In this document: positions 1-64,000 of the stretch, one piece after another | How the letters are laid out: each line of letters opens with the position of its first letter | How positions within the stretch are numbered: the stretch's first letter is position 1 | Assembly (NCBI GenBank): GCA_036519295.1 | Contig: DATDLN010000046.1 | Location: 606-64,605, forward strand | Length of the DNA stretch: 64,000 bases | Reading direction: 5' to 3' | Source of the DNA: Thermoleophilaceae bacterium | Lineage (GTDB): Bacteria; Actinomycetota; Thermoleophilia; Solirubrobacterales; Thermoleophilaceae | The notes under the pieces: generated by a model | The model's database searches: none | Seen by the model: only the letters and a program-made list of their open reading frames with translations | What the model was told of the DNA's origin: nothing | Translations under genes and position numbers: made by a program

Positions 1-425
1 AGGATCGCGTAGAAGCGGTCGCGCAGCTCGTCCTCGTTCGAGGCCACCAGGAAGACCGCGATCGCCAGCGCGGCGAGCACGACGAAATGAATCGCCCGAT
101 CAATTGCGATCAGGCGGAGCACGATCTTGTCGCGCAACGGGCGACCGCGAAGTGGCAGCTCGATCTCCTCGCGAGCCGGCGGGTATTGGCGCTCGGGGTC
201 GAGCGGCGGCGCGAACGGGAGCCAGCTGTCGCAGCGAAGACAGCGATGCCAGCGGCGTCCATCCATCTCCCGCGCGAAGGGAGCGTCCTCGGCGCGGACG
301 GCCGCCGAATCGGTGCCGATCAGCTCGTGGCCGCGGATGCCGCAGACGAGCAGCTCCCAATGGAAGCGCGGGCGGAAGCGGCGGGGCCTGACGACGCCCG
401 GTCGCGAGCGACGGTCAGTCGCCAT
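1..425 (-). CDS. hypothetical membrane protein with Cys-rich N-terminus; partial, 3' end runs off the window
   Basis: Absent from the ORF track because it has no stop inside the window. Reverse-strand reading from ATG 425..423 gives MATDRRSRPGVVRPRRFRPRFHWELLVCGIRGHELIG...RWHRCLRCDSWLPF...KIVLRLIAIDRAIHFVVLAALAIAVFLVAS. GC3 is high and there is a clear hydrophobic helix. It overlaps the stop of the upstream gene by 11 nt. Confidence 0.45.
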   Translation of the reverse strand, partial: MATDRRSRPGVVRPRRFRPRFHWELLVCGIRGHELIGTDSAAVRAEDAPFAREMDGRRWHRCLRCDSWLPFAPPLDPERQYPPAREEIELPLRGRPLRDKIVLRLIAIDRAIHFVVLAALAIAVFLVASNEDELRDRFYAI

Positions 426-2385
426 CCAGCGATTCGGCGAGGAGCGTCGAGACGTCCACGACGCGCAGCTCGTCGCCGCGCTGGCGCACGCCGTCGTCGA
501 GCATCACTGTGCAGAAGGGGCAGGCGACCGCGAGTGTGTCGGCGCCCGTCTCGGCCGCCTGGCGGGCCCGCTCCTCGTTGATCTTGCCGCCGCGTTCCTC
601 CATCCACATGTGGGCCCCGCCGGCGCCGCAGCAGAAGGTGCGCTTACCGCTGCGCTCCATCTCGATCGGGTCGCCGACCGCCGCGACCAGCTCGCGCGGG
701 GCGCCGCGCACGTCGTTGTGGCGGGCCAGGTAGCAGGAGTCGTGGTAGGTGATCGTGCGCTCGTCGCCGTTCGGCTGCAGCCGTCCCTCGCGGACGAGCT
801 CGGCCAGCAGCTCCGTGTGGTGGACCACCTCGTAGTGGCCGCCGAAGTCCGGGTACTCGTTGGCGAGCGTGTTGAAGCAGTGTGGGCAGCTCGCCACGAT
901 CTTGGTGACGCCTGCTTCGGCAAGGGTGCCCACGTTCTGTTCCGCGTACGCCTGGAAGAGGTACTCGTTGCCCATCCGCCGGGCCGGGTCGCCGGTGCAG
1001 GACTCGCGCGGGCCGAGGATCGCGAAGTCCACGCCGGCGGCCTTCAGCAGCTTGGCGGTCGACTCGGCGGCGATGCGCGCGCGCTCGTCGAAGGACGCCG
1101 CGCAGCCCACCCAGTAGAGCACCTCGGGCGCCGGGTCGCCGGGTTCGAGGACTCGAAGGCCGAGCCGCTCGGCCCAGTCGCCGCGCTCGGTCTGCGGCTT
1201 CCCCCAGGGGTTCGAGGCACGCTCAACGTCGCGGAGCATCTGCTCGGCCTCGCCGGGGAAGCGGGAGTCCACCATCACCAGGTGGCGGCGCAGGTCGATG
1301 ATGTGGTCCACGTGCTCGATCGACACCGGGCACTCCCGGACGCATGCGCCGCAGGTAACGCAGTCCCAGACCACGTTGTCGCTGACCGCGCCCGGCACCA
1401 GCGGCTGCGGCTCGAATTCCCCGTCGGGGCGGCGAAGCAGCTTCGGCCCCTCCTCGAAGACCTGGTCGCGCAGGGCCATGATGAGCAGCTTCGGCGACAG
1501 CTCCTTGTCCGTGTTCCAGGCGGGACAGACGTCCTGGCAGCGCCCGCACTCGGTGCACGAGAAGGTGTCCATCGTCTGCTTCCAGGTGAGGTCGGGCACC
1601 GTGCCCGCACCGAAGCGCATCTCCTCCTCGGGAACGTCGAAGCGCAGCGGCTCAATCCGGCCGCCGGGGCGAGTGTGTCCGAAGTAGACGTTCACCGCCG
1701 CGGTGAAGATGTGGAGGTGCTTGGAGTGGGGGAGGTAGGCGAGGAAGGTGAGGATGATCAGGACGTGCGCCCAGACGAACACTCGCTCGAGCACCTCGGT
1801 GACGGAGTCGTCGCCGAAGATGCCGGACAGCGCGTTGGACACGGGAGACCAGTCGGCCGGCCACTCGTTAAGGCCGAGCGCTATCCGCGTGGCGTGCCAT
1901 AGCAGCAGCGTCGTGACGATCCCCGCGATCAGGGCCAGGATGAGGTCGGCCTCGCCGAGGTGGCTGCCCTCGAAGCGAGCCGGGCGCTGGAGCTTGCGGA
2001 TGACGACCGCCGCCGCTACGCCGATCAGCACGAGCACCGCGAAGACGTCCACCAGCAGCGCGAACCAGCCCTGGTGACCGAGCCATGGCAGCGTGGACTC
2101 GCGGTCCACGGCGCTGATCATGGCGATCACGATCGTCGGGAACAGGACCAGGAAGCCCCAGAAGATGGCCGCGTGCATCAGCCCTGGGCCGAACCGCTGG
2201 AGGAGCTTGCGCTGCCCCAGCACGATCGTCGCCTCGTTGCGGACGCGCTGCGGCACGTCGCCGAAACGCTCGCTCGGCTTGCCGAGCCGGACGAGGTCCA
2301 CGAGGAGCTTGGAGCGGCGCGCGAACAGAGTGCCGCTCACGGCGAGGGCCAGCGCGAGCGCGATCGCTCCGAGCAGGACGTCTAT
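415..2385 (-). CDS. etfD: EtfD-like membrane-bound Fe-S oxidoreductase (candidate ETF:quinone oxidoreductase)
   Basis: C-terminal ~656 aa of ORF 415..3477. Two ferredoxin 4Fe-4S motifs (CTECGRCQDVCP, CVTCGACVRECP), CCG-type Cys motifs (FCCGAGG), and N-terminal TM helices (AAIFWGFLVLFPTIVIAMI, LLVDVFAVLVLIGVAAAVV). The N-terminal ~360 aa of the ORF is an out-of-frame shadow of etfA. The start is unclear. The first canonical start is GTG 2340, but the hydrophobic helix IDVLLGAIALALALA and high GC3 continue up to ATA 2385 / CTG 2376. Confidence 0.8.
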   Translation of the reverse strand: MDVLLGAIALALALAVSGTLFARRSKLLVDLVRLGKPSERFGDVPQRVRNEATIVLGQRKLLQRFGPGLMHAAIFWGFLVLFPTIVIAMISAVDRESTLPWLGHQGWFALLVDVFAVLVLIGVAAAVVIRKLQRPARFEGSHLGEADLILALIAGIVTTLLLWHATRIALGLNEWPADWSPVSNALSGIFGDDSVTEVLERVFVWAHVLIILTFLAYLPHSKHLHIFTAAVNVYFGHTRPGGRIEPLRFDVPEEEMRFGAGTVPDLTWKQTMDTFSCTECGRCQDVCPAWNTDKELSPKLLIMALRDQVFEEGPKLLRRPDGEFEPQPLVPGAVSDNVVWDCVTCGACVRECPVSIEHVDHIIDLRRHLVMVDSRFPGEAEQMLRDVERASNPWGKPQTERGDWAERLGLRVLEPGDPAPEVLYWVGCAASFDERARIAAESTAKLLKAAGVDFAILGPRESCTGDPARRMGNEYLFQAYAEQNVGTLAEAGVTKIVASCPHCFNTLANEYPDFGGHYEVVHHTELLAELVREGRLQPNGDERTITYHDSCYLARHNDVRGAPRELVAAVGDPIEMERSGKRTFCCGAGGAHMWMEERGGKINEERARQAAETGADTLAVACPFCTVMLDDGVRQRGDELRVVDVSTLLAESLDGD

Positions 2386-3350
2386 GGCCCGCGCGCCTTC
2401 CTCAACTCGGCGGTGAGCGCGGGGACGATCTCGCTCAGGTCGCCGATCACCGCGTAGTCGGCGCTCGCCAGGATCGGCGCCTCGGCGTCGCTGTTGATCG
2501 CAAGGATCTTCTTGGCCCCCTTGCAGCCCGCAATGTGCTGCGTGGCCCCGCTGATGCCGCACGCTATGTAGAGGTCGGGCGAGACCTTGGTGCCCGTCTG
2601 GCCAACCTGGTCGGTGTGCGGCCGCCACCCGGCGCTCGTCACGACCCGCGAGCAGCCCACAGCGGCGCCCAGCAGATCGGCGAGCTCCTCGAGCATCCCG
2701 AACCCGTCCGCGGAGCCGACGCCGCGGCCGCCGCTCACGACCACCTTGGCCTCGGCGAGCGAGACGCCGGTTGTGACGGTGCTCTCGTGCTCCGCCACCT
2801 GGACGAGGAGGTCGGACTCGCCGAGGGTGGGAGTGAACGCCTCGACCGCCGGGGCCTCGGCTCCATTCACGTCCGTTGCCGGGACCATGTGGGGAGCGAC
2901 CGAGAGCAGCGTCGGCGCGCCGTGGATGCGAGCCTCCTCGAGCAGGCTCCCACCCCAGCGCACCCGCGTGACCGTGAGCGGGGAGCCTCCGGCGACCTCG
3001 GTGCAGTTCGCGGCGAAGGGGAGATCCCGGAGCGCCGCCACGTGGGCCAAGACCTCGTTGCCCCGGTTCGTGCCGGCGGCCACGACGGCGCTGGGCTCGA
3101 GCCGCTCCACGAGCTCGACCACGCTCTGCGCCCACGCTCCCGGGGCGTAGGCGGCGACCCGCTCGTCGTCGGCGACGTGCGCGCTCCCGACGCCCTGGCC
3201 GGCGAGCTGGGCGGCGGCCTCGCGGGCTCCGTCGCCCACGAGCAGCGCGTGGAGCGGCTCCCCGGAGGCGAGGTTGCGGGCGAGGGTGAGGGCCTGGAGC
3301 GACAGCTCGTCGACGTTGCCGTCCTGATGCTCTATGAGCGTCAGCACCAT
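2382..3350 (-). CDS. etfA: electron transfer flavoprotein alpha subunit
   Basis: From M66 of ORF 2382..3545: MVLTLIEHQDGNVDELSLQALTLARNL... The C-terminal FAD-binding region reads VVSGGRGVGSADGF...PDLYIACGISGATQHIAGCKGAKKILAINSD. Confidence 0.9.
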   Translation of the reverse strand: MVLTLIEHQDGNVDELSLQALTLARNLASGEPLHALLVGDGAREAAAQLAGQGVGSAHVADDERVAAYAPGAWAQSVVELVERLEPSAVVAAGTNRGNEVLAHVAALRDLPFAANCTEVAGGSPLTVTRVRWGGSLLEEARIHGAPTLLSVAPHMVPATDVNGAEAPAVEAFTPTLGESDLLVQVAEHESTVTTGVSLAEAKVVVSGGRGVGSADGFGMLEELADLLGAAVGCSRVVTSAGWRPHTDQVGQTGTKVSPDLYIACGISGATQHIAGCKGAKKILAINSDAEAPILASADYAVIGDLSEIVPALTAELRKARGP

Positions 3351-3574
3351 TCGCGCCGTCTCTCCGTGGTCGCCGGTGTGCCGGCCACGCTGGGGGGGTG
3401 GTTGCTTGGATGGTGGGCGCCGGGCCCCGCTGCCGGCCACCATGGTGCATAAGTGTCGCTGTAGGACACTGGGACACGAGAGCTCGCCGGCGACGCCCCA
3501 GGAGACACCCTCCTCACCCAGCCCAAGCGCGGCCGGCCCTGCCAACCACCCGGCGAGAGCCGGCGAGCGCCCAC

Positions 3575-4339
3575 CTACGCCACCCCCAGCTCGCGCATGA
3601 CCTCAACCACCGCCGGCGCGGCCTCGGGCCCCCGGCCCAGGATCTCCGCCTGCTTCCCCTGCCCAGGTGGCACCACGAGCCGCACCATCTCGAGCCGCGG
3701 CTCGGGCCGCTCGGGCGTGCTCGTCTCGACGGGCTTCTGCCGGGCCCGGAGCTTCGCCGGCACCGACGGGTAGCGGGGCAGGTTGATGCCCTCCAGCACC
3801 GTCACGACGGCGGGCAGGGGCACGAGGTAGATGTCGCGGCCCCCGGTGACCTCCTGCTCGCAGCGGGCGCGACCGTCCTCGATCGACAGGCCCTTCAGCC
3901 CGGTCACGACCGGACGGCCGAGCGCGTGGGCGACTCGGATTCCCACCTGGAAGTTGCCGGAGTCGGCCGACTCGTTGCCGAAGATGATCAGGTCGAAGTC
4001 TCCGCCCGCGGCTCGCTCCGCCTCGATCGTGGCGAGGATCGCGCCGGCGGTGGCCTGCGGATCCCACTCCTCGCCGTCCGTGGCCAGCAGGATGCCCCGA
4101 TCGGCGCCCGCCGCCAGCGAGTCGCGCACCTGTTCCTCGGCCTCGGGCGGGCCGAGCGTCAGGACAGTGACCTCACCGCCGTGCTGCTCCACCAGCTGCA
4201 CTGCCTGCTCCACTCCGCACTCCTCGTGGGGGCTGATCGTGAAGCCGAGGTGGCGCGTCTCGAGCGCCCGCTCGTCGGCCGTCAGGACCATCCGCCCGCC
4301 GGTGAGGGGCACGCGCTTGACGCAGACGAGGATCCTCAT
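3575..4339 (-). CDS. etfB: electron transfer flavoprotein beta subunit
   Basis: C-terminal 254 aa of ORF 3575..5140 starting MRILVCVKRVPLTGGRMVLTADERALETRHLGFTISPHEECGVEQAV. The ATG at 4339 overlaps the TGA of the upstream dehydrogenase (ATGA). Confidence 0.9.
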   Translation of the reverse strand: MRILVCVKRVPLTGGRMVLTADERALETRHLGFTISPHEECGVEQAVQLVEQHGGEVTVLTLGPPEAEEQVRDSLAAGADRGILLATDGEEWDPQATAGAILATIEAERAAGGDFDLIIFGNESADSGNFQVGIRVAHALGRPVVTGLKGLSIEDGRARCEQEVTGGRDIYLVPLPAVVTVLEGINLPRYPSVPAKLRARQKPVETSTPERPEPRLEMVRLVVPPGQGKQAEILGRGPEAAPAVVEVMRELGVA

Positions 4340-6876
4340 GACCTGATTCTTGCGTTGTCGGGGTCGAAGAGAGGCGTGGAGTCGTTCGTCTCCACGGTCA
4401 CCGGGTAGCGCTCGCACATGTACTCCACCGCGAGCTGCTCGCCGACGTTCGCACGCTCGGGTGGCAGGTAGGAGAGCAGGATGTACTTGCCCACTGACGG
4501 GCCCGCCCCCGCGCTCGTGACGAACGAGCGCCTGCCCTCGCGGTCGGTGAGCGGGGCGCCCTCGCGGGTCACGATCGGCTCGCCGCCGAGCATGTAGCGC
4601 TTCTCGCCGTTCTTCGAGTTGTGGTCGTCGACGGTGAGCGTGCAGAGCACCGCCGCCGGCTCTTCCTCGCGCTGGCGCAAGTGCGCCTCCTTGCCGACGA
4701 AGTCCTGCTCCTTCACCTTTCCCCAGGCCATGCCGGCTTCGACCACGTCGTATTCGCCGTCGAGCTCGAAGCCGAACGCCCGGTAGCACTTCTCGAGCCG
4801 CCCGGTGGTGGCGTACACGCCGATCCCGGCCGGCAAGATCCCGTGCGGCCGGCCCGCCTCCCACACGATGTCCCACAGCTTGGCGCCCTGCTCGATCGGA
4901 ACGTACAGCTCCCAGCCCAGGTCGCCGACGTAGGAGATACGCGACGCCAGCGTGCGCAGCGAGTCGACCTCGATCGTCCGGCAGGAGGCGAAGGGGAAGC
5001 CCTCGTGCGACACGTCGTCGCTCGTGATGCTCGCGAGGACGTCGCGCGACCGCGGGCCCCACAGGCCGAGCGTGCACCAGCTCGAGGTGAGGTCGAAGAT
5101 CTGCGCGCTGCCGTCGTCCACCAGGTGGTCGGAGAACCATTTGAGGTCAGCCATCCCGTGCGCGCCGCCGGTGACGACGCGGAAGTGCTCGTCGCCCAGC
5201 CGCATGATCGTCAGGTCTGCGCGGAAGCCTCCGCCGGGCGTGAGGATCGGCGTGTACACGACCCGCCCGATCTTCACGTCCATCTGGCGGACGGCCACCC
5301 GCTGCACGCTCTCAACCGCGCCGGGGCCCACGATGTCGAAGACGCAGAACGCCGTGAGGTCGAACATCGCCACGCGGTCGCGCATCGCGAGGTGCTCGGC
5401 GTTGATGATCGGCGACCACCAGCGCGAGTCCCACTCCGCCTCGCGGCCCGCCACGCGGTCCGCGAACTCCTCCAGCAGCGGCTTGTTCGACTCGTACCAG
5501 TGCGGGCGCTCCCAGCCGGCGGCCTCGAAGAACATGGCATCGAGCTCGCGCTCCCGCTCGTAGAACGGCGACAGCCGCACGCGGCGGTTCGACGCCCACT
5601 GCTCGCCGGGATGGACGATGCCATAGGTCTTGTTGAACCCCTCCGCCGCGCGGGCTCTTACGTGCCCGACGCTCTTCTGGTGCTCGTAGAAGCGGGCGAT
5701 GTCGGAAGCCTGGAGGTCGATCTCGGACTGGCCGTTCACCATCCACTCCGCCACGCCCCGTCCGACTCCCGGCCCCTCCTTGACCCACACCGCGGCGGCA
5801 GACCAGAGACCCTTGACCTCGGGCGTCTCCCCGAGGATCGGGAGGGCATCCGGCGTGAGCGAGAGCAGGCCGTTGATCGCGTACTTGATCCCCACCGACT
5901 CGTCGCCGACGATCTCCGGCATCAGCTCCAGGGCGTGCTCCATCTGCTGAGTGAAGTCGTCCTGCGTGAACGGGAACTCGGTCGGCGAGAGCGCGGCCTC
6001 CTCGATCGACGGGATCTCCTCGGGATCGTGGAGGATTGGACGGTGGGCATACGAGCCCACCTCGAGGCCGGTGCCGTCCTGACGCTCGTACATGTTCGTG
6101 TCCATGTCGCGCACGATCGGGAAGTCGATTGAGCCCCCCGACTCGACGAACCGCGGCACAGGCCCGATGTCGATCATCTGGTGGACCGCCGGCGTGAGCG
6201 GGATCGAGGCGCCGGCCATGCGCGCCAGCCGCGGGCTCCAGACGCCGCAGCAGATCACGACCACCTCCGCCTCGATGTCGCCCCGGCTCGTGCGCACCCG
6301 CTTCACGCGACCGCCCTCGACGTCGATGTCGAGCACCTCGTTGTTCGCCGACACGGTGAGGGCGTCCGCCTCCTGGGCACGCTCGCGCATCAGCGTCCCG
6401 GCGCGGAGCGAATCGACGACGCCGACGCTCGGGGTGTAGAAGCCGCCGATGATCACGCTCTCGTCGATGAACGGGACCAGCTCCTTGACCTCGGCGGGAG
6501 TGAGGACCGAGACCGGCTCCACCCCCCACGCCGCCGCGGACACCATCCGGCGGCGAAGCTCCTCCATGCGCTCCTCGGTGCGCGCGACCTCGATCCCACC
6601 GCAAGTGGTGAGCACGCCGAGCTCGTCGTACTGGCGCAGGCTGTCGCGGGTCAGCGCCGTCATCTCGCGGGAGTGATCGACCGGGTAGATGAAGTTGGAC
6701 GCGTGTCCCGTCGAGCCGCCCGGGTTCGGCAGCGGACCCTTGTCGAGCAGCACGAGGTCGCGCCAGCCGAGCCGCGCGAGGTGGTGGACGATGCTGTTAC
6801 CGACTATGCCCGCGCCGATGACGACCGCGCGGGCCGCGGCCGGGGGGGAGCTGGGCGGTTCAGACGGGGTTGCCAA
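4336..6876 (-). CDS. dimethylglycine/sarcosine dehydrogenase family protein (FAD oxidoreductase fused to a GcvT-like folate-binding domain)
   Basis: 846 aa. N-terminal Rossmann motif VVIGAGIVGNSIVHHLARLG and GGSTGHASNF (flavinylation-type His). The C-terminal half is aminomethyltransferase-like (FDLTAFCVFDIVGPGA...YTPILTPGGGFRADLTIMRL). TTG start at 6876, with an in-frame TGA two codons upstream. Confidence 0.85.
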   Translation of the reverse strand: MATPSEPPSSPPAAARAVVIGAGIVGNSIVHHLARLGWRDLVLLDKGPLPNPGGSTGHASNFIYPVDHSREMTALTRDSLRQYDELGVLTTCGGIEVARTEERMEELRRRMVSAAAWGVEPVSVLTPAEVKELVPFIDESVIIGGFYTPSVGVVDSLRAGTLMRERAQEADALTVSANNEVLDIDVEGGRVKRVRTSRGDIEAEVVVICCGVWSPRLARMAGASIPLTPAVHQMIDIGPVPRFVESGGSIDFPIVRDMDTNMYERQDGTGLEVGSYAHRPILHDPEEIPSIEEAALSPTEFPFTQDDFTQQMEHALELMPEIVGDESVGIKYAINGLLSLTPDALPILGETPEVKGLWSAAAVWVKEGPGVGRGVAEWMVNGQSEIDLQASDIARFYEHQKSVGHVRARAAEGFNKTYGIVHPGEQWASNRRVRLSPFYERERELDAMFFEAAGWERPHWYESNKPLLEEFADRVAGREAEWDSRWWSPIINAEHLAMRDRVAMFDLTAFCVFDIVGPGAVESVQRVAVRQMDVKIGRVVYTPILTPGGGFRADLTIMRLGDEHFRVVTGGAHGMADLKWFSDHLVDDGSAQIFDLTSSWCTLGLWGPRSRDVLASITSDDVSHEGFPFASCRTIEVDSLRTLASRISYVGDLGWELYVPIEQGAKLWDIVWEAGRPHGILPAGIGVYATTGRLEKCYRAFGFELDGEYDVVEAGMAWGKVKEQDFVGKEAHLRQREEEPAAVLCTLTVDDHNSKNGEKRYMLGGEPIVTREGAPLTDREGRRSFVTSAGAGPSVGKYILLSYLPPERANVGEQLAVEYMCERYPVTVETNDSTPLFDPDNARIRS

Positions 6877-6903
6877 GAGTCAGCTGGTGGACGAGCGACA
6901 GCC

Positions 6904-6913
6904 TGATATATCA
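6904..6913. promoter_or_regulatory. perfect 10-bp AT-rich palindrome TGATATATCA, 28 nt upstream of the dehydrogenase start (site 1 of a recurring motif)
   Basis: Read directly. It sits in the divergent intergenic region 6877..7026 and is a striking AT island in GC-rich DNA. Related copies lie at 8228, 13781 and 14891. Confidence 0.55.
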
Positions 6914-7026
6914 AAACGCGGCCCGGCCTTCGAGTCGCGACGGACGGAATATCGACGGCAGGCATCCGTCTTGCACTGAGACACGAGACAGCGACAGCCG
7001 CCTGCCGGCGGCCGAAGGGGGCATCG

Positions 7027-7484
7027 ATGACGAGCGTGAGGCAGCGCCACCCACGTCGAGTGACGGTGATCGTGATGGCCGCGATACTCCTGGCGGGTGC
7101 GCTGGCGGTCCTGGCCGGCGTCGCCCCCGAGCGCGCGTCGGCCGCCCAGCGCCTAGCGTACGGAGGAAGCTCCGTGTGGACATGGAAGTGGGAGACCACC
7201 CCCTTCGCGTCTCCGGGCCCGGCGTCGTCGACATCTGGACCACCTGCCGGCCGAAGTCCAACAGCGTTACCTGGCACGAGCTGCTCGTCGGGACCAGCGA
7301 CGCCTCGTGGCTGAGGAGGATCAACGTGCGCTGCGACAGGCAAGGGCACTGGGTCCGCCGCGTCGGAATACCGCGTAACACCAGGCTCACGGTGCTCAGC
7401 CACCCCTTCAGAAGCGACGGCACGTTCTGCTACTGGCCTGAGCAATGCGCCACCGGGTGGACGAGCGTGTACACGAGCTCCTGA
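7027..7484 (+). pseudogene. small secreted Cys-containing protein with an apparent frameshift in a C5 run (pseudogene or assembly error)
   Basis: ORF 7027..7314 starts with a good signal peptide (MTSVRQRHPRRVTVIVMAAILLAGALAVLAGVAPERASA|AQ) after the SD GAAGGGGG. After about 7200 its GC3 collapses. The frame of ORF 6870..7484 then becomes coding-like (VDIWTTCRPKSNSVTWHELLVGTSDASWLRRINVRCDRQGHW...FCYWPEQCATGW). The switch coincides with CCCCC at 7199..7203. Confidence 0.45.
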
Positions 7485-7525
7485 GCGGGGACGGGGCAGC
7501 CTGCGGGAGCCGGGCAGCCCGCTCC

Positions 7526-8251
7526 TCAGCGCGTGAACGCCACCACGATCTCGCGTTGGAACGCGAGAATGTGCTCCTTCATAAGTTCACGGGCGCGGGG
7601 ACCGTCGCGGGTGAGCAACGCTTGAATCATGTCCCGTTGGTCGTGGACCGCGGTCCAAAGTCCGGGGACGCGGTCGAGCACGAGGTACCAGATCCGAAGA
7701 GACAGCGCAAAGTAGCGCTCGAGGGTGTCGACCAGATAGGGGTTGCCCGCCGCCTCCCAGGCGAGGCGGTGAACGCGCTCGTCGATGCGCATCAGCGCGG
7801 GGCTGTCCTGAGGATCGAGCTCCTCGAGCTCCGCCAACAGGGCCTCGGCCTCGCCGCTGCGCTCGTCGTCCATTCGCATCGCCGCGAGCTGGGCCGCGTG
7901 GCCCTCGAGCTCGGCGCGAACCTCGGTGATGTGGACGATGTCGGCCACGTTGACCTCGGTGACGTACGTGCCGCGGCGCGGCCGGACCTCGACCAGGTTC
8001 TCGAGCGCCAGCCGCTTGATCGCCTCGCGGAGTGGCGTGCGGCCGATCTCGAGCTCCCTCATCAGCCCGTCCTCGACCAGTGCGGACCCGGGTGGCAGGC
8101 GCAGAGTCACGATGCGGTCCCGCAGCTCGAAATACGCCCGTTCGGCGATCAGGCGGACCGCGGGCCGGCCCACGAAACTGCTCTCGGTCGGCGACGGCGA
8201 GGCGGGTTGACCGCCAACGTCCCAACGTGATATTTCAGACTCGTGCGCCAA
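7526..8251 (-). CDS. GntR-family transcriptional regulator with FadR-type C-terminal (FCD) domain
   Basis: wHTH LMRELEIGRTPLREAIKRLALENLVEVRPRRGTYV followed by a helical FCD-like domain. The first ~26 codons have low GC3, so GTG 8173 is a plausible true start. Confidence 0.85.
   Translation of the reverse strand: MAHESEISRWDVGGQPASPSPTESSFVGRPAVRLIAERAYFELRDRIVTLRLPPGSALVEDGLMRELEIGRTPLREAIKRLALENLVEVRPRRGTYVTEVNVADIVHITEVRAELEGHAAQLAAMRMDDERSGEAEALLAELEELDPQDSPALMRIDERVHRLAWEAAGNPYLVDTLERYFALSLRIWYLVLDRVPGLWTAVHDQRDMIQALLTRDGPRARELMKEHILAFQREIVVAFTR
8228..8238. promoter_or_regulatory. TGATATTTCAG, one-mismatch copy of the recurring motif (site 2)
   Basis: Read directly. It lies in the gntR/metF divergent region if gntR starts at 8173. 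A half-site ATATCA also occurs at 8334..8339, 15 nt before the metF GTG. Confidence 0.4.
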
Positions 8252-8272
8252 GAAACATCACCCTTGCCGACT

Positions 8273-8296
8273 CAACGCGGGAAAGAACGCGCGTTG
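8273..8296. promoter_or_regulatory. inverted repeat CAACGCG-N10-CGCGTTG in the gntR/metF intergenic region
   Basis: Perfect 7-bp arms at 8273..8279 and 8290..8296. Candidate operator. Confidence 0.3.
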
Positions 8297-8354
8297 GCAT
8301 GATAAGGGGCGCAATCGCAGGCGCGAGCCTCGCATATCACCGAGCAGGGCGGAT

Positions 8355-9251
8355 GTGAGCTTGATCGAGTCGCCCGAGCGTTCCAGCACCCACGCGAGCG
8401 AAGCCGAGTCCCGACGGGCGTTGATCGAGGCGTTGAAGCGCCCCCGCTACGAGATCCTGCCGCTCGACGGGATCGCAGACGAGGTCGAGGCGCAGGTGCC
8501 GCGCGGGGTCAAGCTCACGGTCACGGCATCTCCCCGGCGGGGTCTAGACGCGACCCTCGAGCTCGCGGAGCGCCTGAGCGGCGCCGGCTATGCGGTCGCG
8601 CCGCACGTGTCCGCGCGCCTCGTCCCCGACGCCGCTCACCTGAAGGACCTGGTGCGGCGCCTTCGCTCCGCGGGGATCGACGACATGTTCGTGATCGCCG
8701 GCGACACGAGCGAGCCGGCGGGCGAGTTCGAAGGGGCTGCCGCCCTCCTCAAGGCGATGGGCGAGCTGCGCGAACGCTTCTCCGAGGTCGGTATCTCGGG
8801 CTACCCCGAGAGCCATCACGTGATCAGCGACGAGAACACCATCGAGGCCATGTTCGAGAAGGAGCCGATGGCCACGTACATCGTCAGCCAGATCTGCTTC
8901 GAGGCCGACGTGATCGAGACCTGGGTTCGCCGTGTGCGCGCCCGAGGCACCTTCCTCCCCATCTGGATCGGAGTGCCGGGAACCGTCGATAACCGCAGGC
9001 TGCTGCAGATCTCCCGGAAGATCGGGCTGGGCGAGTCGGCGCGCTTCCTCAGGGCGCACGGCGGCTGGGTGCGGCGCCTCGCCCTCCCGCGCCGCTACAC
9101 GCCCACCACCCTGGTCAGGGACATCGCGCCCTCGATCGCCGACCCTGGCGCACGGATAGCGGGCTTTCACATCTATACCTTCAACGAACTCGAGCGCACC
9201 GAGGAATGGCGGCGGCAGCTCGTCGAGCAGCTGATCGCACAGCACGAGTAG
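8355..9251 (+). CDS. metF: methylenetetrahydrofolate reductase family protein
   Basis: 298 aa, GTG start. MTHFR-like features read in the translation: RYEILPLDG...VKLTVTASPRRGLDATLELAERLSGAGYAVAPHVSARL...IDDMFVIAGD...ISGYPESH...QICFE. Confidence 0.75.
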   Translation: MSLIESPERSSTHASEAESRRALIEALKRPRYEILPLDGIADEVEAQVPRGVKLTVTASPRRGLDATLELAERLSGAGYAVAPHVSARLVPDAAHLKDLVRRLRSAGIDDMFVIAGDTSEPAGEFEGAAALLKAMGELRERFSEVGISGYPESHHVISDENTIEAMFEKEPMATYIVSQICFEADVIETWVRRVRARGTFLPIWIGVPGTVDNRRLLQISRKIGLGESARFLRAHGGWVRRLALPRRYTPTTLVRDIAPSIADPGARIAGFHIYTFNELERTEEWRRQLVEQLIAQHE

Positions 9252-9276
9252 GTCGACAGAAGGAGGAGCACCCACC

Positions 9277-10473
9277 GTGGCAGAGATCAACGAGCACCCC
9301 GGCATCCTGCTCTACACGCGTATCCGGAAGTCGCCGTACTTCTACGCGTCGCGGCGCCACGGCGTGCAGCTCTACAGCGTCTACAACCACACCTACCACC
9401 CGCGGCACTACGGCGATCCCGTCGAGGAGTACTGGCAGCTGCTGAACGGGGTCACGCTCTGGGACGTGGGCGTCGAGCGCCAGATCGAGATCAGCGGGCC
9501 CGACGCGTTCGATTTCACCAACCTGCTCGTCGCGCGCGACCTCAACAAGTGCGAGGTCGAGCAGTGCAAGTACGTGTTCAACTGCCTGCCCGACGGGGGG
9601 ATCATCAACGACCCGGTGCTGCTGCGCGTCGAGGAGAACCGCTTCTGGCTCTCGCTCGCCGACAGCGACGTGGAGCTCTGGGCCAGGGGCGTGGCCTACA
9701 ACTCCGATTACGACGTCGAGGTCAAGGAGATCGACGTCGGACCGGTGCAGGTGCAGGGGCCGAAGTCGAAGGACGTGATGGTCGACCTCTTCGGCGAGAG
9801 GATTCTCGAGATCCCCTACTACTTCCTCCGTCCCTTCGAGCTCAACGGCATGAAGGTGCTCGTCTCGCGCACCGGCTACACCGCCGAGCTGGGCTACGAG
9901 ATCTACCTCTACGACGCCAGCAAACACGGCGTGAAGCTCTGGGAGGCCGTGCTGGAGGCGGGCAAGCCGCACGACCTGGCCGTGATCGGCCCGTGCCACA
10001 TCCGGCGAATCGAGGGCGGCATCCTCGCCCTTGGGTGCGACATGTGGTACGACACGAATCCCTACGAGGTCGGCATGGGCTACGACTGGATGGTCGACCT
10101 GGAGCAGGGCTCCGACTTCATCGGCAAGGAGGCGCTCCACCGCATCAAGGAGGAGGGGCCGAAGCGCAAGCTGGTGGGAGTCGAGATCGGCGGCGACCGG
10201 CTCGGCGCCTACAACGACGGCACGATGATCGACGTCTTCCCCGTGCATATGAACGGCGGGCGAGTCGGCGAGGTGACCTCGGCCTGCCACTCGCCGCGGC
10301 TCGAGAAGAACATCGGCTACGCGATGGTCCCGATCGAGCACAGCGAGCTCGGCACGGAGTTCGAGGTGGAGCGGCCCGACGGAACGGCGTCGGCGGTGGT
10401 CGTCGAGAAGCCGTTCATCGATCCGAAGAAGGAGACGCCGAAGCAGCAGCTCGCCACGGGCCAGGGGACCTGA
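9277..10473 (+). CDS. stand-alone GcvT-family aminomethyltransferase-fold protein, DmdA-like THF-dependent demethylase candidate
   Basis: 398 aa, preceded by the strong SD AAGGAGGAG. Sequence reads YNHTYHPRHYGDPVEEYWQLLNGVTLWDVGVERQIEISGPDAFDF...GGIINDPVLLRVEENRFWLSLADSD...GPVQVQGPKSKDV...SRTGYTAELGYEIY...IRRIEGGILALG...FIGKEAL. It has no FAD domain. Confidence 0.75.
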   Translation: MAEINEHPGILLYTRIRKSPYFYASRRHGVQLYSVYNHTYHPRHYGDPVEEYWQLLNGVTLWDVGVERQIEISGPDAFDFTNLLVARDLNKCEVEQCKYVFNCLPDGGIINDPVLLRVEENRFWLSLADSDVELWARGVAYNSDYDVEVKEIDVGPVQVQGPKSKDVMVDLFGERILEIPYYFLRPFELNGMKVLVSRTGYTAELGYEIYLYDASKHGVKLWEAVLEAGKPHDLAVIGPCHIRRIEGGILALGCDMWYDTNPYEVGMGYDWMVDLEQGSDFIGKEALHRIKEEGPKRKLVGVEIGGDRLGAYNDGTMIDVFPVHMNGGRVGEVTSACHSPRLEKNIGYAMVPIEHSELGTEFEVERPDGTASAVVVEKPFIDPKKETPKQQLATGQGT

Positions 10474-11282
10474 GCACCGCGGTCCACACCCTCTCCGGCC
10501 CGCTCGACGACGAGCGGCGCGGAGAGCTTGTCTTCCGAGGCGACCTGCTCGTCTTCAAGCGGGTGCCGCCGCTGCTCGAGGCGGCGCGCTTGGTGGATGC
10601 TCTGATCGGAGCGGCGCCCGGCCCGCCGGACTTGGCCGCAATCGACGAGCTTCAGCGAGACGTTCGGACAGACCCCCGGATGAAGGAGCTCTTCCGCGCG
10701 GCGCTCGAGCACCTGGGCGTCGACCCGGCCCGGAGCTACTGGGACTCCATCTACCTGCGCGTCGTGCCGCCGATCGAGCGGGGCGCCGAGCGACAGATTG
10801 GGAGGATCGGGTTCCATCGCGACACGTGGTCGTCCAACGTGCTCCAGCAGACGAACTGGTGGACGACGATCCGTCCGCTCGCCGCCGACCGCACGATCGC
10901 CTTCTATCCCGACTATTGGTCCCGGCCGATCGCCAACACGAGCGCGGATTGGGATCTCGACGAGATCCGCGCCCTCCGCAGGAGCGGGGAGCGCGACGAG
11001 GACATAGCGATCGTGCCGGAGCCCAGCGAGCCGGTGGACACCTCGTCGGAGCTTCGGATCGTGATCGAGCCGGGCGATCTCCTCTGCTTCTCCGGGGCGC
11101 ACCTGCACGCGAGCGTGCCCAATGTGTCGGAAAGAACGCGGGTCAGCGTCGAACTTCGAACGGTGAACCTTGACGACCTGGCGCAGGGTCGCGGCGCCCC
11201 AGACATCGACGGACGGGCCCCGAAGGTTCCGCTGGGGTGGTTTCGGTCGATGGAGGACGGGTCGCAGCTGCGGCCGCCTTAG
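10470..11282 (+). CDS. Fe(II)/2-oxoglutarate-dependent oxygenase-like protein (PhyH-like)
   Basis: C-terminal part of ORF 9549..11282. HxD...H...RxS arrangement: GFHRDTW ... GAHLHASVPNVSERTRVSVELR. High GC3 begins right at the stop of the upstream gene. There is no ATG/GTG/TTG in frame before GTG 10563; CTG 10470 overlaps TGA 10471. Confidence 0.6.
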   Translation: MSTAVHTLSGPLDDERRGELVFRGDLLVFKRVPPLLEAARLVDALIGAAPGPPDLAAIDELQRDVRTDPRMKELFRAALEHLGVDPARSYWDSIYLRVVPPIERGAERQIGRIGFHRDTWSSNVLQQTNWWTTIRPLAADRTIAFYPDYWSRPIANTSADWDLDEIRALRRSGERDEDIAIVPEPSEPVDTSSELRIVIEPGDLLCFSGAHLHASVPNVSERTRVSVELRTVNLDDLAQGRGAPDIDGRAPKVPLGWFRSMEDGSQLRPP

Positions 11283-11926
11283 AGCCGCGCGTCGCGCTCG
11301 TGCACGAGACGCCAGGCGCGCACTCGCCGGCCGGCGCCCGTAAGCGCCGCCACGCTGCCGCGACCGTGGGCTTCGAGGTGGGTGGCCAGGGCGAGGAACG
11401 CCTGGGCCGTCGTGAGGGCGTCGCCCTCGGCGTCGTGCGGGCGATGCGCCGGGAGCCCGAGCGAGGCGGCGACGTCGCCGAGCGAGCGCGAGCCGGAGTC
11501 GCCCTCGCCGCGCTCGATGCCCAGCAGGCGCCAAAGCAGTGCGGTATCGACCGCCGGGCGAGGCGGCAGGCGCTCGAGCGGCCCGCGGTGGGCGCGTAGG
11601 AACGCGCGTTCCACCCCCACCACGTGGGCCACCAGGGTACGGTGGCGCATCGCGCCCATCAGCGGCATGAGCGCCTCCGGGGGCGGCGGCGCTGAAGCCA
11701 GGTCCTGGGCGCGCAGGCCGTGGATCTGGATCGAGCGCGGGGACAGCGAAGCCGCCGGCCGCACCAGCCCGCTCACGGCGCCCCCGGCGAGGATGCGCCC
11801 CTCTTCCACGGGGATCGCCGCGTAGGAGATCACCTCGTCGCGCCGGGGGTCGAGTCCGGTTGTCTCGACGTCGACCACGACGAAGCGGGCCGCCCGCCAG
11901 GAGGTCCGCCAGGGGAGGGGCCTCAC
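11279..11926 (-). CDS. DEDDh 3'-5' exonuclease (DnaQ/PolIII epsilon-like)
   Basis: 215 aa. Exo I FVVVDVETTGLDP, Exo II-like LVAHVVGVERAFL, Exo III HRPHDAEGDALTTAQAF. Confidence 0.8.
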   Translation of the reverse strand: MRPLPWRTSWRAARFVVVDVETTGLDPRRDEVISYAAIPVEEGRILAGGAVSGLVRPAASLSPRSIQIHGLRAQDLASAPPPPEALMPLMGAMRHRTLVAHVVGVERAFLRAHRGPLERLPPRPAVDTALLWRLLGIERGEGDSGSRSLGDVAASLGLPAHRPHDAEGDALTTAQAFLALATHLEAHGRGSVAALTGAGRRVRAWRLVHERDARL

Positions 11927-13761
11927 CGTCCGGACAGCCCGAGCTTGAGCGCGACTCCCCGCTGTACCTTCGCTACGGCGCGAAACGCCTCCTTGAGGGA
12001 GGTGCGGGTGAGCGGGGCGAGGCGCTCCGGGTCGATCAAGTCGTCGGGCGGCAGTCCCTCCCGCAGCCGTCCCACGTGGTGCTCCATACGCAGCGCGCAG
12101 ACGAGCTCGAAGGCGTCACGCAGGACCGCCGCGTCGTCGGCCTCGAGCGTCCCTTCCGCTTCGGCGGCCTCCAGTCGCGCCCGGGTAGACGCCGCGGTCA
12201 CCCCGGATGCCAGCCCGGCCCAGCGCGCCAGCGACTCGATCGGGATCAGCCCGCCGCGCTTGATGTCGAGCCTTCCCTTGCGCTCGCCGCTCGACTCGAG
12301 CACGAAGTGGCGGAAGAAGCCGGTGGGTGGACGCTCGGCAAGCGCGGCGATGGCAAGCCGGCGCAGCGTGCGGTCGCGCCGTGGAATCCCGGCGAAGGCG
12401 GCGGCGAGCCGCTCGGCCGCCGTGGTGGCCCCCCATACCGCGGCGCTCTCCACGACGACCCCCAGAAGCATCAGGCCGCGACCCCGGTCGGGATCCTCGA
12501 GCCACTCCTCGGCCGCCCGCTCCCATTCGATGATCGACCGCGCGAATAGCGGGTTCGATGCCACCGCCCCGCGGCCGTCGGGAACCAGTCCGCTGGCCGA
12601 CAGCCCCGCCAGCACCCGCCTGGCCAGCGCGAGCATGCTTTCCCGCGGGCCCGGATCGTCGCCGCCGTCCCAGGCGAGCGCGCAGTCGACGTCCGAGCCA
12701 GGGAAGGGCTCACGGCGGCCGAAGCTGCCGAGCGCAAGCCAGGAGTAGGGCACGGGGGGCGGGCCAAGCTCCTCGTGCGCAATCTCGATCAGGCGGCGGG
12801 TGACGGTGTCGTGGATGCTCGCGATCATTCGGCTGATCACCGGCGCGGGGACGTCCCCGTCGTACAGCGCAATCACCGTCTGCGGGAGCTCGGTCGCCGC
12901 CTCGGCCACGCCGGCGGCATCCTTGCTGCGTGCGATCAGCGATCGGAGGTGGAAGGGGGCGCGCCGCTCGCTCGCCATCAGGTCCACGTCGTCGATCACC
13001 CCGATCAGCTGACCGCGCGCCTCGAGCACCAGCAGGTGCCGAACGCCGTGGTCGAGCATTTCGACCAGCGCCTCCGAGGCCGTGGTGTCGGCCGTCACCG
13101 TCCGCGCCGGTGCGGTCATGATCTCCGCGAGCGGCGTGTCGGGTGCGGCGCCCGCGGCGACGACCCCGGTGCGGATGTCGTGGTCGGTCACGATGCCGTG
13201 CCCGTCGCCGAGGTCCGTGACGACGCACGAGCGCCCCTTCTCGACCATTCGCTGTGCCGCCTCCTGTACGGGCGTGGCGGGTGGGCAGACGAGCGCCGGC
13301 GCGCGGATGAGCTCGCGCACCACACGGCCCGTGGCGGATGGCGGGGGTTCAGGCTCGGGGCTCGCGAGCAGCCGCCCCTCGCGCGTCAGCGACGCCGCGA
13401 GGAAACGCACCGCCGCCGGTCGCTCGAGCACCGGGCGAATCGCGCGCTCCGGAATGCGGTAGACGAGCGTGTCCTCGGCGGCGCGCGCGACGAATCCCAG
13501 CGGGCTCTCCGCGAGCAGGGAGGCGAACCCGAACATCTCGCCCTCGCCGACGAGGTCGAGCAGCCGGCCGCCGCTCAAGAGCTCCACCGACCCGCGCCTC
13601 ACGACGTAGGCGAACTCGGCCGTCGCCTCGGCGCTCTCGAGGATCGGCGCGCGGGCGGCATGGAACTCGATCTCGGCAGCGGCGGCGACGCTCCGGAGCG
13701 CCTCCTCGTCGAGCGTGTCGAAGGGAGGGTGGCGCTGAAGAAACTCGGCGATGTCGTACAT
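11923..13761 (-). CDS. cNMP-binding + tandem CBS + DUF294-type nucleotidyltransferase signalling protein
   Basis: 612 aa. N-terminal cyclic-nucleotide-binding-like segment (GEGEMFGFASLL), a CBS pair (VTDLGDGHGIVTDHDI... / LLVLEARGQLIGVIDDVDL), and an NTase motif (LALGSFGRREPFPGSDVDCAL). It overlaps the exonuclease start by 4 nt. Confidence 0.75.
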   Translation of the reverse strand: MYDIAEFLQRHPPFDTLDEEALRSVAAAAEIEFHAARAPILESAEATAEFAYVVRRGSVELLSGGRLLDLVGEGEMFGFASLLAESPLGFVARAAEDTLVYRIPERAIRPVLERPAAVRFLAASLTREGRLLASPEPEPPPSATGRVVRELIRAPALVCPPATPVQEAAQRMVEKGRSCVVTDLGDGHGIVTDHDIRTGVVAAGAAPDTPLAEIMTAPARTVTADTTASEALVEMLDHGVRHLLVLEARGQLIGVIDDVDLMASERRAPFHLRSLIARSKDAAGVAEAATELPQTVIALYDGDVPAPVISRMIASIHDTVTRRLIEIAHEELGPPPVPYSWLALGSFGRREPFPGSDVDCALAWDGGDDPGPRESMLALARRVLAGLSASGLVPDGRGAVASNPLFARSIIEWERAAEEWLEDPDRGRGLMLLGVVVESAAVWGATTAAERLAAAFAGIPRRDRTLRRLAIAALAERPPTGFFRHFVLESSGERKGRLDIKRGGLIPIESLARWAGLASGVTAASTRARLEAAEAEGTLEADDAAVLRDAFELVCALRMEHHVGRLREGLPPDDLIDPERLAPLTRTSLKEAFRAVAKVQRGVALKLGLSGR

Positions 13762-13771
13762 AAGCCCCGGG

Positions 13772-13793
13772 CCGGATCGCCAGATATATCAGT
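13772..13793. promoter_or_regulatory. CCGGATCGCCAGATATATCAGT, site 3 of the recurring motif (core GATATATC palindrome)
   Basis: Read directly. It is near-identical (one extra C) to the 21-mer at 14883..14903 and abuts the -35 box of the promoter below. Confidence 0.55.
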
Positions 13794-13794
13794 C

Positions 13795-13823
13795 TTGACA
13801 TGCCTGCCCGAGATTGAGATATT
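13795..13823 (+). promoter_or_regulatory. sigma-70-like promoter TTGACA-N17-GATATT with TG extension
   Basis: TTGACA at 13795..13800, a 17-nt spacer, TG at 13815..13816, and GATATT at 13818..13823. It lies upstream of the substrate-binding protein gene. Confidence 0.5.
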
Positions 13824-13866
13824 GCGGCACCGGGCTCCGGACGGCAACGTCCCCGCACCGAAGCCC

Positions 13867-14874
13867 TTGACGAGGAGGAGGGGAGCGACGCTGCGCAAGC
13901 TGAGAGGAGCGAGAGCATTTGCCGGCCTCGCGGTCATCGGCACGGCTCTCGTGCTCTTCGGCGCCGGCTGCGGGGACGACGAGCCGGCCGCCGGCGAGAA
14001 ACCCGGCGAGGGGGAGACGATCAGGATCGCGGTCAACCCGTGGACCGGGTCGGCGGTCAACGCGAACGTGGCGAAGATCCTCCTCGAGCGGGAGCTCGGC
14101 TACAAGGTGGAGCTCGTGAAGATCGACGAGAACAGCCAGTTCCCGGCCATCGCATCGGACGAGCTGGACGCCTCGCTCGAGGTCTGGCCCTCGGGACACG
14201 CGGCCGACATCAACCGCTATATCGAGGGCCGACGCGGCGGCCCGCTCCGGGACGGCGGAATCGTCAACGACGGCAACCTGGGGATCATCGGGAACATCGG
14301 CTGGTGGGTTCCCAACTACCTGCTGAAGGACCATCCCGAGCTCGCCCGCTGGCAGGGACTCAAGGGCAACGAGGACTTGGTGAACGGCGAGTTCCTCGCC
14401 GGGGACCCGACGTTCGTGTCCTACGACAGCGAGATCATCAAGAACCTCGGCCTCGACCTGAAGATCGTCAACACCGGCTCCGAGCGAGCCCTGCTGCAGG
14501 CCATCGACAAGGCCTACAAGGCGAAGCAGCCCTTCCTCACCTACTTCTACACGCCACATTGGGCGCACCGGAAGTACGACCTCACGGAGGTTCAGCTCCC
14601 GGCCTACGACGAGCACTGCGAGGAAGCCGCGCGCGATCACGACGGCAAGGGCTACGACTGCGACTACGCCAACGACGTCCTCTTCAAGATGGGGTGGCTG
14701 GGGCTGCAGGACAAGGCGCCTGAGGCGGCCAGTTTTCTCGAGAAGTTCAACTACTCGACCGACGATCAGCAGGAGATCGCCTTCGAGGCGGACGCTCAAG
14801 GCATGCCAATCCGACAGGCCGCGGAGCAGTGGATCGATCAGAACCCGGACGTCTGGCGGAAGTGGCTCTCGTGA
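13867..14874 (+). CDS. glycine betaine/choline-type ABC substrate-binding lipoprotein (OpuAC/ProX-like), orphan
   Basis: C-terminal part of ORF 12775..14874. Lipoprotein signal ...AFAGLAVIGTALVLFGAGC, and Trp-rich binding-site segments NPWTGS, LEVWPSG, GWWVPNY. The start is either TTG 13867 (no SD) or CTG 13891, which follows the strong SD GGAGGAGGGGAG. Confidence 0.8.
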   Translation: MTRRRGATLRKLRGARAFAGLAVIGTALVLFGAGCGDDEPAAGEKPGEGETIRIAVNPWTGSAVNANVAKILLERELGYKVELVKIDENSQFPAIASDELDASLEVWPSGHAADINRYIEGRRGGPLRDGGIVNDGNLGIIGNIGWWVPNYLLKDHPELARWQGLKGNEDLVNGEFLAGDPTFVSYDSEIIKNLGLDLKIVNTGSERALLQAIDKAYKAKQPFLTYFYTPHWAHRKYDLTEVQLPAYDEHCEEAARDHDGKGYDCDYANDVLFKMGWLGLQDKAPEAASFLEKFNYSTDDQQEIAFEADAQGMPIRQAAEQWIDQNPDVWRKWLS

Positions 14875-14882
14875 CCGAGTGT

Positions 14883-14903
14883 CCGGATCGCAGATATATC
14901 AGT
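14883..14903. promoter_or_regulatory. CCGGATCGCAGATATATCAGT, site 4 of the recurring motif
   Basis: Read directly. It ends 20 nt before the GTG 14923 of the permease, just upstream of the SD GGGGAGG. Confidence 0.55.
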
Positions 14904-14922
14904 TGCAGAGGGGAGGTCGCCC

Positions 14923-16503
14923 GTGGCGACGGAAGTTTCTGACGCCCACTCGGACGAGCTCGCCGAGTTCGGCTACAAGCAGGAGCTCGACCGCAGCATC
15001 GGGAAGTTCGCCAGCTTCGCGGCCGGCATCAGCTACATCTCGATCCTGACGGGCGTCTTCCAGCTCTTCTTCTTCGGATTCGCGATCGGCGGGCCGGCCT
15101 ACTGGTGGACGTGGCCGATGGTCTTCGCCGGCCAGGTGATGGTGGCCCTCTGCTTCGCGGAGCTGGCCGCCAACTTCCCTGTGGCCGGGTCGATCTACAA
15201 CTGGGCCAAGCGCCTGGGCACCGCGACGATCGCGTGGCTGGGCGGCTGGATGATGCTCACCGCCTCGGTGGTCACGCTCTCCGCAGTGGCCCTCGCCTAC
15301 CAGTACACGCTGCCCCAGATCTCCTCGGCGTTCCAGTTCGTCGGCGACGGGACCGGCAAATACGACTACGCCGGCAACGCCGTCCTTCTCGGGACGGTGC
15401 TGATCCTGTTCACGACGATCATCAACGCCCTGGGCGTGAAGCTGATGGCACGGATCAACAGCGCCGGCGTGTTCATCGAGCTGGTCGCAGCGGTGCTGCT
15501 GATCGTCCTGCTCGCGGCCAACATCACGCGCGGCCCCGATGTGCTGTTCGATACGCAGGGCACCGGTGAAGGCCACAGCTGGGGCTATCTCGGCGCCTTC
15601 TTGACCGCGGCGCTCGCCTCCGCCTACGTGATGTACGGCTTCGATACCGCCAGCTCGCTCGGCGAGGAGACCGTAGACCCGCGCCGCACTGCGCCGACCG
15701 CGATCATGCGCGCGGTCATCGCCTCCTTCCTGCTCGGCGGCGCGATCCTGCTGTTCGCCATCCTCTCGGTGAGCAACATCAACTCCCCCGAGATCGCGAA
15801 GGGCGGGCTTCAGTTCGTGGTCCTCGACGTGCTCGGCGACACCATGGGCAAGGTCTTCCTGGTCTGCGTGGCCATCGCGGTAACGGTCTGCTGCCTGGCC
15901 GTGCACACGGCCACGATCCGGATGATGTTCGCCATGGCGCGCGACAACAACCTGCCGGCGGGAGAGCGGCTCGCGAAGGTCCACCCGAAGACCAAGACGC
16001 CGATCATTCCCGCCGTCCTGATCGGCTTCCTCGGGGTCCTGATCCTGGTTGTGAACATCAAGCAGCCGCAGATCTTCACCGTCATCACGAGCATCGGGAT
16101 CATCATGATCTACATCGCCTACCTGCTCGTGACGGTGCCGACGCTCTTCAGCCGGCTACGCGGCGAGTGGCCCCCGAAGGACGCGAAGGAGAAGGGCTAC
16201 TTCTCGCTCGGGAAGCTCGGCCTTCCGATCAACATCCTCGCGGTCGTGTGGGGAGCGGGCATGGCGATCAACCTCGCCTGGCCACGCAAGGACGTCTACA
16301 ACGCGACCGAGCCCTTCCACTGGTACCTCCAGTACGGCGCGATCCTGTTCATCGGCGTCGTCTTCTTCGGCGGACTGGCGTACTACTGGTTCGTACAGCG
16401 CCACAAGACGGGCGTTCTGGCCTCGCACGCGATAGAGGCCGGCGCGCCGGCCGGGGCGGGCCCGGCGGTGCGGCCGGCTCCGGCCTCATCCTCCCCGGAG
16501 TAG
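14923..16503 (+). CDS. APC-superfamily amino acid/choline-type permease
   Basis: 526 aa, about 12 hydrophobic helices, with the N-terminal signature FASFAAGISYISILTG...AELAANFPVAGSIYNW. Confidence 0.85.
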   Translation: MATEVSDAHSDELAEFGYKQELDRSIGKFASFAAGISYISILTGVFQLFFFGFAIGGPAYWWTWPMVFAGQVMVALCFAELAANFPVAGSIYNWAKRLGTATIAWLGGWMMLTASVVTLSAVALAYQYTLPQISSAFQFVGDGTGKYDYAGNAVLLGTVLILFTTIINALGVKLMARINSAGVFIELVAAVLLIVLLAANITRGPDVLFDTQGTGEGHSWGYLGAFLTAALASAYVMYGFDTASSLGEETVDPRRTAPTAIMRAVIASFLLGGAILLFAILSVSNINSPEIAKGGLQFVVLDVLGDTMGKVFLVCVAIAVTVCCLAVHTATIRMMFAMARDNNLPAGERLAKVHPKTKTPIIPAVLIGFLGVLILVVNIKQPQIFTVITSIGIIMIYIAYLLVTVPTLFSRLRGEWPPKDAKEKGYFSLGKLGLPINILAVVWGAGMAINLAWPRKDVYNATEPFHWYLQYGAILFIGVVFFGGLAYYWFVQRHKTGVLASHAIEAGAPAGAGPAVRPAPASSSPE

Positions 16504-16510
16504 GGCCGGC

Positions 16511-17980
16511 GTGGCCACCCGCATGTTCATCGACGGCGAGTGGTGCGACGCCGCGAGCGGCGCCACCGTCGAGGCCACGAGCCCGGTGACGGGGGAGTCG
16601 CTCGGCCCGGTGGCGGACGGGGACCGCGAGGACGCACGCCGCGCGATCGCGGCGGCGGGCGCCGCCTTCAACGCCTGGGCGGCGCGGACCGGGTTCGAGC
16701 GCGCCGCGCTGCTCCACCGCGCCGCGGATGCCTGCGAGCGCCGCCGCGACGAGCTCGCCCGCGTCTGCACGCTCGACCAGGGCAAGCCGCTCAAGGCCGA
16801 GGCCGAGGTGGAGGTCGGCGAGCTGATCGAGTTCTTCCGGATGGCGGCCGAGGACGCCAAGCGCCTCGAGGGGCGAATTCCCGAGAGTGCGGCGCCCGGA
16901 AGGCGGGTGCTCCTGCTGCGGCGGCCTGTCGGGGTGCTCGGGCTCATCACCCCCTGGAACTGGCCGTACACGATGCCGGCAGAGGTGCTGGCGCCGGCGC
17001 TGGGGTGCGGCTGCACCGTCGTATGGACGCCCGCGCCCTCGACGGCGGTGTGCTCGGGCGTCCTCGCGGAATGCGTCGCCGAGGCGGACTTCCCGCCCGG
17101 CGTGTTCAACTTCGTGCTCGGACCCGGCCCGGAGGTCGGGGACGAGCTGGCCGTGAACCCCGACACTCAGGCGGTCGCCTTCACCGGTTCGACGCAGACC
17201 GGGATGATCGTCTCGCGCCAGGCCGCCGGCAAGATCCAGCTGCTCGAGATGGGCGGTAACGGGCCCTTCGTGGTGATGGACGACGCGGACCTCGATGCCG
17301 CGGCAGAGGCGGCGCAGGTCGGCTGCTTCCTGGGCGCCGGTCAGAGCTGCTCGGCCGCCGAGCGCCTGCTCGTGCACGAAGCCGTGCGCCAGGAGTTCGT
17401 GGCCCGCCTGGCGGCGCAGGTCGAGCGCGACGTCCGGCTCGGCGATCCGCTGGAGGAGGCCACCACGCTCGGCCCGCTCAACAACGAGCCGGGCGCCGCC
17501 AAGATGGACGAGCACGTCGCCGACGCGGTGGAGCGCGGCGCCGAGGTCGTTGCGGGCGGCGCGCGCGCCGACGGCTTTCCCACCCGGCTGTATTGGCCCG
17601 CGACCGTGCTCGACCGGGTGCCCCCGGACTCGATCGCCGTCACCCAGGAGACCTTCGGCCCGATCGCGCCGATCGTGTCGATCGGGTCCCTCGAGGAGGC
17701 CATCGAGCAGACGAACTCCCAGTCGTTCGGTCTCATGGCGGCGATCTTCACGGGCGACGTGGGGGCCGGCCTGCGCTACGCGGATTCGGTCCACATGGGG
17801 CTCGTGAACATCAACGAGACGACCAACTACTGGGAGGCCCACCTCCCGTGGGGCGGCCGCGGCCGCTCCGAGAGCGGCATCGGGCGTGTCGGCGGCCGCT
17901 ATCCGATGGAGACTCTCACCGAGCTTCAGACGGTGCTCATCCGATCAGAACCCCCGCTACCCCCCGGGAGGGCTTCATGA
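16511..17980 (+). CDS. NAD(P)-dependent aldehyde dehydrogenase, betaine-aldehyde dehydrogenase candidate by context
   Basis: 489 aa. Catalytic motifs LEMGGNGP and [11 protein letters not shown]. Its stop overlaps the betA start (ATGA). Confidence 0.85.
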
Positions 17981-19656
17981 CTTCGCACTACGACTTCGTC
18001 ATCGTCGGCGGCGGCTCGGCGGGCTGCGCGCTGGCCAACCGGCTGTCGGCGGATCCGGCCAACCGGGTGCTCGTGCTCGAGGCCGGGCGGCCGGACTGGT
18101 CGTGGGACGTTTTCATCCACATGCCGGCGGCGCTCGCGTTCCCGATCGGGAACCGCTTCTACGACTGGAAGTACGAGTCCGAGCCGGAGCCCTACATGGG
18201 TGGCCGGCGGGTGTACCACGCGCGCGGGAAGGTCCTCGGTGGATCGAGCAGCGTCAACGGCATGATCTTCCAGCGCGGCAACCCGATGGACTACGAGCGC
18301 TGGGCCTCGGGCGACGGCATGGAGACCTGGGACTACGCCCACTGCCTGCCGTACTTCAAGCGCATGGAGAACTGCCTGGCGGCGCGGCCGGACGATCCGT
18401 TCCGCGGCCACGACGGTCCGCTGGTGCTCGAGCGGGGCCCCGCCCGCGGTCCCCTCTTCGACGCCTTCTTCGCGGCGGTGCAGGAGGCCGGCTACGACCT
18501 GACGGAAGACGTGAACGGCTACAAGCAAGAGGGGTTCGCCCCCTTCGACCGCAACGTGCACGACGGAAAGCGGCTTTCGGCGGCCCGCGCGTACCTGCAT
18601 CCGGTCATGGATCGGCCGAACCTGAAGGTCGAGACCTTCGCGTTCACGACCAAGGTGCTGTTCGAGGGGAACCGTGCGGTCGGCGTCGAGTACACGCGCT
18701 ACGGGCGTCGCAAGGAGGAGGCGCGGGCCGGCGAGATCGTTCTCTGCGGCGGGGCGATCAACTCGCCTCAGCTGCTCCAGCTCTCCGGCGTGGGGGCCGC
18801 GGGCGAGCTGCGCCCACTCGGAATCGACGTCGTCCACGACCTGCCCGGTGTGGGCGAGAACCTCCAGGATCACCTCGAGGTCTACGTCCAGCACAGCGCG
18901 ACCCAGCCGGTCTCGATGGCGCCCTACTTCCTGATGAAGAACCGGCCCAAGGTCGGCCTCGAGTGGCTCCTGCGCAAGTCCGGCCCGGGCGCCACGAACC
19001 ACTTCGAGGCGGGCGGCTTCGTGCGCAGCAACGAGGACGTCAAGTGGCCCAATCTCATGTACCACTTCCTCCCGATCGCGGTGCGATACGACGGGACGCT
19101 GCCGCCGGGCGGAGGCGGCCACGGCTATCAGGTGCACGTTGGCCCGATGTACTCGGACGTCCGCGGCACCTGCAAGATCGTCAGCGCCGACCCGGGCCAG
19201 CATCCCGCGCTGCTCTTCAACTACCTCTCGACCGAGAGCGACCGGCGCGAGTGGATCGAGGCGATCCGGGTGACGCGCAAGATCCTGTCCCAGCCCGCCT
19301 GGGCGCACCTCGACGGCGGCGAGATCTCGCCCGGCGCCGAGGTCGACAGCGACGACCAGATCCTCGATTGGGTGAGGAAGGATGCCGAGACGGCGCTGCA
19401 TCCCTCGTGCACCTGCCGGATGGGAACCGACGACCTGGCCGTGACCGATCCATCGTCCCTACGCGTGCACGGCACCGAGGGCCTGCGCGTGGTGGACGCC
19501 GCGGTCTTCCCCTACGTCACCAACGGGAACATCTACGCGCCGGTCATGATGGTCGCGGAGAAGGCCGCGGACGTGATCCTCGGGAACACCCCGCTGGCGG
19601 CCGAGCCGGTCGCGTACTACCGGCACGGGGAGGAGGCGGCAGCGCCGGCCGCGTAG
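17977..19656 (+). CDS. betA: choline dehydrogenase (GMC oxidoreductase)
   Basis: 559 aa from [37 protein letters not shown]. Also [18 protein letters not shown] and the C-terminal GMC signature HPSCTCRMG...[11 protein letters not shown]. Confidence 0.9.
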
Positions 19657-19691
19657 CGCTCCGGCAACACCCCGCCGGGTACCCTTCCGGC

Positions 19692-19898
19692 GTGGAGCGA
19701 GCGAGGGCCACGTGGACCGACGAGCGCCTTGACGACCTCGCCCGCCGCATGGATGACGGCTTCAACCGCGTGGACGCGGATCTGCGGGCGGTGAACGCCC
19801 GCATCGACGCCCGGCAGCGCACATTGGTCCAGGTCGGCGGTGGCATGATCGCCGCCTTCGTGGCGGGATTCCTCGGGTTGATCGCCACTCAGCTTTGA
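19692..19898 (+). CDS. small tail-anchored coiled-coil protein (hypothetical)
   Basis: The end of ORF 17886..19898 reads TWTDERLDDLARRMDDGFNRVDADLRAVNARIDARQRTLVQVGGGMIAAFVAGFLGLIATQL. GC3 is high and there is a C-terminal TM helix. The GTG start is uncertain. Confidence 0.4.
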   Translation: MERARATWTDERLDDLARRMDDGFNRVDADLRAVNARIDARQRTLVQVGGGMIAAFVAGFLGLIATQL

Positions 19899-19965
19899 CC
19901 CGTTGGAGCGGGGCCTCCGGGAGCGCGCCGCTACTCCAAGCGCAGGAGCAAGGTGCCGACCGGCC

Positions 19966-19990
19966 CGGCGCTCCCTCGCGGCGAGCGCCG
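19966..19990. terminator. 8-bp stem hairpin (CGGCGCTC-N9-GAGCGCCG) between the bet operon and the BNR gene
   Basis: Read directly. No U-tract. Confidence 0.25.
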
Positions 19991-20016
19991 GGAGTCTCGA
20001 GGAGAAGGGAGTCTCC

Positions 20017-21613
20017 ATGCGAAGAGCGTTGCTCGTGATCGGGGTGCTCGGGCTGACCGCTGGGGCAACCGCCCTGCCGGCCGGCGCCCACCCGCTCACC
20101 GTCAACACACCCGTGAACCTCAGTATCCCCAGCCCGTTCCCGCCGGGCTGCGGTGACGCCACCGAGGGGAACTTTCCGGGTATCAACTTCAACTACCAGA
20201 ACAGCGAAAGCGAGCCGTGGGTGGCGGTGAGCCCAACCAATCCGAACGACGTCGCGGCCTTCCGGCAGCAGGACCGCTGGTCCGACGGAGGCGCGCACGG
20301 CCTGCTGGCGGCCGTGAGCCACAACGGCGGCGATACCTGGGTCTACTCGAATTCCGCACTTCAGCCGCTGTGCCGGCGGGACCGCGGCCAACGGGGGCGA
20401 CTACGGTCGCTCGTCCGACCCGTGGGTGTCCTGGGCGCCCAACGGTGACCTCTGGGCGATCAGCCTGTCGGTCGATCGCACCACGACGCGCAACGCGGTC
20501 CTGGTCTCCAAGATGGCGGCCGGCTCGAACACGTGGACCGAGCCGACCACGGTGAGGTTCGACGCATCCCGCGCCGGTATCCCGCTCGGCAACAACTTCA
20601 ACGACAAGGAGTCGCTCACGGCCGACCGCACCGACCCGAGCGGCAACCTCGTCTACGCCGTCTGGGATCGGATCGTCTCGCCCAACGAGAACGCCCCGGC
20701 GTCGGCCTTAGAGAACGCACGCGCGTTCCACGGCCCGACGTGGTTCAGCCGCACGACGGAGGGGGCTTCGGCCAACCCCACCTGGGAAGAGGCACGCCCG
20801 ATCTACGACCCGGGGACGCAGAACCAGACGATCTCGAATCAGATCGTCGTCCTGCCGAACGGCGATCTCGTCGACGGCTTCCTGCAGATTCAGACACAGA
20901 GGAACGCCCAGGGCCTACGCGGAAGCAGCGTGCAGGTGATCCGCTCCGCCGACAAGGGCGAGACCTGGTCGAGGCGCGGCATCGTGGTCTCCAAGGTCAA
21001 CGCGATCGGCGAGACGGACCCAGAGCCGATCAACTGCCGGCCGTTCATCACCGGCAACCCGCCCTGCACGCTCGTGCGGTCCGACGGTGTGATCGTCGAC
21101 CTGGCGGTCGACTACTCGGACGGCCCGAACGCGGGACGCACGTACGTGGTCTGGCAGGACCACGCGGACAACCCGTTCGGCGACGACCTGATTCTGCTCT
21201 CGTACTCCGATGACGGCGGCCGGTCGTGGTCGGCTCCGCAGAAAATCAACCAGACGCCCGCGGGAACGTTCACCGACCAGGCCTTCGAGCCGACGGTGCA
21301 CGTGAACGACGACGGTGTCGTGGCAGTCTCGTACTACGACTTCCGGAACGACGAGTCCGGCGACGGCGAGCTGACGACCGACCACTGGATCGTGCACTCA
21401 CACGACGGCGGGGCGACCTGGACGGAGAACCACCTGGCGGGTCCGTTCGACATGCACCAGGCGCCGTACGCGCGCGGCTACTTCGTCGGGGACTACCAGG
21501 GCCTCGACTCACAGGGCAGCGCGTTCACGGCGCTGTTCACGGTTGCGAGCGCTGGTACGGGCGTGTTCCCGAACCCGAACCCAACCGACGAGTTCTTCAC
21601 GAACGCCTTCTGA
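20017..21613 (+). pseudogene. secreted BNR/Asp-box beta-propeller (sialidase-like) protein with one frameshift near 20365-20372
   Basis: ATG 20017 after the SD GAGGAGAAGGGAG, signal peptide MRRALLVIGVLGLTAGATALPAGA. Asp-box repeats SHNGGDTW, SADKGETW, SDDGGRSW, SHDGGATW. The reading frame of ORF 19903..20448 must switch by +1 into ORF 20426..21613 (...ALQPLC / CAGGTAANGGDYGRSSDPWVSW...). Confidence 0.7.
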
Positions 21614-21639
21614 GGACAACAGCGAGGAGGGAGCGAGTA

Positions 21640-21664
21640 GCGAGGGCCCCGTCGGGGCCCTCGC
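21640..21664. terminator. bidirectional terminator hairpin GCGAGGGCCCC-GTC-GGGGCCCTCGC
   Basis: Perfect 11-bp stem between convergent genes ending at 21613 (+) and 21676 (-). Confidence 0.6.
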
Positions 21665-21675
21665 CAACTCCGCGG

Positions 21676-23319
21676 CTACTCCGCGGGAATCTCCTTGTGC
21701 ACCATCGCCATGTCGATCCCCTGCTGCTTTCGCAACAGCCGGGAGCCGAGGTAGATCGCGAGGGCGACCACGTAGAGGATGCCCATGTAGATCAGCGAGC
21801 CGGAGTCGTTCAGGCCGTACACGTCGTCCTGGATCCACTTGTAGAGGCAGAACACGAGCAGCGCGAGGAACCCGATCGCGGTGACGGTGACAAGCGGAAG
21901 GCCGGCGATCCGGTACCGGGCGATCGGCGACGCGTTGTAGATCTCGGGCTTGCGCCAGGGCAGGATCGCGGCGGCGATCGCCGATCCGGCGAAGGTGATG
22001 GCGATCACCATCGTCGCCGCGAGCGTCCAGCTGTAGAACGTCGAGTTGAAGGCGTAGAACCAGCTGATCGGAAGCGCCGGGATCAGCATCAGGGCGAGTG
22101 CGACGTAGGGCACGCCGCTCTTGCTCACCTTCGCCACCGCCTCGGGAAGCACCCGGTCGAACGCGGTCGCGAAGACCACCCGGGTCGACGACAGGAACAC
22201 GGTCCCCACCCAGCCGAAGAACCACAGCGACATCAGCCCGACGAGGATGAACTGCCAGAAAGCGCCGTCCATCAGGAAGGCGGCGAGCAGTCCCGGGTAG
22301 GGGAAGAACGTGAACGGCGCATTGTCGACGTAGTTGAACAGCGCCGCCTGCCCCCAGTAGCTGTTGTTGGCCGCGTTGTAGAAGTCCCAGCCGAACGTCT
22401 TGGCGAACAGGAGCAGCGAGATGACGGCCAGAATCGTGGTCGCAACCAGCGCGCCGCCCATTGCCGCGATGTTCTTGCGGAAGTCCGAGGCGCCGCGGAC
22501 CTCGCCGTACAGCGTGGCGCCCCAGTTCGACCAGAGGTTGAAGAAGACGATGAACGGGACGAGCAGGAAGACCCCGCTGAGCGCGCCGAAGTCGCCGACC
22601 CCGCTGGGCGTGCCTGCGTCCCCGGCGTTGATCGTGGCCTGGTGGAGGTTGGCGCCGGTCCCCAGCACCTCCGCCGACTGCGTGTTGAGCGCCGAGATGA
22701 AGTCCGTCTTCGAGTTGACGAGCAGCAGCACGAACATGAAGGCAAGCCCGAGCAGCCCGCCGTAGAAGCAGAACTGCTGGATCTTCGCGTAGGTCCTGAT
22801 CCCGAGCGAGATGAAGAGCGACGCCAGAAGCGCGGTGATTACAGACGCCCAGAAGAGACCCTTGTCCTGCGAGAAGAAGTCGACGCCGCCGTCCCACCCG
22901 ACGATCGCGGACAGCGGGACGATGACCTCGACGTTAAGGATGTTGGCGTAGATCGGGACCCAGTGCCAGAGGATGAACCACCAGCCGGTAACGGCGAGCA
23001 CGAACCCGAGTCCGCCGCCGAGCGTGCGGCTGATCCACACGTAGTCGCCGCCCGCGCGCGGCATGGCGGCCACCAGGGAGGCGTAGGTGACCGCCTGCAG
23101 GACCAGATAGGCGCCGGACAGCAGCACGGCCCACATGAGACTGCCGTCCGGGATGAAGACGGCATAGGAGAAGATGAAGAAGCCGAGCGTGACGAGGTTG
23201 ATCGAGAAGAACGCGTAGACGAACGCGTCGCGAACCGCCCAGCCGCGCACGAGTCCCGTCGCCTTGCGAGCGAAGAGCGAAGGCTCAACCTCGCCGACCC
23301 TGCCCGTGGCACTCTCCAT
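21676..23319 (-). CDS. APC-family amino acid permease
   Basis: 547 aa, multi-helix. Sequence includes YASLVAAMPRAGGDYVWISRTLGGGLGF. SD AGGAGGGAGAGGG lies upstream. Confidence 0.85.
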   Translation of the reverse strand: MESATGRVGEVEPSLFARKATGLVRGWAVRDAFVYAFFSINLVTLGFFIFSYAVFIPDGSLMWAVLLSGAYLVLQAVTYASLVAAMPRAGGDYVWISRTLGGGLGFVLAVTGWWFILWHWVPIYANILNVEVIVPLSAIVGWDGGVDFFSQDKGLFWASVITALLASLFISLGIRTYAKIQQFCFYGGLLGLAFMFVLLLVNSKTDFISALNTQSAEVLGTGANLHQATINAGDAGTPSGVGDFGALSGVFLLVPFIVFFNLWSNWGATLYGEVRGASDFRKNIAAMGGALVATTILAVISLLLFAKTFGWDFYNAANNSYWGQAALFNYVDNAPFTFFPYPGLLAAFLMDGAFWQFILVGLMSLWFFGWVGTVFLSSTRVVFATAFDRVLPEAVAKVSKSGVPYVALALMLIPALPISWFYAFNSTFYSWTLAATMVIAITFAGSAIAAAILPWRKPEIYNASPIARYRIAGLPLVTVTAIGFLALLVFCLYKWIQDDVYGLNDSGSLIYMGILYVVALAIYLGSRLLRKQQGIDMAMVHKEIPAE

Positions 23320-23341
23320 CCCTCTCCCTCCTTTGCCGCAA

Positions 23342-23362
23342 GCACTCGGCTCGGCCGAGTGC
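23342..23362. terminator. hairpin GCACTCGGC-TCG-GCCGAGTGC downstream of the metallophosphoesterase gene
   Basis: Perfect 9-bp stem between stop 23373 and the next gene's SD. Confidence 0.45.
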
Positions 23363-23372
23363 GCGCGGATTG

Positions 23373-24314
23373 CTATCCGCTCGTCAGAACGAAGCGCTTT
23401 ACCTTCTTGCCCCCTTCGAGATCGACCACGGCGCCGAGCAGCTCACCCTGCTCGTATGAGCTGCCCGGGTTGATGCACAGCGTCCGGCCGATCCTGGCGT
23501 TCCCGCGCGACTCGTGAATGTGGCCGTGCAGCGACAGCGCCGGCTGGTGCTTCTCTATGGCCTCCCGAACGGCGGTCGAGCCGAGCGGCACCGGCGCCCG
23601 TCCGGCGTGCTTCAACCGCATGTCCTCCGTGAGCTCCGGCGCCTCGTCCAGCCCGGAGCCGTAGGGCGGGCAGTGGAAGCTGAAGATTGTGCGCTCGGCC
23701 GGTGCGGTCACCTCAGAGACGACGCCCTCGATTCGCTTCCCAAGCTCCGGCTCGTCCTCCTCGCGGTAAGTGTCCCAAGGGGTCCGGTTGGACCAGCCGG
23801 TTGACGCCACCTGAAAGCCGTCGATCTCGACTACGCGACCTTCGCAGGCCTCGACGTGCTTCGCTCGCGCGAGGATCTCGTCGACCTCGAACTGGTCGTC
23901 GTTCCCCGGGCAGACGAAGCAGCGCAGGCCGGACCCCGCGAGCCGCTCGTCGGCGAGCGCGGTCCAGCTCTCCACGCGCCCGAGCATCAGCTTGTGAAAG
24001 AGCTCGGTGGTCCGGTCCTCGTCGCCCTGGAGGCCGCGCAGCTCCTCCGGCGTCGTTCGGAACGGGTAGTAGCCGCGGCGCGTCACGGCGTCCTCGAACT
24101 TCTGGACCTCGTCCTCCCCGTTCAGGTCGTGGCGATTTTCCAGCAGGGTCGCGTACCAGCGCCCGTCGCCGCTGTCGACCACCGGGATGAGCGCCTTGCC
24201 GGTCATGTCGCCGCCGAGCACGATCGCGTCGGCGTCGTAGTGCTTGCCGCTGTTGAGGAACTTCCGCCAGCACGTGTCGGACCCGTGGATGTCCGTGGCG
24301 AAGAACAGCCGCAC
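23373..24314 (-). CDS. metallophosphoesterase (calcineurin-like)
   Basis: 313 aa. Motifs DIHGSD, LGGDMTGK, PGNDD, FHCPPYG, LHGHIHES. Confidence 0.85.
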   Translation of the reverse strand: MRLFFATDIHGSDTCWRKFLNSGKHYDADAIVLGGDMTGKALIPVVDSGDGRWYATLLENRHDLNGEDEVQKFEDAVTRRGYYPFRTTPEELRGLQGDEDRTTELFHKLMLGRVESWTALADERLAGSGLRCFVCPGNDDQFEVDEILARAKHVEACEGRVVEIDGFQVASTGWSNRTPWDTYREEDEPELGKRIEGVVSEVTAPAERTIFSFHCPPYGSGLDEAPELTEDMRLKHAGRAPVPLGSTAVREAIEKHQPALSLHGHIHESRGNARIGRTLCINPGSSYEQGELLGAVVDLEGGKKVKRFVLTSG

Positions 24315-24332
24315 GACGCAAGACTATGCCCG

Positions 24333-25091
24333 TCAGGGCCCGCCCGCCACCTCTTCCGGAAGCGTGTACCAGCGCTTGCGCTCGCCAATCCTCGCGCGCA
24401 GCTTCCAGGCGCGTGATTTCGGCTCGTTCTCGATCCGATCGAGAAGGGCCTCCATCTCGCCGTGGATGCGGGCCTTCTCGTCATCCGGAAGTTCGTAGCG
24501 CGAGAGGTGGTCGCGGCAGGCGGCGAGGTTGCCCGTGAGCGTGCGCCACAGCCCCCAGTCGGTCCTGCACATCTCAGCGACCCGAGCGGCGTTGATCGCG
24601 TCGCCGTCGCGCTCGTCGACCGAGTGGCCATGGAACAGCGCCAGCGCGTCGCGAACGTCCTTCTCGTTCAGCTCGGCGATCTGAAGCTTCGTGACGAGGA
24701 GCTCGGCCAATGGCAGCGTCGCGGGCTCCAGCTCGAGGCGGTCCGCCACGGGCACCTTGTGCGACATCGAGAAGGCGCCCACGAAGACGTCGACCTGGCG
24801 CTCGTTGCCGTTGTCGAAGAACAGCAGGCGCTCCGTACCGTGCAGCGCGTTGAAGGCCACGTGCGGCTCGTAGCCATTCGCTCGGAGCAGGCCCTGGACG
24901 GCGGCCGAGGAGCCCTTCGCGGTGACGAAGTCGACGTCGCCGTAGCTGCGCCTGAGAGCCGAGGGGAGCTCGCCCGGGGCCCGCAGGTGGATCGCCACTC
25001 CCCCGAGGACCCGCAGCGGCACGCCCTCCGAATCCGCGAGATCGAGCAGGCGCTTTGCCTCCGCCACGATGTCGGCCTGGATCTCGCCCAC
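24333..25091 (-). CDS. nucleotidyltransferase-fold protein (Pol-beta superfamily-like), function unknown
   Basis: 252 aa. LGGVAIHL...RRSYGDVDFV resembles the hG[GS]...DxD NTase core. The C-terminal half is helical. It lies 18 nt upstream of the phosphoesterase gene on the same strand. Confidence 0.5.
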   Translation of the reverse strand: MGEIQADIVAEAKRLLDLADSEGVPLRVLGGVAIHLRAPGELPSALRRSYGDVDFVTAKGSSAAVQGLLRANGYEPHVAFNALHGTERLLFFDNGNERQVDVFVGAFSMSHKVPVADRLELEPATLPLAELLVTKLQIAELNEKDVRDALALFHGHSVDERDGDAINAARVAEMCRTDWGLWRTLTGNLAACRDHLSRYELPDDEKARIHGEMEALLDRIENEPKSRAWKLRARIGERKRWYTLPEEVAGGP

Positions 25092-25214
25092 TCAGACGAT
25101 GCTAACCGGGGAGGGCGGCGCGTGCGCCCGCATAGCCACGCCCCATCCGAGCACCGCGGGCCCGGAAAGGGAGCATCCGACCGTCGAATTCGCTAGCGTG
25201 CCGCCCTTCGAGGA

Positions 25215-25241
25215 GCGGGCCCGGTTTGTGGCCGGGCCCGC
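25215..25241. terminator. 10-bp stem hairpin GCGGGCCCGG-N7-CCGGGCCCGC in a 257-nt intergenic region
   Basis: Read directly. It lies downstream of the RibD_C-like gene on the minus strand. No U-tract. Confidence 0.3.
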
Positions 25242-25348
25242 CGTGCAGCCAAGGCGGGTCGGGGGAACATTTAGCCGAACCGGCCCTGGCGAACTTCGAA
25301 GGGTAGCGGGCGAGGCGTGGCGCCCCACGCGCCTTTTGGCGCCAAGCG

Positions 25349-25912
25349 CTACGCCGGTTGGTAGACGAGGACGGTGACGCCGTCACCGCCGACCATCTTC
25401 GAGTCCGTGAGCCGCAGGCGCTTCTTGTCGCTCGTCTTGCCGAAGAGGCGCTTGCCGGTGCCGAGGACGACCGGGAAGACCATCAGGTGCAGCTCGTCGA
25501 CGAGGTCGCTCTCGATCAGCGCCTGCGCGAGCTGGCGGCTGCCGTGGACGTAGATGTCGCCGTCGAGCTCCTGCTTGAGCTTCGTGGCCTGCTCGACTGC
25601 GTCGCCCTTCAGCACCGTCGTGTTGTTCCACTCGGGGTTCTCGAGAGTCGACGAGACGACGTACTTGGGCATGCTGTTGAATTTGTCCGCGAACTCGCCG
25701 TCCCTTGACGGCCAGGCGTCGGCGAAGCTCTCGTAGGTCACGCGCCCGATCAGGAGCGCTTCGGACTCGAGGGCCTCGTCGAGCTTGAACTTGTCGCCGT
25801 CCTCTCCGCGGTCGAACTCGAAGCTCCAATTCGGGTACTTGAACTCCTCGCCTCCCGGCGCCTCCATGACTCCGTCCAGCGAGACGAACTCGGTTACCAC
25901 GATCCTTCCCAT
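25349..25912 (-). CDS. dihydrofolate reductase-like (RibD C-terminal domain) family protein
   Basis: From M12 of ORF 25349..25945: MGRIVVTEFVSLDGVMEAPGG...LLIGRVTYESFADAWP...YVVSSTL...IYVHGSRQLAQALIESDLVDELHLMVFPVVLGTGKRLF. SD GAGAGGA lies upstream. Confidence 0.8.
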   Translation of the reverse strand: MGRIVVTEFVSLDGVMEAPGGEEFKYPNWSFEFDRGEDGDKFKLDEALESEALLIGRVTYESFADAWPSRDGEFADKFNSMPKYVVSSTLENPEWNNTTVLKGDAVEQATKLKQELDGDIYVHGSRQLAQALIESDLVDELHLMVFPVVLGTGKRLFGKTSDKKRLRLTDSKMVGGDGVTVLVYQPA

Positions 25913-25953
25913 CTCGTCCTCTCTGTCGTTTGCGCGCAGTACCATAACAAAAG

Positions 25954-25971
25954 GTCATTTGATCAAGTGAC
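25954..25971. promoter_or_regulatory. 18-bp near-perfect palindrome GTCATTTGATCAAGTGAC, candidate ArsR operator
   Basis: The core TTGATCAA is a perfect palindrome. It sits in an AT-rich divergent region and ends 11 nt before the arsR-family start. Confidence 0.5.
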
Positions 25972-25981
25972 TATGTGAATA

Positions 25982-26311
25982 GTGATGGCAACGGACCAGC
26001 TCACCAGCACCTTCGCGGCCCTCGCGGACCCGACGCGCCGGGCGATCCTGGGACGCCTCGCGGATGGCGAGGCTACCGTGAAGGAGCTGGCCGAGCCGTT
26101 CCCGCTCAGCGTGCAGGCCGTGTCCCATCACCTAAAGGTGCTCGAGCAGGCAGGGCTCATCACACGGGGCCGCACCGCGCAGCTTCGACCCTCGCGGCTG
26201 CGGGCGGAGCCGCTCGGGGACGCCGTCGAGTGGCTCGAGAAGTATCGTCCGTTCTGGGAAGACAGCTTCGACAGCCTCGAGGCGCGCCTGCGAGCAGACG
26301 AGAATGACTGA
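25982..26311 (+). CDS. ArsR/SmtB-family transcriptional regulator
   Basis: 109 aa. ALADPTRRAILGRLADGEATVKELAEPFPLSVQAVSHHLKVLEQAGLI. Confidence 0.9.
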   Translation: MMATDQLTSTFAALADPTRRAILGRLADGEATVKELAEPFPLSVQAVSHHLKVLEQAGLITRGRTAQLRPSRLRAEPLGDAVEWLEKYRPFWEDSFDSLEARLRADEND

Positions 26312-26774
26312 GCGACCAAGCCGCGACGCGGCGGCAGAGGCGGGGATCAAGATGACGCGCGTCTTCGACGCCCCGCGGGAGCGAGTGTGGAGGGAGTGGA
26401 CCGAGCCCGAGCGGTTCGCGGACTGGTTCGGCGGCCCAGAGGCCGAGGTGCCCGTCTCCACGGTCTCGATGGACGTCACCGAGGGGGGTGCCTGGCGGGC
26501 GACGATGTTCGGGGGTCCCGACCGCCGCGAGATCCGGTGGAAGGGGACGTTCCGCGAGGTGATCGAGCCCGAACGGCTCGTCTTTACGATCTCCGACCAG
26601 CCCAGCGACGAGGAGTGGGAGCTCGTCATCGTCGTCCTCACCGACCTCGGCGACGGCCGTACCGAGATGCTCTTCGAGCAGCGGGGAGGCATGTCGGCCG
26701 AGCAGTACAAGCGCGCCGGTGAAGGCTGGGGCACGTTCTTCGATCGTATGACGGAGCGTCTTGCAGCGGCCTGA
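26304..26774 (+). CDS. SRPBCC/AHSA1-domain protein
   Basis: 156 aa. RVFDAPRERVWREWTEPERFADWFGG... is typical of AHSA1-like proteins paired with ArsR. It overlaps the arsR end by 8 nt. An alternative ATG lies at 26352. Confidence 0.75.
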   Translation: MTERPSRDAAAEAGIKMTRVFDAPRERVWREWTEPERFADWFGGPEAEVPVSTVSMDVTEGGAWRATMFGGPDRREIRWKGTFREVIEPERLVFTISDQPSDEEWELVIVVLTDLGDGRTEMLFEQRGGMSAEQYKRAGEGWGTFFDRMTERLAAA

Positions 26775-27432
26775 CCTTGCGGCACCGTCGGCCCTCTGGG
26801 AGAACATCGCGGACCTCATTCGAGCCGCGATCCTCTCCGGCGAGCTCGAGCCCGGCTCGAAGCTGATCGAGACCGAGCTGGCCGAGCGTTTCGGCACGAG
26901 CCGCGGGCCGATTCGCGAGGCGATCCGCGAGCTCGCCCGCGAGGGCCTCGTGACCGAGCTGCCGCGGCGCGGCAGCCTCGTCTCGACGCTCACCGCTCAC
27001 GATCTCTCCGAGGTCTACGCCGTCCGCCAAGCGCTGGAGGTGGCCGCGAGCAGGGTCGTGATCGCACGCGCCCGGGACGACGAGCTGCACGCGCTCGAGA
27101 CGCACCTGGAGGCGCTCGAGTCGCCCCCGCCCGGCGCCGGCTATCTCGATCAGGCCGTGCACGACCTCGCGTTTCACCGCTCCCTGGTCGCGCTGGCCCG
27201 CAACGAGCGCATGGCGACGATGTACGAGCAGATGCTCACGCAGACGATGCTGCTGTTGCGGACCGCGTCTCTCGAGAATCCCGCGCTGCGCACTGACCTG
27301 CGGCGCGCCGCGCACCGCGACATCCTGCAGGCGCTGATCGATCGGGACGAGGCCGCGGCCCGGGCGGCCCTCGAGGCGCACTACCGCTACGCCGAGGAGC
27401 GGCTCTTCCCGGGCGTGACCGTCCGAGGTTAG
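26761..27432 (+). CDS. GntR-family regulator (FCD domain)
   Basis: 223 aa. LIETELAERFGTSRGPIREAIRELAREGLVTELPRRGSLV. TTG start is uncertain. Confidence 0.8.
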   Translation: MQRPDLAAPSALWENIADLIRAAILSGELEPGSKLIETELAERFGTSRGPIREAIRELAREGLVTELPRRGSLVSTLTAHDLSEVYAVRQALEVAASRVVIARARDDELHALETHLEALESPPPGAGYLDQAVHDLAFHRSLVALARNERMATMYEQMLTQTMLLLRTASLENPALRTDLRRAAHRDILQALIDRDEAAARAALEAHYRYAEERLFPGVTVRG

Positions 27433-27435
27433 GCC

Positions 27436-28710
27436 TCAAGCGCCGTTCCGAGGCGAGCAGCCCGCCATCCGCTCGAGCAGCACCGCGCGCTCGCGCGAGT
27501 TCTGGGTGAGCGAGGCGGCGCGCTGGAACTCCACCGCGGCTTCCTCGCCCCGACCCACCTTGGCCAGCAGGTCTCCACGGACCGTGGGGAGCAGGTGGAA
27601 GTCGCGCAGCGCGGGTTCCGAGGCGAGGCCGTCCACCAGCTCGAGCGCTGCCTCCGGGCCGAACGCCATGCCGATCGCCACCGCGCGGTTCAGCTCCACC
27701 ACCGGCGACGGCGTCACCTGGGCCAGTGCGTCGTAGAGCGCCACGATGCTGTCCCAGTCGGTGTCATCGGCGACCCGGGCGCGCGCGTGGCAGGCGGAGA
27801 TCGCCGCCTGGAGCGTGTACGGTCCGACGGCGCCGCCGGTGCCGTACGCGCGCTCGAGGGCCGCGAGGCCACGGCCGACGAGCATCCAGTCCCAGCGCGA
27901 GCGGTCCTGGTCGAGCAGCAGTATTGGCTCGCCGGACGGCCCGGTTCGCGCGCGAGAGCGCGAGGCGTGTAGCTCCATCAATGCCACGAGGCCGTGCACC
28001 TCCGGCTCCGAAGGCAGCAGCTCGGCCAGGATGCGGCCGAGCCGCAGCGCCTCGTCGATCAGCTCGGGTCGGATCCAGTCGTCGCCGGCGGTGGCCGCGT
28101 AGCCCTCGTTGAATATGAGGTAGATCACCTCGAGCACGGAGGCCAGGCGGTCCGCGAGCTCCTCGTGCGCCGGAACGTCGAACGGCACCCGCGCCGCCGA
28201 GAGCGTGCGCTTCGCGCGCACGATCCGCTGCGCAACCGTCGACTCCGAGACCAGGTATGCGCTTGCGATCTCCTTGGTCGTCAGCCCGCCGAGCAGCCGC
28301 AGCGTGAGCGCGACGCGAGCGTCGGTCGAGAGCACCGGGTGGCAGGTGGTGTAGACGAGGCGCAGGAGATCGTCGTCGAACGGGTCGTCGATCTCGGCCT
28401 CGAGATCGGGATGGTCGATCTCGCCTCGGATCTCGACCTCGCGGCCGAGCTCGCGAGTCTTTCTCTCGTGCACCTCCGCGCGGCGCAGGCGATCGATCGC
28501 CCGGTGTCGGCCGGTGGCCATGAGCCAGGCGCCCGGGTTGTCCGGGACGCCCGACTCGGGCCACTGCTCGAGGGCGGCGACGAGCGCCTCCTGCGCGAGG
28601 TCCTCGGCAAGGCCGACGTCCCGCACGAGCCTCGCGAGGCCCGCGATCAGCCGGGCGGACTCGATCCGCCAGACGGCATCGATCGTGCGGTTGACCTCGG
28701 CCGTGGGCAC
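27436..28710 (-). CDS. ECF sigma factor with long C-terminal TPR-like extension (ECF42-type)
   Basis: 424 aa. Region 2 DLAQEALVAALEQWP...PGAWLMATGRHRAIDRLRR and region 4 TKEIASAYLVSESTVAQRIVRAKRTL, then a ~230-aa helical extension. The GTG start overlaps the upstream stop by 1 nt. Confidence 0.8.
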   Translation of the reverse strand: MPTAEVNRTIDAVWRIESARLIAGLARLVRDVGLAEDLAQEALVAALEQWPESGVPDNPGAWLMATGRHRAIDRLRRAEVHERKTRELGREVEIRGEIDHPDLEAEIDDPFDDDLLRLVYTTCHPVLSTDARVALTLRLLGGLTTKEIASAYLVSESTVAQRIVRAKRTLSAARVPFDVPAHEELADRLASVLEVIYLIFNEGYAATAGDDWIRPELIDEALRLGRILAELLPSEPEVHGLVALMELHASRSRARTGPSGEPILLLDQDRSRWDWMLVGRGLAALERAYGTGGAVGPYTLQAAISACHARARVADDTDWDSIVALYDALAQVTPSPVVELNRAVAIGMAFGPEAALELVDGLASEPALRDFHLLPTVRGDLLAKVGRGEEAAVEFQRAASLTQNSRERAVLLERMAGCSPRNGA

Positions 28711-29138
28711 TACTGGTTCGCCTCGACCTCCCTGCGCAGGCGAGCCTCCTTTTCACGCAGCTCGGGCGTGAGCTCGTCGCCGAAGTCTTCGGTTTCGAAG
28801 ACCGGGCGGATCTCGATGACGGCTTCGGTGCCGGGTTCGGGGTTCGGGACGCGCTTCACCCACTCGATCGCCTCGTCCATCGACTTCACCTGCAACACCC
28901 AGTAGCCGCCGAGCAGCTCCTTGGTCTCGGCGAACGGCCCGTTTATAACCTTGCGGTCGCTGCCGGAGAAGACGACGCGGACGCCCTTGGAGCTCGGGTG
29001 GAGGCCGTCGCCGGCGAGCATCACACCGGCCTTGACCAGCTCCTCGTTGAAGGCGAGCATCTCGCTCAGGAGCCTCTCGCTCGGCATCTCGCCGGCCTCG
29101 CTCTCAGGCGTCGCCTTGATCAGGACCATGACTCGCAT
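28710..29138 (-). CDS. YCII-related (DGPF) domain protein
   Basis: From M103 of ORF 28710..29444: MRVMVLIKATPESEAGEMPSERLLSEMLAFNEELVKAGVMLAGDGLHPS...GGYWVLQVKSMDEAIEW. Strong SD AAGGAGGA upstream. Confidence 0.8.
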   Translation of the reverse strand: MRVMVLIKATPESEAGEMPSERLLSEMLAFNEELVKAGVMLAGDGLHPSSKGVRVVFSGSDRKVINGPFAETKELLGGYWVLQVKSMDEAIEWVKRVPNPEPGTEAVIEIRPVFETEDFGDELTPELREKEARLRREVEANQ

Positions 29139-29215
29139 TTCGTGGTTCCTCCTTGTGTCGCTTTGTGCCTCTACCCAGTGCGTCGAGCAAGCGAGGCGAA
29201 AATCGACAACGGGTT

Positions 29216-30385
29216 CTAGACCTTCTCCAGCCCGACGTAATTCTCGGCCAGGCTGCGCGAGGCCGCCTCCGAGCTGCACACATACTCCAGGCGGGCGCGC
29301 TGGAGGCGGTCCTCGAAGCCGTCGACGTCGAGGCGGTGGAGCAGGGTGGTCATGAAGTTCGAGAAGTCCTGGACCCGCCAGACCCGCCGGAGGCAGGTGT
29401 CCGAGTAGGTCTCGAGCAACTCGGTCGCCCCGCTCCGATACCACTCCACGAGTCCCTCGGCCAGCACCTTCACGTCGTGCACCGCGACGTTGAGGCCCTT
29501 CGCGCCGGTCGGCGGCACGATGTGCGTCGCGTCCCCCGCGAGGTATAGGCGGCCGTGCTGCATCGGCTCGGCGACGAAGCTGCGCATGGGCGTGATGCCC
29601 TTCTCGATGATCGGTCCTTCGTGGAGCGTCCAGCCCTCTCGCTCGAAGCGCAGGTGGAGCTCCTGCCAGATGCGCTCGTCGGGCCAGTCGTCGATCGGCG
29701 CTTCGGGGTCAACCTGCAGATAGAGGCGGCTGAGCTTCGGCGAGCGAAGGCTGTGTAGCGCGAAGCCGCGCTCGTGGTGGGCGTAGATCAGCTCGTCGGT
29801 GGAGGGTGCGACCGTGGCCAGGATCCCGAGCCAGCCGAAGGGATACTCGCGCTCGTGGACTTGGAGGACGCCGGCCGGGACCGAGTCCCGGCACACGCCG
29901 TGGAACCCGTCGCAGCCGGCGATCACGTCGCACTCGAGTTCCCCCTGGCGGCCGTCGTGCACGAACGTGATCCGCGGTCGATCGGTCTCGAAGTCGTGGA
30001 TCGCCACATCGGCGGTCTCGAAGAGCAGCGGGCCGTCGTAGGCGAGCCGGGCGGCGATCAGGTCCTTGACCACCTCCTGCTGACCGTAGATCGTGATCGC
30101 GCGGCCGCCCGTCAGGTCGCTCATGGGGATGCGGTGCCCCTCGCCGCCGAAGCGGAGCTCGATGCCGCCGTGGACGATCCCTTCCCGTCGCAGGCGGTCC
30201 CCGACACCCGTGGCCACGAGCAGGTCGACGGTTCCCTGCTCGAGCACCCCGGCCCGCACACGCTGCTCCACGTAGCCGCGACTCCGCTGCTCCAGGATCA
30301 CGGACTCGATCCCTTCGAGGTGGAGCAGGTGGGCGAGGGTGAGGCCGGCCGGACCGGCGCCCACGATGCCGACCTGAGTCCGCAT
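29216..30385 (-). CDS. pobA: 4-hydroxybenzoate 3-monooxygenase
   Basis: 389 aa from MRTQVGIVGAGPAGLTLAHLLHLEGIESVILE... Also LAGDATHIVPPTGAKGLNVAVHDV. Confidence 0.9.
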   Translation of the reverse strand: MRTQVGIVGAGPAGLTLAHLLHLEGIESVILEQRSRGYVEQRVRAGVLEQGTVDLLVATGVGDRLRREGIVHGGIELRFGGEGHRIPMSDLTGGRAITIYGQQEVVKDLIAARLAYDGPLLFETADVAIHDFETDRPRITFVHDGRQGELECDVIAGCDGFHGVCRDSVPAGVLQVHEREYPFGWLGILATVAPSTDELIYAHHERGFALHSLRSPKLSRLYLQVDPEAPIDDWPDERIWQELHLRFEREGWTLHEGPIIEKGITPMRSFVAEPMQHGRLYLAGDATHIVPPTGAKGLNVAVHDVKVLAEGLVEWYRSGATELLETYSDTCLRRVWRVQDFSNFMTTLLHRLDVDGFEDRLQRARLEYVCSSEAASRSLAENYVGLEKV

Positions 30386-30407
30386 GCCGGGAGAATAACC
30401 GTGTAGG

Positions 30408-31250
30408 GTGCGCATCGTGAGCCTAAGTTCGGATCGCGCACAGCGGGTAACGCTTTCCGACGGAATCGCCGAGCTGGTGCGCGACGGCCACAGCGTGGCC
30501 CTGGAGGGCTTCACCCACCTGATCCCGTTCGCGGCCGGCCACGAGGTCGTGCGCCAGGGGCGGCGGGAGCTCGAGCTGATCCGCATGACGCCGGACCTTC
30601 TCTACGACCAGCTGATCGGGATGGGTTGCGCGCGGCGGCTCGTCTTCTCCTACGGCGGCAACCCCGGCGTCGGCTCGCTCCATCGCTTCCGCGACGCTGT
30701 CGAGAACGGCTGGCCGCACCCCCTCGAGCTCGAGGAGCACAGCCACGCCGGCATGGCGAACCGCTACGCGGCCGGAGCGTCGGATCTGCCGTTCGCGGTG
30801 ATACGCGGCTATCGCGGAAACGACCTCGTCGGGCGCACCCGGGTCGCGACCGTGACCTGCCCGTTCACCGGCGAGGAGCTCGCCGCCGTCCCCGCCCTCC
30901 GTCCGGACGTGGCGATTGTGCACGCCCAGGAGGCGGACCGGCGGGGGAACGTCCAGCTGTGGGGGATCCCGGGCGTACAGAAGGAGGCCGTGCTCGCGGC
31001 GCGGCGCTCGCTCGTCACGGTGGAACGGATCGTCGACGAGCTGGAGCTTCGGCCGGGGGGCGTGGTCATCCCCGGCTGGGTGATCGACGCGGTGGCCGAG
31101 GCGCCCGGCGGCTCGCAGCCGTCGTACAGCCACGGATTGACTGAGCGCGACAACGAGTTCTACCGCCGCTGGGACGAGATCAGCCGCGACCGCGGCGGCT
31201 TTCTGGCGTGGATGGAGGAGCACGTTTTCGGGCGGGTGGCCCCGAAGTGA
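30408..31250 (+). CDS. pcaI: 3-oxoadipate CoA-transferase subunit A (glutaconate CoA-transferase-type)
   Basis: 280 aa. IAELVRDGHSVALEGFTHLIPFAAGHEVVRQG...YGGNPGVGSL. Assigned by context with pcaJBC. An alternative in-frame GTG lies at 30417. Confidence 0.8.
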   Translation: MRIVSLSSDRAQRVTLSDGIAELVRDGHSVALEGFTHLIPFAAGHEVVRQGRRELELIRMTPDLLYDQLIGMGCARRLVFSYGGNPGVGSLHRFRDAVENGWPHPLELEEHSHAGMANRYAAGASDLPFAVIRGYRGNDLVGRTRVATVTCPFTGEELAAVPALRPDVAIVHAQEADRRGNVQLWGIPGVQKEAVLAARRSLVTVERIVDELELRPGGVVIPGWVIDAVAEAPGGSQPSYSHGLTERDNEFYRRWDEISRDRGGFLAWMEEHVFGRVAPK

Positions 31251-31266
31251 ACGCCGCAGTGCAAGC

Positions 31267-32031
31267 TTGGCTTGGGTTGCGGCAATGAACGCCGCTGACG
31301 CCGGCGAGGTGATGACGATCGTGGCGGCGCGCCACCTTCGCCGCGCGAAGGTGTGCTTCATCGGCGTCGGCCGCCCGAGCACCGCCGCAATCTTGGCGCG
31401 CGAGGTCCACAACCCCGAGCTGGTGCTCGTCTACGAGTCGGGAACGATCGGCGCCAAGCCGCGTCGGATCCCACTCTCGATCGGCGACGGCGAGCTCGCC
31501 CAGACGGCGGACGCCGTCGTGTCGGTGCCCGAGATGTTCAACTATTGGGTCCAGCCCGGGCGGCTTGACGTCGCCTTCCTGGGGGCGGCGCAGATCGACC
31601 GCTTCGGCAACCTCAACTCCACCGTGATCGGCGACTACGCGCACCCCAAGGTTCGCCTGCCGGGCGGGGGCGGCGCGCCCGAGATCGCGGCGGCGTGCGG
31701 CGAGGTCGTCGTGATCGCGCCGCACTCGCCTCGCACGTTTGTCGAGCGCCTCGACTTCGTCACCTCGGTCGGTTATGGCGACGGACCCGGCGCCCGCGAG
31801 CGCCTCGGCTTCCGCGGCGGGGGGCCCACCACGACGATCACCGACCTTGGCGTGCTTCAGCCCGATCCCGAGACGAAGGAGCTGACGCTGACGCAGCTGC
31901 ACGATGGGGTGGACGCCGACCGGGTGCGCGAGGCCACCGGCTGGCCCCTCGCCGCCGCCGCCGAGCCGCGACGGACCGAGCCGCCCACGGACGAGGAGCT
32001 GGGCGCGCTGCGGGAGCTGACGAGTAGGTGA
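31267..32031 (+). CDS. pcaJ: 3-oxoadipate CoA-transferase subunit B
   Basis: 254 aa. VCFIGVGRPSTAAILAREVHNPELVLVYESGTIGA...GAAQIDRFGNLNSTVIG. Alternative ATG at 31285. Confidence 0.8.
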   Translation: MAWVAAMNAADAGEVMTIVAARHLRRAKVCFIGVGRPSTAAILAREVHNPELVLVYESGTIGAKPRRIPLSIGDGELAQTADAVVSVPEMFNYWVQPGRLDVAFLGAAQIDRFGNLNSTVIGDYAHPKVRLPGGGGAPEIAAACGEVVVIAPHSPRTFVERLDFVTSVGYGDGPGARERLGFRGGGPTTTITDLGVLQPDPETKELTLTQLHDGVDADRVREATGWPLAAAAEPRRTEPPTDEELGALRELTSR

Positions 32032-33386
32032 GCCCCCCACGGGAGAGCCTTTTCGCGGGCGTCTTCGCGCGGGGCAAAACGGCCGCCGAGGTCGACGACC
32101 GCGCCTGGCTCCAGGCGATGCTCGACTTCGAGGCGGCCCTCGCGCGCGCGGGCGCGCGCGAGGGACTGTTACCGGCCGAGGCGGCCGAGACGATCGCGGC
32201 CGCCTGCCGCGCCGAGCTGTTCGACGTGGGGCATCTCGGCCGCGACGCGGCCGCATCGGGCAACCCGGTGGTCCCGCTCCTTCGAGCCCTGCGGACCGAG
32301 CTGTCCGAGGACGCCGCCGCGCACCTCCATCGCGGAGCCACGAGCCAGGACGTGCTCGACACGGCGGCGATGCTGGTCGCGCGCCGAGCACTCGTGCCCC
32401 TGCTGGACGACGCCGGCGCGGCGGCCGCGGCCTGCGCCCGGCTGGCCGAGTCGCACCGGGACTCGGTTGTGATCGGCCGCACGCTGCTCCAGCAGGCCCT
32501 GCCGCTGACCTTCGCGCTCAAGGCATCGCAGTGGCTCGTCGGCATCGACGAGGCGCGCGAGCAGCTCGCGGCGGTCGCCAACGGCGTTCTCGCCGTGCAG
32601 CTCGGCGGCGCGGTCGGCACCCTGGCGGCGCTCGACGGCGAGGGCCTCGCCGTGGCGGCGGAGCTCGCACGCGAGCTCGAGCTCGGCGAGCCGACGCTCC
32701 CCTGGCACGCCGTGCGCGTCAGGCCGGCCATGCTCGCCGGCGCGCTGAGCGTGCTGGCGGGCGCGCTCGGGAAGGTCGCGCGCGACGTGACACTGCTCGC
32801 TCAGGGGGAGGTGGGCGAGGCGCGCCCGCGCAAGGGCGGCGGCTCTTCCACGATGCCGCACAAGCGCAACCCGGTGGCCGCGGTGTCGACGCTCGCCTGC
32901 GCGCAGCGCGTGCCGGGGCTGGTGGCGACCATCCATGCGGCGATGGTCCAGGAGCACGAGCGCGCGGCGGGCGCCTGGCAGGCCGAGTGGGAGACGTTCT
33001 CGGAGCTGCTGCGGCTCGTGGGCGCCGAGGCCGCGTGGGCGCGCGAGATGCTCGAGACGCTCGAGGTCGACCCCGGGCGCATGCGCTCGAACCTCGACGC
33101 CGCCGGCGACCTTGTAATGGCCGAGGGCGTCGCGACCGCGCTGGCGGCGCACCTCGGTCGAGGCCGCGCCCACGAGCTGGTGGAGGCCGCCGCCAGGCGC
33201 GCCGGCGAGGAGGGGAGGCCGCTGCGCGACGTTCTGGCGGAGCTGCCCGACGCGGCCGAGCACCTCGGCCCCGAGGGCCTCGATGGGGCGCTCGACCCCG
33301 AGGCCTATCTTGGCGCCGCCTCCGAGTTGGTGGAGCGGGCGCTCGCGGCGCATCGCAAGACCCTCGACCACCAGGAGCCAACATGA
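32028..33386 (+). CDS. pcaB: 3-carboxy-cis,cis-muconate cycloisomerase
   Basis: 452 aa. GATSQDVLDTA and the fumarate-lyase signature GGSSTMPHKRNPV. GTGA overlap with pcaJ. Confidence 0.9.
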   Translation: MSPPRESLFAGVFARGKTAAEVDDRAWLQAMLDFEAALARAGAREGLLPAEAAETIAAACRAELFDVGHLGRDAAASGNPVVPLLRALRTELSEDAAAHLHRGATSQDVLDTAAMLVARRALVPLLDDAGAAAAACARLAESHRDSVVIGRTLLQQALPLTFALKASQWLVGIDEAREQLAAVANGVLAVQLGGAVGTLAALDGEGLAVAAELARELELGEPTLPWHAVRVRPAMLAGALSVLAGALGKVARDVTLLAQGEVGEARPRKGGGSSTMPHKRNPVAAVSTLACAQRVPGLVATIHAAMVQEHERAAGAWQAEWETFSELLRLVGAEAAWAREMLETLEVDPGRMRSNLDAAGDLVMAEGVATALAAHLGRGRAHELVEAAARRAGEEGRPLRDVLAELPDAAEHLGPEGLDGALDPEAYLGAASELVERALAAHRKTLDHQEPT

Positions 33387-33757
33387 ACGACCCCCTCCAC
33401 GAGCAGGGCATGGCGGTGCGCCGGGAGGTGCTGGGCGACGAGCACGTCGAGTGGGCCCGCGCGGCCACGACGCCCTTCACCGCCGACTTCCAGGACTTCA
33501 TCACCCGCTTTGCGTGGGGCAGCGTCTGGGCCCGCGAGGGCCTCGACCGACGCACCCGCAGCTGTCTCACCCTGGCCCTGCTGGCGGCGCTCGGCCGCGA
33601 GGGCGAGCTCGAGATGCATGTGCGCGCGGCGCTGCGCATCGGCGTGACCCCGGAGCAGATAGGCGAGGTGCTCCTGCACACGGCCGTCTACGCGGGCGTA
33701 CCGGCCGCCAACTCCGCCTTTGCGATCGCCCAGCGCGTATTGGAGGAGACGTCCTGA
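33383..33757 (+). CDS. pcaC: 4-carboxymuconolactone decarboxylase (stand-alone, not fused to an enol-lactonase)
   Basis: 124 aa. MNDPLHEQGMAVRREVLGDEHV...RTRSCLTLALLAALGREGELEMHVRAALRIGVTPEQIGEVLLHTAVYAGVPAA. ATGA overlap with pcaB. Confidence 0.85.
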   Translation: MNDPLHEQGMAVRREVLGDEHVEWARAATTPFTADFQDFITRFAWGSVWAREGLDRRTRSCLTLALLAALGREGELEMHVRAALRIGVTPEQIGEVLLHTAVYAGVPAANSAFAIAQRVLEETS

Positions 33758-34545
33758 CCGTTCCGGCCGAGCGCGATCGCGAGTACGTTCAGTCGCTCGG
33801 ACGCGGCCTGTCGGTGATCCGCGCGCTGAGGGCGCCCGGATCGGGTCTGACGCTCACCGAGGTCGCGCGGGCGTCCGGGCTCACCCGCGCCTCGGCGCGG
33901 CGCTTCCTGTTGACACTCGAGAGGCTCGGCTACGTCCGAGCTGACGGCCGGCTCTTCGTCCTGACCCCGCGCGTGCTCGAGCTCGGCTACTCGTACCTTT
34001 CGAGCCTTTCGCTGCCCGAGATCGCCGAGCCGCACCTCGAGCGCCTCGCCCGGCAGGTCCACGAGTCGTCGTCCGTCTCGGTTCTCGACGGCGACGAGAT
34101 CGTCTACGTCGCGCGGGTACCCACGAAGCGGATCATGACCGTGTCGATCAGCGTCGGAACGCGCTTTCCGGCGTACGCCACCTCTATGGGGCGTGTCCTT
34201 CTTGCCGAACTCGACCCCGCTGAGCTCGACTCCTTCCTCTCGCGGGCCGAACTACGGCCGCTCACCGACGGGACGCTGACCACCACCCCCGCGCTGCGCC
34301 ATGAGCTCGACCGCGCCCGGCGCCAGGGATGGGCCCTGGTCGACGAGGAGCTCGAGGTGGGGTTGCGCTCGGTGGCGGCGCCGATCCGCGACGCGGGCCG
34401 CCGGGCCGTCGCGGCCCTGAACGTCTCGACTCACCCGAGCCGCACGACGCTGGAGGAGGTCCGCCGCGGCCTGCTCCCTCCGCTGCTCGAGACGGCCGCG
34501 CTGATCGAGCGCGACCTTGCTGCGGGTTCTCCGGGCGAAAGCTAG
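33754..34545 (+). CDS. pcaR: IclR-family regulator of the pca genes
   Basis: YVQSLGRGLSVIRAL...LTLTEVARASGLTRASARRFLLTLERLGYV, then the IclR effector domain. There is no canonical start before the HTH. CTG 33754 overlaps the pcaC TGA and follows the SD GGAGGAG by 5 nt. ATT 33739 is an alternative. Confidence 0.8.
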   Translation: MTVPAERDREYVQSLGRGLSVIRALRAPGSGLTLTEVARASGLTRASARRFLLTLERLGYVRADGRLFVLTPRVLELGYSYLSSLSLPEIAEPHLERLARQVHESSSVSVLDGDEIVYVARVPTKRIMTVSISVGTRFPAYATSMGRVLLAELDPAELDSFLSRAELRPLTDGTLTTTPALRHELDRARRQGWALVDEELEVGLRSVAAPIRDAGRRAVAALNVSTHPSRTTLEEVRRGLLPPLLETAALIERDLAAGSPGES

Positions 34546-34613
34546 GCGTTTTCGGGCCTTTGTGACGGTTCGCACACACCGGCGCGCAGGCCCCGCCCAC
34601 ACTCGCCCGTGTC

Positions 34614-37109
34614 ATGAAGCGACGCCGCCTCGGCTCGCGCTCCAAGCGCTACAAGCGCCGCCTGCCGGGGGTTCTCGGCTGGTCCTTCGCGGTGCTGGTG
34701 GGAGTCGCGGCGCTCGGCACCGTGGCTTACCTCCACGGCAACCAGCCCGCCACGGACGAGAAGCTTCTGAGCTCGCTGCATACCACGCTGGCCGAGCCGG
34801 CGGTGGCCGCGCTCGCGGGGTTCGCGGCCGCACTCATCGTCGCCTGTGGCGTCCGCCACCTGATCCTCGACTATCTCGCCTGGCGGCCCGGTCCCATCCT
34901 GGCTGAGGAGTTCGCCGCGAGTCCCGACGTGGAGGGGGCCGACGTCAAGCGGCTGACGGCGGACTTCCGCGATCGCCTCGCCTTCTCGCACCTCCAATCG
35001 GCGGCGCCGGTCCCGGCCCCCGCCCAGCAGGGCAACTTCCTCGACCTGCTCACGGCGAACGGAGCGGGCGGAGGCAGCATGCTCGGGAGCCTGCTGGCCG
35101 TTCTGCGAGCGGCGGTGCCGGACCACGCCTACGAGGTCAAGGGGACGCTGGTCAGCCGCGCCGACCACCAGGGATGCGGCGTGACCGTCCACTTAGCCTG
35201 CGCTTACGGCCAGGCGGACCCCGGGCAGACCTTCTGGGACACCTCCTGGGATGCCGCCATCCGCCAAGCCGCCGACCACGCGACGGCCTACATCCTTCCG
35301 CGCACCCGGCTCTCTCGATCCCCGTGGTCGGGCTGGCGCGGCTTCGAGCTGCCCTCGACGCTGTTCCACAGCTACGAGCGTGCCGCGGAGCTCGAGCGCG
35401 AACGCCGCTACGACGAGGCGCTCGATCTCTATTACAAGGCGCTCGAGGCGGATCCCATGAACCTCGGGCTGAGGCTCCAGATCGGCTTCCTGCAGGAGAA
35501 ACTCGCGCTGTTCCTCGACGCGCTCGCCACCCACGAGGGCATCTTCGAGGTGGCTCGTCCCGGGGAGCGCCCGGCCGTCTCGTCCGACCGTCCATCGGAC
35601 GTCCTGCTCACGCGCCGAGCCCGGCGCGACCGCCTCCGGCAGTTCTACCGCTTGCCCGCACGGCGCGATCGCGAGGCCGTCCTGCTCGTCGCCAAGTACC
35701 GGCGGGCGATCCTGCTCGGAGGGCAGGAGCTTCCACGACAATGGGCCATACGCCGGAGCGGGTCGCGGACGAATCGCCGCGACGTCCAGCGCCACCAGCT
35801 GCGCGACCGGCTGAGGCCGGCGTTGATGGACCTGCTCCCCCGCGAGGACGACCTGGACGCGGTACTCGCCCAGCCGGAGCAGAAGGGCACACCCGAGCTG
35901 CGCCGGCGGTTCGAGGAGCTGCTCGTGCGCACCGCTATCCAAGAGTTGTCGGAGCTACGGCGCCAGCTTCCACGGCACACGCCGCGGAGCGACGGTGAAC
36001 TTTCGAGGCAGGCCGTCGACCTGGCCGGTCTGTGGATGCAGGAGCGCCTCGCCCGGATCCTGGCCCAACCGATCCTCGCGGCCGATGAACTTGGCCGAAG
36101 CATCAGGAGGATCGAGGGACGGGCGCGCGGCTTCAGGCGCTGGCAGGAGCACTACAACGCCGCCTGCGTCTACGCGCTGCCGCTGCTCGACAGGGGGTCG
36201 ACGCGGGACAGGAGTGAGGTCGACGAGTTCTCGACCCTGGCGGTGGAGCGCCTGAAGAAGGCGATCGCCTGCGCCGACAGCAGTTACATCGCGAGCAGGC
36301 GCGACTGGCTCATCAGCGACGATCCGGACCTGGACGGCCTCAGACCGGAGCGGGCTTTCAAGAGCTTCGAGGCCATGTACTTCCCGGCGGCGGCGCGCAC
36401 GCCGAGGCGGCCACGGGATCTCCACAAGTGGGAGGTCTCGCGCTACACCATCGATCTTCTCGCCGCGACGGCCGAGCGCTGGGAGGAGGGCTGGCGCGCG
36501 CGCAAGGAGGGCCTCGAGTCCGATGTGGAGGTGACCACCCTCGCCGAGTGGCTTCGGGTCGAGGTTTCCGCCTGGAATCGCGTGCGAAAGGTCGCGATCA
36601 ACCATCGCCACTGGCAGAGTCGAATGGCCCTGGTGAAGGACATGCGCCGGTGGAGCATGCGCCATGGCCTGCGGCCGCTCGAGGTTCAGTTCCCGCGGTT
36701 CACCGAAGAGGACGCGTCGTGGCTCGACGAAGACCGTGAGAAGGCTCCGGACGTGAGCCGGATGGTGAAGGCGAACGGGAATCGGCTCGAGACCGTCGCC
36801 GACACGATCGAGCGTCACGACGGGCAGAGCGGCTCCTGCAGGCTCGTGGCCGACCTGGAGCGCTGGCAGTCCGAGCTCGTCCGGCTCGACGTCAGCGCCC
36901 AGACGCTTGGCCGCGGCGACGCCGCCCGCCTGTGCGAGTCACACGCCGTGCTCTGGCGGGCTCTGCAGGGCTACCTGCGGGGCGGCGACCAGAAGCTGGC
37001 GAAGGCGATCGAGGAGACCGAGCGGATGTGGATCGCCGTAACTCGGAGCTGGCGCGCGGATCTGCGGTCGAACGGGCACGACCCCGCGTCAGTCGAGCAC
37101 GCTCGCTAG
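34614..37109 (+). CDS. large orphan membrane-anchored alpha-helical protein with TPR-like segments (hypothetical)
   Basis: 831 aa. Basic N-terminus MKRRRLGSRSKRYKRR plus two TM helices (VLGWSFAVLVGVAALGTVAYL; ALAGFAAALIVACGV). TPR-like segments YERAAELERERRYDEALDLYYKALEADPMN and YNAACVYALPLL...DWLISDDPDLDGLRPERAF. I recognise no catalytic motif. Confidence 0.7.
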   Translation: MKRRRLGSRSKRYKRRLPGVLGWSFAVLVGVAALGTVAYLHGNQPATDEKLLSSLHTTLAEPAVAALAGFAAALIVACGVRHLILDYLAWRPGPILAEEFAASPDVEGADVKRLTADFRDRLAFSHLQSAAPVPAPAQQGNFLDLLTANGAGGGSMLGSLLAVLRAAVPDHAYEVKGTLVSRADHQGCGVTVHLACAYGQADPGQTFWDTSWDAAIRQAADHATAYILPRTRLSRSPWSGWRGFELPSTLFHSYERAAELERERRYDEALDLYYKALEADPMNLGLRLQIGFLQEKLALFLDALATHEGIFEVARPGERPAVSSDRPSDVLLTRRARRDRLRQFYRLPARRDREAVLLVAKYRRAILLGGQELPRQWAIRRSGSRTNRRDVQRHQLRDRLRPALMDLLPREDDLDAVLAQPEQKGTPELRRRFEELLVRTAIQELSELRRQLPRHTPRSDGELSRQAVDLAGLWMQERLARILAQPILAADELGRSIRRIEGRARGFRRWQEHYNAACVYALPLLDRGSTRDRSEVDEFSTLAVERLKKAIACADSSYIASRRDWLISDDPDLDGLRPERAFKSFEAMYFPAAARTPRRPRDLHKWEVSRYTIDLLAATAERWEEGWRARKEGLESDVEVTTLAEWLRVEVSAWNRVRKVAINHRHWQSRMALVKDMRRWSMRHGLRPLEVQFPRFTEEDASWLDEDREKAPDVSRMVKANGNRLETVADTIERHDGQSGSCRLVADLERWQSELVRLDVSAQTLGRGDAARLCESHAVLWRALQGYLRGGDQKLAKAIEETERMWIAVTRSWRADLRSNGHDPASVEHAR

Positions 37110-38276
37110 GACACCGATCAGTCGGTCGACGTCCTCCGAGGTGACGTGGAGGTGTGGCGCGATCCGCAGCGAGCCTCCACGCATCGCGACGAAGCAATTC
37201 GCGCCCGCGAGCGCGGGAAGCACGCGCTCGCGCGCCTCCATGGGCAGTTCCAGACCGAGGATGTGCGGCCCCCGCTGGTCGGGGGAGGGTGGGCTCAGCC
37301 CGAGGGCCGCCGCGCGCTCGGCAAGCGTGGCGGTGGTTTCGGCGAGGCTGGCCGCGATCCGCGGCACCCGCCACTCGAGCAGCTGCTCGATCGCCGCGAT
37401 CGCCATCGGCGTGAGGTGGAAGCTGGTGCGGGCGCCCATGTCGAACCGCCGCGCGCCCGGCTGGTACTCGTCGCTGTAGTCGTCGAGCCCCGTGAAGTCC
37501 TCCGCACCTACTCGCACGATCCAGTTCTCCTCGAGCGGCTCGCCGTCGCGGTGCTCCTCGGCGACGTAGAGGTAGGCGAGGCTGAACGGCGCCAGCAGCC
37601 ACTTGTAGCCGACCGTCACGAGGAAGTCCGGCCGCACCCGCTCCATGTCGAACGACATCACCCCGACCGACTGACAGGCATCGATCACCAGCCGGGCCCC
37701 CACCGCGTGCGTGCGGTCGGCCACGGCCTCGAGGTCCACCAGCGCCCCATCGGTGGTGTGGACCTGCGGGACGCTCACGACCCGGATGCGCTCGTCGAGC
37801 ACGGCGAGGATCGCGTCTGTCCAGGTCTGGCCCGGTTCCCGCCCCACCGTAACGATCTCGGCGCCGCTCTTCCGGGCTGCGGTGCGCCAGCTGTAGATCC
37901 CGGACGGGTACTCCCCGGCCAGCACGAGGATGCGATCTCCCGCGCGCAGGCGAAGGTTTCGCGCGGCGACCGCAAAGCCATAGCTCGTGGCCGTCACCAG
38001 CGCAACGCCCTCGGCGTCGGCGCCGATCAACTGTCCAAACAGCCCCCGCAGGCGCTCGACATCGCTGAACCAGTCCGGGCTCGAGATCGTCCAGGGACGA
38101 CCGCGGCGCTCGAGCGCCCGCTCACCGGCCTCCCGCACCCGACGCAGCTGCGGCGACAGGCTCGCAGTGTTGAAGTACGCGATCTCCGGCGGGACCTCGA
38201 ACGCCTCTCGCTGCGCACCCAGCGGGGCCTCGTCCAATTCTGCGCGGGCGCTCACGAGCCACAGCGTACGCGTCAC
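37089..38276 (-). CDS. class V aminotransferase-fold PLP-dependent enzyme
   Basis: 395 aa. YFNTASLSP..., VSVPQVHTTDGALVDL, LVIDACQSVG, FLVTVGYKWLLAP (PLP-Lys context). It converges on and overlaps the 831-aa ORF by 21 nt. Confidence 0.8.
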   Translation of the reverse strand: MTRTLWLVSARAELDEAPLGAQREAFEVPPEIAYFNTASLSPQLRRVREAGERALERRGRPWTISSPDWFSDVERLRGLFGQLIGADAEGVALVTATSYGFAVAARNLRLRAGDRILVLAGEYPSGIYSWRTAARKSGAEIVTVGREPGQTWTDAILAVLDERIRVVSVPQVHTTDGALVDLEAVADRTHAVGARLVIDACQSVGVMSFDMERVRPDFLVTVGYKWLLAPFSLAYLYVAEEHRDGEPLEENWIVRVGAEDFTGLDDYSDEYQPGARRFDMGARTSFHLTPMAIAAIEQLLEWRVPRIAASLAETTATLAERAAALGLSPPSPDQRGPHILGLELPMEARERVLPALAGANCFVAMRGGSLRIAPHLHVTSEDVDRLIGVLASVLD

Positions 38277-38288
38277 GCTGTCTGTGGT

Positions 38289-39045
38289 CTGAGCCTTCTG
38301 CCCGACTACTCACGCCAGGCCAAGCGGTACGACGAGACGCGCGCCGCCAGCCTGTCCGTGCTGCGACCGCTGCTCGAGGCGCTCGCTGGCGCGCCCGGGC
38401 CGCGCCTTGCCGACATCGGGCGGCGGAACCGGCAACTACGCGCTCGCCCTGAGGCGAGAGGGGTGGACGCCCGTGGTCGTGGACCGCTCCGTGGAGATGC
38501 TGGAGCGCGCTGCCGCGAAGGGGCTCGACACCGTGGAGGGGGACGCGCAGGAGCTGCCGTTCGAGGACGAGAGCTTCGACGCCGCGACGATGATCTCCAT
38601 GCTCCCACCACGTGGAGAATCGCGGTGCGGCGCTGGCCGAGCCCGGCGCATCCTGCGCCCCGGCGGCCGGCTCGTGCTCATGGGGTTCACCGGCGAGGAC
38701 GCCGCTTCGCTCTGGGTCCTCGACTACTTCCCGACCAGCCACCGGTGGATGCAGGCAACCCATCCGTCCCGCGCGTCGATCCTCGCGGAGCTGCCGGGCG
38801 CCCGCCTTGTCGAGTTCGAGTTCGAGGACATGGAAGACGCATCGCTGGCGCCACTGTCGGCAGATCCCGAGCGCGTGCTGAACGCCGCCAATAGTGGCGC
38901 GACCAGCTACTTCGAGCGGATGCAGCGCGACCACCCGAAGGAGCTCCGGGAGGGACTCGCGCGGCTGCGGAAGGACATCGCCGCGGGCCGCGCCCCTCAT
39001 CGAGCCGGCACCGCCACAGTACTGGGCTGGGCCAAGCCTCGCTGA
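38289..39045 (+). pseudogene. class I SAM-dependent methyltransferase with three short homopolymer indels
   Basis: The N-terminus is in the frame of ORF 37146..38894 (DYSRQAKRYDETRAASLSVLRPLLEALAGAPGPRLADIG). Motif I continues in ORF 38407..39045 (GGTGNYAL). The expected MLHHVENRGAALAE segment is readable only in the frame of ORF 38612..38881. The switches fall at GGG 38418..38420, CCC 38604..38606 and CCC 38642..38644. No canonical start for the N-terminal part. Confidence 0.6.
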
Positions 39046-39047
39046 CT

Positions 39048-39998
39048 TCAGCGACCGCCGCGGAGCGTCAGCCGAACCGGTGCGCTGCTCGACTCCATCT
39101 CCTGCGCATTCGTCGCGTCCGCCCACAGCGTCACGCGCACGCGGGCAGGGATCCAGTCGCCCGAGCAGCGTTCGCCGGTGAAGCGGAGCCGGACGGTGCG
39201 GCTCTCGACTCGGGGGAGGACCGCGCCGGGCGGGACCTTGGCGCGTGCGATCTGGGCGGGCGGAAAGTAGCGAAGGGTCAGCCGGGCGGTCCGCTCGCCG
39301 GTCAGAGTGTTCAGGCAGGAGCTCCGCTCGCGGATCGAGACGCGGGCACGGGCGGCGCCGCCGTTCGGGTCGTGGGTCATAGCCGTGACCCGGAGCGGCT
39401 CCCCGAGGCGCGCGGCTGCCCGTGCCGGCGGGCTTCGATTCGAGGTCTCGATCGCGCGCGCGCCTCCCGCACGCTCGACGCGCAGACGAGCTTCGGGGAC
39501 CGTCTCGTCGACGACCGGTACCTCCACGCGGCCGCGGCGGCGTTCCGACTCGGCCGGCGGCCGCCGGGCCGCCACCTGCCGCGGGGCGCGTACGATCCGC
39601 ACCTCGAGGGTCCAGGCCGCGTGGCCCGGCTTCGACCCCTTCAGCACGAACTGGTTGAGGCCGGGGCGCAGTCTCGTCACCCGCGCCGTGAAATCACCTG
39701 TCGGCTCCACATCGACGGCGCCCGGCCGGCCGGTCCGGTTGTTCACGATCGTGACCCTGCTGTCGGGCGGGTCCACGCGGCCGTCGAACGCGAACGATCC
39801 GCGCGAGGTCGAGCCCAGTGCCACGTCGGCGCCGTGGCCGCGGGCGGTGCCGGCATCGGGAGCACCGGCGCGTGGGCTCTTGAGCTCGGCCGATCCGGTC
39901 ACCGCCCGCGCCGCCCGGCGCTCGCCCTGCTCGTCGTCGCCCTCGCAGCCGGAGACGAGGAGCAGCGCAGCGAGCAGGATCGCAGTCCTTCGGATCAC
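39048..39998 (-). CDS. hypothetical lipoprotein
   Basis: GTG 39998. Signal and lipobox VIRRTAILLAALLLVSGC. The rest is beta-rich and Arg-rich with no recognisable motif. The upstream part of ORF 39048..40592 is the antisense shadow of the lysR-family gene. Confidence 0.55.
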   Translation of the reverse strand: MIRRTAILLAALLLVSGCEGDDEQGERRAARAVTGSAELKSPRAGAPDAGTARGHGADVALGSTSRGSFAFDGRVDPPDSRVTIVNNRTGRPGAVDVEPTGDFTARVTRLRPGLNQFVLKGSKPGHAAWTLEVRIVRAPRQVAARRPPAESERRRGRVEVPVVDETVPEARLRVERAGGARAIETSNRSPPARAAARLGEPLRVTAMTHDPNGGAARARVSIRERSSCLNTLTGERTARLTLRYFPPAQIARAKVPPGAVLPRVESRTVRLRFTGERCSGDWIPARVRVTLWADATNAQEMESSSAPVRLTLRGGR

Positions 39999-40070
39999 AG
40001 GCGCGGGACTGTAGGTCCGGGAGCCCACTCGGCGCAATTTCTCCTGACGGCACGGTAATAAGCTGCGTGC

Positions 40071-40979
40071 ATGAGTGGCGATCCGCGTCTTCTTCGCCCG
40101 TTCGTGGTGCTTGCCGACGAGCTCCACTTCGGTCGCGCCGCTGAGCGCCTCGACATCACGCAGCCGGCGCTGAGCCAGCAGATCAAGCGCCTCGAGCTGC
40201 AGCTCGGCGTGCGGCTCTTCGCGCGTACCAGGGCGCGCGTCGAGCTGACCGAGGCCGGCGAGGCCGTCCTGGCGCCGGCCCGCGTCGCCGTCGAGGCCGC
40301 CGAGACGATCGATGACCTGGCGCGCGGCTTCGGACGGGGCGAGGTGGGCGAGCTGCGCCTCGGGATCTCGCCGGGGGCACACTATGTTGCCCAGGCCCTG
40401 CTGGAGGAGTTCGCTCGCCGGCGTCCGCAGATCCGCGTGCGAGCCTCTCAGGACAACTCGGGAGCCCTGGCCGGGCAAATCGCCGCGGGACGGCTCGAGG
40501 TTGCGCTCGGTTTCTGCACGGCCCCGACCGTAGGGGTGCTTCGGGAGCCTCTCCTCGAGGAGCCCGCGGTCGTGGCCGTGGCCGCCGGGCATCGGCTCGC
40601 GAAGCGACGCGCGGTCACGCTCCGAGAGCTGTCGGAGGAGACCTTCGCGCTCGTCGACGGCCAGGACGGGCGCGGCTACAACCGGGCTGTCGTCTCGCTC
40701 CTCCGCCGGGCCGGCTTCGAGCCGCGCACCGTGCCCGACCCGCAGGGACCGATGGCCTGGGAGACGGCGGTGAGGGCGCAGGGCTGCGTCGGGCTGACCA
40801 CGCGCTCCGCGGCCGCGTCCACGGCCCGCGGCATCCGCCTGCTGCGGCTCGACCCGCCCACGACCTTCCAGCTCGAGTTATTGCAGCCCGCAGCGCCCGA
40901 GGACGCTCGCCGGCCCGCCGGGCGCGCGTTTGCCGAGCTGGCGCGCGAGCGGGCCGCTCAGCGATTACGGGGTCGATGA
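40071..40979 (+). CDS. LysR-family transcriptional regulator
   Basis: 302 aa. HFGRAAERLDITQPALSQQIKRLELQLGVRLF. The dyad GCACG-N11-CGTGC (40050..40070) abuts the ATG. Confidence 0.9.
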   Translation: MSGDPRLLRPFVVLADELHFGRAAERLDITQPALSQQIKRLELQLGVRLFARTRARVELTEAGEAVLAPARVAVEAAETIDDLARGFGRGEVGELRLGISPGAHYVAQALLEEFARRRPQIRVRASQDNSGALAGQIAAGRLEVALGFCTAPTVGVLREPLLEEPAVVAVAAGHRLAKRRAVTLRELSEETFALVDGQDGRGYNRAVVSLLRRAGFEPRTVPDPQGPMAWETAVRAQGCVGLTTRSAAASTARGIRLLRLDPPTTFQLELLQPAAPEDARRPAGRAFAELARERAAQRLRGR

Positions 40980-41008
40980 TTGAGTACCGCACACGCAAGG
41001 GAGGGCTG

Positions 41009-42124
41009 ATGCCGCGCACAGAACCGCCGTTCCGGGCCGACCACGTAGGGAGCCTTCTGCGCCCCGAGCGGCTTCTCGAGGCGCGAGAGGACTTCACCGC
41101 GAACCGCATCACGGCGGACGAGCTGAGAGCAATCGAGGACGACGCGGTCCGTGATGTGGTGCGAATGCAGGAGGAGGTCGGGCTCCAATCGGCGACCGAC
41201 GGCGAGTTCCGCCGGGCCACCTGGCACATGGACTTCATCTACGCGCTCGACGGCATCAGCAAGGTCGAGGGCGACATCGTCGTGCACTTCCACAACCCCA
41301 ACGGCGACCTCGATTTCAGACCCGCGGCGCTGAAGGTCGACGGCAAGCTCGGGGTGCACGAGCCGATCTTCGGCGAGCACTTCAAGTTTCTGAAGGACAC
41401 GGTGACCACCAATACACCGAAGCTCACCATTCCCTCGCCGAGCATGGTCCACTACCGCGGCGGGGCCGCGGCCATCGATCGCAACGTCTACCCCGACACC
41501 GAGGACTTCTGGCGCGACCTCACTGCCGCCTACGCGGAGCAGGTGCGGCTCGTGCACGAGCTCGGCTGCACCTACCTCCAGTTCGACGACACGAGCCTCG
41601 CCTACCTCAACGATGCAGAGCAGCGCAAGATGATGACCGAACGTGGAGAGGACGCCGAGAACCTGCACATCGCCTACATCCGGCACATCAACGAGGCGCT
41701 CGCGAACCGGCCCGTGAGGATGACCGTCACCACCCATATGTGCCGGGGCAACTTCCGCTCGTCCTGGGTGGCGGAGGGCGGCTACGACTTCGTCGCCGAG
41801 GCGCTCTTCAACGACCTCCGGGTCGACGGCTTCTTCCTCGAGTACGACGACGAGCGCTCGGGGGGCTTCGAGCCGCTTCGCTTCGTGCCGAAGGGGAAGA
41901 TGGTCGTGCTCGGCCTCGTCACGACCAAGCGCGGCGATCTCGAGGAGAAGGACGCCCTGAAGAGGCGGATCGAGGAGGCGAGCAGGTACGTGGACGTCGA
42001 TCAGCTCTGCCTATCGCCCCAGTGCGGATTCTCCTCGACCTCCGAGGGCAACCTCCTGACCTACGCCGACGAGGTGGCCAAGCTGCGACGGATCGTGGAG
42101 GTGGCCGAAGAGGTCTGGGGGTGA
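41009..42124 (+). CDS. cobalamin-independent methionine synthase (MetE C-terminal domain)-like family protein
   Basis: MPRTEPPFRADHVGSLLRPERLL...LQFDDTSLAYL...THMCRGNF...CLSPQCGFSS (Zn-ligand-type H/C/C positions). The ORF track start 40976 is an upstream alternative. Confidence 0.8.
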   Translation: MPRTEPPFRADHVGSLLRPERLLEAREDFTANRITADELRAIEDDAVRDVVRMQEEVGLQSATDGEFRRATWHMDFIYALDGISKVEGDIVVHFHNPNGDLDFRPAALKVDGKLGVHEPIFGEHFKFLKDTVTTNTPKLTIPSPSMVHYRGGAAAIDRNVYPDTEDFWRDLTAAYAEQVRLVHELGCTYLQFDDTSLAYLNDAEQRKMMTERGEDAENLHIAYIRHINEALANRPVRMTVTTHMCRGNFRSSWVAEGGYDFVAEALFNDLRVDGFFLEYDDERSGGFEPLRFVPKGKMVVLGLVTTKRGDLEEKDALKRRIEEASRYVDVDQLCLSPQCGFSSTSEGNLLTYADEVAKLRRIVEVAEEVWG

Positions 42125-42172
42125 GGCAGGGGCGCCCGGACGCCGCTGAAGGGGGGCGAATCTCGCGCGCTC

Positions 42173-42208
42173 GAAGGATTTGGGGGTCAAGGGGCCCCCA
42201 AATCCTTC
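42173..42208. terminator. perfect 14-bp stem hairpin GAAGGATTTGGGGG-N8-CCCCCAAATCCTTC
   Basis: Read directly, 49 nt after the metE-like stop. No U-tract. It could also be a remnant repeat at the edge of the decayed DUF559 gene. Confidence 0.45.
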
Positions 42209-42958
42209 AGTCGTCCGGCCGGCGGGCCTGGGCGCTCGCCACGAGGCAGCACGACGTCGTGGCGCGATGGCAGATCTGCGGTCCGGACGCCGCCCTAAGC
42301 CACGAGAGCGCCGCGGCGCTCCTAGAGATCCGCAGGGACGGAGGTGGCGTCATCGAGGTGTCGGTGCCCGCACACGTCTCGCGCCAGCCACGCGGCGTCG
42401 TCGTACATCGGCGGACGTTACGTGGGCCGTGGGAATCACGGTGCAGCAGGGCATCCCGATCACAGCCCCGTGTGCACGCTCGTCGCCTTCGCCACGCGAG
42501 TGGGCCTGGCTCAACTCGAGTCCGCGGTCAACGAGGCCGACAAGCGCGACCTGATCGACCCCGAGTCGCTGCGGTCCGCCCTCGAGAACCTGGCCGGGCG
42601 CCCGGGCGTGGCGATCCTGCGCGAGCTGCTGACCGGCGCACATTCAGACTTACCGACTCGGAGCTCGAACGCGAGTTCCTCTTGATAGTCCGCCGCGTGG
42701 GATTCCCGCCGCCTGAGACGCAACAGAAAGTGAACGGCTTACGTCGACTTCTACTGGCCCGATCTCGATCTCGTGGTGGAGACCGATGGACTGCGCTATC
42801 ACCGGACGCCGGCGCAGCAGGCGAGGGACCGTCTGCGTGATCAGACGTACCTCGCGGCGGGCATGACACCCCTGCGCTTCACTCACGCCCAAGTGCGTTT
42901 CGACCCCGACCACGTGCAAAGGATCCTTGCCTCGGTTGGCCGCCGGCTCGACACCTGA
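42200..42958 (+). pseudogene. DUF559/Vsr-like endonuclease-domain gene remnant with multiple frameshifts and an internal deletion
   Basis: Homologous pieces are spread over three frames. These are RQHDVVARWQICGPDAALSHESAAALLEIRR...IEVSVPAHVSRQPRGVVVHRR (frame of 41740..42840); PVCTLVAFATRVGLAQLESAVNEADKRDLIDPESLRSALENLAGRPGVAILRELL (42344..42685); RTFRLTDSELEREFLLIVRRVGFPPPETQQKVNG; and VETDGLRYHRTPAQQARDRLRDQTYLAAGMTPLRFTHAQV (42773..42958). Confidence 0.7.
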
Positions 42959-43583
42959 GCGGCTTGCCGAGGTCGTGCGGGCCCACGGTGTTCGCGACGA
43001 GCGCCTCCTCGCCGCGATCGCGGAGATACCCCGCGCCGCGTTCGTGCCGGCGGAGATGGAGGGCGGGGCCTACCGCGACGCCCCGATCCCGATTCCGCAC
43101 GACCAGGTGACCACCCAGCCGTCGCTCATCGCACAGATGGTGGAGGCGCTCGAGTTGACCGGGAGCGAGAAGGTCCTCGAGATCGGGACCGGGTACGGGT
43201 GGCAGACCGCGCTGCTGGCCCGGCTCGCGGGGACAGTTTTGAGCATCGAGCGGTGGCCCGATCTCCTCGACGCCGCTCGGGCCAACTTCGAGCGCGCCGG
43301 GATCACCGGCGCCGAGCTCGTCCTCGGCGACGGGAGCGAGGGCCTCCCGGACGAGGCGCCGTTCGATGCGGTGATCGTGGCCGCCGCCTTCACCAGCGTG
43401 CCGCCGCCGCTCGCCGACCAGGTCGTGGATGGTGGCCGCCTGGTGCAGCCGATCGGCCCCGGCGGCCGGGACGACGTGACGCTGTTCGAGAAGCGCACCG
43501 AGGGGCTGATGCCGGTCCGAACCATCGTTCCGGCGCATTTCGTGCAGCTTCGCGGGCGCTACGGCTACGGCGAAAAAGTCTGA
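42927..43583 (+). CDS. pcm: protein-L-isoaspartate O-methyltransferase
   Basis: 218 aa. PRAAFVP...IPIPHDQVTTQPSLIAQMVEAL...VLEIGTGYGWQTALLARL...FDAVIVAAA. Start uncertain. Confidence 0.85.
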   Translation: MPRLAAGSTPERLAEVVRAHGVRDERLLAAIAEIPRAAFVPAEMEGGAYRDAPIPIPHDQVTTQPSLIAQMVEALELTGSEKVLEIGTGYGWQTALLARLAGTVLSIERWPDLLDAARANFERAGITGAELVLGDGSEGLPDEAPFDAVIVAAAFTSVPPPLADQVVDGGRLVQPIGPGGRDDVTLFEKRTEGLMPVRTIVPAHFVQLRGRYGYGEKV

Positions 43584-43608
43584 CCTATGTCCCTAACATT
43601 CGCCGCGG

Positions 43609-44340
43609 ATGGCCAGCGTGGAGGCAACAACGCGCGTCTCCGACAAGCGCCTTCGCGAGCTGCTGGCCCTGGTGCGCGAGCGGAACCCGTTCCGGCGCGA
43701 CCGGATCGCCCCCGAGGCGGGCCTCATGGACGTCCCACCGCTCACCAAACGCGAGCTGGTCGAGGGCCAGGAGCGCCACCGGCCCTTCGGCACGAACCTC
43801 ACTTATCCGCTCGAGAGATACACGCAGCTCCACCAGACGAGCGGCACGACTGGGCCGCCGCTCCGCGTGCTCGACACCGCCGAGGACTGGGCCTGGTGGC
43901 GCGGCCGCTTCGCCCACATGCTGCGGACGGCCGGCGTCGCTCCCTCCGACCGGGTAGGGCTGGCCTACTCCTTCGGGCCGCACGTGCAATTCTGGGCCGC
44001 TATCGAGGGCCTGCAGGAGGTAGGGGCGATGGCGGTGCCGCTCGGCGGCATGACCTCGGTGCAGCGGCTGCAGACGGTCGCGGACATCGGCGCGACGGCC
44101 GTGTGGTGCACGCCCACCTATGCGCTTCGCCTGGCCGAGGTGGCCGTCGAACAGCGGCTCGAAGCCGCGCTCGATTCGGTTAAGCGCCCGATCTGCACCA
44201 GGGGGCTGCAGGAGATCATGCGCCAGCAGCTCGGGCTCCGCGTGCGCATCGTTCCGGTCGTGCCGGGGGTGCTGCCGCGGAGCGACGGGAAGGCCCGCCG
44301 CGTCGTCGACGAGCGGCCGAGCAGATGGACGGAAGAGTGA
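43609..44340 (+). pseudogene. phenylacetate-CoA ligase (PaaK/F390 synthetase)-family gene with a large in-frame internal deletion
   Basis: 243 aa against roughly 430 expected for the family. The N-terminal part is intact (PPLTKRELVE...HQTSGTTGPPLRVLDTAEDW...CTPTYALRLAE). After DSVKRP it jumps to the extreme C-terminal motif (VPGVLPRSDGKARRVVDER). Confidence 0.5.
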
Positions 44341-45050
44341 GCGCCGCAGGGCGAGTGCGCCGCAGCCCTCCCCCGCAGATCCTCGGCGCGAGCGAGCAGG
44401 TGGCGGTCCAGATCCAGCACCACATCCAGCGAGAGGCACTCACTCCGGGCGACTTCCTCGGCCGCGAGGAGGACCTGGCCGCCGAGTTCGGCGTCAGCCG
44501 CCCCACCCTGCGCGAGGCGCTCAAGCTGCTCGCGAGCGGCAACCTGATTCGGGCGAGCAAGGGCCCCGGCGGAGGCATCTTCGTCGCCCATACGGCCGGC
44601 CAGGGCATGAGCCGCAGCCTGAGCGAGGCGATCGCGATGATGCTCGAGACCGGCGCCGTCTCGCTGGAGGAGCTCGTGGACGCGCGCCTCCTGTTCGAGG
44701 TGTCGCTCGCCGGCTTGGCCGCCTACCAGTCGGACGAGGAGACGGTGAAGCGGCTTCGGGAGGCCCTGCGGACCGGGGACGCGCTCGCCGCTAGGGACGC
44801 CGACATCCACCGGACGATCGGCGCGGCCACCGGAAATCGCGTCATCAAGGCGCTCACGGACTGGGTGTTCGAGGTGGCGCAGCCGTCGCTTGACGAGGTG
44901 ATCCAGTCGGCGGTCGTGCAGTCGGCGGTCGCGGAGCAGTACGAGGCGCTCATCGCGGCGATCGAGAAGGGCGACGCGGCGCGCGCCGAGAGGGCGATGA
45001 AGGATCACCTGCTCTACCTGCGGGACGTCCTGAGGATGGTCCGGGAGTGA
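44325..45050 (+). CDS. GntR-family regulator (FCD domain), translationally coupled to pcaHG
   Basis: 241 aa. REEDLAAEFGVSRPTLREALKLLASGNLIRASKGPGGGIFV. An alternative GTG 44337 forms a GTGA overlap with the upstream stop. Its own stop overlaps the pcaH GTG. Confidence 0.85.
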   Translation: MDGRVSAAGRVRRSPPPQILGASEQVAVQIQHHIQREALTPGDFLGREEDLAAEFGVSRPTLREALKLLASGNLIRASKGPGGGIFVAHTAGQGMSRSLSEAIAMMLETGAVSLEELVDARLLFEVSLAGLAAYQSDEETVKRLREALRTGDALAARDADIHRTIGAATGNRVIKALTDWVFEVAQPSLDEVIQSAVVQSAVAEQYEALIAAIEKGDAARAERAMKDHLLYLRDVLRMVRE

Positions 45051-45748
45051 GCCTGATCGGGTATCGGCGCGACGACGCCGAGGTCGATCCTCCCTACCTG
45101 TACCCGGACTACGTGGCCACCCGGACGCGCGCGCCGAAGCGGCCGCTCGTCCCGCTGCCGCACACTCTCTCCGAGATCACGGGACCGGTGTACGGCCACG
45201 AGGACGTCGGCGAGCTCGACCACGACCTCACGCGCCAGCACGACGGTGAGCCGGCGGGCGAGCGAATGATCCTGCACGGACGGGTGGTCGACGGCGACAA
45301 GCGGCCGGTGCGGAACACGCTGATCGAGCTCTGGCAGGCCAACTCGGCGGGCCGCTACCGCCACGAGGTGGACGCGCACCCCGCCCCGCTCGACCCCAAC
45401 TTCAGCGGCGCCGGGCGCTGCCTCACCGACGACGAGGGCCACTACCGCTTCATCACGGTGAAGCCGGGCGCCTATCCGTGGCGAAACCACCCCAACGCGT
45501 GGCGCGCGGCCCACATCCACCTCTCCCTGTTCGGGACGGCGTTCGCCACTCGCCTGGTCACCCAGATGTACTTTCCCGGCGACCCGCTGTTCTTCCAGGA
45601 CCCGATCTTCCTGGCGGTGCGTGAGGAGCGGCACCGCAGGCGCCTGATATCGGAGTTCGATCTCGACAACACGGTTCCGGAGTGGGCGCTCGCCTACAGA
45701 TTCGACATCGTGTTGCGCGGCCGCGAGGCCACCCCGATGGAGGCCTGA
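45047..45748 (+). CDS. pcaH: protocatechuate 3,4-dioxygenase beta subunit
   Basis: 233 aa. IELWQANSAGRYRHEVD...YRFITVKPGAYPWRNHPNAWRAAHIHLSLFG. Confidence 0.9.
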   Translation: MSLIGYRRDDAEVDPPYLYPDYVATRTRAPKRPLVPLPHTLSEITGPVYGHEDVGELDHDLTRQHDGEPAGERMILHGRVVDGDKRPVRNTLIELWQANSAGRYRHEVDAHPAPLDPNFSGAGRCLTDDEGHYRFITVKPGAYPWRNHPNAWRAAHIHLSLFGTAFATRLVTQMYFPGDPLFFQDPIFLAVREERHRRRLISEFDLDNTVPEWALAYRFDIVLRGREATPMEA

Positions 45749-45749
45749 G

Positions 45750-46316
45750 GTGTCGCTCAGTCCCACGCCGTCCCAGACCGTCGGCCCGTTCTTCCACATC
45801 GGGCTGCCCGCCCCGGCGACGACCGAGCTTGTCTCGCCGGACCATGCGGGCGCGGTTCGAATCGTGGGGGTCGTCTTCGACGGGAACGGCGAACCCGTGA
45901 GCGATGCCCTGCTCGAGATCTGGCAGGCGAACTCGGCCGGCCGCTACTCCCATCCCGAGGACCCGCGCGACGAGATCCCGCGCGAGCACGGCTTCAAGGG
46001 CTTCGGCCGCTGCGCGACCGACGCCGAGGGGCGATTCGAGTTCGTGACCGTCAAGCCGGGGCCGGTGCCCGGTCCCGACTCGCGCATGCAGGCCCCACAC
46101 ATCGACGTCTCGGTCTTCGCGCGTGGTCTCTTGAAGCGGCTCGTGACACGCGTCTACTTCCCGGACGAGGCGAAGGCCAACGACGCCGACCCGGTGCTCT
46201 CCATGATCCGCGACCCGGAGGTGCGAGCGACGCTCGTGGCCCGGGAGGAGGACGGGGCGCTCCGCTTCGACATTCACTTGCAGGGTGAGCGTGAGACCGC
46301 GTTCTTTTCGGTCTAG
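45750..46316 (+). CDS. pcaG: protocatechuate 3,4-dioxygenase alpha subunit
   Basis: 188 aa. TPSQTVGPFFHIGL...LEIWQANSAGRYSHPED...FEFVTVKPGPVPG...APHIDVSVFARGLL. Confidence 0.9.
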   Translation: MSLSPTPSQTVGPFFHIGLPAPATTELVSPDHAGAVRIVGVVFDGNGEPVSDALLEIWQANSAGRYSHPEDPRDEIPREHGFKGFGRCATDAEGRFEFVTVKPGPVPGPDSRMQAPHIDVSVFARGLLKRLVTRVYFPDEAKANDADPVLSMIRDPEVRATLVAREEDGALRFDIHLQGERETAFFSV

Positions 46317-46332
46317 CGTCCGCCGCCTACGC

Positions 46333-46776
46333 TTGCCGCTGCGGTGGGGCCGGCGTGTCGCGCTCGGGCCCGGCGCCGCCGTCGGGAAGGGTGTCCGGTT
46401 CGAGCTAGGCCCGCGGGGTCGCGTCACACTGGGCGCCGGGGCGTGGCTCGGAAGCGGCACGCGCGTGGAGGCCGATGGCCCGGTGAGCATCGGGGCGCGC
46501 ACGCTCGTCGGCGCGAGGAGCGTATTCATCGCGGGCGCCGGGATCTCTGTCGGCGACGACAGCGTGGTCGGCGATGAGGCGCTCCTGAGCGACAGGGTGC
46601 GGGTCGGGAGCCGCGTCCGGATCGGGCCCCGCGCCTGCCTGCTGCCCGGAGCGGACGTGGGGGACGGCGGCTTCGTCGGGGTGCGCTCCGTGGTGGAGGG
46701 CCCGGTGGCCCCCGGGAGCAACGTGATCGGCGTGCCGGCCCGGCCTCAGACCGCGGCGCCCAGCAGATCGCGGTAG
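46333..46776 (+). CDS. hexapeptide-repeat (left-handed beta-helix) acyltransferase-like protein
   Basis: Repeating [LIV]G-x4 periodicity: VTLGAGAWLGSGTRVEADGPVSIGARTLVGARSVFIAGAGISVGDDSVVGDEALL...VRIGPRACLLPGADVGDGGFVGVRSVV. High GC3. The start is uncertain (GTG 46285 lies inside pcaG; TTG 46333). The 3' end overlaps the convergent GT4 gene by 31 nt. Confidence 0.5.
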   Translation: MPLRWGRRVALGPGAAVGKGVRFELGPRGRVTLGAGAWLGSGTRVEADGPVSIGARTLVGARSVFIAGAGISVGDDSVVGDEALLSDRVRVGSRVRIGPRACLLPGADVGDGGFVGVRSVVEGPVAPGSNVIGVPARPQTAAPSRSR

Positions 46777-47930
46777 ACGTCGCCGGTCTGGCCCGCCACG
46801 TCGCTCCAGTCGAACAGCAGCACGTGCTCGCTGGCCTCCGTGACCAGCCGGTCGCGGAGATCGTGGTCGGTCAGCACGCGCTCCACCATCGCCGCCAGCG
46901 AGCACGGGTCGCGCGAGCGGAATCGCAGCCCCACGTCCTCGTTCGGCACGACCTCGCGCAGCCCGCCGGTGTCGGCGACGATGCAGGGGCAGCCGGACAC
47001 CATCGCCTCGAGCGCCACCAGCCCGAACGGCTCGTAGATCGAGGGCACCACGCAGAGATCGGCGATCCGGTAGAGCGAGTGCAGCACGTCGTCGCCGATC
47101 CAGCCCAGGAAGGTTCCGTTACGCATGAGGCCGAGCCGGCGCGCCTGACGCTTCAGCTCCTCCTCGTAGGTGCCCGAGCCGGCCACGATGAAGCGCAGCT
47201 TCCGCATCCGGCGGATCAGGCCCGGTAGGGCCTCGAGGGCGAGCTGAAACCCCTTCTCGTACACGAGCCGCCCAACGAGGAGGATCAGCTGCTCGTCCGG
47301 CTCGGCGAAGTGGGAGCGCAGCGTGTCGAGGTCGTCGACCGGCACGGGTTCCGACGGGTCGATGCCGTTTGGGATCACCGAGATCCGGGCCTCGTCGAGG
47401 CCGTAGACGTCCGCCACGTGCCCGCGCATGTAGTGCGAGCAGGTGATCACCCGATCCGCCCGGCGCGCCATCCAACGCTCCACCGCGTGGATATGGGACT
47501 GCGGATGCTTGTTCACCCAGCCCTGATGGCGGCCGTACTCGGTGGCGTGGATCGTGGTGACCCAAGGGCGGCGGTAGCGGTTCGCGAGGTGGTGCCCGGC
47601 TCGCGCCACGAGCCAGTCGTGGCTGTGCACCAGGTCGAAGTCGAAGCGGTCGCCGAGCTCGACGCCCGCGGCGATCATGTCCGCGTTCATGCGCTCGACC
47701 CAGGTCACGAACTCGCCGAGCTCCGTGGGCCGGCGCGCGGTGGCGACTCGGTGCACGACCACGCCGCCACGCTCCTCCTCGTCGGGTAGCGAGTCCTGGC
47801 CGCGCGTGAGCACGTGCACGTCGCAACCCTGGAGCACCAGCTCCTCACAGAGCTTGCGCACGTGGCGGGCAAGGCCGCCCTCGACGATCGGCGGGTACTC
47901 CCAGGAGAGCGTCAGGGCGCGGGCGCTCAT
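46746..47930 (-). CDS. GT4-family alpha-glucosyltransferase (GlgM / Rv3032-type 'actinobacterial glycogen synthase' family)
   Basis: 394 aa. WEYPPIVEGGLARHV..., HSHDW, LVGRLVYEKG, and the E-x7-E region PSIYEPFGLVALEAM. It is the last gene of the glucan cluster. Confidence 0.75.
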   Translation of the reverse strand: MSARALTLSWEYPPIVEGGLARHVRKLCEELVLQGCDVHVLTRGQDSLPDEEERGGVVVHRVATARRPTELGEFVTWVERMNADMIAAGVELGDRFDFDLVHSHDWLVARAGHHLANRYRRPWVTTIHATEYGRHQGWVNKHPQSHIHAVERWMARRADRVITCSHYMRGHVADVYGLDEARISVIPNGIDPSEPVPVDDLDTLRSHFAEPDEQLILLVGRLVYEKGFQLALEALPGLIRRMRKLRFIVAGSGTYEEELKRQARRLGLMRNGTFLGWIGDDVLHSLYRIADLCVVPSIYEPFGLVALEAMVSGCPCIVADTGGLREVVPNEDVGLRFRSRDPCSLAAMVERVLTDHDLRDRLVTEASEHVLLFDWSDVAGQTGDVYRDLLGAAV

Positions 47931-47944
47931 GCCGGGCGGGCAGA

Positions 47945-49876
47945 CTATCCGGCCACCCGCTCCAGCAGCGCCACGCCCCAGTCGGGCAGCGCGAGGCGCT
48001 CGAAGGCCACCCGGGCGGGAAGATCGAGCTCTTCCCCGGTGAGGACGTTGCGCCAGCGGCCGGCGGGAGCCTCGAATCGCGCAGAGTGGCCGTCGGGCCG
48101 AACCGCCGTCGCCGCGAGCACGGCCGGGGGGTCGCCGCGAAGGTATGCGCAGCAGGCCTCGCCGGCCTCAATCGGCGTGTAGGCGCCGGCGAACGTCTCG
48201 GGGCGGCGCGCGCGCAGCGCGAGCGCGCGCTCGATCAGGTGCAGCTTGATCGTCTCGCGCTCCGGAGGGGCACCGGCCCGCAGCTCCCTGAGCGCCTCGC
48301 GGCGGCGGTCCCAGTCCACCGGCCTCCGGTTGTCCGGGTCCACCAGCGACAGCGCCCACAGCTCGTCGCCCTGGTAGATGTCCGACACCCCGCGGGACGT
48401 CAGCTTGAGAAGCGTCTGACCGAGGGCGGAACGCTCGCCGGCGCGGGCGACGCGCTCGGCGAACGGCTCGAGCTCGTCGAGGAAGGCGCGATTCGAGTAC
48501 AGCCCGCGGCACCAGTCGCGCACGCGGCGCTCGTACTCGAGGTCCGGCTCCACCCAGTTCGTGTTCACCTTGGCCTCGCGCAGCGCTTTCTGCACGTACG
48601 CCTCCAGCCGGTCGAGCTCGAGCGGCCAGGCGCCGACCAGCGTCTGGAGGATCAGGTAGCCCTCATTCCAACTCGGCGGCCGGAGCTCGCGCCAGCGGCG
48701 CACGTGGTCGGCCCATTCCCCCGCCATGCCCGCGAGCGCGCCGATGCGGGCCCGCACGTCTCCGCTGCGTTTCGTGTCGTGTGTCTGCGTCACGAGGAGC
48801 CCTCGCGGCGCCCGTTCCAGGCAGCCGGCGTGGAATTGCTCCACGGAGATCCCGAAGCGCGACGGGTCGCCGCCCACCTCGTTCAGCGCGAGCAGCCGGA
48901 TGTAGCGGTAGAAGGCGGTGTCCTCGATGCCCTTGGCCATCACGGCCGGCGTCGTCTGCTGGAAGCGAGTCACGAACTCGCCGCCTGCGAGAAGGACGTC
49001 CCGCAGCGGGTTGCCGGCGAGCGCCTCGCGATCGGCGGCCTCCACCGGAGGGATGTACGTGCGGTACACGGGCAGCGAGGCAAGTGCGCGCTCGAGGTCG
49101 GGGGAGTCGTAGAGGCGCCGCAGCCGCTCGACCTCGGGAACGAACGTGGTCTGGACCTGTTCCAGCTTGGGCGCCACCGGGTCGTATGAGTCCCCGTACA
49201 GCTCGGTGAGAGGCTCCTCGCCGGCCGGGTCGACGAACAGCGCCGCGGCGTCGTTCAAGAACTCGTAGCCCACGGTTCCCTCGACGGGCCAGTCGCGCAG
49301 CCGCTCTCCCGGATCGAGGATCTTCTCGACCCAGACGTGCTCCGCGCCCTCGGCGCGCAGGTGGCGCAGGTAGCCGGCGGGGTCGGCGAGCCCGTCCGGA
49401 TGGTCTATGCGCAGCCCGTACACGAGCCCCTCCCGCACGAGCCGCAGCGCCAGCCGGTGCGTCTCGGCGAACACCTCGGGGTCCTCCTGGCGCACGCCCG
49501 CGAGGTGATCGATGTCGAAGAAGCGGCGATGGCGCCCGGTCGCCGGATCGATGTCGAAGAAGCGCTCGCGGAGCGCGGGATCCGACCAAAAGGGGTTCTC
49601 GTCCGAGGCGGCCATGTGGTTGGGGACGATGTCGAGGATCACGCCGAGGCCGGCTTCGGTAAGCGCACGAAATTCGCGCTCGCCGCCGAGTTCGTCGGAG
49701 ATCCGGGTCGGATCGGTCACGTCGTAGCCGTGCGACGAGCCCGGGCACGCCTGGAACGACGGCGACAGGTAGAGGTGGCTTACACCAAGGTCGCGCAGGT
49801 ACGGGACGAGCGCGCGGGCCGCCGCGAAGTCGAGATCGGTCCCGAGCTGGAGTCGGTAGGTGGCGCGCAGGCTCAC
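47945..49876 (-). CDS. treY: malto-oligosyltrehalose synthase
   Basis: 643 aa. YRLQLGTDLDFAAARALVPYLRDLGVSHLYLSP...HGYDVTDP...ILDIVPNHM...GLRIDHPDGL. Confidence 0.85.
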   Translation of the reverse strand: MSLRATYRLQLGTDLDFAAARALVPYLRDLGVSHLYLSPSFQACPGSSHGYDVTDPTRISDELGGEREFRALTEAGLGVILDIVPNHMAASDENPFWSDPALRERFFDIDPATGRHRRFFDIDHLAGVRQEDPEVFAETHRLALRLVREGLVYGLRIDHPDGLADPAGYLRHLRAEGAEHVWVEKILDPGERLRDWPVEGTVGYEFLNDAAALFVDPAGEEPLTELYGDSYDPVAPKLEQVQTTFVPEVERLRRLYDSPDLERALASLPVYRTYIPPVEAADREALAGNPLRDVLLAGGEFVTRFQQTTPAVMAKGIEDTAFYRYIRLLALNEVGGDPSRFGISVEQFHAGCLERAPRGLLVTQTHDTKRSGDVRARIGALAGMAGEWADHVRRWRELRPPSWNEGYLILQTLVGAWPLELDRLEAYVQKALREAKVNTNWVEPDLEYERRVRDWCRGLYSNRAFLDELEPFAERVARAGERSALGQTLLKLTSRGVSDIYQGDELWALSLVDPDNRRPVDWDRRREALRELRAGAPPERETIKLHLIERALALRARRPETFAGAYTPIEAGEACCAYLRGDPPAVLAATAVRPDGHSARFEAPAGRWRNVLTGEELDLPARVAFERLALPDWGVALLERVAG

Positions 49877-51987
49877 GCGGCTCGCCGCAGGACGAGCACC
49901 GAGCGGGCGACCACGCTTACCTCATCGCGGGTGCGCGCCGAGTAGAGCCCGCGCTCCTGGTCGGGCTCGCCCGTCGACAGCTCGAGCTCCCAGAGCAGGC
50001 CGAAGCGGCGCGACGGCATCCGGAAGGTCACGTCTTCGGCGCTCGCGTTGAAGAGGACGAGGAAGGAGTCGTCCTCCACGCGTTCGCCGTGCTCGCCCGG
50101 CGAGGTGATCTCGCGTCCGTTCAGGAACACGCCCACCAAGTGGCCGTCGGGCCGCTCCCAGTCCCGCCGGGTCATCCGGCGGCCGTCGGGACGAAACCAC
50201 CATGCGTCGGGCGCGCCCGAGCCCATGCGATCCTCACCGGTCAGGAACGCGCGCCGGCGGAACACCGCATGCTCGCGGCGCAGCCTGATCAGGCGGCGCG
50301 CGAACTCCCGCAGGCGGCGCCCGGGCTCGCCGTGGTCCCAGTCGAACCAGGAGATCTCGTTGTCCTGGCACCAGGCGTTGTTGTTGCCTCGCTGGGTGCG
50401 GCCGAACTCGTCGCCGCCGAGCAGCATCGGCACGCCGTGGGACAGCAGCAGCGTCGTGAGGAAGTTGCGCTGCTGGCGCGGGCGCAGGGCATTCACCTCG
50501 GGGTCGTCGGTCTCGCCCTCCACGCCGCAGTTCCAGCTCCGGTTGTCGTTGGTGCCGTCGGCGTTGCCCTCGAGATTGGCCTCGTTGTGCTTCTCGTTGT
50601 AGGAGACGAGGTCGCGGAGGGTGAAGCCGTCGTGCGCCGTCACGAAGTTGATGGACGCGAACGGGCTGCGGCCGTCGGACTCGTACAGATCGCTCGAGCC
50701 GGTGAAGCGGCGCGCGAACTCGGCCGCGCTTGCGTAGCCGCGCCAGAAATCGCGCATCGTGTCGCGGTAGATCCCGTTCCACTCGGTCCACAGGACCGGG
50801 AAGTTCCCGACCTGGTAGCCGCCCGGCCCTACGTCCCAGGGCTCGGCGATCAGCTTGACCTGGGAGAGCAGCGGGTCCTGGTGGATCGTGTCGAAGAACG
50901 CCGAGAGGCGGTCGACGTCGTAGAACTCGCGCGCGAGCGCCGATGCGAGGTCGAAGCGGAAGCCGTCCACGTGGCACTCGGCGACCCAGTACCGCAGCGA
51001 GTCCATGATCAGCCGCAGCACGCTGGGATGAACCGGATTGAGGCTGTTGCCGGTGCCCGTGAAGTCCATGTAGAAGCGCGGCTCGTCGGGCATGAGGCGG
51101 TAGTACGAAGAGTTGTCGACGCCCTTGAACGAGAGCATCGGGCCGAGGTGGTTCCCCTCCGCCGTGTGGTTGTAGACGACGTCGAGGATCACCTCGATGC
51201 CCGCCCGGTGAAGCGCCTTGACCATGCCCTTGAACTCGCGCACCTGCTCGCCGCGCATGCCGGTTGCCGCGTAGCCGGCGTGCGGCGCGAGGTAGCCGAT
51301 CGAGCTGTAGCCCCAGTAGTTGGTCAGGCCGCGTCCGACGAGGAAGCTCTCGTCCACGATGTGATGCACGGGCATCAGCTCCACCGCGGTGACGCCCAGC
51401 GAGGTCAGGTACTCGATCGCCGCCTCCGATGCGAGACCCGCGTAGGTCCCGCGCAGGTCCTCGCGCACGTCGGGGTGGCGCATCGTGAAGCCGCGGACGT
51501 GCGTCTCGTAGATGACCACGTCCGACCAAGGAGTGCCGGGCCGGCGGTCGCCCTCCCAGTCGAAGCCGGTGTCCACCACCACGGAGCGTGGTACGGCGTC
51601 GGCCGAGTCCTCGTCGTCGGCCTCCAGGTCCGCCGTGTCGGTCCCGTCCGGCGTGTAGGGAAAGACGTTTGCGCGGTCCCAGCGGACGGGGCCGTCGATC
51701 GCCTTGGCGTAGGGGTCGATCAGCAGCTTGGCGGGGTTGAAGCGGCGCCCCTCCTCCGGCTCGTAGGGCCCGTGCACCCGGTAGCCGTAGCGCTGGCCGG
51801 GACCGACCCCGGGCAGGTAGCCATGCCAGTTGAACGCGGTGCGTTCGGTCAGCTCCAGACGGCGCTCCTCGTCGAACAGCCACAGCTCGACTCGCTCGGC
51901 GTGCTCGGAGAAGAGCGAGAAGTTCGTGCCCTGTCCGTCCCAGGTCGCCCCCAGCGGGAACGGCCGCCCCGGCCAGATCTCGCTCAC
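49873..51987 (-). CDS. glgX: glycogen debranching enzyme (GlgX/TreX)
   Basis: 704 aa. PFPLGATWDGQGTNFSLFS...WGYSSIGY...ILDVVYNHT...DGFRFDLAS...EPWD...FVTAHDGFTL. GTGA overlap with treY. Confidence 0.9.
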   Translation of the reverse strand: MSEIWPGRPFPLGATWDGQGTNFSLFSEHAERVELWLFDEERRLELTERTAFNWHGYLPGVGPGQRYGYRVHGPYEPEEGRRFNPAKLLIDPYAKAIDGPVRWDRANVFPYTPDGTDTADLEADDEDSADAVPRSVVVDTGFDWEGDRRPGTPWSDVVIYETHVRGFTMRHPDVREDLRGTYAGLASEAAIEYLTSLGVTAVELMPVHHIVDESFLVGRGLTNYWGYSSIGYLAPHAGYAATGMRGEQVREFKGMVKALHRAGIEVILDVVYNHTAEGNHLGPMLSFKGVDNSSYYRLMPDEPRFYMDFTGTGNSLNPVHPSVLRLIMDSLRYWVAECHVDGFRFDLASALAREFYDVDRLSAFFDTIHQDPLLSQVKLIAEPWDVGPGGYQVGNFPVLWTEWNGIYRDTMRDFWRGYASAAEFARRFTGSSDLYESDGRSPFASINFVTAHDGFTLRDLVSYNEKHNEANLEGNADGTNDNRSWNCGVEGETDDPEVNALRPRQQRNFLTTLLLSHGVPMLLGGDEFGRTQRGNNNAWCQDNEISWFDWDHGEPGRRLREFARRLIRLRREHAVFRRRAFLTGEDRMGSGAPDAWWFRPDGRRMTRRDWERPDGHLVGVFLNGREITSPGEHGERVEDDSFLVLFNASAEDVTFRMPSRRFGLLWELELSTGEPDQERGLYSARTRDEVSVVARSVLVLRRAA

Positions 51988-52039
51988 GGCTGAGCCTCCG
52001 CCGAGGCGCGCCGGAGGCGAAGGAGTGAGCGATCAACGC

Positions 52040-53695
52040 TCACCTGATCAGCGCTCCGGCCAGCGGGGGGAGGACCACGGCGCCGTCGTCGAGCTCGCTC
52101 GTGTGTGTGGCCAGCACGATCTCGCCGCCTGCGACCGGCACCCGCCGCGGCTCACCCCCGAAATTCATCGCCAGCTCGCACCGGCCGCGGCGCACTCGCA
52201 GCCAGCGCTCGGCCTCGTCGAAGGCGGTTTCAGGATCGTCGCGTGACAGCTCGCGGCGTGCCCGCAGCAGCTGCCGGTAGAGCGAAGTGAGGGCGGGATC
52301 CTCGCGGCGGGTGAGTTTCGAGCGCTCGAAGGTCTCGGGCGCCTGCGGGTCCGGCAGCTCCTCGCCGAAAGCCGCGAAGGCCGCGAACTCCTTGCGCCTG
52401 CCCTCGATCGTGGCCCGCGCGATGCGCTTCTCGATGTGATCGGTGAAGAACTGGAAGGGCGCCTCCTCGCCGTACTCCTCGCCCATGAACAAGAGCGGCG
52501 TGAACGGCGACAGCAGCGTGCAGAACGCGGCGAGCGGCCGCGCCTCGGCGGGCATGCGGTCCCCGAAAGCGCGGTTGCCGACCTGATCGTGGTTCTGGGA
52601 GAAGACCACGAACTGTTCGGGAGCGAGGTCGTCGGCCGGGGCGCCGACGCGGCGGCGTCGCACCTCGGACCAGACGCCGTCGTAGACGAAGGGGCGGTGG
52701 AAGGCCTTCGCGAGCTGTTCCACGTCGCCGAAGTCGCGGTAGTAGCCCTCTTGCTCGCCCGTGAGCAGGACACGGAGCGCGTGGTGGAAGTCGTCGGCCC
52801 ACTGGGCGTCCGGGCCGAGGTCGCGCACCGCCCGCGGGTCGTTGCGGTTCGTTTCGAGGATGACGAGCCCGTTCACGCGCGAGGCCAGCTCCGACAGCAG
52901 ATGGCGCGGGCTCGTGTCGATGATCGCGTGCACCGCATCTAGGCGCAGGCCGTCCAGGTGGTAGTCGCGCATCAGGCCGGCGGCGCTCTGAAGCGCCCAT
53001 TCGCGCACGCCGTCGCAGCCCGCGTCGTCGTAGTTGATCGCCTTGCCCCAGTCGGTCTCGTAGCGCTCGCTGAAGTAGGGCCCGAAGGCCTTGAGGGTCC
53101 GCACCCCCGACGCGCCGACGTGATTGAGCACGAGGTCGAGCACCACTCCGACGCCCTCGGCGTGGGCGGCGTCCACCAGCCGGCTCAGCCCCTCGGGGCC
53201 GCCGTAGGCGTGATGGGGCGCCCGAAGGTAGACGCCGTCGTAGCCCCAGCCGCGCACCCCGGGGAACTCTGACACGGGCATCAGCTCGATCGCGGTCACC
53301 CCGAGCTCCCGCAGGGAGCGCAGATGCGGGATCACCCCGTCGAACGTGCCCTCCGCGCTGAAGGTACCCACGTGCAGCTCGTACAGGACCAGGTCTTGCA
53401 GCTGCACGCCTGCCCAGTCGTGGTCCGTCCAGCGGAATGCTGATGTATCCACGACGCGCGATGGCCCGCGCAGGCCCTTCGGCTGATGGCGCGACATCGG
53501 GTCTGGATGGCGGCGGCCGTCGAGGACGAGCCAGTAGTCATCCCCCGGCGCGAGGTCGAGTACTCCCTCCCAGATTCCGTAGCCCGCGAGTTGGAGGTGA
53601 TCGACTGTGTGGGCCCGGGGCGCCCACACACGGACCTCCACCCCGCCCTCCGGCCGGGGTGTCGCCCCCAGGGGGCGCTCGAAGGGGTATTTCAC
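52040..53695 (-). CDS. treZ: malto-oligosyltrehalose trehalohydrolase
   Basis: C-terminal 551 aa of ORF 52040..55117 from GTG 53695 (GTGA overlap with the glgB stop). YELHVGTFSAEGTF...WGYDGV...VLDLVLNHVG...DGLRLDAVHAI...VILETN...SQNHDQVGNR. Confidence 0.85.
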   Translation of the reverse strand: MKYPFERPLGATPRPEGGVEVRVWAPRAHTVDHLQLAGYGIWEGVLDLAPGDDYWLVLDGRRHPDPMSRHQPKGLRGPSRVVDTSAFRWTDHDWAGVQLQDLVLYELHVGTFSAEGTFDGVIPHLRSLRELGVTAIELMPVSEFPGVRGWGYDGVYLRAPHHAYGGPEGLSRLVDAAHAEGVGVVLDLVLNHVGASGVRTLKAFGPYFSERYETDWGKAINYDDAGCDGVREWALQSAAGLMRDYHLDGLRLDAVHAIIDTSPRHLLSELASRVNGLVILETNRNDPRAVRDLGPDAQWADDFHHALRVLLTGEQEGYYRDFGDVEQLAKAFHRPFVYDGVWSEVRRRRVGAPADDLAPEQFVVFSQNHDQVGNRAFGDRMPAEARPLAAFCTLLSPFTPLLFMGEEYGEEAPFQFFTDHIEKRIARATIEGRRKEFAAFAAFGEELPDPQAPETFERSKLTRREDPALTSLYRQLLRARRELSRDDPETAFDEAERWLRVRRGRCELAMNFGGEPRRVPVAGGEIVLATHTSELDDGAVVLPPLAGALIR

Positions 53696-55911
53696 TCGGG
53701 AACCAGCCAGACGACACCGAGCGGAGGCAGGGTGACCTCTGCCGAGAACGGCTGCTCGTGCCAGCCGATCGGCTCCGCCTCGATGCCGCCGAGGTTGCCG
53801 CTCTCGGAGCCGCCGTAGAAGCCGGAGTCCGTGTTGATCGCCTCGCGCCAGCGGCCCGAGCGCGGCAGGCCGAGCCGGTACCCGGGACGCGGCGCGGGCG
53901 AGAGGTTCGCCACGCAAACGAGCACCCGCTCCCCGTTCTTCGAGGCGCGGGCGAAGGCGAGCACGTTCGCGCCTGCGTCGTTCGCCTCGAGCCACCAGAA
54001 GCCGGCCGGGTCGAAGTCCTGCTCGTATAGCGCCGGCTCGGAGCGAAGCACACGGTTCAGGTCGCGCACGAGCGCCTGAACGCCGGCGTGCTCCGGCTGC
54101 TCGAGCAGGTGCCAGTCGAGGGAGCGCTCGTGGCTCCACTCCGCCTCCTGAGCGAGCTCGCCCCCCATGAACAGCAGCTTCTTCCCGGGGTGCGCCCACA
54201 TGTATGCGTAGAGGGCGCGCAGATTGGCGAGCTTCTGCCAGCGGTCGCCGGCCATCTTGTCGTAGAGCGAGCCCTTGCCATGCACGACCTCGTCGTGCGA
54301 CAGCGGCAGCACGAAGTTCTCGGAGAAGGCGTACATGAGGCTGAAGGTGAGCTCGTGGTGGTGGTAGCGGCGGTAGATCGGGTCGCGCTGAAAGTAGTCG
54401 AGCGTGTCGTGCATCCAGCCCATGTTCCACTTGAATCCGAACCCGAGCCCGCCCAGGTAGGTCGGGCGCGACACGCCCGGCCAGGCGGTCGACTCCTCGG
54501 CCACCGAGAGGATGCCGGGCTCGCGCCGGTGGAGCACCTCGTTCAGCTCCTTCAGGAAGCGCACCGCGTCGAGGTCCTCGTTGCCCCCGTACTCGTTCGG
54601 GACCCATGCGCCCTCGGGCCTCGAGTAGTCGAGGTAGAGCATCGAGGCGACGGCGTCCACGCGCAGCCCGTCGGTGTGGTATTCGCGCGGCCAGAAGAGA
54701 GCGCTGGATAGCAGGAAGTTGCGCACCTCGTTGCGCCCGTAGTTGAAGATCAGCGTGCCCCACTCCGGGTGGGCGCCGCGGCGTGGATCCGAATGCTCGT
54801 AGAGCGCGCTGCCATCGAAGCGGGCCAGCGCCCAGTCGTCGCGCGGGAAATGTGCCGGCACCCAGTCGAGAATCACGCCGATGCCGGCCTGGTGCAGGCG
54901 GTCGACGAGCGTCCGGAAGTCGTCGGGGCGGCCGTAGCGCGCCGTGGGGGCGAAGTAGCCCGATACCTGGTAGCCCCAGGAGCCCAGGAACGGGTGCTCC
55001 ATCACCGGCAGCAGCTCCACGTGAGTGAAGCCCATGTCGTTCACGTAGGCGGCCAGCTCCTCCGCCAGCTCCGCGTAGGTGAGGGAGCGGTTGCCCTCCA
55101 GCGGGTTGAGCCGCCACGAGCCCAGGTGCACCTCGTAGATCGAGACGGGCTCCTCGTGCGGCCTCGACTCACGCCGCCGCTCCATCCACTCGGCGTCGCC
55201 CCACCGGTGGAGAGGCCGGTGCACCACCGAGTCCGTGCGCGGCGGCACTTGGGTCTGGAAGGCGAACGGGTCGGCCTTCATGCGGATCTCGCCGCTCTGG
55301 GCGAGGATCTCGAATTTGTAGGCGGCGCCCTCCTCGACGCCCGGCAGGAAGATCTCCCATATCCCCGAGGTGCCGAGCGAGCGCATCGGGTTGAGGCGCC
55401 CGTCCCAGCTGTTGAAGTCGCCGACCACGCTCACCGCCCGGGCCGAGGGCCCCCAGACCGCGAAGGCCGTGCCGGTCACCCCCTCGTGCTCGCGCACGTG
55501 CGCCCCGAGCCGCTCGTAGATGTCCTCGTGACGGCCCTCACCGGCGAGGTGCAGGTCGAGCTCGCCGAAGGTGGGGGGGAAGGCGTACGGATCGAGCACT
55601 GTGAAGGTGTTGCCGTCCGGGTAGCTCACCTCGAGCTCGTAGCGAAGCGGCAGCTCGGCGCCGTCGACCAGGCCCTCGAACAGGCCGGCGGGGTGGCGCT
55701 GCTCGAGGGCGACCGGCTCGCCGCCGTCGAGTCGCGCGAGGACCTTCTCAGCCGCGGGCCGAAACGCACGCAGCACCACGCCGCCGTTCGAGGGATGGGC
55801 GCCGAGCACGTGATGCGGATCGGCGTGCTCGCGGCGAACGACGAGCTCGATCTCGGAGGCGAGGGCCGAAGCATCCGGCTCGGCCGGATGCGCAGGGTTC
55901 GGCGTCATCAT
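53692..55911 (-). CDS. glgB: 1,4-alpha-glucan branching enzyme
   Basis: 739 aa. FAVWGPSARAVSVVGDFNSWDG...WGYQVSGYF...ILDWVPAHF...DGLRVDAVASMLY...AEESTAWPGV...LSHDEVVHGKGSL. Confidence 0.95.
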   Translation of the reverse strand: MMTPNPAHPAEPDASALASEIELVVRREHADPHHVLGAHPSNGGVVLRAFRPAAEKVLARLDGGEPVALEQRHPAGLFEGLVDGAELPLRYELEVSYPDGNTFTVLDPYAFPPTFGELDLHLAGEGRHEDIYERLGAHVREHEGVTGTAFAVWGPSARAVSVVGDFNSWDGRLNPMRSLGTSGIWEIFLPGVEEGAAYKFEILAQSGEIRMKADPFAFQTQVPPRTDSVVHRPLHRWGDAEWMERRRESRPHEEPVSIYEVHLGSWRLNPLEGNRSLTYAELAEELAAYVNDMGFTHVELLPVMEHPFLGSWGYQVSGYFAPTARYGRPDDFRTLVDRLHQAGIGVILDWVPAHFPRDDWALARFDGSALYEHSDPRRGAHPEWGTLIFNYGRNEVRNFLLSSALFWPREYHTDGLRVDAVASMLYLDYSRPEGAWVPNEYGGNEDLDAVRFLKELNEVLHRREPGILSVAEESTAWPGVSRPTYLGGLGFGFKWNMGWMHDTLDYFQRDPIYRRYHHHELTFSLMYAFSENFVLPLSHDEVVHGKGSLYDKMAGDRWQKLANLRALYAYMWAHPGKKLLFMGGELAQEAEWSHERSLDWHLLEQPEHAGVQALVRDLNRVLRSEPALYEQDFDPAGFWWLEANDAGANVLAFARASKNGERVLVCVANLSPAPRPGYRLGLPRSGRWREAINTDSGFYGGSESGNLGGIEAEPIGWHEQPFSAEVTLPPLGVVWLVPE

Positions 55912-57261
55912 CGTGCGGGCACCTCGAGCAGGCGCAGGATGCTTGCCACGGGTATCCGTACCCAGTCCGGGCGGTGGTTCAGCTCATAGCGCAGCTCGTA
56001 TACCGCCTTCTCCAGCTCGAAGACCGATAGCAGCTGCTCCACGCCCTGTCTTCCGGGCGGCAGCAGCGAGGGATCGGCGAACTGGAGATAGGCCTCGAGG
56101 AACTCCTCCCGGGCGCGCGCCTCCCAATCCTCCGGCGGCGGGACCTCGGATGCCGTGACGGCGTATGCGAACGAGCGCATCATCCCCGCGACGTCGCGCA
56201 GGGGCGAGCGCTTGCGCCGCCGTTCCGGCAGCGTCCGCGCCGGCTCGCCCTCGAAGTCGAGCACCACCCAGCCGCGCCCGGTCAGCATGGTCTGGCCGAG
56301 GTGGTAGTCGCCGTGCGTGCGGATCACCTTGCCCGCCGTGCCGATATGGGTGAGGAGCCGAAGCTGCTCGCGCACCTCCTCGCCGCGCCCGGCGATCGGC
56401 TCCGCCGCTTCCTCGTCGGGGAGCTCGAAGAAGATCCGCTCGATTTCCTCGTCGACGGTCGCGGTGAGGAGCCCCAGCGACTCGCTGCTCGGCTCCTCGG
56501 GGGCGAAGGCGGGATCGGTCGCGTCCGAGCCGAGCACGGTGTGGAGCTCGCCGGTCACCTCCCCGAGCGAGCGCACCCGGGCGAGGAAGGCGTCGGGGTC
56601 GCTGCCGAGCTCTTGGAGGGCCAGCTCCCAGCCGTCGCGCGCGTCCGGCAGGAACTCCTGCATCACCCCGAGCGTTGCCTCCATCAGGGTGCCGGTGTAC
56701 TCGTACCAGCCCGCCAGCGCCGGCACGTTTGCGAACTCGTGCTCCGTGAGGAAGCGCAGCAGCTCGAGCTCCGGATTGATGCCCGCCTCTACGCGGCGGT
56801 AGATCTTGAGCGTCAGGGCGTCGCCGAAGACCACCGAGCTGTTCGACTGCTCGGCGCCCATGGTCCTCACGCCGGCGCCCGATCCCGGATCGTATGCGCC
56901 CTCCACCCAATGGAACTCGCTCACGGCGTCTTCGGATTCGAGCCGCGCGTCACGGCGCATCAGGTCGAGCAGGGCGAGCGACTGGCCCGGGTCGCTCAGG
57001 GCGTCATATACCGTGAGCCCGTCGGCCTTGGTGATCGCGCCGTTTGCCGCGCCCCTCCGAAATCCGACCGGCACCTGGTACACCTCGTGCGTCCCGGGCG
57101 CAAAGCGAGCTTCCACGAGGACGGATGCAAGCGGCTGCTCGTCGAGGCGCAGCGGGACGACGTCGAGCACTCCCATATGCACGACCTCGCGGGCCTTGGA
57201 GCCGAACCAGCGCTGGGCCAGGACCCATTCCTCGAGCCCCCGCTCGTCCAGCGGCGGCAGG

Positions 57262-57272
<11 letters not shown>
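55908..57272 (-). CDS. mak: maltokinase (Pep2/Mak)
   Basis: 454 aa. [13 protein letters not shown]..., [18 protein letters not shown], kinase-like [13 protein letters not shown]...[13 protein letters not shown]...[13 protein letters not shown] overlap with glgB. Confidence 0.85.
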
Positions 57273-59036
<1,764 letters not shown>

Positions 59037-59040
<4 letters not shown>

Positions 59041-61172
59041 GCGGCCGGCCTCAGCACATGGGCCATGCGCTCGGCCGGGCCGAGGCGCACGTAATTGCGG
59101 CCCAGCCGCCAGTCGTAGCGCCCTCCGTCGAGCGTGTCCTCGACCGCGAACGCGGGCGGCAGGCCGAGCCAGGCCGGCACCACGGCCACGCCCTCCTGCG
59201 GCACGTGCGGATCGATGCAGACGACGACGATGATCACGTTGTCGCCCCAGCGCTTGTGGTACGCGATCAGCCCCTCGTTCTCGGTCTCGAGGAAGGTGAT
59301 GTTCGACAGGTGCTGGAGCGCGGGGTTCTCGCGACGGATTCGGTTGAGTCGGGCGACCGTCGGAAGCAGCGGCCCGTCCAGGTCACGCCGCTTGATTTCG
59401 TACTTCTCCGAGTTCAGGTACTCCTCGCTGCCTGGGGCGAGCGGCACGTTCTCGAAGTGCTCGTAGCCCGAGTAGATGCCATAGGTGGGGGAGAGGGTGG
59501 CCGCCAGCACCAGGCGCGCGACGAAGGCGGGCGGCCCACCGTGCACCAGGTACTCGTTGAGTATGTCCGGGGTGTTCGCGAAGAAGTTCGGCCGGCAGTA
59601 CTCCTGCATTCCCGAGTAGGCCAGCTCGTGCACGTACTCGGTCAGCTCCTGGCGCGAGTTCTTCCAGGTGAAGTAGGTGTAGGACTGGCTGAACCCCGCC
59701 TTGGCCAGCGCGCGCAGCTTGACGCGCCGTGTGAAGGCTTCGGACAGGAAGATCACGTCCGGGTAGCGGTCGCGGACCTCGGCGATCAGCCACTCCCAGA
59801 AGGGCAGCGGCTTCGTGTGGGGGTTGTCCACGCGGAAGATGCGCACGCCGCGCTCGACCCAAACCATGAGCACGTCCCTGAGGGCGTTCCAGAGGCCCCG
59901 CCAGTCCTCGCAGTCCCAGTTGACGTTGAAGATGTCCTGGTAGCGCTTGGGCGGGTTCTCGGCGTACTTGAGCGTGCCGTCCGGGCGCCGGTTGAACCAC
60001 TCGGGATGCTCGCGCAGCCAGGGGTGGTCCGCCGAGCACTGGATCGCGAAGTCGAGCGCGATCTCGAGCCCGTGCTCGCGCGCCTCCCGCACGAGCCGCT
60101 CGAATTCCCCGAGCGTCCCGAGCTCAGGGTCGATCGCGTCGTGGCCGCCCTCCTCCGAGCCGATCGCCCACGGGGAGCCGGGATCGCCCGCTGCCGCCTC
60201 GAGCGCGTTGTTGCGGCCCTTGCGGTTTGTGTGCCCGATCGGGTGGATGGGCGGGAGGTAGAGCACGTCGAAGCCGAGCTCGGCCAGCCTGGGAAGCCGG
60301 CGCCTGATCCCCTCGAAGCCGCCGAACGAGCGCGGGAACAGCTCGTACCAGGCTCCGAAGCGCGCCCGCTCGCGCTCGACCTCGAGCGGGAGGACGCGGT
60401 CGAGCCGCGTCGCGTCGTGGCGGTCCGGATGGCGCTCGACGGCGGCGAGCAGCTCGGGTCCCAGCACTGCGTCGTGCTTCGCCTCGTCGGGCGTCTCGTC
60501 GTCGGCCAGCGCGTGGAGCACGTGCTCGATCAGCCGGCGATCCGCGCCGTTGGCGCGATCGCGCGCCTCCTCGAGCAGCACCACGCCCTCGGAGAGCTCG
60601 CCGCGGAGGTCGTGCTGGCCCGCCTCCAGCTTGCGGCGCAGCTCGTCGCGCCAGGTCGCGAGCAGGTCGGACCATGCCTCGAACGTGAACTCCCAGCGTC
60701 CCACGCGATCGACTTCGAAGGCGCTTGCCCAGCGGTCCCCGTCCACCTCGCGGTCGATCCACCGCATCGGCGCCTCGCGCCAGTCCTCGTCGCCGGGACC
60801 GCGGTAGCGCACAACCGCCCGCATGATCTCATGGCCGTCGCGGAACACGTCCGCCGACACGTCGACCCACTCGCCGACCGTCCGCTTGGCAGCGAAGCGC
60901 CCGCAGTCGATCATGGGCGCGGGGCTCAGGACCTGGATCCGCGGCGGCGCGGTGCGCTCCGCCGGCCGCGGCAAGACCGACCAGTCCTCTCCGGGCGCCT
61001 CGAGCGGGTGCTCGGCGGCGGACTCGACTCGAATGCGGTCGTCGGACGGCGCGGGAGGCGGGGTGTCGGCCGCACCGGAGCGGGCGCCCGGCCCGCTTTC
61101 GGCGGGCCGCTTCTCCTCCGCGCGCGACCCCTTGGCTGAACCGGAGTGTTGGGTTCCGCTGGATCGGGGCAT
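59037..61172 (-). CDS. glgE: alpha-1,4-glucan:maltose-1-phosphate maltosyltransferase
   Basis: 711 aa. [10 protein letters not shown]...[21 protein letters not shown]...GSPWAIGS...[14 protein letters not shown]...[10 protein letters not shown]...FLSEAFT. The N-terminal ~66 aa are low-complexity. An alternative in-frame TTG at 60974 would give a conventional N-terminus. Confidence 0.9.
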
Positions 61173-61191
61173 TCAGTGCCGTAATCCCCAA

Positions 61192-62451
61192 ATGACGGTC
61201 TGGTCAACCAGCGCTCGCTCGAGCGGCGTCCAGCTTCACCCCACCTCGCTCCCCGGTGGGCGCCTCGGCGACGAGGCGTACCGGTTCGTCGACTGGCTGG
61301 CCGCGGCCAGGCAGACCTGGTGGCAGACGCTACCGCTGGGTCCGCCGGGCGAGGGCGGATCGCCCTACAAGTCGCCGTCGGCGTTCGCCGCCTCCGCGGA
61401 CCTCCTCGCCGACTCGGCCGCGCCCGTGGCCGCCGGCGAGCTCGCCGCCTTCCGCGAGCGCGCGGGCTACTGGATCGAGGACTGGGAGCGCTTCGCCGGC
61501 GAGGGGGCCGCCGAAGATCAGCTGCGCTTCGACCGCGAATGGGGGGCTCTGCGTGGCTATGCGGCAAAACGCGGCGTGCGCCTGATCGGCGACATGCCAA
61601 TCTACGTCGCGCCCGGCGGCGCCGACCACCGCACTCACCCCGAGTTGTTCCTGAAAGGCGTGGTGGCGGGGGCGCCGCCGGACAAGTTCACCGATCGCGG
61701 GCAGCTCTGGGGCAACCCGCTCTACGACTGGCCCGCTCTGCAACGGCGCGCCTACCGCTGGTGGGTGGAGCGGTTCCGACGTGCCCGGGAGCTGTTCGAC
61801 GTCTGCCGTATCGACCACTTCCGCGCCTTCGTCGCCTATTGGACCGTGCCGGAGGGGGCGGCGGATGCGCGCGCCGGGCACTGGCGCCGTGGGCCGGGAA
61901 GGGCGCCCTTCGACGCCGCCCGCCGACGCCTGGGCGAGCTGCCGCTGATCGCAGAGAACCTGGGCAAGATCACGCCCGCCGTGGAGCGGCTGCGCCGCGG
62001 GCTGGGGCTGCCCGGAATGGCGGTGCTCCAGTTCGCGTTCGACCCCGAGGAGCCCGACAACCCCCACCGGCTGCACAATCACCGTCCCGACAACGTCGTC
62101 TACACGGGGACGCACGACCACGACACGATCCGCGGATGGTGGGACTCCCTTGACGGGGAGGTGCGGCCCGAGGTCGAGTCGGCCATCGCCCGAGCCGGCG
62201 TCGAGGACGAGCAGCCGTGGTGGGCGCTGATCCGGCTCGCCTACGCGTCGCCGGCGACCGTAGCGATCGTCCAGATGCAGGACGTGCTGGGGCTCGGCGG
62301 CGAGGCTCGGATGAACGTCCCCGGCCTCGTGGACGAACGCAACTGGGGCTGGCGCCTGAAGCGCGACGCCCTCACCCCCCAGCTGGCCGAAAGGCTGCGT
62401 GAAGCGACCGCGGAGGCCGGCCGGCTCAGGCTTCCTGCTCATCGCGCTTAG
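61192..62451 (+). CDS. malQ: 4-alpha-glucanotransferase (amylomaltase), compact form
   Basis: 419 aa from ATG 61192 inside ORF 60823..62451. GVQLHPTSLPGG...WQTLPLGPPGEGGSPYKSPSAFA...IGDMPIYVA...WGNPLY...RIDHFRAFVAYW...IAENLG...GTHDHDT...MNVPG. Confidence 0.85.
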   Translation: MTVWSTSARSSGVQLHPTSLPGGRLGDEAYRFVDWLAAARQTWWQTLPLGPPGEGGSPYKSPSAFAASADLLADSAAPVAAGELAAFRERAGYWIEDWERFAGEGAAEDQLRFDREWGALRGYAAKRGVRLIGDMPIYVAPGGADHRTHPELFLKGVVAGAPPDKFTDRGQLWGNPLYDWPALQRRAYRWWVERFRRARELFDVCRIDHFRAFVAYWTVPEGAADARAGHWRRGPGRAPFDAARRRLGELPLIAENLGKITPAVERLRRGLGLPGMAVLQFAFDPEEPDNPHRLHNHRPDNVVYTGTHDHDTIRGWWDSLDGEVRPEVESAIARAGVEDEQPWWALIRLAYASPATVAIVQMQDVLGLGGEARMNVPGLVDERNWGWRLKRDALTPQLAERLREATAEAGRLRLPAHRA

Positions 62452-62493
62452 AGTGCGGGCGTCGTGTTAGGGGTCGCCGGCGCGTGTCTGGTG

Positions 62494-62883
62494 CTACGCG
62501 CCGCGCGGCGCTGAATCCTCGAGCACGACCCGCATCAGGTCGCGGATGGAGAGCATGCCCACGACCTCGTCGCCCTCCATGATGGGCAGGTGCCGGAAGC
62601 CGCCGTGGATCATCAGGACGGCGGCGTGCTGGGTCGACTCGTCCGGCTCCATCGTCTCCGGGTCGGGCGTCATGAGATCCGCGACGCGCGTGCCATCGTC
62701 GATGCCGCGGGCGACGGCCCGGAGGACGTCGCGCTCGGTGACGATTCCGACGAGCTTCTCGCCCTCGGTGACGAGCGCGGCGCCGACGTCTCGGGACACC
62801 ATGCGCTCGGCCACCTGCTTCAGCGGATCCTCGGGCGCAACCGTCAGGAGGTTCCGCGACATCACCTTGCGAGCGACCGGCAC
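62494..62883 (-). CDS. CBS-domain pair protein
   Basis: 129 aa. Two CBS motifs: VMSRNLLTVAPEDPL...VGIVTERDVL and LMTPDPETMEPDES...VVGMLSIRDL. Confidence 0.85.
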   Translation of the reverse strand: MPVARKVMSRNLLTVAPEDPLKQVAERMVSRDVGAALVTEGEKLVGIVTERDVLRAVARGIDDGTRVADLMTPDPETMEPDESTQHAAVLMIHGGFRHLPIMEGDEVVGMLSIRDLMRVVLEDSAPRGA

Positions 62884-62978
62884 GCGGTGACTCTACGTGA
62901 CAGCGCGTTTGCGTGGTTGCCTACGCCCTCTCCGCCGCGGCCCACGGCGAGGGGTGGCGCCGCGGGTAGAGTCCCGCC

Positions 62979-63947
62979 GTGCTCGATCCGACCGAACGCT
63001 GGCGCCGTTACCACGGCCACGACTGGAAGGCCTCCTGGGCGGGCCTGCTCACCTTCGCCGAGCTTCCCTACACCGAGGATCCGAAGGAGCTTGAGGGGGT
63101 CGACGTCGCCGTGGTCGGCGCGCCCACCGATGAGCTCGTCACAAACGCGCCGGGCACGCGCTTCGGCCCGCGCGCGATCCGAGCCGCCGGCCCCACAACG
63201 GCCTACCACCTGGAGACGCGGGCGGACTGGTCCGAGACCCTGCGCGTCATCGACTACGGCGACGCCCCCGTCGTGCCGGCCGACGCGGCCGCGTCGCACC
63301 GGGCGATCGAGGACACGGTCAGCGAGATTGCGAGAGCCGGGGCAATCCCCATCGTTCTGGGCGGAGACCACTCGATCACGGAGCCCGACGCACGGGCCTG
63401 CGCCGCCGTCCACGGGCCCGTCGGTCTCGTCCACTTCGACGCGCACACCGACACGGCGACGAGTCTCTACGGCCAAGAGCTCTCGCACGGCACCCCGATG
63501 TACCGGCTCGTCGAGCAGGGGCACGTGACTCCGGAGCGCTACGTCCAGATCGGACTGCGCGGCTGGTGGCCCCAGGAGCCCGAGCTGCGCTGGCAGGCGG
63601 AGCGCGGGATCACGAGCTTTCTGATGCACGAGGTGGCGCGCCTGGGCGTCGACCGGGTAGTCGCGCGGACTGTCGAGATCGTCGGGGACGGCCCGGTCTT
63701 CCTCACGGTCGACGTCGACGTCCTCGACCCCGCGTTCGCGCCCGGCACGGGAACCCCCGAGCCGGGCGGGATGACGCCGCCCGAGCTTCTCTCGGCCTGC
63801 CGGACCGTCGCCGAGCGGCTCCGGCTCGTCGGGGTGGACGTCGTCGAGGTCGCGCCGACCGGCCTCGGAGACCGGACCGCACTGGTGGCCGACCGAATCG
63901 TTCGCGAGGTGCTGACCGGAATCGCCCTCCGGCGCGCCGCGGAGTAG
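62979..63947 (+). CDS. speB: agmatinase/ureohydrolase family protein
   Basis: 322 aa. Mn-binding motifs GGDHSIT, HFDAHTDT, TVDVDVLDPAFAPGTGTPEPGG. Confidence 0.85.
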   Translation: MLDPTERWRRYHGHDWKASWAGLLTFAELPYTEDPKELEGVDVAVVGAPTDELVTNAPGTRFGPRAIRAAGPTTAYHLETRADWSETLRVIDYGDAPVVPADAAASHRAIEDTVSEIARAGAIPIVLGGDHSITEPDARACAAVHGPVGLVHFDAHTDTATSLYGQELSHGTPMYRLVEQGHVTPERYVQIGLRGWWPQEPELRWQAERGITSFLMHEVARLGVDRVVARTVEIVGDGPVFLTVDVDVLDPAFAPGTGTPEPGGMTPPELLSACRTVAERLRLVGVDVVEVAPTGLGDRTALVADRIVREVLTGIALRRAAE

Positions 63948-64000
63948 CGGTCGTACCGCGCCCTCAGGGACAACTCAGCTGGCCCGCGTAGGCTGCCTAC

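Follow-up and report, generated by a model that had tools for sequence, protein, structure and literature searches.

A conserved 12-bp palindrome as the probable operator of a FadR-subfamily regulator of choline and betaine genes in a Thermoleophilaceae bacterium

The choline/betaine island and its palindromes

The window analysed here, a 64,000-nucleotide stretch of DNA from a Thermoleophilaceae bacterium, carries an island of choline and betaine genes in which an AT-rich 12-bp palindrome of perfect dyad symmetry, CTGATATATCAG, recurs in exact or variant form. In this consensus G3 and C10 are 6 nt apart (G-N6-C) and are flanked by A and T, respectively (GA...TC). The genes, sites and predicted promoters are as follows.

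415..6876, minus strand: DAO-FAO_M-GCV_T dehydrogenase (dimethylglycine/sarcosine dehydrogenase type), etfB, etfA and a membrane Fe-S/CCG oxidoreductase; putative target operon
6903..6914: site 1, 12-mer CTGATATATCAA (10-mer TGATATATCA, 6904..6913); putative operator of the minus-strand DMGDH-like dehydrogenase-etfB-etfA-etfD operon
7526..8173, minus strand: GntR-family regulator with FCD domain (FadR subfamily), proposed to bind the palindrome
8207..8234, plus strand: predicted promoter TTGACC-N16-GATATT of the MTHFR-like/GcvT-like operon, 9 of 12 matches
8228..8238: site 2, TGATATTTCAG (12-mer GTGATATTTCAG, 8227..8238), in the gntR/MTHFR-like divergent region
8355..10473, plus strand: MTHFR-like protein and GcvT/DmdA-like aminomethyltransferase; putative target operon
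11279..13761, minus strand: cNMP-CBS-DUF294 nucleotidyltransferase and DEDDh exonuclease; divergent unit with site 3 in common
13772..13793, plus strand: left copy (22 nt) of the direct repeat CCGGATCG(C)CAGATATATCAGT
13781..13792: site 3, CAGATATATCAG; putative operator adjoining the OpuAC promoter's -35 box
13795..13823, plus strand: predicted promoter TTGACA-N17-GATATT, 10 of 12 matches
13867..14874, plus strand: OpuAC-type betaine/choline-binding lipoprotein (OpuAC, 145.7 bits), probable TTG start at 13867
14883..14903, plus strand: right copy (21 nt) of the direct repeat, containing site 4
14891..14902: site 4, CAGATATATCAG; putative operator 20 nt before GTG 14923
14923..19656, plus strand: APC-family permease, aldehyde dehydrogenase (ALDH) and choline dehydrogenase BetA (808 bits on TIGR01810, cut-off 732); putative target operon
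Contig C194:40108, outside the window: fifth putative regulon site, preceding an OpuC-type betaine/choline ABC operon

All four island copies named in a preliminary description of this DNA were found where it had placed them. At site 1, 26 nt separate the 12-mer, and 27 nt the 10-mer, from TTG 6876 on the minus strand, the one start available to the DAO/GCV_T dehydrogenase. More than 15 genomes have an orthologous site before their DMGDH orthologue. Site 2 is present as described, in a degenerate form: one base of the core is changed (A8 to T), and the full 12-mer has two mismatches. It falls inside the longest GntR reading frame, which opens at TTG 8251. Relatives with the site 2 layout have TTGACC-N14-TTGATATATCAG (L075) or CTGACATATCAC (G032). 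Site 3 is followed, after 2 nt, by the TTGACA box at 13795 and, after N17, by GATATT ending at 13823; on its other side, 19 nt separate it from ATG 13761, where the divergent DUF294 gene starts. The arrangement CAGATATATCA(C/G)-N2-TTGACA-N17-GATAnT is kept in three relatives (G006, G014 and G032), and the DUF294-exonuclease pair stands beside the site in G001, G002, G006 and G014, with DUF294 alone detected in G032. Site 4 is directly 5' of the Shine-Dalgarno sequence GGGGAGG; a similarly close spacing, 27 nt, was seen in G001.

The near-identical 21/22-mer reported around sites 3 and 4 was confirmed. Its two copies bracket the promoter and the OpuAC gene, and none was found elsewhere in the genome. 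Because its 8-9 nt 5' extension is not kept in relatives, where the permease directly follows the promoter, the arrangement points to a local duplication or insertion, with sites 3 and 4 flanking the OpuAC gene.

The regulator gene

The preliminary description had assigned a GntR regulator to 7526..8251. The family assignment holds, in that the protein has an N-terminal GntR winged helix-turn-helix (PF00392, 62.6 bits, cut-off 27) and a C-terminal all-helical FCD effector domain (PF07729, 77.7 bits, cut-off 24.3) whose residues D131, H135 and H201 are invariant among orthologues. The start is more probably GTG 8173 than TTG 8251 of the longest reading frame, since GC3 is as low as 47 % in the 15 codons that follow TTG 8251, as against 85 % for the gntR gene. 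The recognition helix GRTP(L/V/I)REA is invariant. No other conserved regulator gene was found in the island, nor any TetR or AraC regulator, leaving the GntR-FCD protein as the only one. A reading of the adjacent regulator as a BetI-type repressor of the TetR family was rejected, as it has the GntR and FCD domains and no TetR_N.

Rarity and placement of the palindrome

In the window GATATWTC has 4 separate occurrences where 0.28 were expected, and none of 100 shuffles reached that count, in keeping with the original impression that the repeat was unlikely to arise by chance. Across the 4.3-Mb genome (70.5 % GC), GATATATC occurs only 11 times, and no more than four 12-mers differ from CTGATATATCAG by at most one base, three in the island and one on contig C194. 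All four precede quaternary-amine (choline/betaine) genes; thus the motif, rather than being common irrespective of gene function, is rare and confined to that setting. The raw genome count is by itself not extreme. A count of 4 compares with a mean of 0.75 for 180 palindromes of the same composition and is among the seven highest, with two others tied at 4; the significance of the motif rests on its placement and conservation.

Conservation was found before the orthologous operons of relatives, where its lack had been foreseen as an objection. Genomes of the same genus have 4-6 sites each, compared to 0-1 for a reversed-pattern control, and about 53 of 55 sites in 13 such genomes precede choline or betaine genes. 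Within the genus the genes following the sites are DMGDH-etfBA-etfD, the MTHFR-like and GcvT-like genes, APC permease-ALDH and gntR itself, and further ProV- and OpuC-type ABC transporters, BCCT transporters and choline sulfatase/SBP5.

Association of regulator and palindrome across phyla

A site lies beside nearly every orthologue of the GntR gene, down to about 42 % identity. Of the 30 genomes in a class-level sample that have the regulator, 16 contained the exact 10-mer, as against 22 of the 271 that lack the regulator (Fisher p = 7.6e-9). When 80 loci of regulator homologues from Actinomycetota, Chloroflexota and Dormibacterota were scanned, the palindrome (at most 1 mismatch) was found within 250 nt upstream at 45, and a control palindrome at none. 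The palindrome also accompanies the homologues of Streptomyces, Chloroflexota and low-GC Actinomycetota, which have other genes beside them; in Streptomyces rectiviolaceus, for example, a perfect palindrome lies between the homologue and a divergent glyA-soxB unit. It also keeps a fixed short distance upstream of the regulator gene's TAAG(A/G)T -10 box.

The operator and the wing of the regulator co-vary. In 11 Dormibacterota homologues the wing motif PRRG is PHRG, and the operator there is CCGGTATATCGG or GCGGTATATCGC instead of CTGATATATCAG; one locus, L151, is intermediate. This is essentially one lineage event, so phylogenetic confounding of the co-variation is possible. Within the genus, regulator, island and motif are present or absent together, and since they go as a block, co-occurrence at that level does not single out the regulator. 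Many soil bacteria have this pairing of regulator and site, among them Streptomyces strains that can be cultured, such as Streptomyces rectiviolaceus JCM 9092 and S. catenulae NRRL B-2342.

Palindromes and promoters

Two of the sites meet predicted promoters. The GATATT of site 2 (8229-8234) is the predicted -10 box of TTGACC-N16-GATATT, with A and T at the second and sixth positions and a spacing from the -35 box inside the 16-18 nt of sigma-70 promoters. A scan of 6700-15100 gave just one other sigma-70-like promoter. A TTGACC box is kept 13-15 nt upstream of the palindrome at the MTHFR-like and GcvT-like promoters of relatives, placing the AT core in the -10 position. The predicted TTGACA-N17-GATATT promoter serves an APC permease operon in relatives and would serve OpuAC here, and at the type-A permease promoters the palindrome is upstream of a separate TTGACA-N17-GATAnT pair. 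A search of 6500-15500 for a riboswitch or other RNA leader gave no Rfam covariance-model match at E <= 1.

The majority of sites cover the -10/start region or precede a start codon by 1-35 nt. Repression through occlusion of RNA polymerase is therefore the most likely mode of action of the regulator, and the overlap or abutment of sites with core promoters likewise suggests repression. The centre of site 3, at about -43 relative to the predicted start, would fit activation, and the sign of regulation may therefore differ between promoters.

Interpretation and alternatives

The preliminary description proposed a shared operator with the adjacent GntR protein as the obvious candidate. The rarity and conservation of the motif, its presence at regulator loci where the control palindrome was absent, and the wing co-variation all support this, and we consider it very probable that CTGATATATCAG is the operator of the FadR-subfamily regulator at 7526-8173, through which the regulator would switch genes of choline/betaine uptake and breakdown. 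In the mechanism we propose, a dimer would bind the 12-bp dyad on or next to core promoters at five locations: the dehydrogenase-etfBA-etfD operon; the MTHFR-like/GcvT-like operon with the divergent gntR; OpuAC with the divergent DUF294-exonuclease unit; the APC permease-ALDH-betA operon; and the remote OpuC-type ABC operon on contig C194. The regulator would thus control its own gene as well. Repression would be released by a pathway metabolite, for which betaine, dimethylglycine, sarcosine or a C1-folate species are candidates.

The palindrome might instead be the operator of a different transcription factor encoded elsewhere, with the GntR gene a member of the regulon or its product binding another site. 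FadR-subfamily sites canonically have GT/AC boxes (PMC4494728), which the palindrome lacks, and within the genus regulator and island are inseparable; both points leave room for this reading. We regard it as unlikely, given that the palindrome tracks the regulator homologues into lineages with different neighbours, holds its distance from the regulator gene's -10 box, and changes where the wing changes. In addition, no second regulator is kept near the sites, a TetR gene being present in some relatives only. At least equally doubtful, and in our estimate a little more so, is the view that the element serves chiefly as a core-promoter signal, a -10-like and possibly bidirectional AT box giving short or absent leaders with no dedicated repressor. 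The preliminary description had raised a shared -10-like element, and this stands in part: the AT core does take the -10 position at the MTHFR-like and GcvT-like promoters, site 2 supplies a good -10 box, and several targets begin 1-10 nt past the palindrome (the MTHFR-like ATG in most of the genus, the ABC ATPase, and DMGDH in G003, G026 and G031). As a whole account it is improbable, because no register of the perfect palindrome gives a TANNNT hexamer, or indeed any hexamer with the A in second and the T in sixth place (GATATA, ATATAT and TATATC all fail), and because the type-A permease promoters have their own -35/-10 pair downstream of the element. Nor does it explain the conserved outer bases, C1/T2/G3 and C10/A11/G12, whose CTG and CAG are not promoter bases, or the strict dyad symmetry. 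A generic promoter box would not be confined to one pathway, the distance to the start codon ranges from 1 to about 50 nt and thus shows no fixed register, and no alternative sigma factor gene was found in the island.

That the copies arose as AT-rich words by chance, or are left over from a small repeat or mobile element, and play no part in regulation is most improbable. The 21/22-nt repeat common to sites 3 and 4 does resemble a local duplication, and the genome count of 4 is unremarkable among palindromes of like composition. Comparative data effectively refute this account: the palindrome is kept at orthologous promoters in dozens of genomes of three phyla, with flanking bases that vary freely. 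The 21-mer has no further genomic copies.

Comparison with known systems

Genes for choline uptake and oxidation and for the catabolism of betaine, dimethylglycine and sarcosine are controlled elsewhere by BetI, of the TetR family, in the bet regulon, and by GbdR and SouR, of the AraC family, in Pseudomonas. These proteins and their operators are unrelated to the GntR protein and palindrome described here. The C-terminal domain of BusR of Lactococcus and Streptococcus is of the RCK_C/TrkA_C type, whereas the present regulator has an FCD domain, a single 12-bp dyad and a catabolic regulon. BusR resembles it in the use of a GntR-family DNA-binding domain to control a betaine transporter. It is described as c-di-AMP-responsive, with bipartite DNA motifs read by a molecular-ruler architecture (PMC8517857).

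Among the closest solved homologues (E = 1e-13, at about 25-30 % identity only) is Atu1419 of Agrobacterium fabrum, an FCD-type GntR repressor (PDB 6Z74 and related entries; PMC7797058). It has the same domain architecture, and its SRTPVREA aligns with the invariant recognition helix. Its operator is also a short AT-rich perfect palindrome overlapping -10 boxes, ATGTATACAT, and Arg45 reads the G of this 10-bp palindrome (PMC7797058). As here, several copies lie in one catabolic island, one at the regulator's own promoter and a degenerate one in or next to a reading frame, and the proposed effector, N5,N10-methylene-THF, is also made by the enzymes putatively regulated here. The operators differ in sequence and in half-site spacing (G-N4-C versus G-N6-C), and the Atu1419 pathway is hydroxycinnamic acid degradation. 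A tetrameric state and DNA looping are features of Atu1419.

The operator consensus for GntR proteins is NyGTNxACNy, with TKGT/ACMA at a GT-AC distance of 2-3 for the FadR type, and exceptions such as BioR (TTATMKATAA) are listed (PMC4494728). CTGATATATCAG departs from both NyGTNxACNy and TKGT-N2-3-ACMA, which lowers the case for a typical FadR-type site but, given the listed exceptions, is compatible with membership. The main text of that comparative study has 0 occurrences of the betaine, choline or sarcosine group (PMC4494728), and the regulator/palindrome pair is itself undescribed, although its class, a FadR-subfamily regulator with a palindromic operator, is known. As in the regulons of FadR, PdhR, LldR, GlcC, DgoR and UxuR (PMC4494728), a winged helix-turn-helix is joined to an all-helical effector domain, the dimer would act on an AT-rich palindrome, usually in the divergent region beside the regulator gene, and the targets are catabolic, with a pathway metabolite the usual effector. 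A further likeness is the presence of extra half-sites near some sites, here at L148, L162 and L169.

The palindrome in the host genome

The preliminary description had placed four copies of an AT-rich palindrome in front of transcription units of a choline/betaine island, and when the sequence was read all four were where it had put them; as 12-mers they span 6903–6914 (site 1), 8227–8238 (site 2), 13781–13792 (site 3) and 14891–14902 (site 4). The genes around them are as follows.

Genes of the choline/betaine island (window coordinates, strand, product)
415–~2380, minus, Fe-S/CCG membrane oxidoreductase
2382–3545, minus, etfA
3575–~4330, minus, etfB
4336–6876, minus, DAO-FAO_M-GCV_T dehydrogenase of the dimethylglycine/sarcosine dehydrogenase type (DMGDH)
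7526–8173 (longest ORF to 8251), minus, GntR+FCD regulator
8355–9251, plus, MTHFR-like protein
9277–10473, plus, GcvT/DmdA-like aminomethyltransferase
11279–11926, minus, DEDDh exonuclease
11923–13761, minus, cNMP-CBS-DUF294 protein
13867–14874, plus, OpuAC lipoprotein
14923–16503, plus, APC permease
16511–17980, plus, aldehyde dehydrogenase (ALDH)
~17977–19656, plus, choline dehydrogenase BetA (TIGR01810, 808 bits vs cut-off 732)

The longest ORF of the regulator gene, from TTG 8251, is probably over-extended. The GC3 of the first 15 codons from that TTG is 47 %, versus 85 % for the whole gene, and a TTGACC box and site 2 both fall inside the extension, which makes GTG 8173 the likelier start. 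With this start the divergent region is 181 bp and site 2 lies ~55 nt ahead of gntR. A small secreted-protein gene at 7027–7484, between site 1 and gntR, is apparently split over two frames; the first opens at ATG 7027 and includes a signal peptide, and the second extends to 7484. The best model for the GcvT-family protein (9277–10473) is the DMSP demethylase DmdA, at 341.6 bits, under the 410 cut-off; the protein is a candidate THF-dependent demethylase of the pathway. The ORF 3' of its gene (~10470–11282) had no Pfam or NCBIfam match.

The core GATATWTC occurs at four distinct places in the 64-kb window (6905, 8229, 13783 and 14893), against 0.28 expected, and this count was reached in 0 of 100 shuffles. 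The host genome is a 4.3-Mb draft of 70.5 % GC, with named uncultured Solirubrobacterales/Thermoleophilia MAGs as its close relatives. As seen in those relatives, the complete element is a perfect 12-bp palindrome, CTGATATATCAG. Genome-wide, only four 12-mers are within one mismatch of it, namely sites 1, 3 and 4 and a fifth predicted operator, CAGATATATCAG, on a contig outside the window (C194:40108–40119, equivalent to position 7109 of locus L057). About 70 nt downstream of the latter is an OpuC-type operon, whose products are a CBS-domain ABC ATPase, a pair of permeases and a binding protein of the OpuAC type. Site 2, GTGATATTTCAG, has two mismatches to CTGATATATCAG, one at the weakly conserved position 1 and the other a change of core A8 to T. 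The genome count of 4 compares with a mean of 0.75 over 180 palindromes of the same composition; it is among the seven highest, with two others also at 4. Because the raw count is not decisive, the case rests on placement and conservation. A position weight matrix built from sites with at most one mismatch is circular by construction and was used solely for the flanks, which carry no information past position 12.

Conservation of the predicted regulon among relatives

GntR orthologues (64–83 % identity) were found in 23 of 40 relatives, i.e., in 24 of 41 genomes with the host included. A pattern search allowing one mismatch gave 4–6 sites per genome in most regulator-carrying members of the genus and 0–1 for the reversed-pattern control; the two regulator-less genomes in the same search, G009 and G013, had zero sites. 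When the sites were fetched and annotated, about 53 of 55 in the genus lay directly upstream of choline/betaine-type genes. These targets were the DMGDH-etfBA-etfD operon, the GcvT-like (-BetA) operon, the MTHFR-like gene (mostly divergent from gntR), the APC permease-ALDH operon with its divergent DUF294-exonuclease pair, a stand-alone ALDH, ProV-type or OpuC-type ABC transporters, BCCT transporters and a choline sulfatase/SBP5 divergon. The other two were a core-mismatch word behind a P450 gene and a site pair apparently ahead of another BCCT gene. Thus the motif is not common regardless of gene function, the host having just four near-perfect 12-mers, and sites are kept at orthologous loci in the genus; these are two of the points that the preliminary description had named as able to refute a shared operator, and neither refuted it.

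In the host, the DUF294-exonuclease pair (11279–13761) has a predicted operator in common with the permease promoter. The same sharing was seen in four relatives (G001, G002, G006 and G014), and in G032 with DUF294 alone. The cNMP-CBS-DUF294 nucleotidyltransferase/DEDDh exonuclease pair looks like a conserved member of the regulon.

The probable binding protein of the palindrome

No regulator gene other than the GntR/FCD one is conserved in the island. At genus level, an attempt to tell regulator from island by presence and absence failed, as the two always co-occur. Because regulator, island and motif move as a block at this level, a wider taxonomic range was examined, and this resolved the question. 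Among 301 sampled Thermoleophilia genomes an orthologue (42–87 % identity) was present in 30, nearly always beside a DMGDH orthologue or betaine transporters, and the palindrome or a close variant adjoins the regulator gene in most carriers. The exact 10-mer was found in 16 of the 30 genomes with the regulator versus 22 of the 271 without it (Fisher p = 7.6e-9); those 22 are mainly lower-GC genomes that match the control too.

A profile search of named genomes extended the homologues (39–74 % identity) beyond the class, their range taking in Solirubrobacterales, Gaiellales, low-GC Actinomycetota, Streptomyces, Arthrobacter, Chloroflexota and Dormibacterota. At 45 of 80 homologue loci a site with at most one mismatch lay <250 nt upstream of the regulator gene, compared with 0 of 80 for a control palindrome. 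In Streptomyces rectiviolaceus a perfect palindrome, followed after 9 nt by TAAGGT, separates the homologue from the divergently oriented glyA (SHMT) and soxB (sarcosine oxidase beta); the Thermoleophilia layout is alike but has a longer spacer, CTGATATATCAG-N13-TAAGAT. The suggestion that the dyad is a shared operator, with the adjacent GntR protein as the candidate binder, is therefore supported by conservation at pathway genes and by the homologue loci. From these comparisons the dyad is the predicted operator of a widespread GntR regulator of the FCD type, one that would control the use of choline, betaine, dimethylglycine and sarcosine.

The recognition helix, GRTP(L/V/I)REA, is invariant and aligns with SRTPVREA of Atu1419, an FCD-type GntR repressor of Agrobacterium fabrum in which Arg45 recognises the G of the palindrome bound by that protein (PMC7797058). 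Eleven Dormibacterota loci, all from MAGs (L130, L134–L136, L138, L140, L141, L143 and L145–L147), have the wing PHRG rather than PRRG, and their predicted operator is CCGGTATATCGG or GCGGTATATCGC. The intermediate form CCGATATATCAG was seen at one Chloroflexi locus, whose wing is likewise PHRG. This co-variation of wing and predicted operator, one event only, points in the expected direction. The variant dyad of the Dormibacterota PHRG loci is often followed by an extra CATATCGG half-site.

Promoter anatomy and the probable sign of regulation

A consensus scan of 6700–15100 gave only two sigma-70-like promoters, and each touches a site. In TTGACC(8207)-N16-GATATT(8234) the core of site 2 forms the -10 box, and TTGACA(13795)-N17-GATATT(13823) starts 2 nt past site 3. 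In relatives, TTGACC is conserved 13–15 nt ahead of the palindrome in the GcvT-like and MTHFR-like promoters, which puts the AT core at -10. The MTHFR-like ATG is 1–2 nt after the palindrome in most of the genus, the ABC ATPase ATG of relatives is 9–10 nt after CTGATATATCAT, where TATCAT is a TANNNT hexamer, and in three genomes the DMGDH start is 4–5 nt after the palindrome; these short spacings suggest absent or very short leaders at these promoters. At other promoters in relatives the distance from palindrome to start is 20–50 nt, with a Shine-Dalgarno sequence.

The preliminary description had offered a shared -10-like promoter element with very short leaders as the alternative to an operator. 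Part of this stands, as the dyad by its position doubles as the predicted -10 region in several promoters. A plain -10 element was rejected, since the perfect palindrome holds no valid hexamer, its register varies and its distribution is pathway-specific. An Rfam scan of the site region gave no match to an RNA element. For the predicted operator, overlap with -10/+1 argues for repression. In the type-A permease promoter, TTGACA-N17-GATAnT (G006, G014, G032 and host site 3), the dyad is just upstream of the -35 box, centred at about -43, and is also 15–20 nt before the ATG of the divergent DUF294 gene; the -43 geometry would leave room for activation at that one promoter.

Comparison with known systems

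Betaine regulators known from elsewhere (BetI, GbdR/SouR and BusR) come from different families or subfamilies. Our literature search found nothing relevant on a GntR/FCD regulator of betaine, dimethylglycine or sarcosine genes, nor on the word TGATATATCA; the regulator and its operator are undescribed in the literature found, and the mechanism is not of a new kind. By domain content the regulator is a FadR-subfamily GntR protein. Sites of this subfamily are usually AT-rich palindromes, and so is the dyad, but it lacks the GT/AC boxes of the consensus and has other spacing (PMC4494728); it would be a non-canonical GntR operator. This departure from the GT/AC rule makes it a useful case for FCD-regulator recognition.

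The closest characterised analogue is Atu1419, which has the same fold, binds a 10-bp AT palindrome over -10 boxes, is autoregulated and has a degenerate second palindrome (PMC7797058). The AT palindrome over -10 boxes and the degenerate second copy recur here, and autoregulation is predicted. The effector proposed for Atu1419 is methylene-THF (PMC7797058), a product of the enzymes regulated in the island, which is a lead only. The dyad might be at once the operator and the -10 or start region of promoters that lack a leader or have a short one, on either strand, and the effector might be a C1-folate species, as proposed for Atu1419, and not betaine itself, a reading we regard as unlikely. The regulator would in that case vie with RNA polymerase for identical bases in a compact bidirectional switch. 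With a C1-folate effector, one ancient regulator of Actinomycetota, Chloroflexota and Dormibacterota would tune all demethylation of N-methyl-glycines (betaine, dimethylglycine and sarcosine) to the folate C1 pool.

Thermoleophilia and Solirubrobacterales are abundant, largely uncultured soil Actinomycetota. To our knowledge no regulon has been described for them, and our search found no such work; they now gain a predicted regulator, operator and target set. In annotation the operator can serve to flag genes of choline, betaine, dimethylglycine and sarcosine pathways, reaching genes without a known role such as the DUF294-exonuclease pair, the GcvT/DmdA-like demethylase and the orphan OpuAC. 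Because the regulator-operator pair lies beside glyA-soxB in Streptomyces, the prediction is directly testable at the bench. Four loci from culturable Streptomyces, L170:1–3124 (S. rectiviolaceus JCM 9092), L166, L173 and L180, carry a regulator of 43–45 % identity and a perfect CTGATATATCAG.

Other palindromes and the history of sites 3 and 4

At C194:40483–40494, 375 bp away from the predicted C194 operator, is a half-degenerate copy, CTGATATATCGC, with the gene of a LacI-type regulator ~90 nt downstream; this copy could be an auxiliary (half-)site or a chance match. The word ATGATATTTCAG at C68:26607 was rejected as an extra site, being part of a different repeated motif, GTAGCAGATGAT, beside a MarR-like gene. 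That region (C68:26500–26640, outside the window) has repeats of GTAGCAGATGAT(A/T)TT upstream of the gene, a motif that contains GATATTTC but has no relation to the betaine operator. A second AT-core palindrome, (T)CGATATATCG(A), has 4–5 copies in the GC-rich host genome (5 matches within one mismatch), located outside the window at C59:19988, C124:26596, C162:51301 and C197:18281, and may be the operator of another regulator.

The 22/21-nt identity around sites 3 and 4, CCGGATCG(C)CAGATATATCAGT, is present as claimed at 13772–13793 and 14883–14903. In relatives the APC permease gene directly follows the type-A promoter; in the host the OpuAC gene lies in between, and the direct repeat with its operator flanks promoter and OpuAC (13772–14903). 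The 8–9 nt by which the repeat extends the operator are not conserved elsewhere, which argues that the extended identity reflects recent local duplication and not a longer functional site. OpuAC and its promoter look like the product of a recent insertion or duplication event.

Follow-up and report, generated by a model that had tools for sequence, protein, structure and literature searches.

In soils and brines, glycine betaine and choline rank among the most abundant osmolytes and methyl-group sources. To our knowledge, the first demethylation of betaine has been assigned to three enzyme systems: BHMT, a zinc enzyme that uses homocysteine; the Rieske monooxygenase GbcAB/BmoAB; and the corrinoid system MtgBCD. 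Among the known methyltransferases for betaine, BHMT relies on a Zn-thiolate and MtgB on Co(I). Many genomes with betaine clusters show none of the three systems.

Methyl transfer to tetrahydrofolate (THF) by proteins of the GcvT fold is established for other donors. DmdA (EC 2.1.1.269), represented by Pelagibacter ubique (PDB 3tfh) and Ruegeria/Phaeobacter, is a stand-alone protein of about 370-400 amino acids with GCV_T and GCV_T_C domains, which moves a methyl group from a sulfonium to N5 of THF, giving 5-methyl-THF; its hosts are marine Alphaproteobacteria, and it was reportedly found by Reisch and colleagues in 2008 not to accept glycine betaine. LigM and DesA act on aryl methyl ethers, and the LigM/DesA-MetF-LigH system of Sphingobium lignivorans SYK-6 pairs such THF-dependent demethylases with type-4 methylene-THF reductases (MTHFRs) (PMC11868366). 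The folate domains of DMGDH/DMGO, SoxA and Tdm share the fold; each is joined to an oxidising or lyase module, by fusion or in a complex, and makes 5,10-methylene-THF. Characterised MTHFRs of the Mfr type reduce methylene-THF with NADH; they have been studied as a mycobacterial drug target, and we know of none characterised outside the reductive direction.

Here, we describe a locus in a 64-kb stretch of DNA (the window) from a terrestrial actinomycetote of the Thermoleophilaceae, which pairs a DmdA-like protein with a predicted flavin-free MTHFR among genes of choline and dimethylglycine catabolism. Judged from sequence and gene context, this conserved pair probably converts betaine to dimethylglycine by a route not yet described. 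The original prediction, made from the DNA, held that a betaine-specific member of this enzyme group would be new; indeed, we found no description of a THF-dependent betaine demethylase in the literature or in NCBIfam.

Organisation of the locus

The gene identities and the operon structure are shown by the sequence (Table 1). As predicted, three open reading frames encode an MTHFR homologue, a 398-aa GcvT-fold protein and a putative oxygenase, with a GntR regulator beside them, whose homologue occurs at 21 of 80 related genome loci that we used for all context counts. The MTHFR gene stops with TAG at 9249-9251, and the 25-nt gap behind it holds the Shine-Dalgarno sequence AAGGAGGAG, which ends 8 nt upstream of the GTG start at 9277; both the gap and this sequence had been claimed and are seen directly. 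The divergent region between the GntR and MTHFR genes contains one site resembling a sigma-70 promoter, against 0.2 expected.

Table 1. Features of the choline/dimethylglycine region and of the unit at 8355-11282
Feature	Position	Strand	Remarks
EtfB (3575-4339), EtfA (2382-3350), EtfD-like Fe-S/CCG oxidoreductase (415-2340)	415..4339	-	Pfam ETF, ETF_alpha, CCG, Fer4
Dimethylglycine/sarcosine dehydrogenase-family flavoenzyme with own folate domain	4336..6876	-	846 aa; DAO, FAO_M, GCV_T, GCV_T_C
GntR/FCD regulator, divergent	7526..8251	-	Pfam GntR + FCD; start 8251 or 8173
Sigma-70-like promoter match, weak	8207..8234	+	TTGACC-16-GATATT; divergent intergenic region
Mfr-type MTHFR homologue	8355..9251	+	GTG start, 298 aa; Pfam MTHFR 37.7 bits (cut-off 24)
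Shine-Dalgarno AAGGAGGAG	9260..9268	+	read from sequence; gap between MTHFR and DmdA-like genes
Stand-alone DmdA-like GcvT-fold protein	9277..10473	+	398 aa; GCV_T + GCV_T_C
PhyH-like Fe(II)/2-oxoglutarate oxygenase, accessory	10470..11282	+	weak PF05721 match; HxD...H...RxS
OpuAC-type lipoprotein substrate-binding protein	13849..14874	+	PF04069 143 bits; start uncertain
APC-superfamily permease, candidate choline importer	14923..16503	+	AA_permease_2; TIGR03428 and TIGR00907 below cut-offs
Aldehyde dehydrogenase, candidate betaine-aldehyde dehydrogenase	16511..17980	+	Aldedh 466.6 bits; BADH model 347.7, below cut-off
BetA choline dehydrogenase (GMC enzyme)	17977..19656	+	TIGR01810 808.1 > 732.1; NF002550 853.4 > 605

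The expected genes for choline uptake and oxidation and for dimethylglycine dehydrogenase with ETF are present by their Pfam domains, and BetA passes its equivalog models. The 846-aa dehydrogenase matches DMGDH/DMGO structures in the PDB, and the EtfB/EtfA/EtfD-like set is proposed to be its electron outlet. The translated OpuAC-type protein carries a signal peptide and a lipobox. The scanned open reading frames of the window include no PF02574 (BHMT), Rieske or MttB protein, and its six frames hold no Rieske motif, in agreement with the predicted lack of BHMT-like, GbcA/GbcB and MtgB proteins there. Among the 80 related loci, none carries a Rieske gene and two carry a PF02574 gene.

The DmdA-like protein lies outside the true DmdA clade

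The product of 9277-10473 has the stand-alone architecture of DmdA, LigM and DesA: its only Pfam domains lie at residues 39-268 and 297-382, and the predicted lack of an FAD domain extends to any flavin or oxidase domain. In this it differs from the folate domains of DMGDH/DMGO, SoxA and Tdm, being alone and paired with an MTHFR. DmdA is its best relative in both sequence and structure databases, with Pelagibacter DmdA (3tfh) as the closest characterised protein (254.6 bits, 37% identity). Tdm ranks next among the families (NCBIfam, 228.8 bits; PDB 9q59, 178.1 bits), LigM and DesA are distant in sequence (48.9-69.6 bits), and the scores fall below the cut-offs of the GcvT models TIGR00528 (153.3 < 235.85) and NF001567 (182.1 < 300).

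A true DmdA orthologue was considered and rejected. The protein scores 341.6 bits against the DmdA equivalog NF009133, and its orthologue at locus L080 scores 358.3, both below the cut-off of 410, which two true-DmdA representatives pass (P0192, 438.7 bits; P0189, 478.9 bits). The phylogenetic placement suggested earlier was carried out with neighbour-joining trees (100 bootstraps; Phaeobacter taken as the roseobacter DmdA representative). In these, the window clade (bootstrap 90-96%) stands apart from both DmdA groups, namely the Pelagibacter core clade (80-87%) and a wider group that includes the annotated dmdA of Phaeobacter inhibens DSM 17395 (only 55-57%). That annotated dmdA sits in a dmdC-D-B-A order with an acyl-CoA dehydrogenase, dmdD and an AMP-binding protein, whereas no dmdB-, dmdC- or dmdD-type gene was found in the window or at the 80 related loci. 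Twelve positions show a conservation unlike that in true DmdA, including Y40, H41, Y181, Y182 and E204. A motif check established no sequence motif diagnostic of a 5-methyl-THF versus a 5,10-methylene-THF product.

The partner MTHFR is closest to the flavin-independent type

The best solved relative of the 8355-9251 product is the flavin-independent MTHFR of Mycobacterium smegmatis (7xg9, 114.5 bits), while FAD-type MTHFR structures reach at most 38.6 bits. The catalytic glutamate of the E-I/L-x-P motif, which is Glu9 of hMfr (PMC11094777), is kept, with 'YEILP' aligned to 'LEITP'. The product is thus, by homology, a flavin-independent enzyme of the Mfr type (MSMEG_6649/hMfr). In Gaiellaceae, L093 and haloarchaea, the DmdA-like gene likewise has an orthologue with 42-49% identity beside it. 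The enzyme had been called MetF in analogy to LigM-MetF; the MTHFR assignment stands, and the parallel to the FAD-type partner does not, since FAD and specific motifs mark the LigM partner and the protein here is closest to flavin-free 7xg9. The operon logic itself would be the same, a GcvT-fold demethylase making 5-methyl-THF that an adjacent MTHFR oxidises.

The pair is conserved within choline and dimethylglycine operons

The linkage of the two genes is conserved. Of the 80 loci, no fewer than 58 carry an MTHFR gene, and at 43 it sits 400 nt or less from the DmdA-like gene, on either side; this is a genomic counterpart of the MTHFR coupling typical of GcvT-fold THF-dependent methyltransferases. 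DMGDH/ETF genes occur at 53 loci, with ETF/EtfD genes co-linear with DMGDH at 45-46, and a BetA-like or GbsB choline dehydrogenase at 49. Across Thermoleophilia, the pair is found inside choline/dimethylglycine catabolic operons, and the related loci show at least five gene orders. DMGDH lies directly in an operon with the DmdA-like gene in L014, L028 and L085; the first two read DmdAL-DMGDH-EtfB-EtfA-EtfD on one strand. L080 has DMGDH-EtfB-EtfA-EtfD as a run on one strand and, beyond about 1 kb of other sequence, DmdAL-MTHFR-FeADH-ALDH. The choline dehydrogenase linked to the pair is of two unrelated kinds, BetA in the window and GbsB in L080 (589.5 > 550). The LigM-MetF logic is extended in some relatives by further folate enzymes, as MTHFR-DmdAL-FTHFS in L086 and as MTHFR and DmdAL-purU-folD in Lichenihabitans.

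Related islands on plasmids of cultured haloarchaea combine DmdA-like, Mfr and DMGDH-like genes with folate C1 enzymes. The Haladaptatus island reads FDH-FTHFS-FolP-DmdAL-GlyA-MTHFR-2xDMGDH-like-IlvA, and Haloarcula hispanica carries DmdAL and MTHFR with two genes of the DMGDH-like kind; identities to the window proteins in these two are 42-43% for the MTHFR and 34-35% for the dehydrogenases. Halomicrococcus has BCCT, FolD, an MTHFR (45% identical) and DmdAL; the stretch examined there holds no DMGDH-like gene. HISP_RS18390 and LIX00_RS18585 are examples of haloarchaeal orthologues of the DmdA-like protein.

Other relatives have different partners. In the sister lineage L081 and L093, the DmdA-like gene lies between a DAO flavoprotein (448 aa) and a PF02574 homocysteine methyltransferase; L093, which shares the MTHFR pairing, reads DAO-DmdAL-PF02574-MTHFR-SoxBD beside an OsmF-like betaine ABC importer. 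This arrangement also fits a BHMT-like enzyme with a split dimethylglycine oxidase, which counts against betaine:THF methyl transfer, as do the relatives beside an amine oxidase (L084, where the gene overlaps DmdAL) or a Rieske oxygenase (L082, DmdAL-Rieske-ferredoxin). Relatives from Phaeobacter/Loktanella (about 51% identity) sit in an operon with enoyl-CoA hydratase and acyl-CoA synthetase (CoA ligase), which indicates that the substrate varies within the DmdA-like family.

Proposed route and alternatives

We propose the following pathway. Choline would be imported and oxidised by BetA to betaine aldehyde and by the aldehyde dehydrogenase to glycine betaine. The DmdA-like protein would then move one N-methyl group of glycine betaine to N5 of THF, yielding dimethylglycine and 5-methyl-THF, a transfer that would be redox-neutral, as in DmdA on DMSP and LigM on vanillate. 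The co-transcribed Mfr-type MTHFR would oxidise 5-methyl-THF to 5,10-methylene-THF for C1 oxidation or assimilation, and the 846-aa dehydrogenase with ETF and the EtfD-like protein would oxidise dimethylglycine, possibly also sarcosine. We lean towards this reading, in which the DmdA-like protein is a glycine betaine:THF N5-methyltransferase and the Mfr-type enzyme oxidises its product. The operon fusion with DMGDH and with BetA or GbsB suggests that betaine is the intermediate needing an enzyme, and the pairing with an MTHFR implies a 5-methyl-THF product, following the pattern of ligM-metF-ligH and other demethylase-MTHFR pairs (PMC11868366). Substrate and product are inferred, as are the electron acceptor of the Mfr enzyme and its working in the oxidative direction. 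The predicted role of the unit in converting betaine to dimethylglycine gains strong support from comparative genomics, through the choline/dimethylglycine operons, the link to BetA or GbsB and the haloarchaeal islands, except for the part given to the oxygenase. Chemical points weigh against the proposal: compared with a sulfonium, a quaternary ammonium gives up its methyl group far less readily, DmdA itself reportedly does not take glycine betaine, and the oxidation of methyl-THF with NAD+ is about 23 kJ/mol uphill under standard conditions, from textbook redox potentials.

A THF methyltransferase of the DmdA/LigM kind could also act on another methyl-onium or methoxy substrate, such as choline, DMSP or another sulfonium, proline betaine, carnitine or trigonelline, with the link to betaine genes reflecting a shared osmolyte regulon. 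The MTHFR pairing favours methyl transfer in general, subclades evidently differ, as the Phaeobacter/Loktanella operon shows, and the public annotation of the clade is generic; the lack of dmdB/C/D-type genes in the window and at the 80 loci and the operon fusions with DMGDH and choline dehydrogenases argue for betaine, however, as do the haloarchaeal islands, whose two DMGDH/SARDH-like enzymes, together with GlyA and IlvA in Haladaptatus, would make up the rest of a betaine-to-pyruvate route. We regard a different substrate as unlikely. It is also rather improbable that the protein is a folate-binding partner that traps formaldehyde or iminium from an oxidative demethylase as 5,10-methylene-THF, like the GcvT-like domains of DMGDH, SoxA and Tdm. 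Candidates for such an oxidase are the PhyH-like oxygenase, whose gene is translationally coupled to the DmdA-like gene in the window, a DAO flavoprotein and DMGDH; relatives do adjoin oxidases (L081/L093, L084, L082), and the Tdm folate domain ranks second among the family matches. On the other hand, the window DMGDH comes with a GCV_T domain of its own, the PhyH-like gene is absent from 65 of the 80 loci, and window-type clusters have no DAO partner. Moreover, a methylene-THF product would not account for the tight, ancient pairing with MTHFR, and under this model no enzyme in the window would convert betaine to dimethylglycine. That the protein is a glycine cleavage T-protein degrading pathway-made glycine, as the automatic annotation has it, is hardly credible: the fold is common to both and public records name the homologues 'glycine cleavage system aminomethyltransferase T', but the protein is below both GcvT models, DmdA is closer than any T-protein, and no gcvH or gcvP was recognised in the annotated gene content of the window or of the loci examined for it.

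Implications

Betaine:THF methyl transfer would achieve the same net step as BHMT, GbcAB/BmoAB and MtgBCD with a protein that has no homology to them. It would share THF as the final methyl acceptor with MtgBCD and, unlike these systems, would need no homocysteine, O2/NADH or corrinoid. We see an even chance that this is a fourth route of betaine demethylation, independent of cofactor and O2, in which an ammonium N-methyl group passes directly to THF and a dedicated, flavin-free Mfr subfamily then acts oxidatively, in a module widespread in Thermoleophilia and haloarchaea. If true, this would be a new enzyme activity that adds ammonium compounds to the sulfonium and aryl-ether donors of GcvT-fold chemistry, and it would give Mfr-type MTHFRs a catabolic role. 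The C1 flux from betaine would enter methyl-THF, not formaldehyde or methionine, with no homocysteine cycling, and the unassigned first step of betaine catabolism would be filled in the abundant soil Thermoleophilia and in haloarchaea. At least 7,997 database clusters match the DmdA-like protein at E<=1e-30, and thousands of 'glycine cleavage T protein' labels could be corrected. The idea is directly testable because the cultured haloarchaea that carry the related island are genetically tractable.

The PhyH-like oxygenase is an optional accessory

The predicted HxD...H...RxS oxygenase does follow the DmdA-like gene directly, and H116/D118, H211/H213 and R224/S226 are invariant across 23 homologues. 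It scores 21 bits against PhyH (PF05721; gathering cut-off 22), a model that 22 of the 23 homologues match at E<=0.01; its AlphaFold model (pLDDT 55) is too poor for fold comparison. The frame has no canonical start before 10563, and 31 residues upstream of this position are conserved nonetheless; the CTG at 10470, which overlaps the TGA stop of the DmdA-like gene (CTGA), is the probable start. The oxygenase gene occurs at 15 of the 80 loci, and a homologue with 68% identity sits in an unrelated gene context. The oxygenase is thus an optional accessory and no conserved part of the system, at odds with its predicted place in a betaine-demethylation unit.

Results

Gene content of the window

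The window, with a G+C content of about 70%, was mapped by ORF calling guided by GC3 together with Pfam and NCBIfam scans, and the closest relatives of its genes lie in metagenome-assembled Thermoleophilaceae and Solirubrobacterales. The scanned ORFs of the 64 kb include no protein of the BHMT (PF02574), Rieske or MttB type, in line with the original observation that no known betaine demethylase is seen in the window. The choline cluster is split into two halves by a DEDDh exonuclease and cNMP/CBS/DUF294 pair, which also adjoins the cluster in two homologous loci (L060 and L076). The OpuAC-type lipoprotein, a binding protein, has an APC permease as its neighbour, and its surroundings contain neither an ABC permease nor an ATPase.

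Features of the window and the matches behind their assignment
Feature	Position	Strand	Remark
EtfD-like Fe-S/CCG protein	415-2340	-	Pfam/NCBIfam
EtfA	2382-3350	-	Pfam/NCBIfam
EtfB	3575-4339	-	Pfam/NCBIfam
Dehydrogenase (DMGDH), 846 aa	4336-6876	-	Pfam/NCBIfam; DAO-FAO_M-GCV_T-GCV_T_C
GntR/FCD regulator	7526-8251	-	Pfam/NCBIfam
MTHFR-like	8355-9251	+	Pfam/NCBIfam
DmdA-like	9277-10473	+	Pfam/NCBIfam
PhyH-like	10470-11282	+	Pfam/NCBIfam
DEDDh exonuclease and cNMP-binding/CBS/DUF294 nucleotidyltransferase pair	11279-13761	-	Pfam/NCBIfam
OpuAC lipoprotein	about 13849-14874	+	Pfam/NCBIfam
APC permease	14923-16503	+	Pfam/NCBIfam
Aldehyde dehydrogenase	16511-17980	+	Pfam/NCBIfam
GMC enzyme, BetA	17977-19656	+	above BetA equivalog cut-off, 808 > 732
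Metallophosphoesterase and second APC permease	21676-24314	-	
Beta-ketoadipate pathway, 4-hydroxybenzoate/protocatechuate branch	29216-34545, 45047-46316		pobA, pcaIJ-like CoA transferase, pcaB-like lyase, CMD-like protein, IclR, pcaHG
LysR	40071-40979		beside MetE-like gene
MetE-like short "core" methionine synthase, 371 aa	41009-42124	+	NF005085 passed, 471 > 313
GlgE-pathway alpha-glucan block	47945-62451		three amylase-family genes, GlgB, Pep2-like maltokinase, TreS, GlgE, MalQ

The DmdA-like protein and its partners

The stand-alone GcvT-fold protein (DmdA-like, 398 aa) finds its best family match in the DmdA equivalog, at 341.6 bits against a curated cut-off of 410, and it is also below the cut-off of the GcvT models; the nearest solved structure is Pelagibacter DmdA (3tfh, 254.6 bits, 37% identity). 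A phylogeny had been proposed as a check, and in neighbour-joining trees (100 bootstraps) of homologues searched among 1.84 billion representative proteins, the window protein occupies a separate clade (90-96% bootstrap), outside both the Pelagibacter core DmdA clade (80-87%) and a weak wider group (55-57%) that takes in the Phaeobacter DSM 17395 gene annotated dmdA. The DmdA cut-off is reached by representatives of the true clade but missed by the window clade and by the other DmdA-like clades; public annotation of the window clade is generic, for example "glycine cleavage T...". Residues Y40, H41, Q158, Y181, Y182 and E204 of the protein are specific to its clade. The GcvT catalytic-Asp motif of the protein is INDP, the same as in DmdA. 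As a signature of methyl versus methylene transfer this motif was rejected as non-diagnostic, because INDP is present in nearly all DmdA-like representatives regardless of context and the neighbouring Asp is kept. A Rosetta-stone check of longer DmdA-like proteins found no fusions to MTHFR or DAO; their partners were AMP-binding, SnoaL, methyltransferase or OCD domains, and some were tandem duplications.

A 25-nt gap with the Shine-Dalgarno sequence AAGGAGGAG precedes the GTG start at 9277, as described originally. The gene upstream, first called MetF, does encode an MTHFR homologue, but of the Mfr type: its nearest match is the flavin-independent Mfr of Mycobacterium smegmatis (7xg9, 114.5 bits), no FAD-type enzyme scores above 38.6 bits, and the catalytic glutamate of Mfr is conserved (comparison with PMC11094777). 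Non-orthologous displacement of this partner was not borne out, since the partners in loci L086 and L093 are also of the Mfr type; the sole very divergent one is the Lichenihabitans enzyme (25% identity). A 333-aa ORF preceding the DmdA-like gene in L085 proved not to be an MTHFR and matched no family.

The third ORF shows weak similarity to PhyH, and its HxD...H...RxS pattern, noted originally, is invariant. It has no ATG, GTG or TTG start upstream of 10563 (region 10440-10565). The conserved N-terminus begins at CTG 10470, which overlaps, in the sequence CTGA, the stop codon TGA that ends the DmdA-like gene; of 14 homologous loci with tight coupling, 13 retain this overlap. Together, these features suggest a non-canonical start or termination-reinitiation. 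The AlphaFold model (mean pLDDT 55, from a shallow alignment at 67% identity or more) was too poor for a fold search, and a 68%-identical homologue sits in an unrelated neighbourhood. We regard the gene as accessory and translationally coupled, encoding a putative oxygenase.

Conserved context in 80 loci

A single scan across 185,579 species genomes yielded 80 loci, in which the DmdA-like gene shares 74-91% identity with its counterpart in the window (best tblastn segment). Complete genomes with the cluster include OY970298.1 and OY969904.1. By tblastn with the window proteins in 8-kb flanks, MTHFR is present in 58 of them, in 43 at no more than 400 nt from the DmdA-like gene (25 upstream, 18 downstream); DMGDH/ETF is found in 53, BetA-like or GbsB in 49, PhyH-like in 15, a BHMT-like protein in two and a Rieske protein in none. 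Loci seemingly devoid of MTHFR mostly have it just past EtfD, at the flank edge. Linkage is kept despite repeated reshuffling of gene order, which includes MTHFR-DmdAL-(PhyHL)-ALDH-BetA, DMGDH<-...->DmdAL-BetA and DmdAL-DMGDH-EtfB-EtfA-EtfD (L014, L028), where DmdAL and PhyHL denote the DmdA-like and PhyH-like genes; APC-FeADH-ALDH-x-DmdAL-DMGDH surrounds a 71%-identical representative. In Gaiellaceae-type loci such as L080, DMGDH-EtfB-EtfA-EtfD form a run on one strand, and about 1 kb of other sequence separates this run from the DmdAL-MTHFR-FeADH-ALDH that follows. The Fe-alcohol dehydrogenase of this arrangement passes the GbsB choline-dehydrogenase equivalog (589.5 > 550), so that two unrelated choline-oxidising systems, BetA and GbsB, are tied to one DmdA-like/MTHFR pair.

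Relatives beyond Thermoleophilia

Two 61%-identical clade members (L081 and L093) have the order IclR | DAO-DmdAL-PF02574-MTHFR(Mfr type)-SoxB-SoxD..., beside an OsmF-like betaine ABC importer. Here the DmdA-like gene is followed by one with a homocysteine S-methyltransferase domain (PF02574) and by an Mfr-type MTHFR gene (L081 4166-5212, L093 11206-13185); with 148.9-150.6 bits for NF006396, the two resemble a split form of the bifunctional YitJ-type enzyme. A sister clade (96% bootstrap) holds MTHFR-DmdAL-FTHFS operons (L086) and proteins of cultured haloarchaea. The Haladaptatus salinisoli plasmid (L099 371-20693) carries FDH-FTHFS-FolP-DmdAL-GlyA-MTHFR, two DMGDH-like genes and IlvA, and Haloarcula hispanica pHH406 (L097 8167-19236) carries DHFR-DmdAL-MTHFR and two DMGDH-like genes; their dehydrogenases are 34-35% identical to the window DMGDH, and their DmdA-like genes are LIX00_RS18585 (Haladaptatus) and HISP_RS18390 (Haloarcula). 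A Halomicrococcus plasmid has BCCT-IlvA-FolD-MTHFR-DmdAL-FolD (L098 2400-12709), and the stretch examined there holds no DMGDH-like gene. The Mfr-like MTHFRs of these haloarchaea share 42-45% identity with that of the window. A Lichenihabitans plasmid shows MTHFR | DmdAL-purU-folD.

Discussion

We place the DmdA-like protein with the GcvT-fold THF-dependent demethylases, as a putative variant. The most economical model, and the one towards which we lean, covers both the clusters of the window type and the islands of Haladaptatus and Haloarcula: this protein would act as a glycine betaine:THF methyltransferase, while its Mfr-type partner would oxidise the methyl-THF. The MTHFR and folate-enzyme arrangements of the relatives are those expected if the enzyme yields 5-methyl-THF needing oxidation, and the haloarchaeal plasmid islands, taken together, look like a full betaine-to-pyruvate route in cultured organisms. 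Two points of chemistry count against the model: the methyl group of an ammonium compound is a poor electrophile, and the oxidative NAD-linked Mfr reaction is thermodynamically uphill by established redox potentials. The operon ligM-metF-ligH, along with further pairings of a demethylase and an MTHFR, provides the precedent for such an arrangement (PMC11868366).

That the protein acts on another onium substrate is unlikely in our judgement, although its homologues in Phaeobacter and Loktanella sit in a CoA-type operon, so the substrate cannot be read from homology alone. It could instead be a methylene-THF-forming capture partner of an oxidase, and some other DmdA-like clades do adjoin an amine oxidase or Rieske oxygenase gene; set beside the MTHFR linkage, we consider this improbable. 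A glycine-cleavage T-protein, as the generic annotation would have it, is very improbable given the scores against the GcvT models. The L081/L093 arrangement also fits a BHMT-like enzyme plus a split DMG oxidase; however, its PF02574 protein misses the BHMT model (98.6 < 338) and its DAO protein is not the N-terminal half of a DMGDH.

No description of a THF-dependent betaine demethylase was found in the literature searched, of which coverage was incomplete, or in NCBIfam release 20. The nearest prior statements are genomic speculation (PMC3160333) on SAR11 aminomethyltransferases adjoining either metF or the gene of a betaine transporter, and the report (PMC3102087) of haloarchaeal DMG-oxidase genes near BCCT transporters, with no enzyme assigned to the first step.

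The adjacent pair of a metallophosphoesterase and the second APC permease also heads the choline operon of L085 (307-2902), and a homologue of this permease comes after betA in L003 and L005; the pair may combine an esterase for phosphocholine or glycerophosphocholine with an importer supplying the pathway. The MetE-like methionine synthase, some 30 kb from the cluster, could consume methyl-THF. In Phaeobacter inhibens P88 (L095 9004-13082) and Loktanella salsilacus (L101 7974-12121), plasmid-borne homologues about 51% identical to the window protein lie in an operon of the order Lrp | DmdA-like-OsmC-enoyl-CoA hydratase-acyl-CoA synthetase, which may represent a second roseobacter pathway for demethylating onium or thioether acids; P. 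inhibens DSM 17395 carries on its plasmid a different operon, of the dmdC-D-B-A type.
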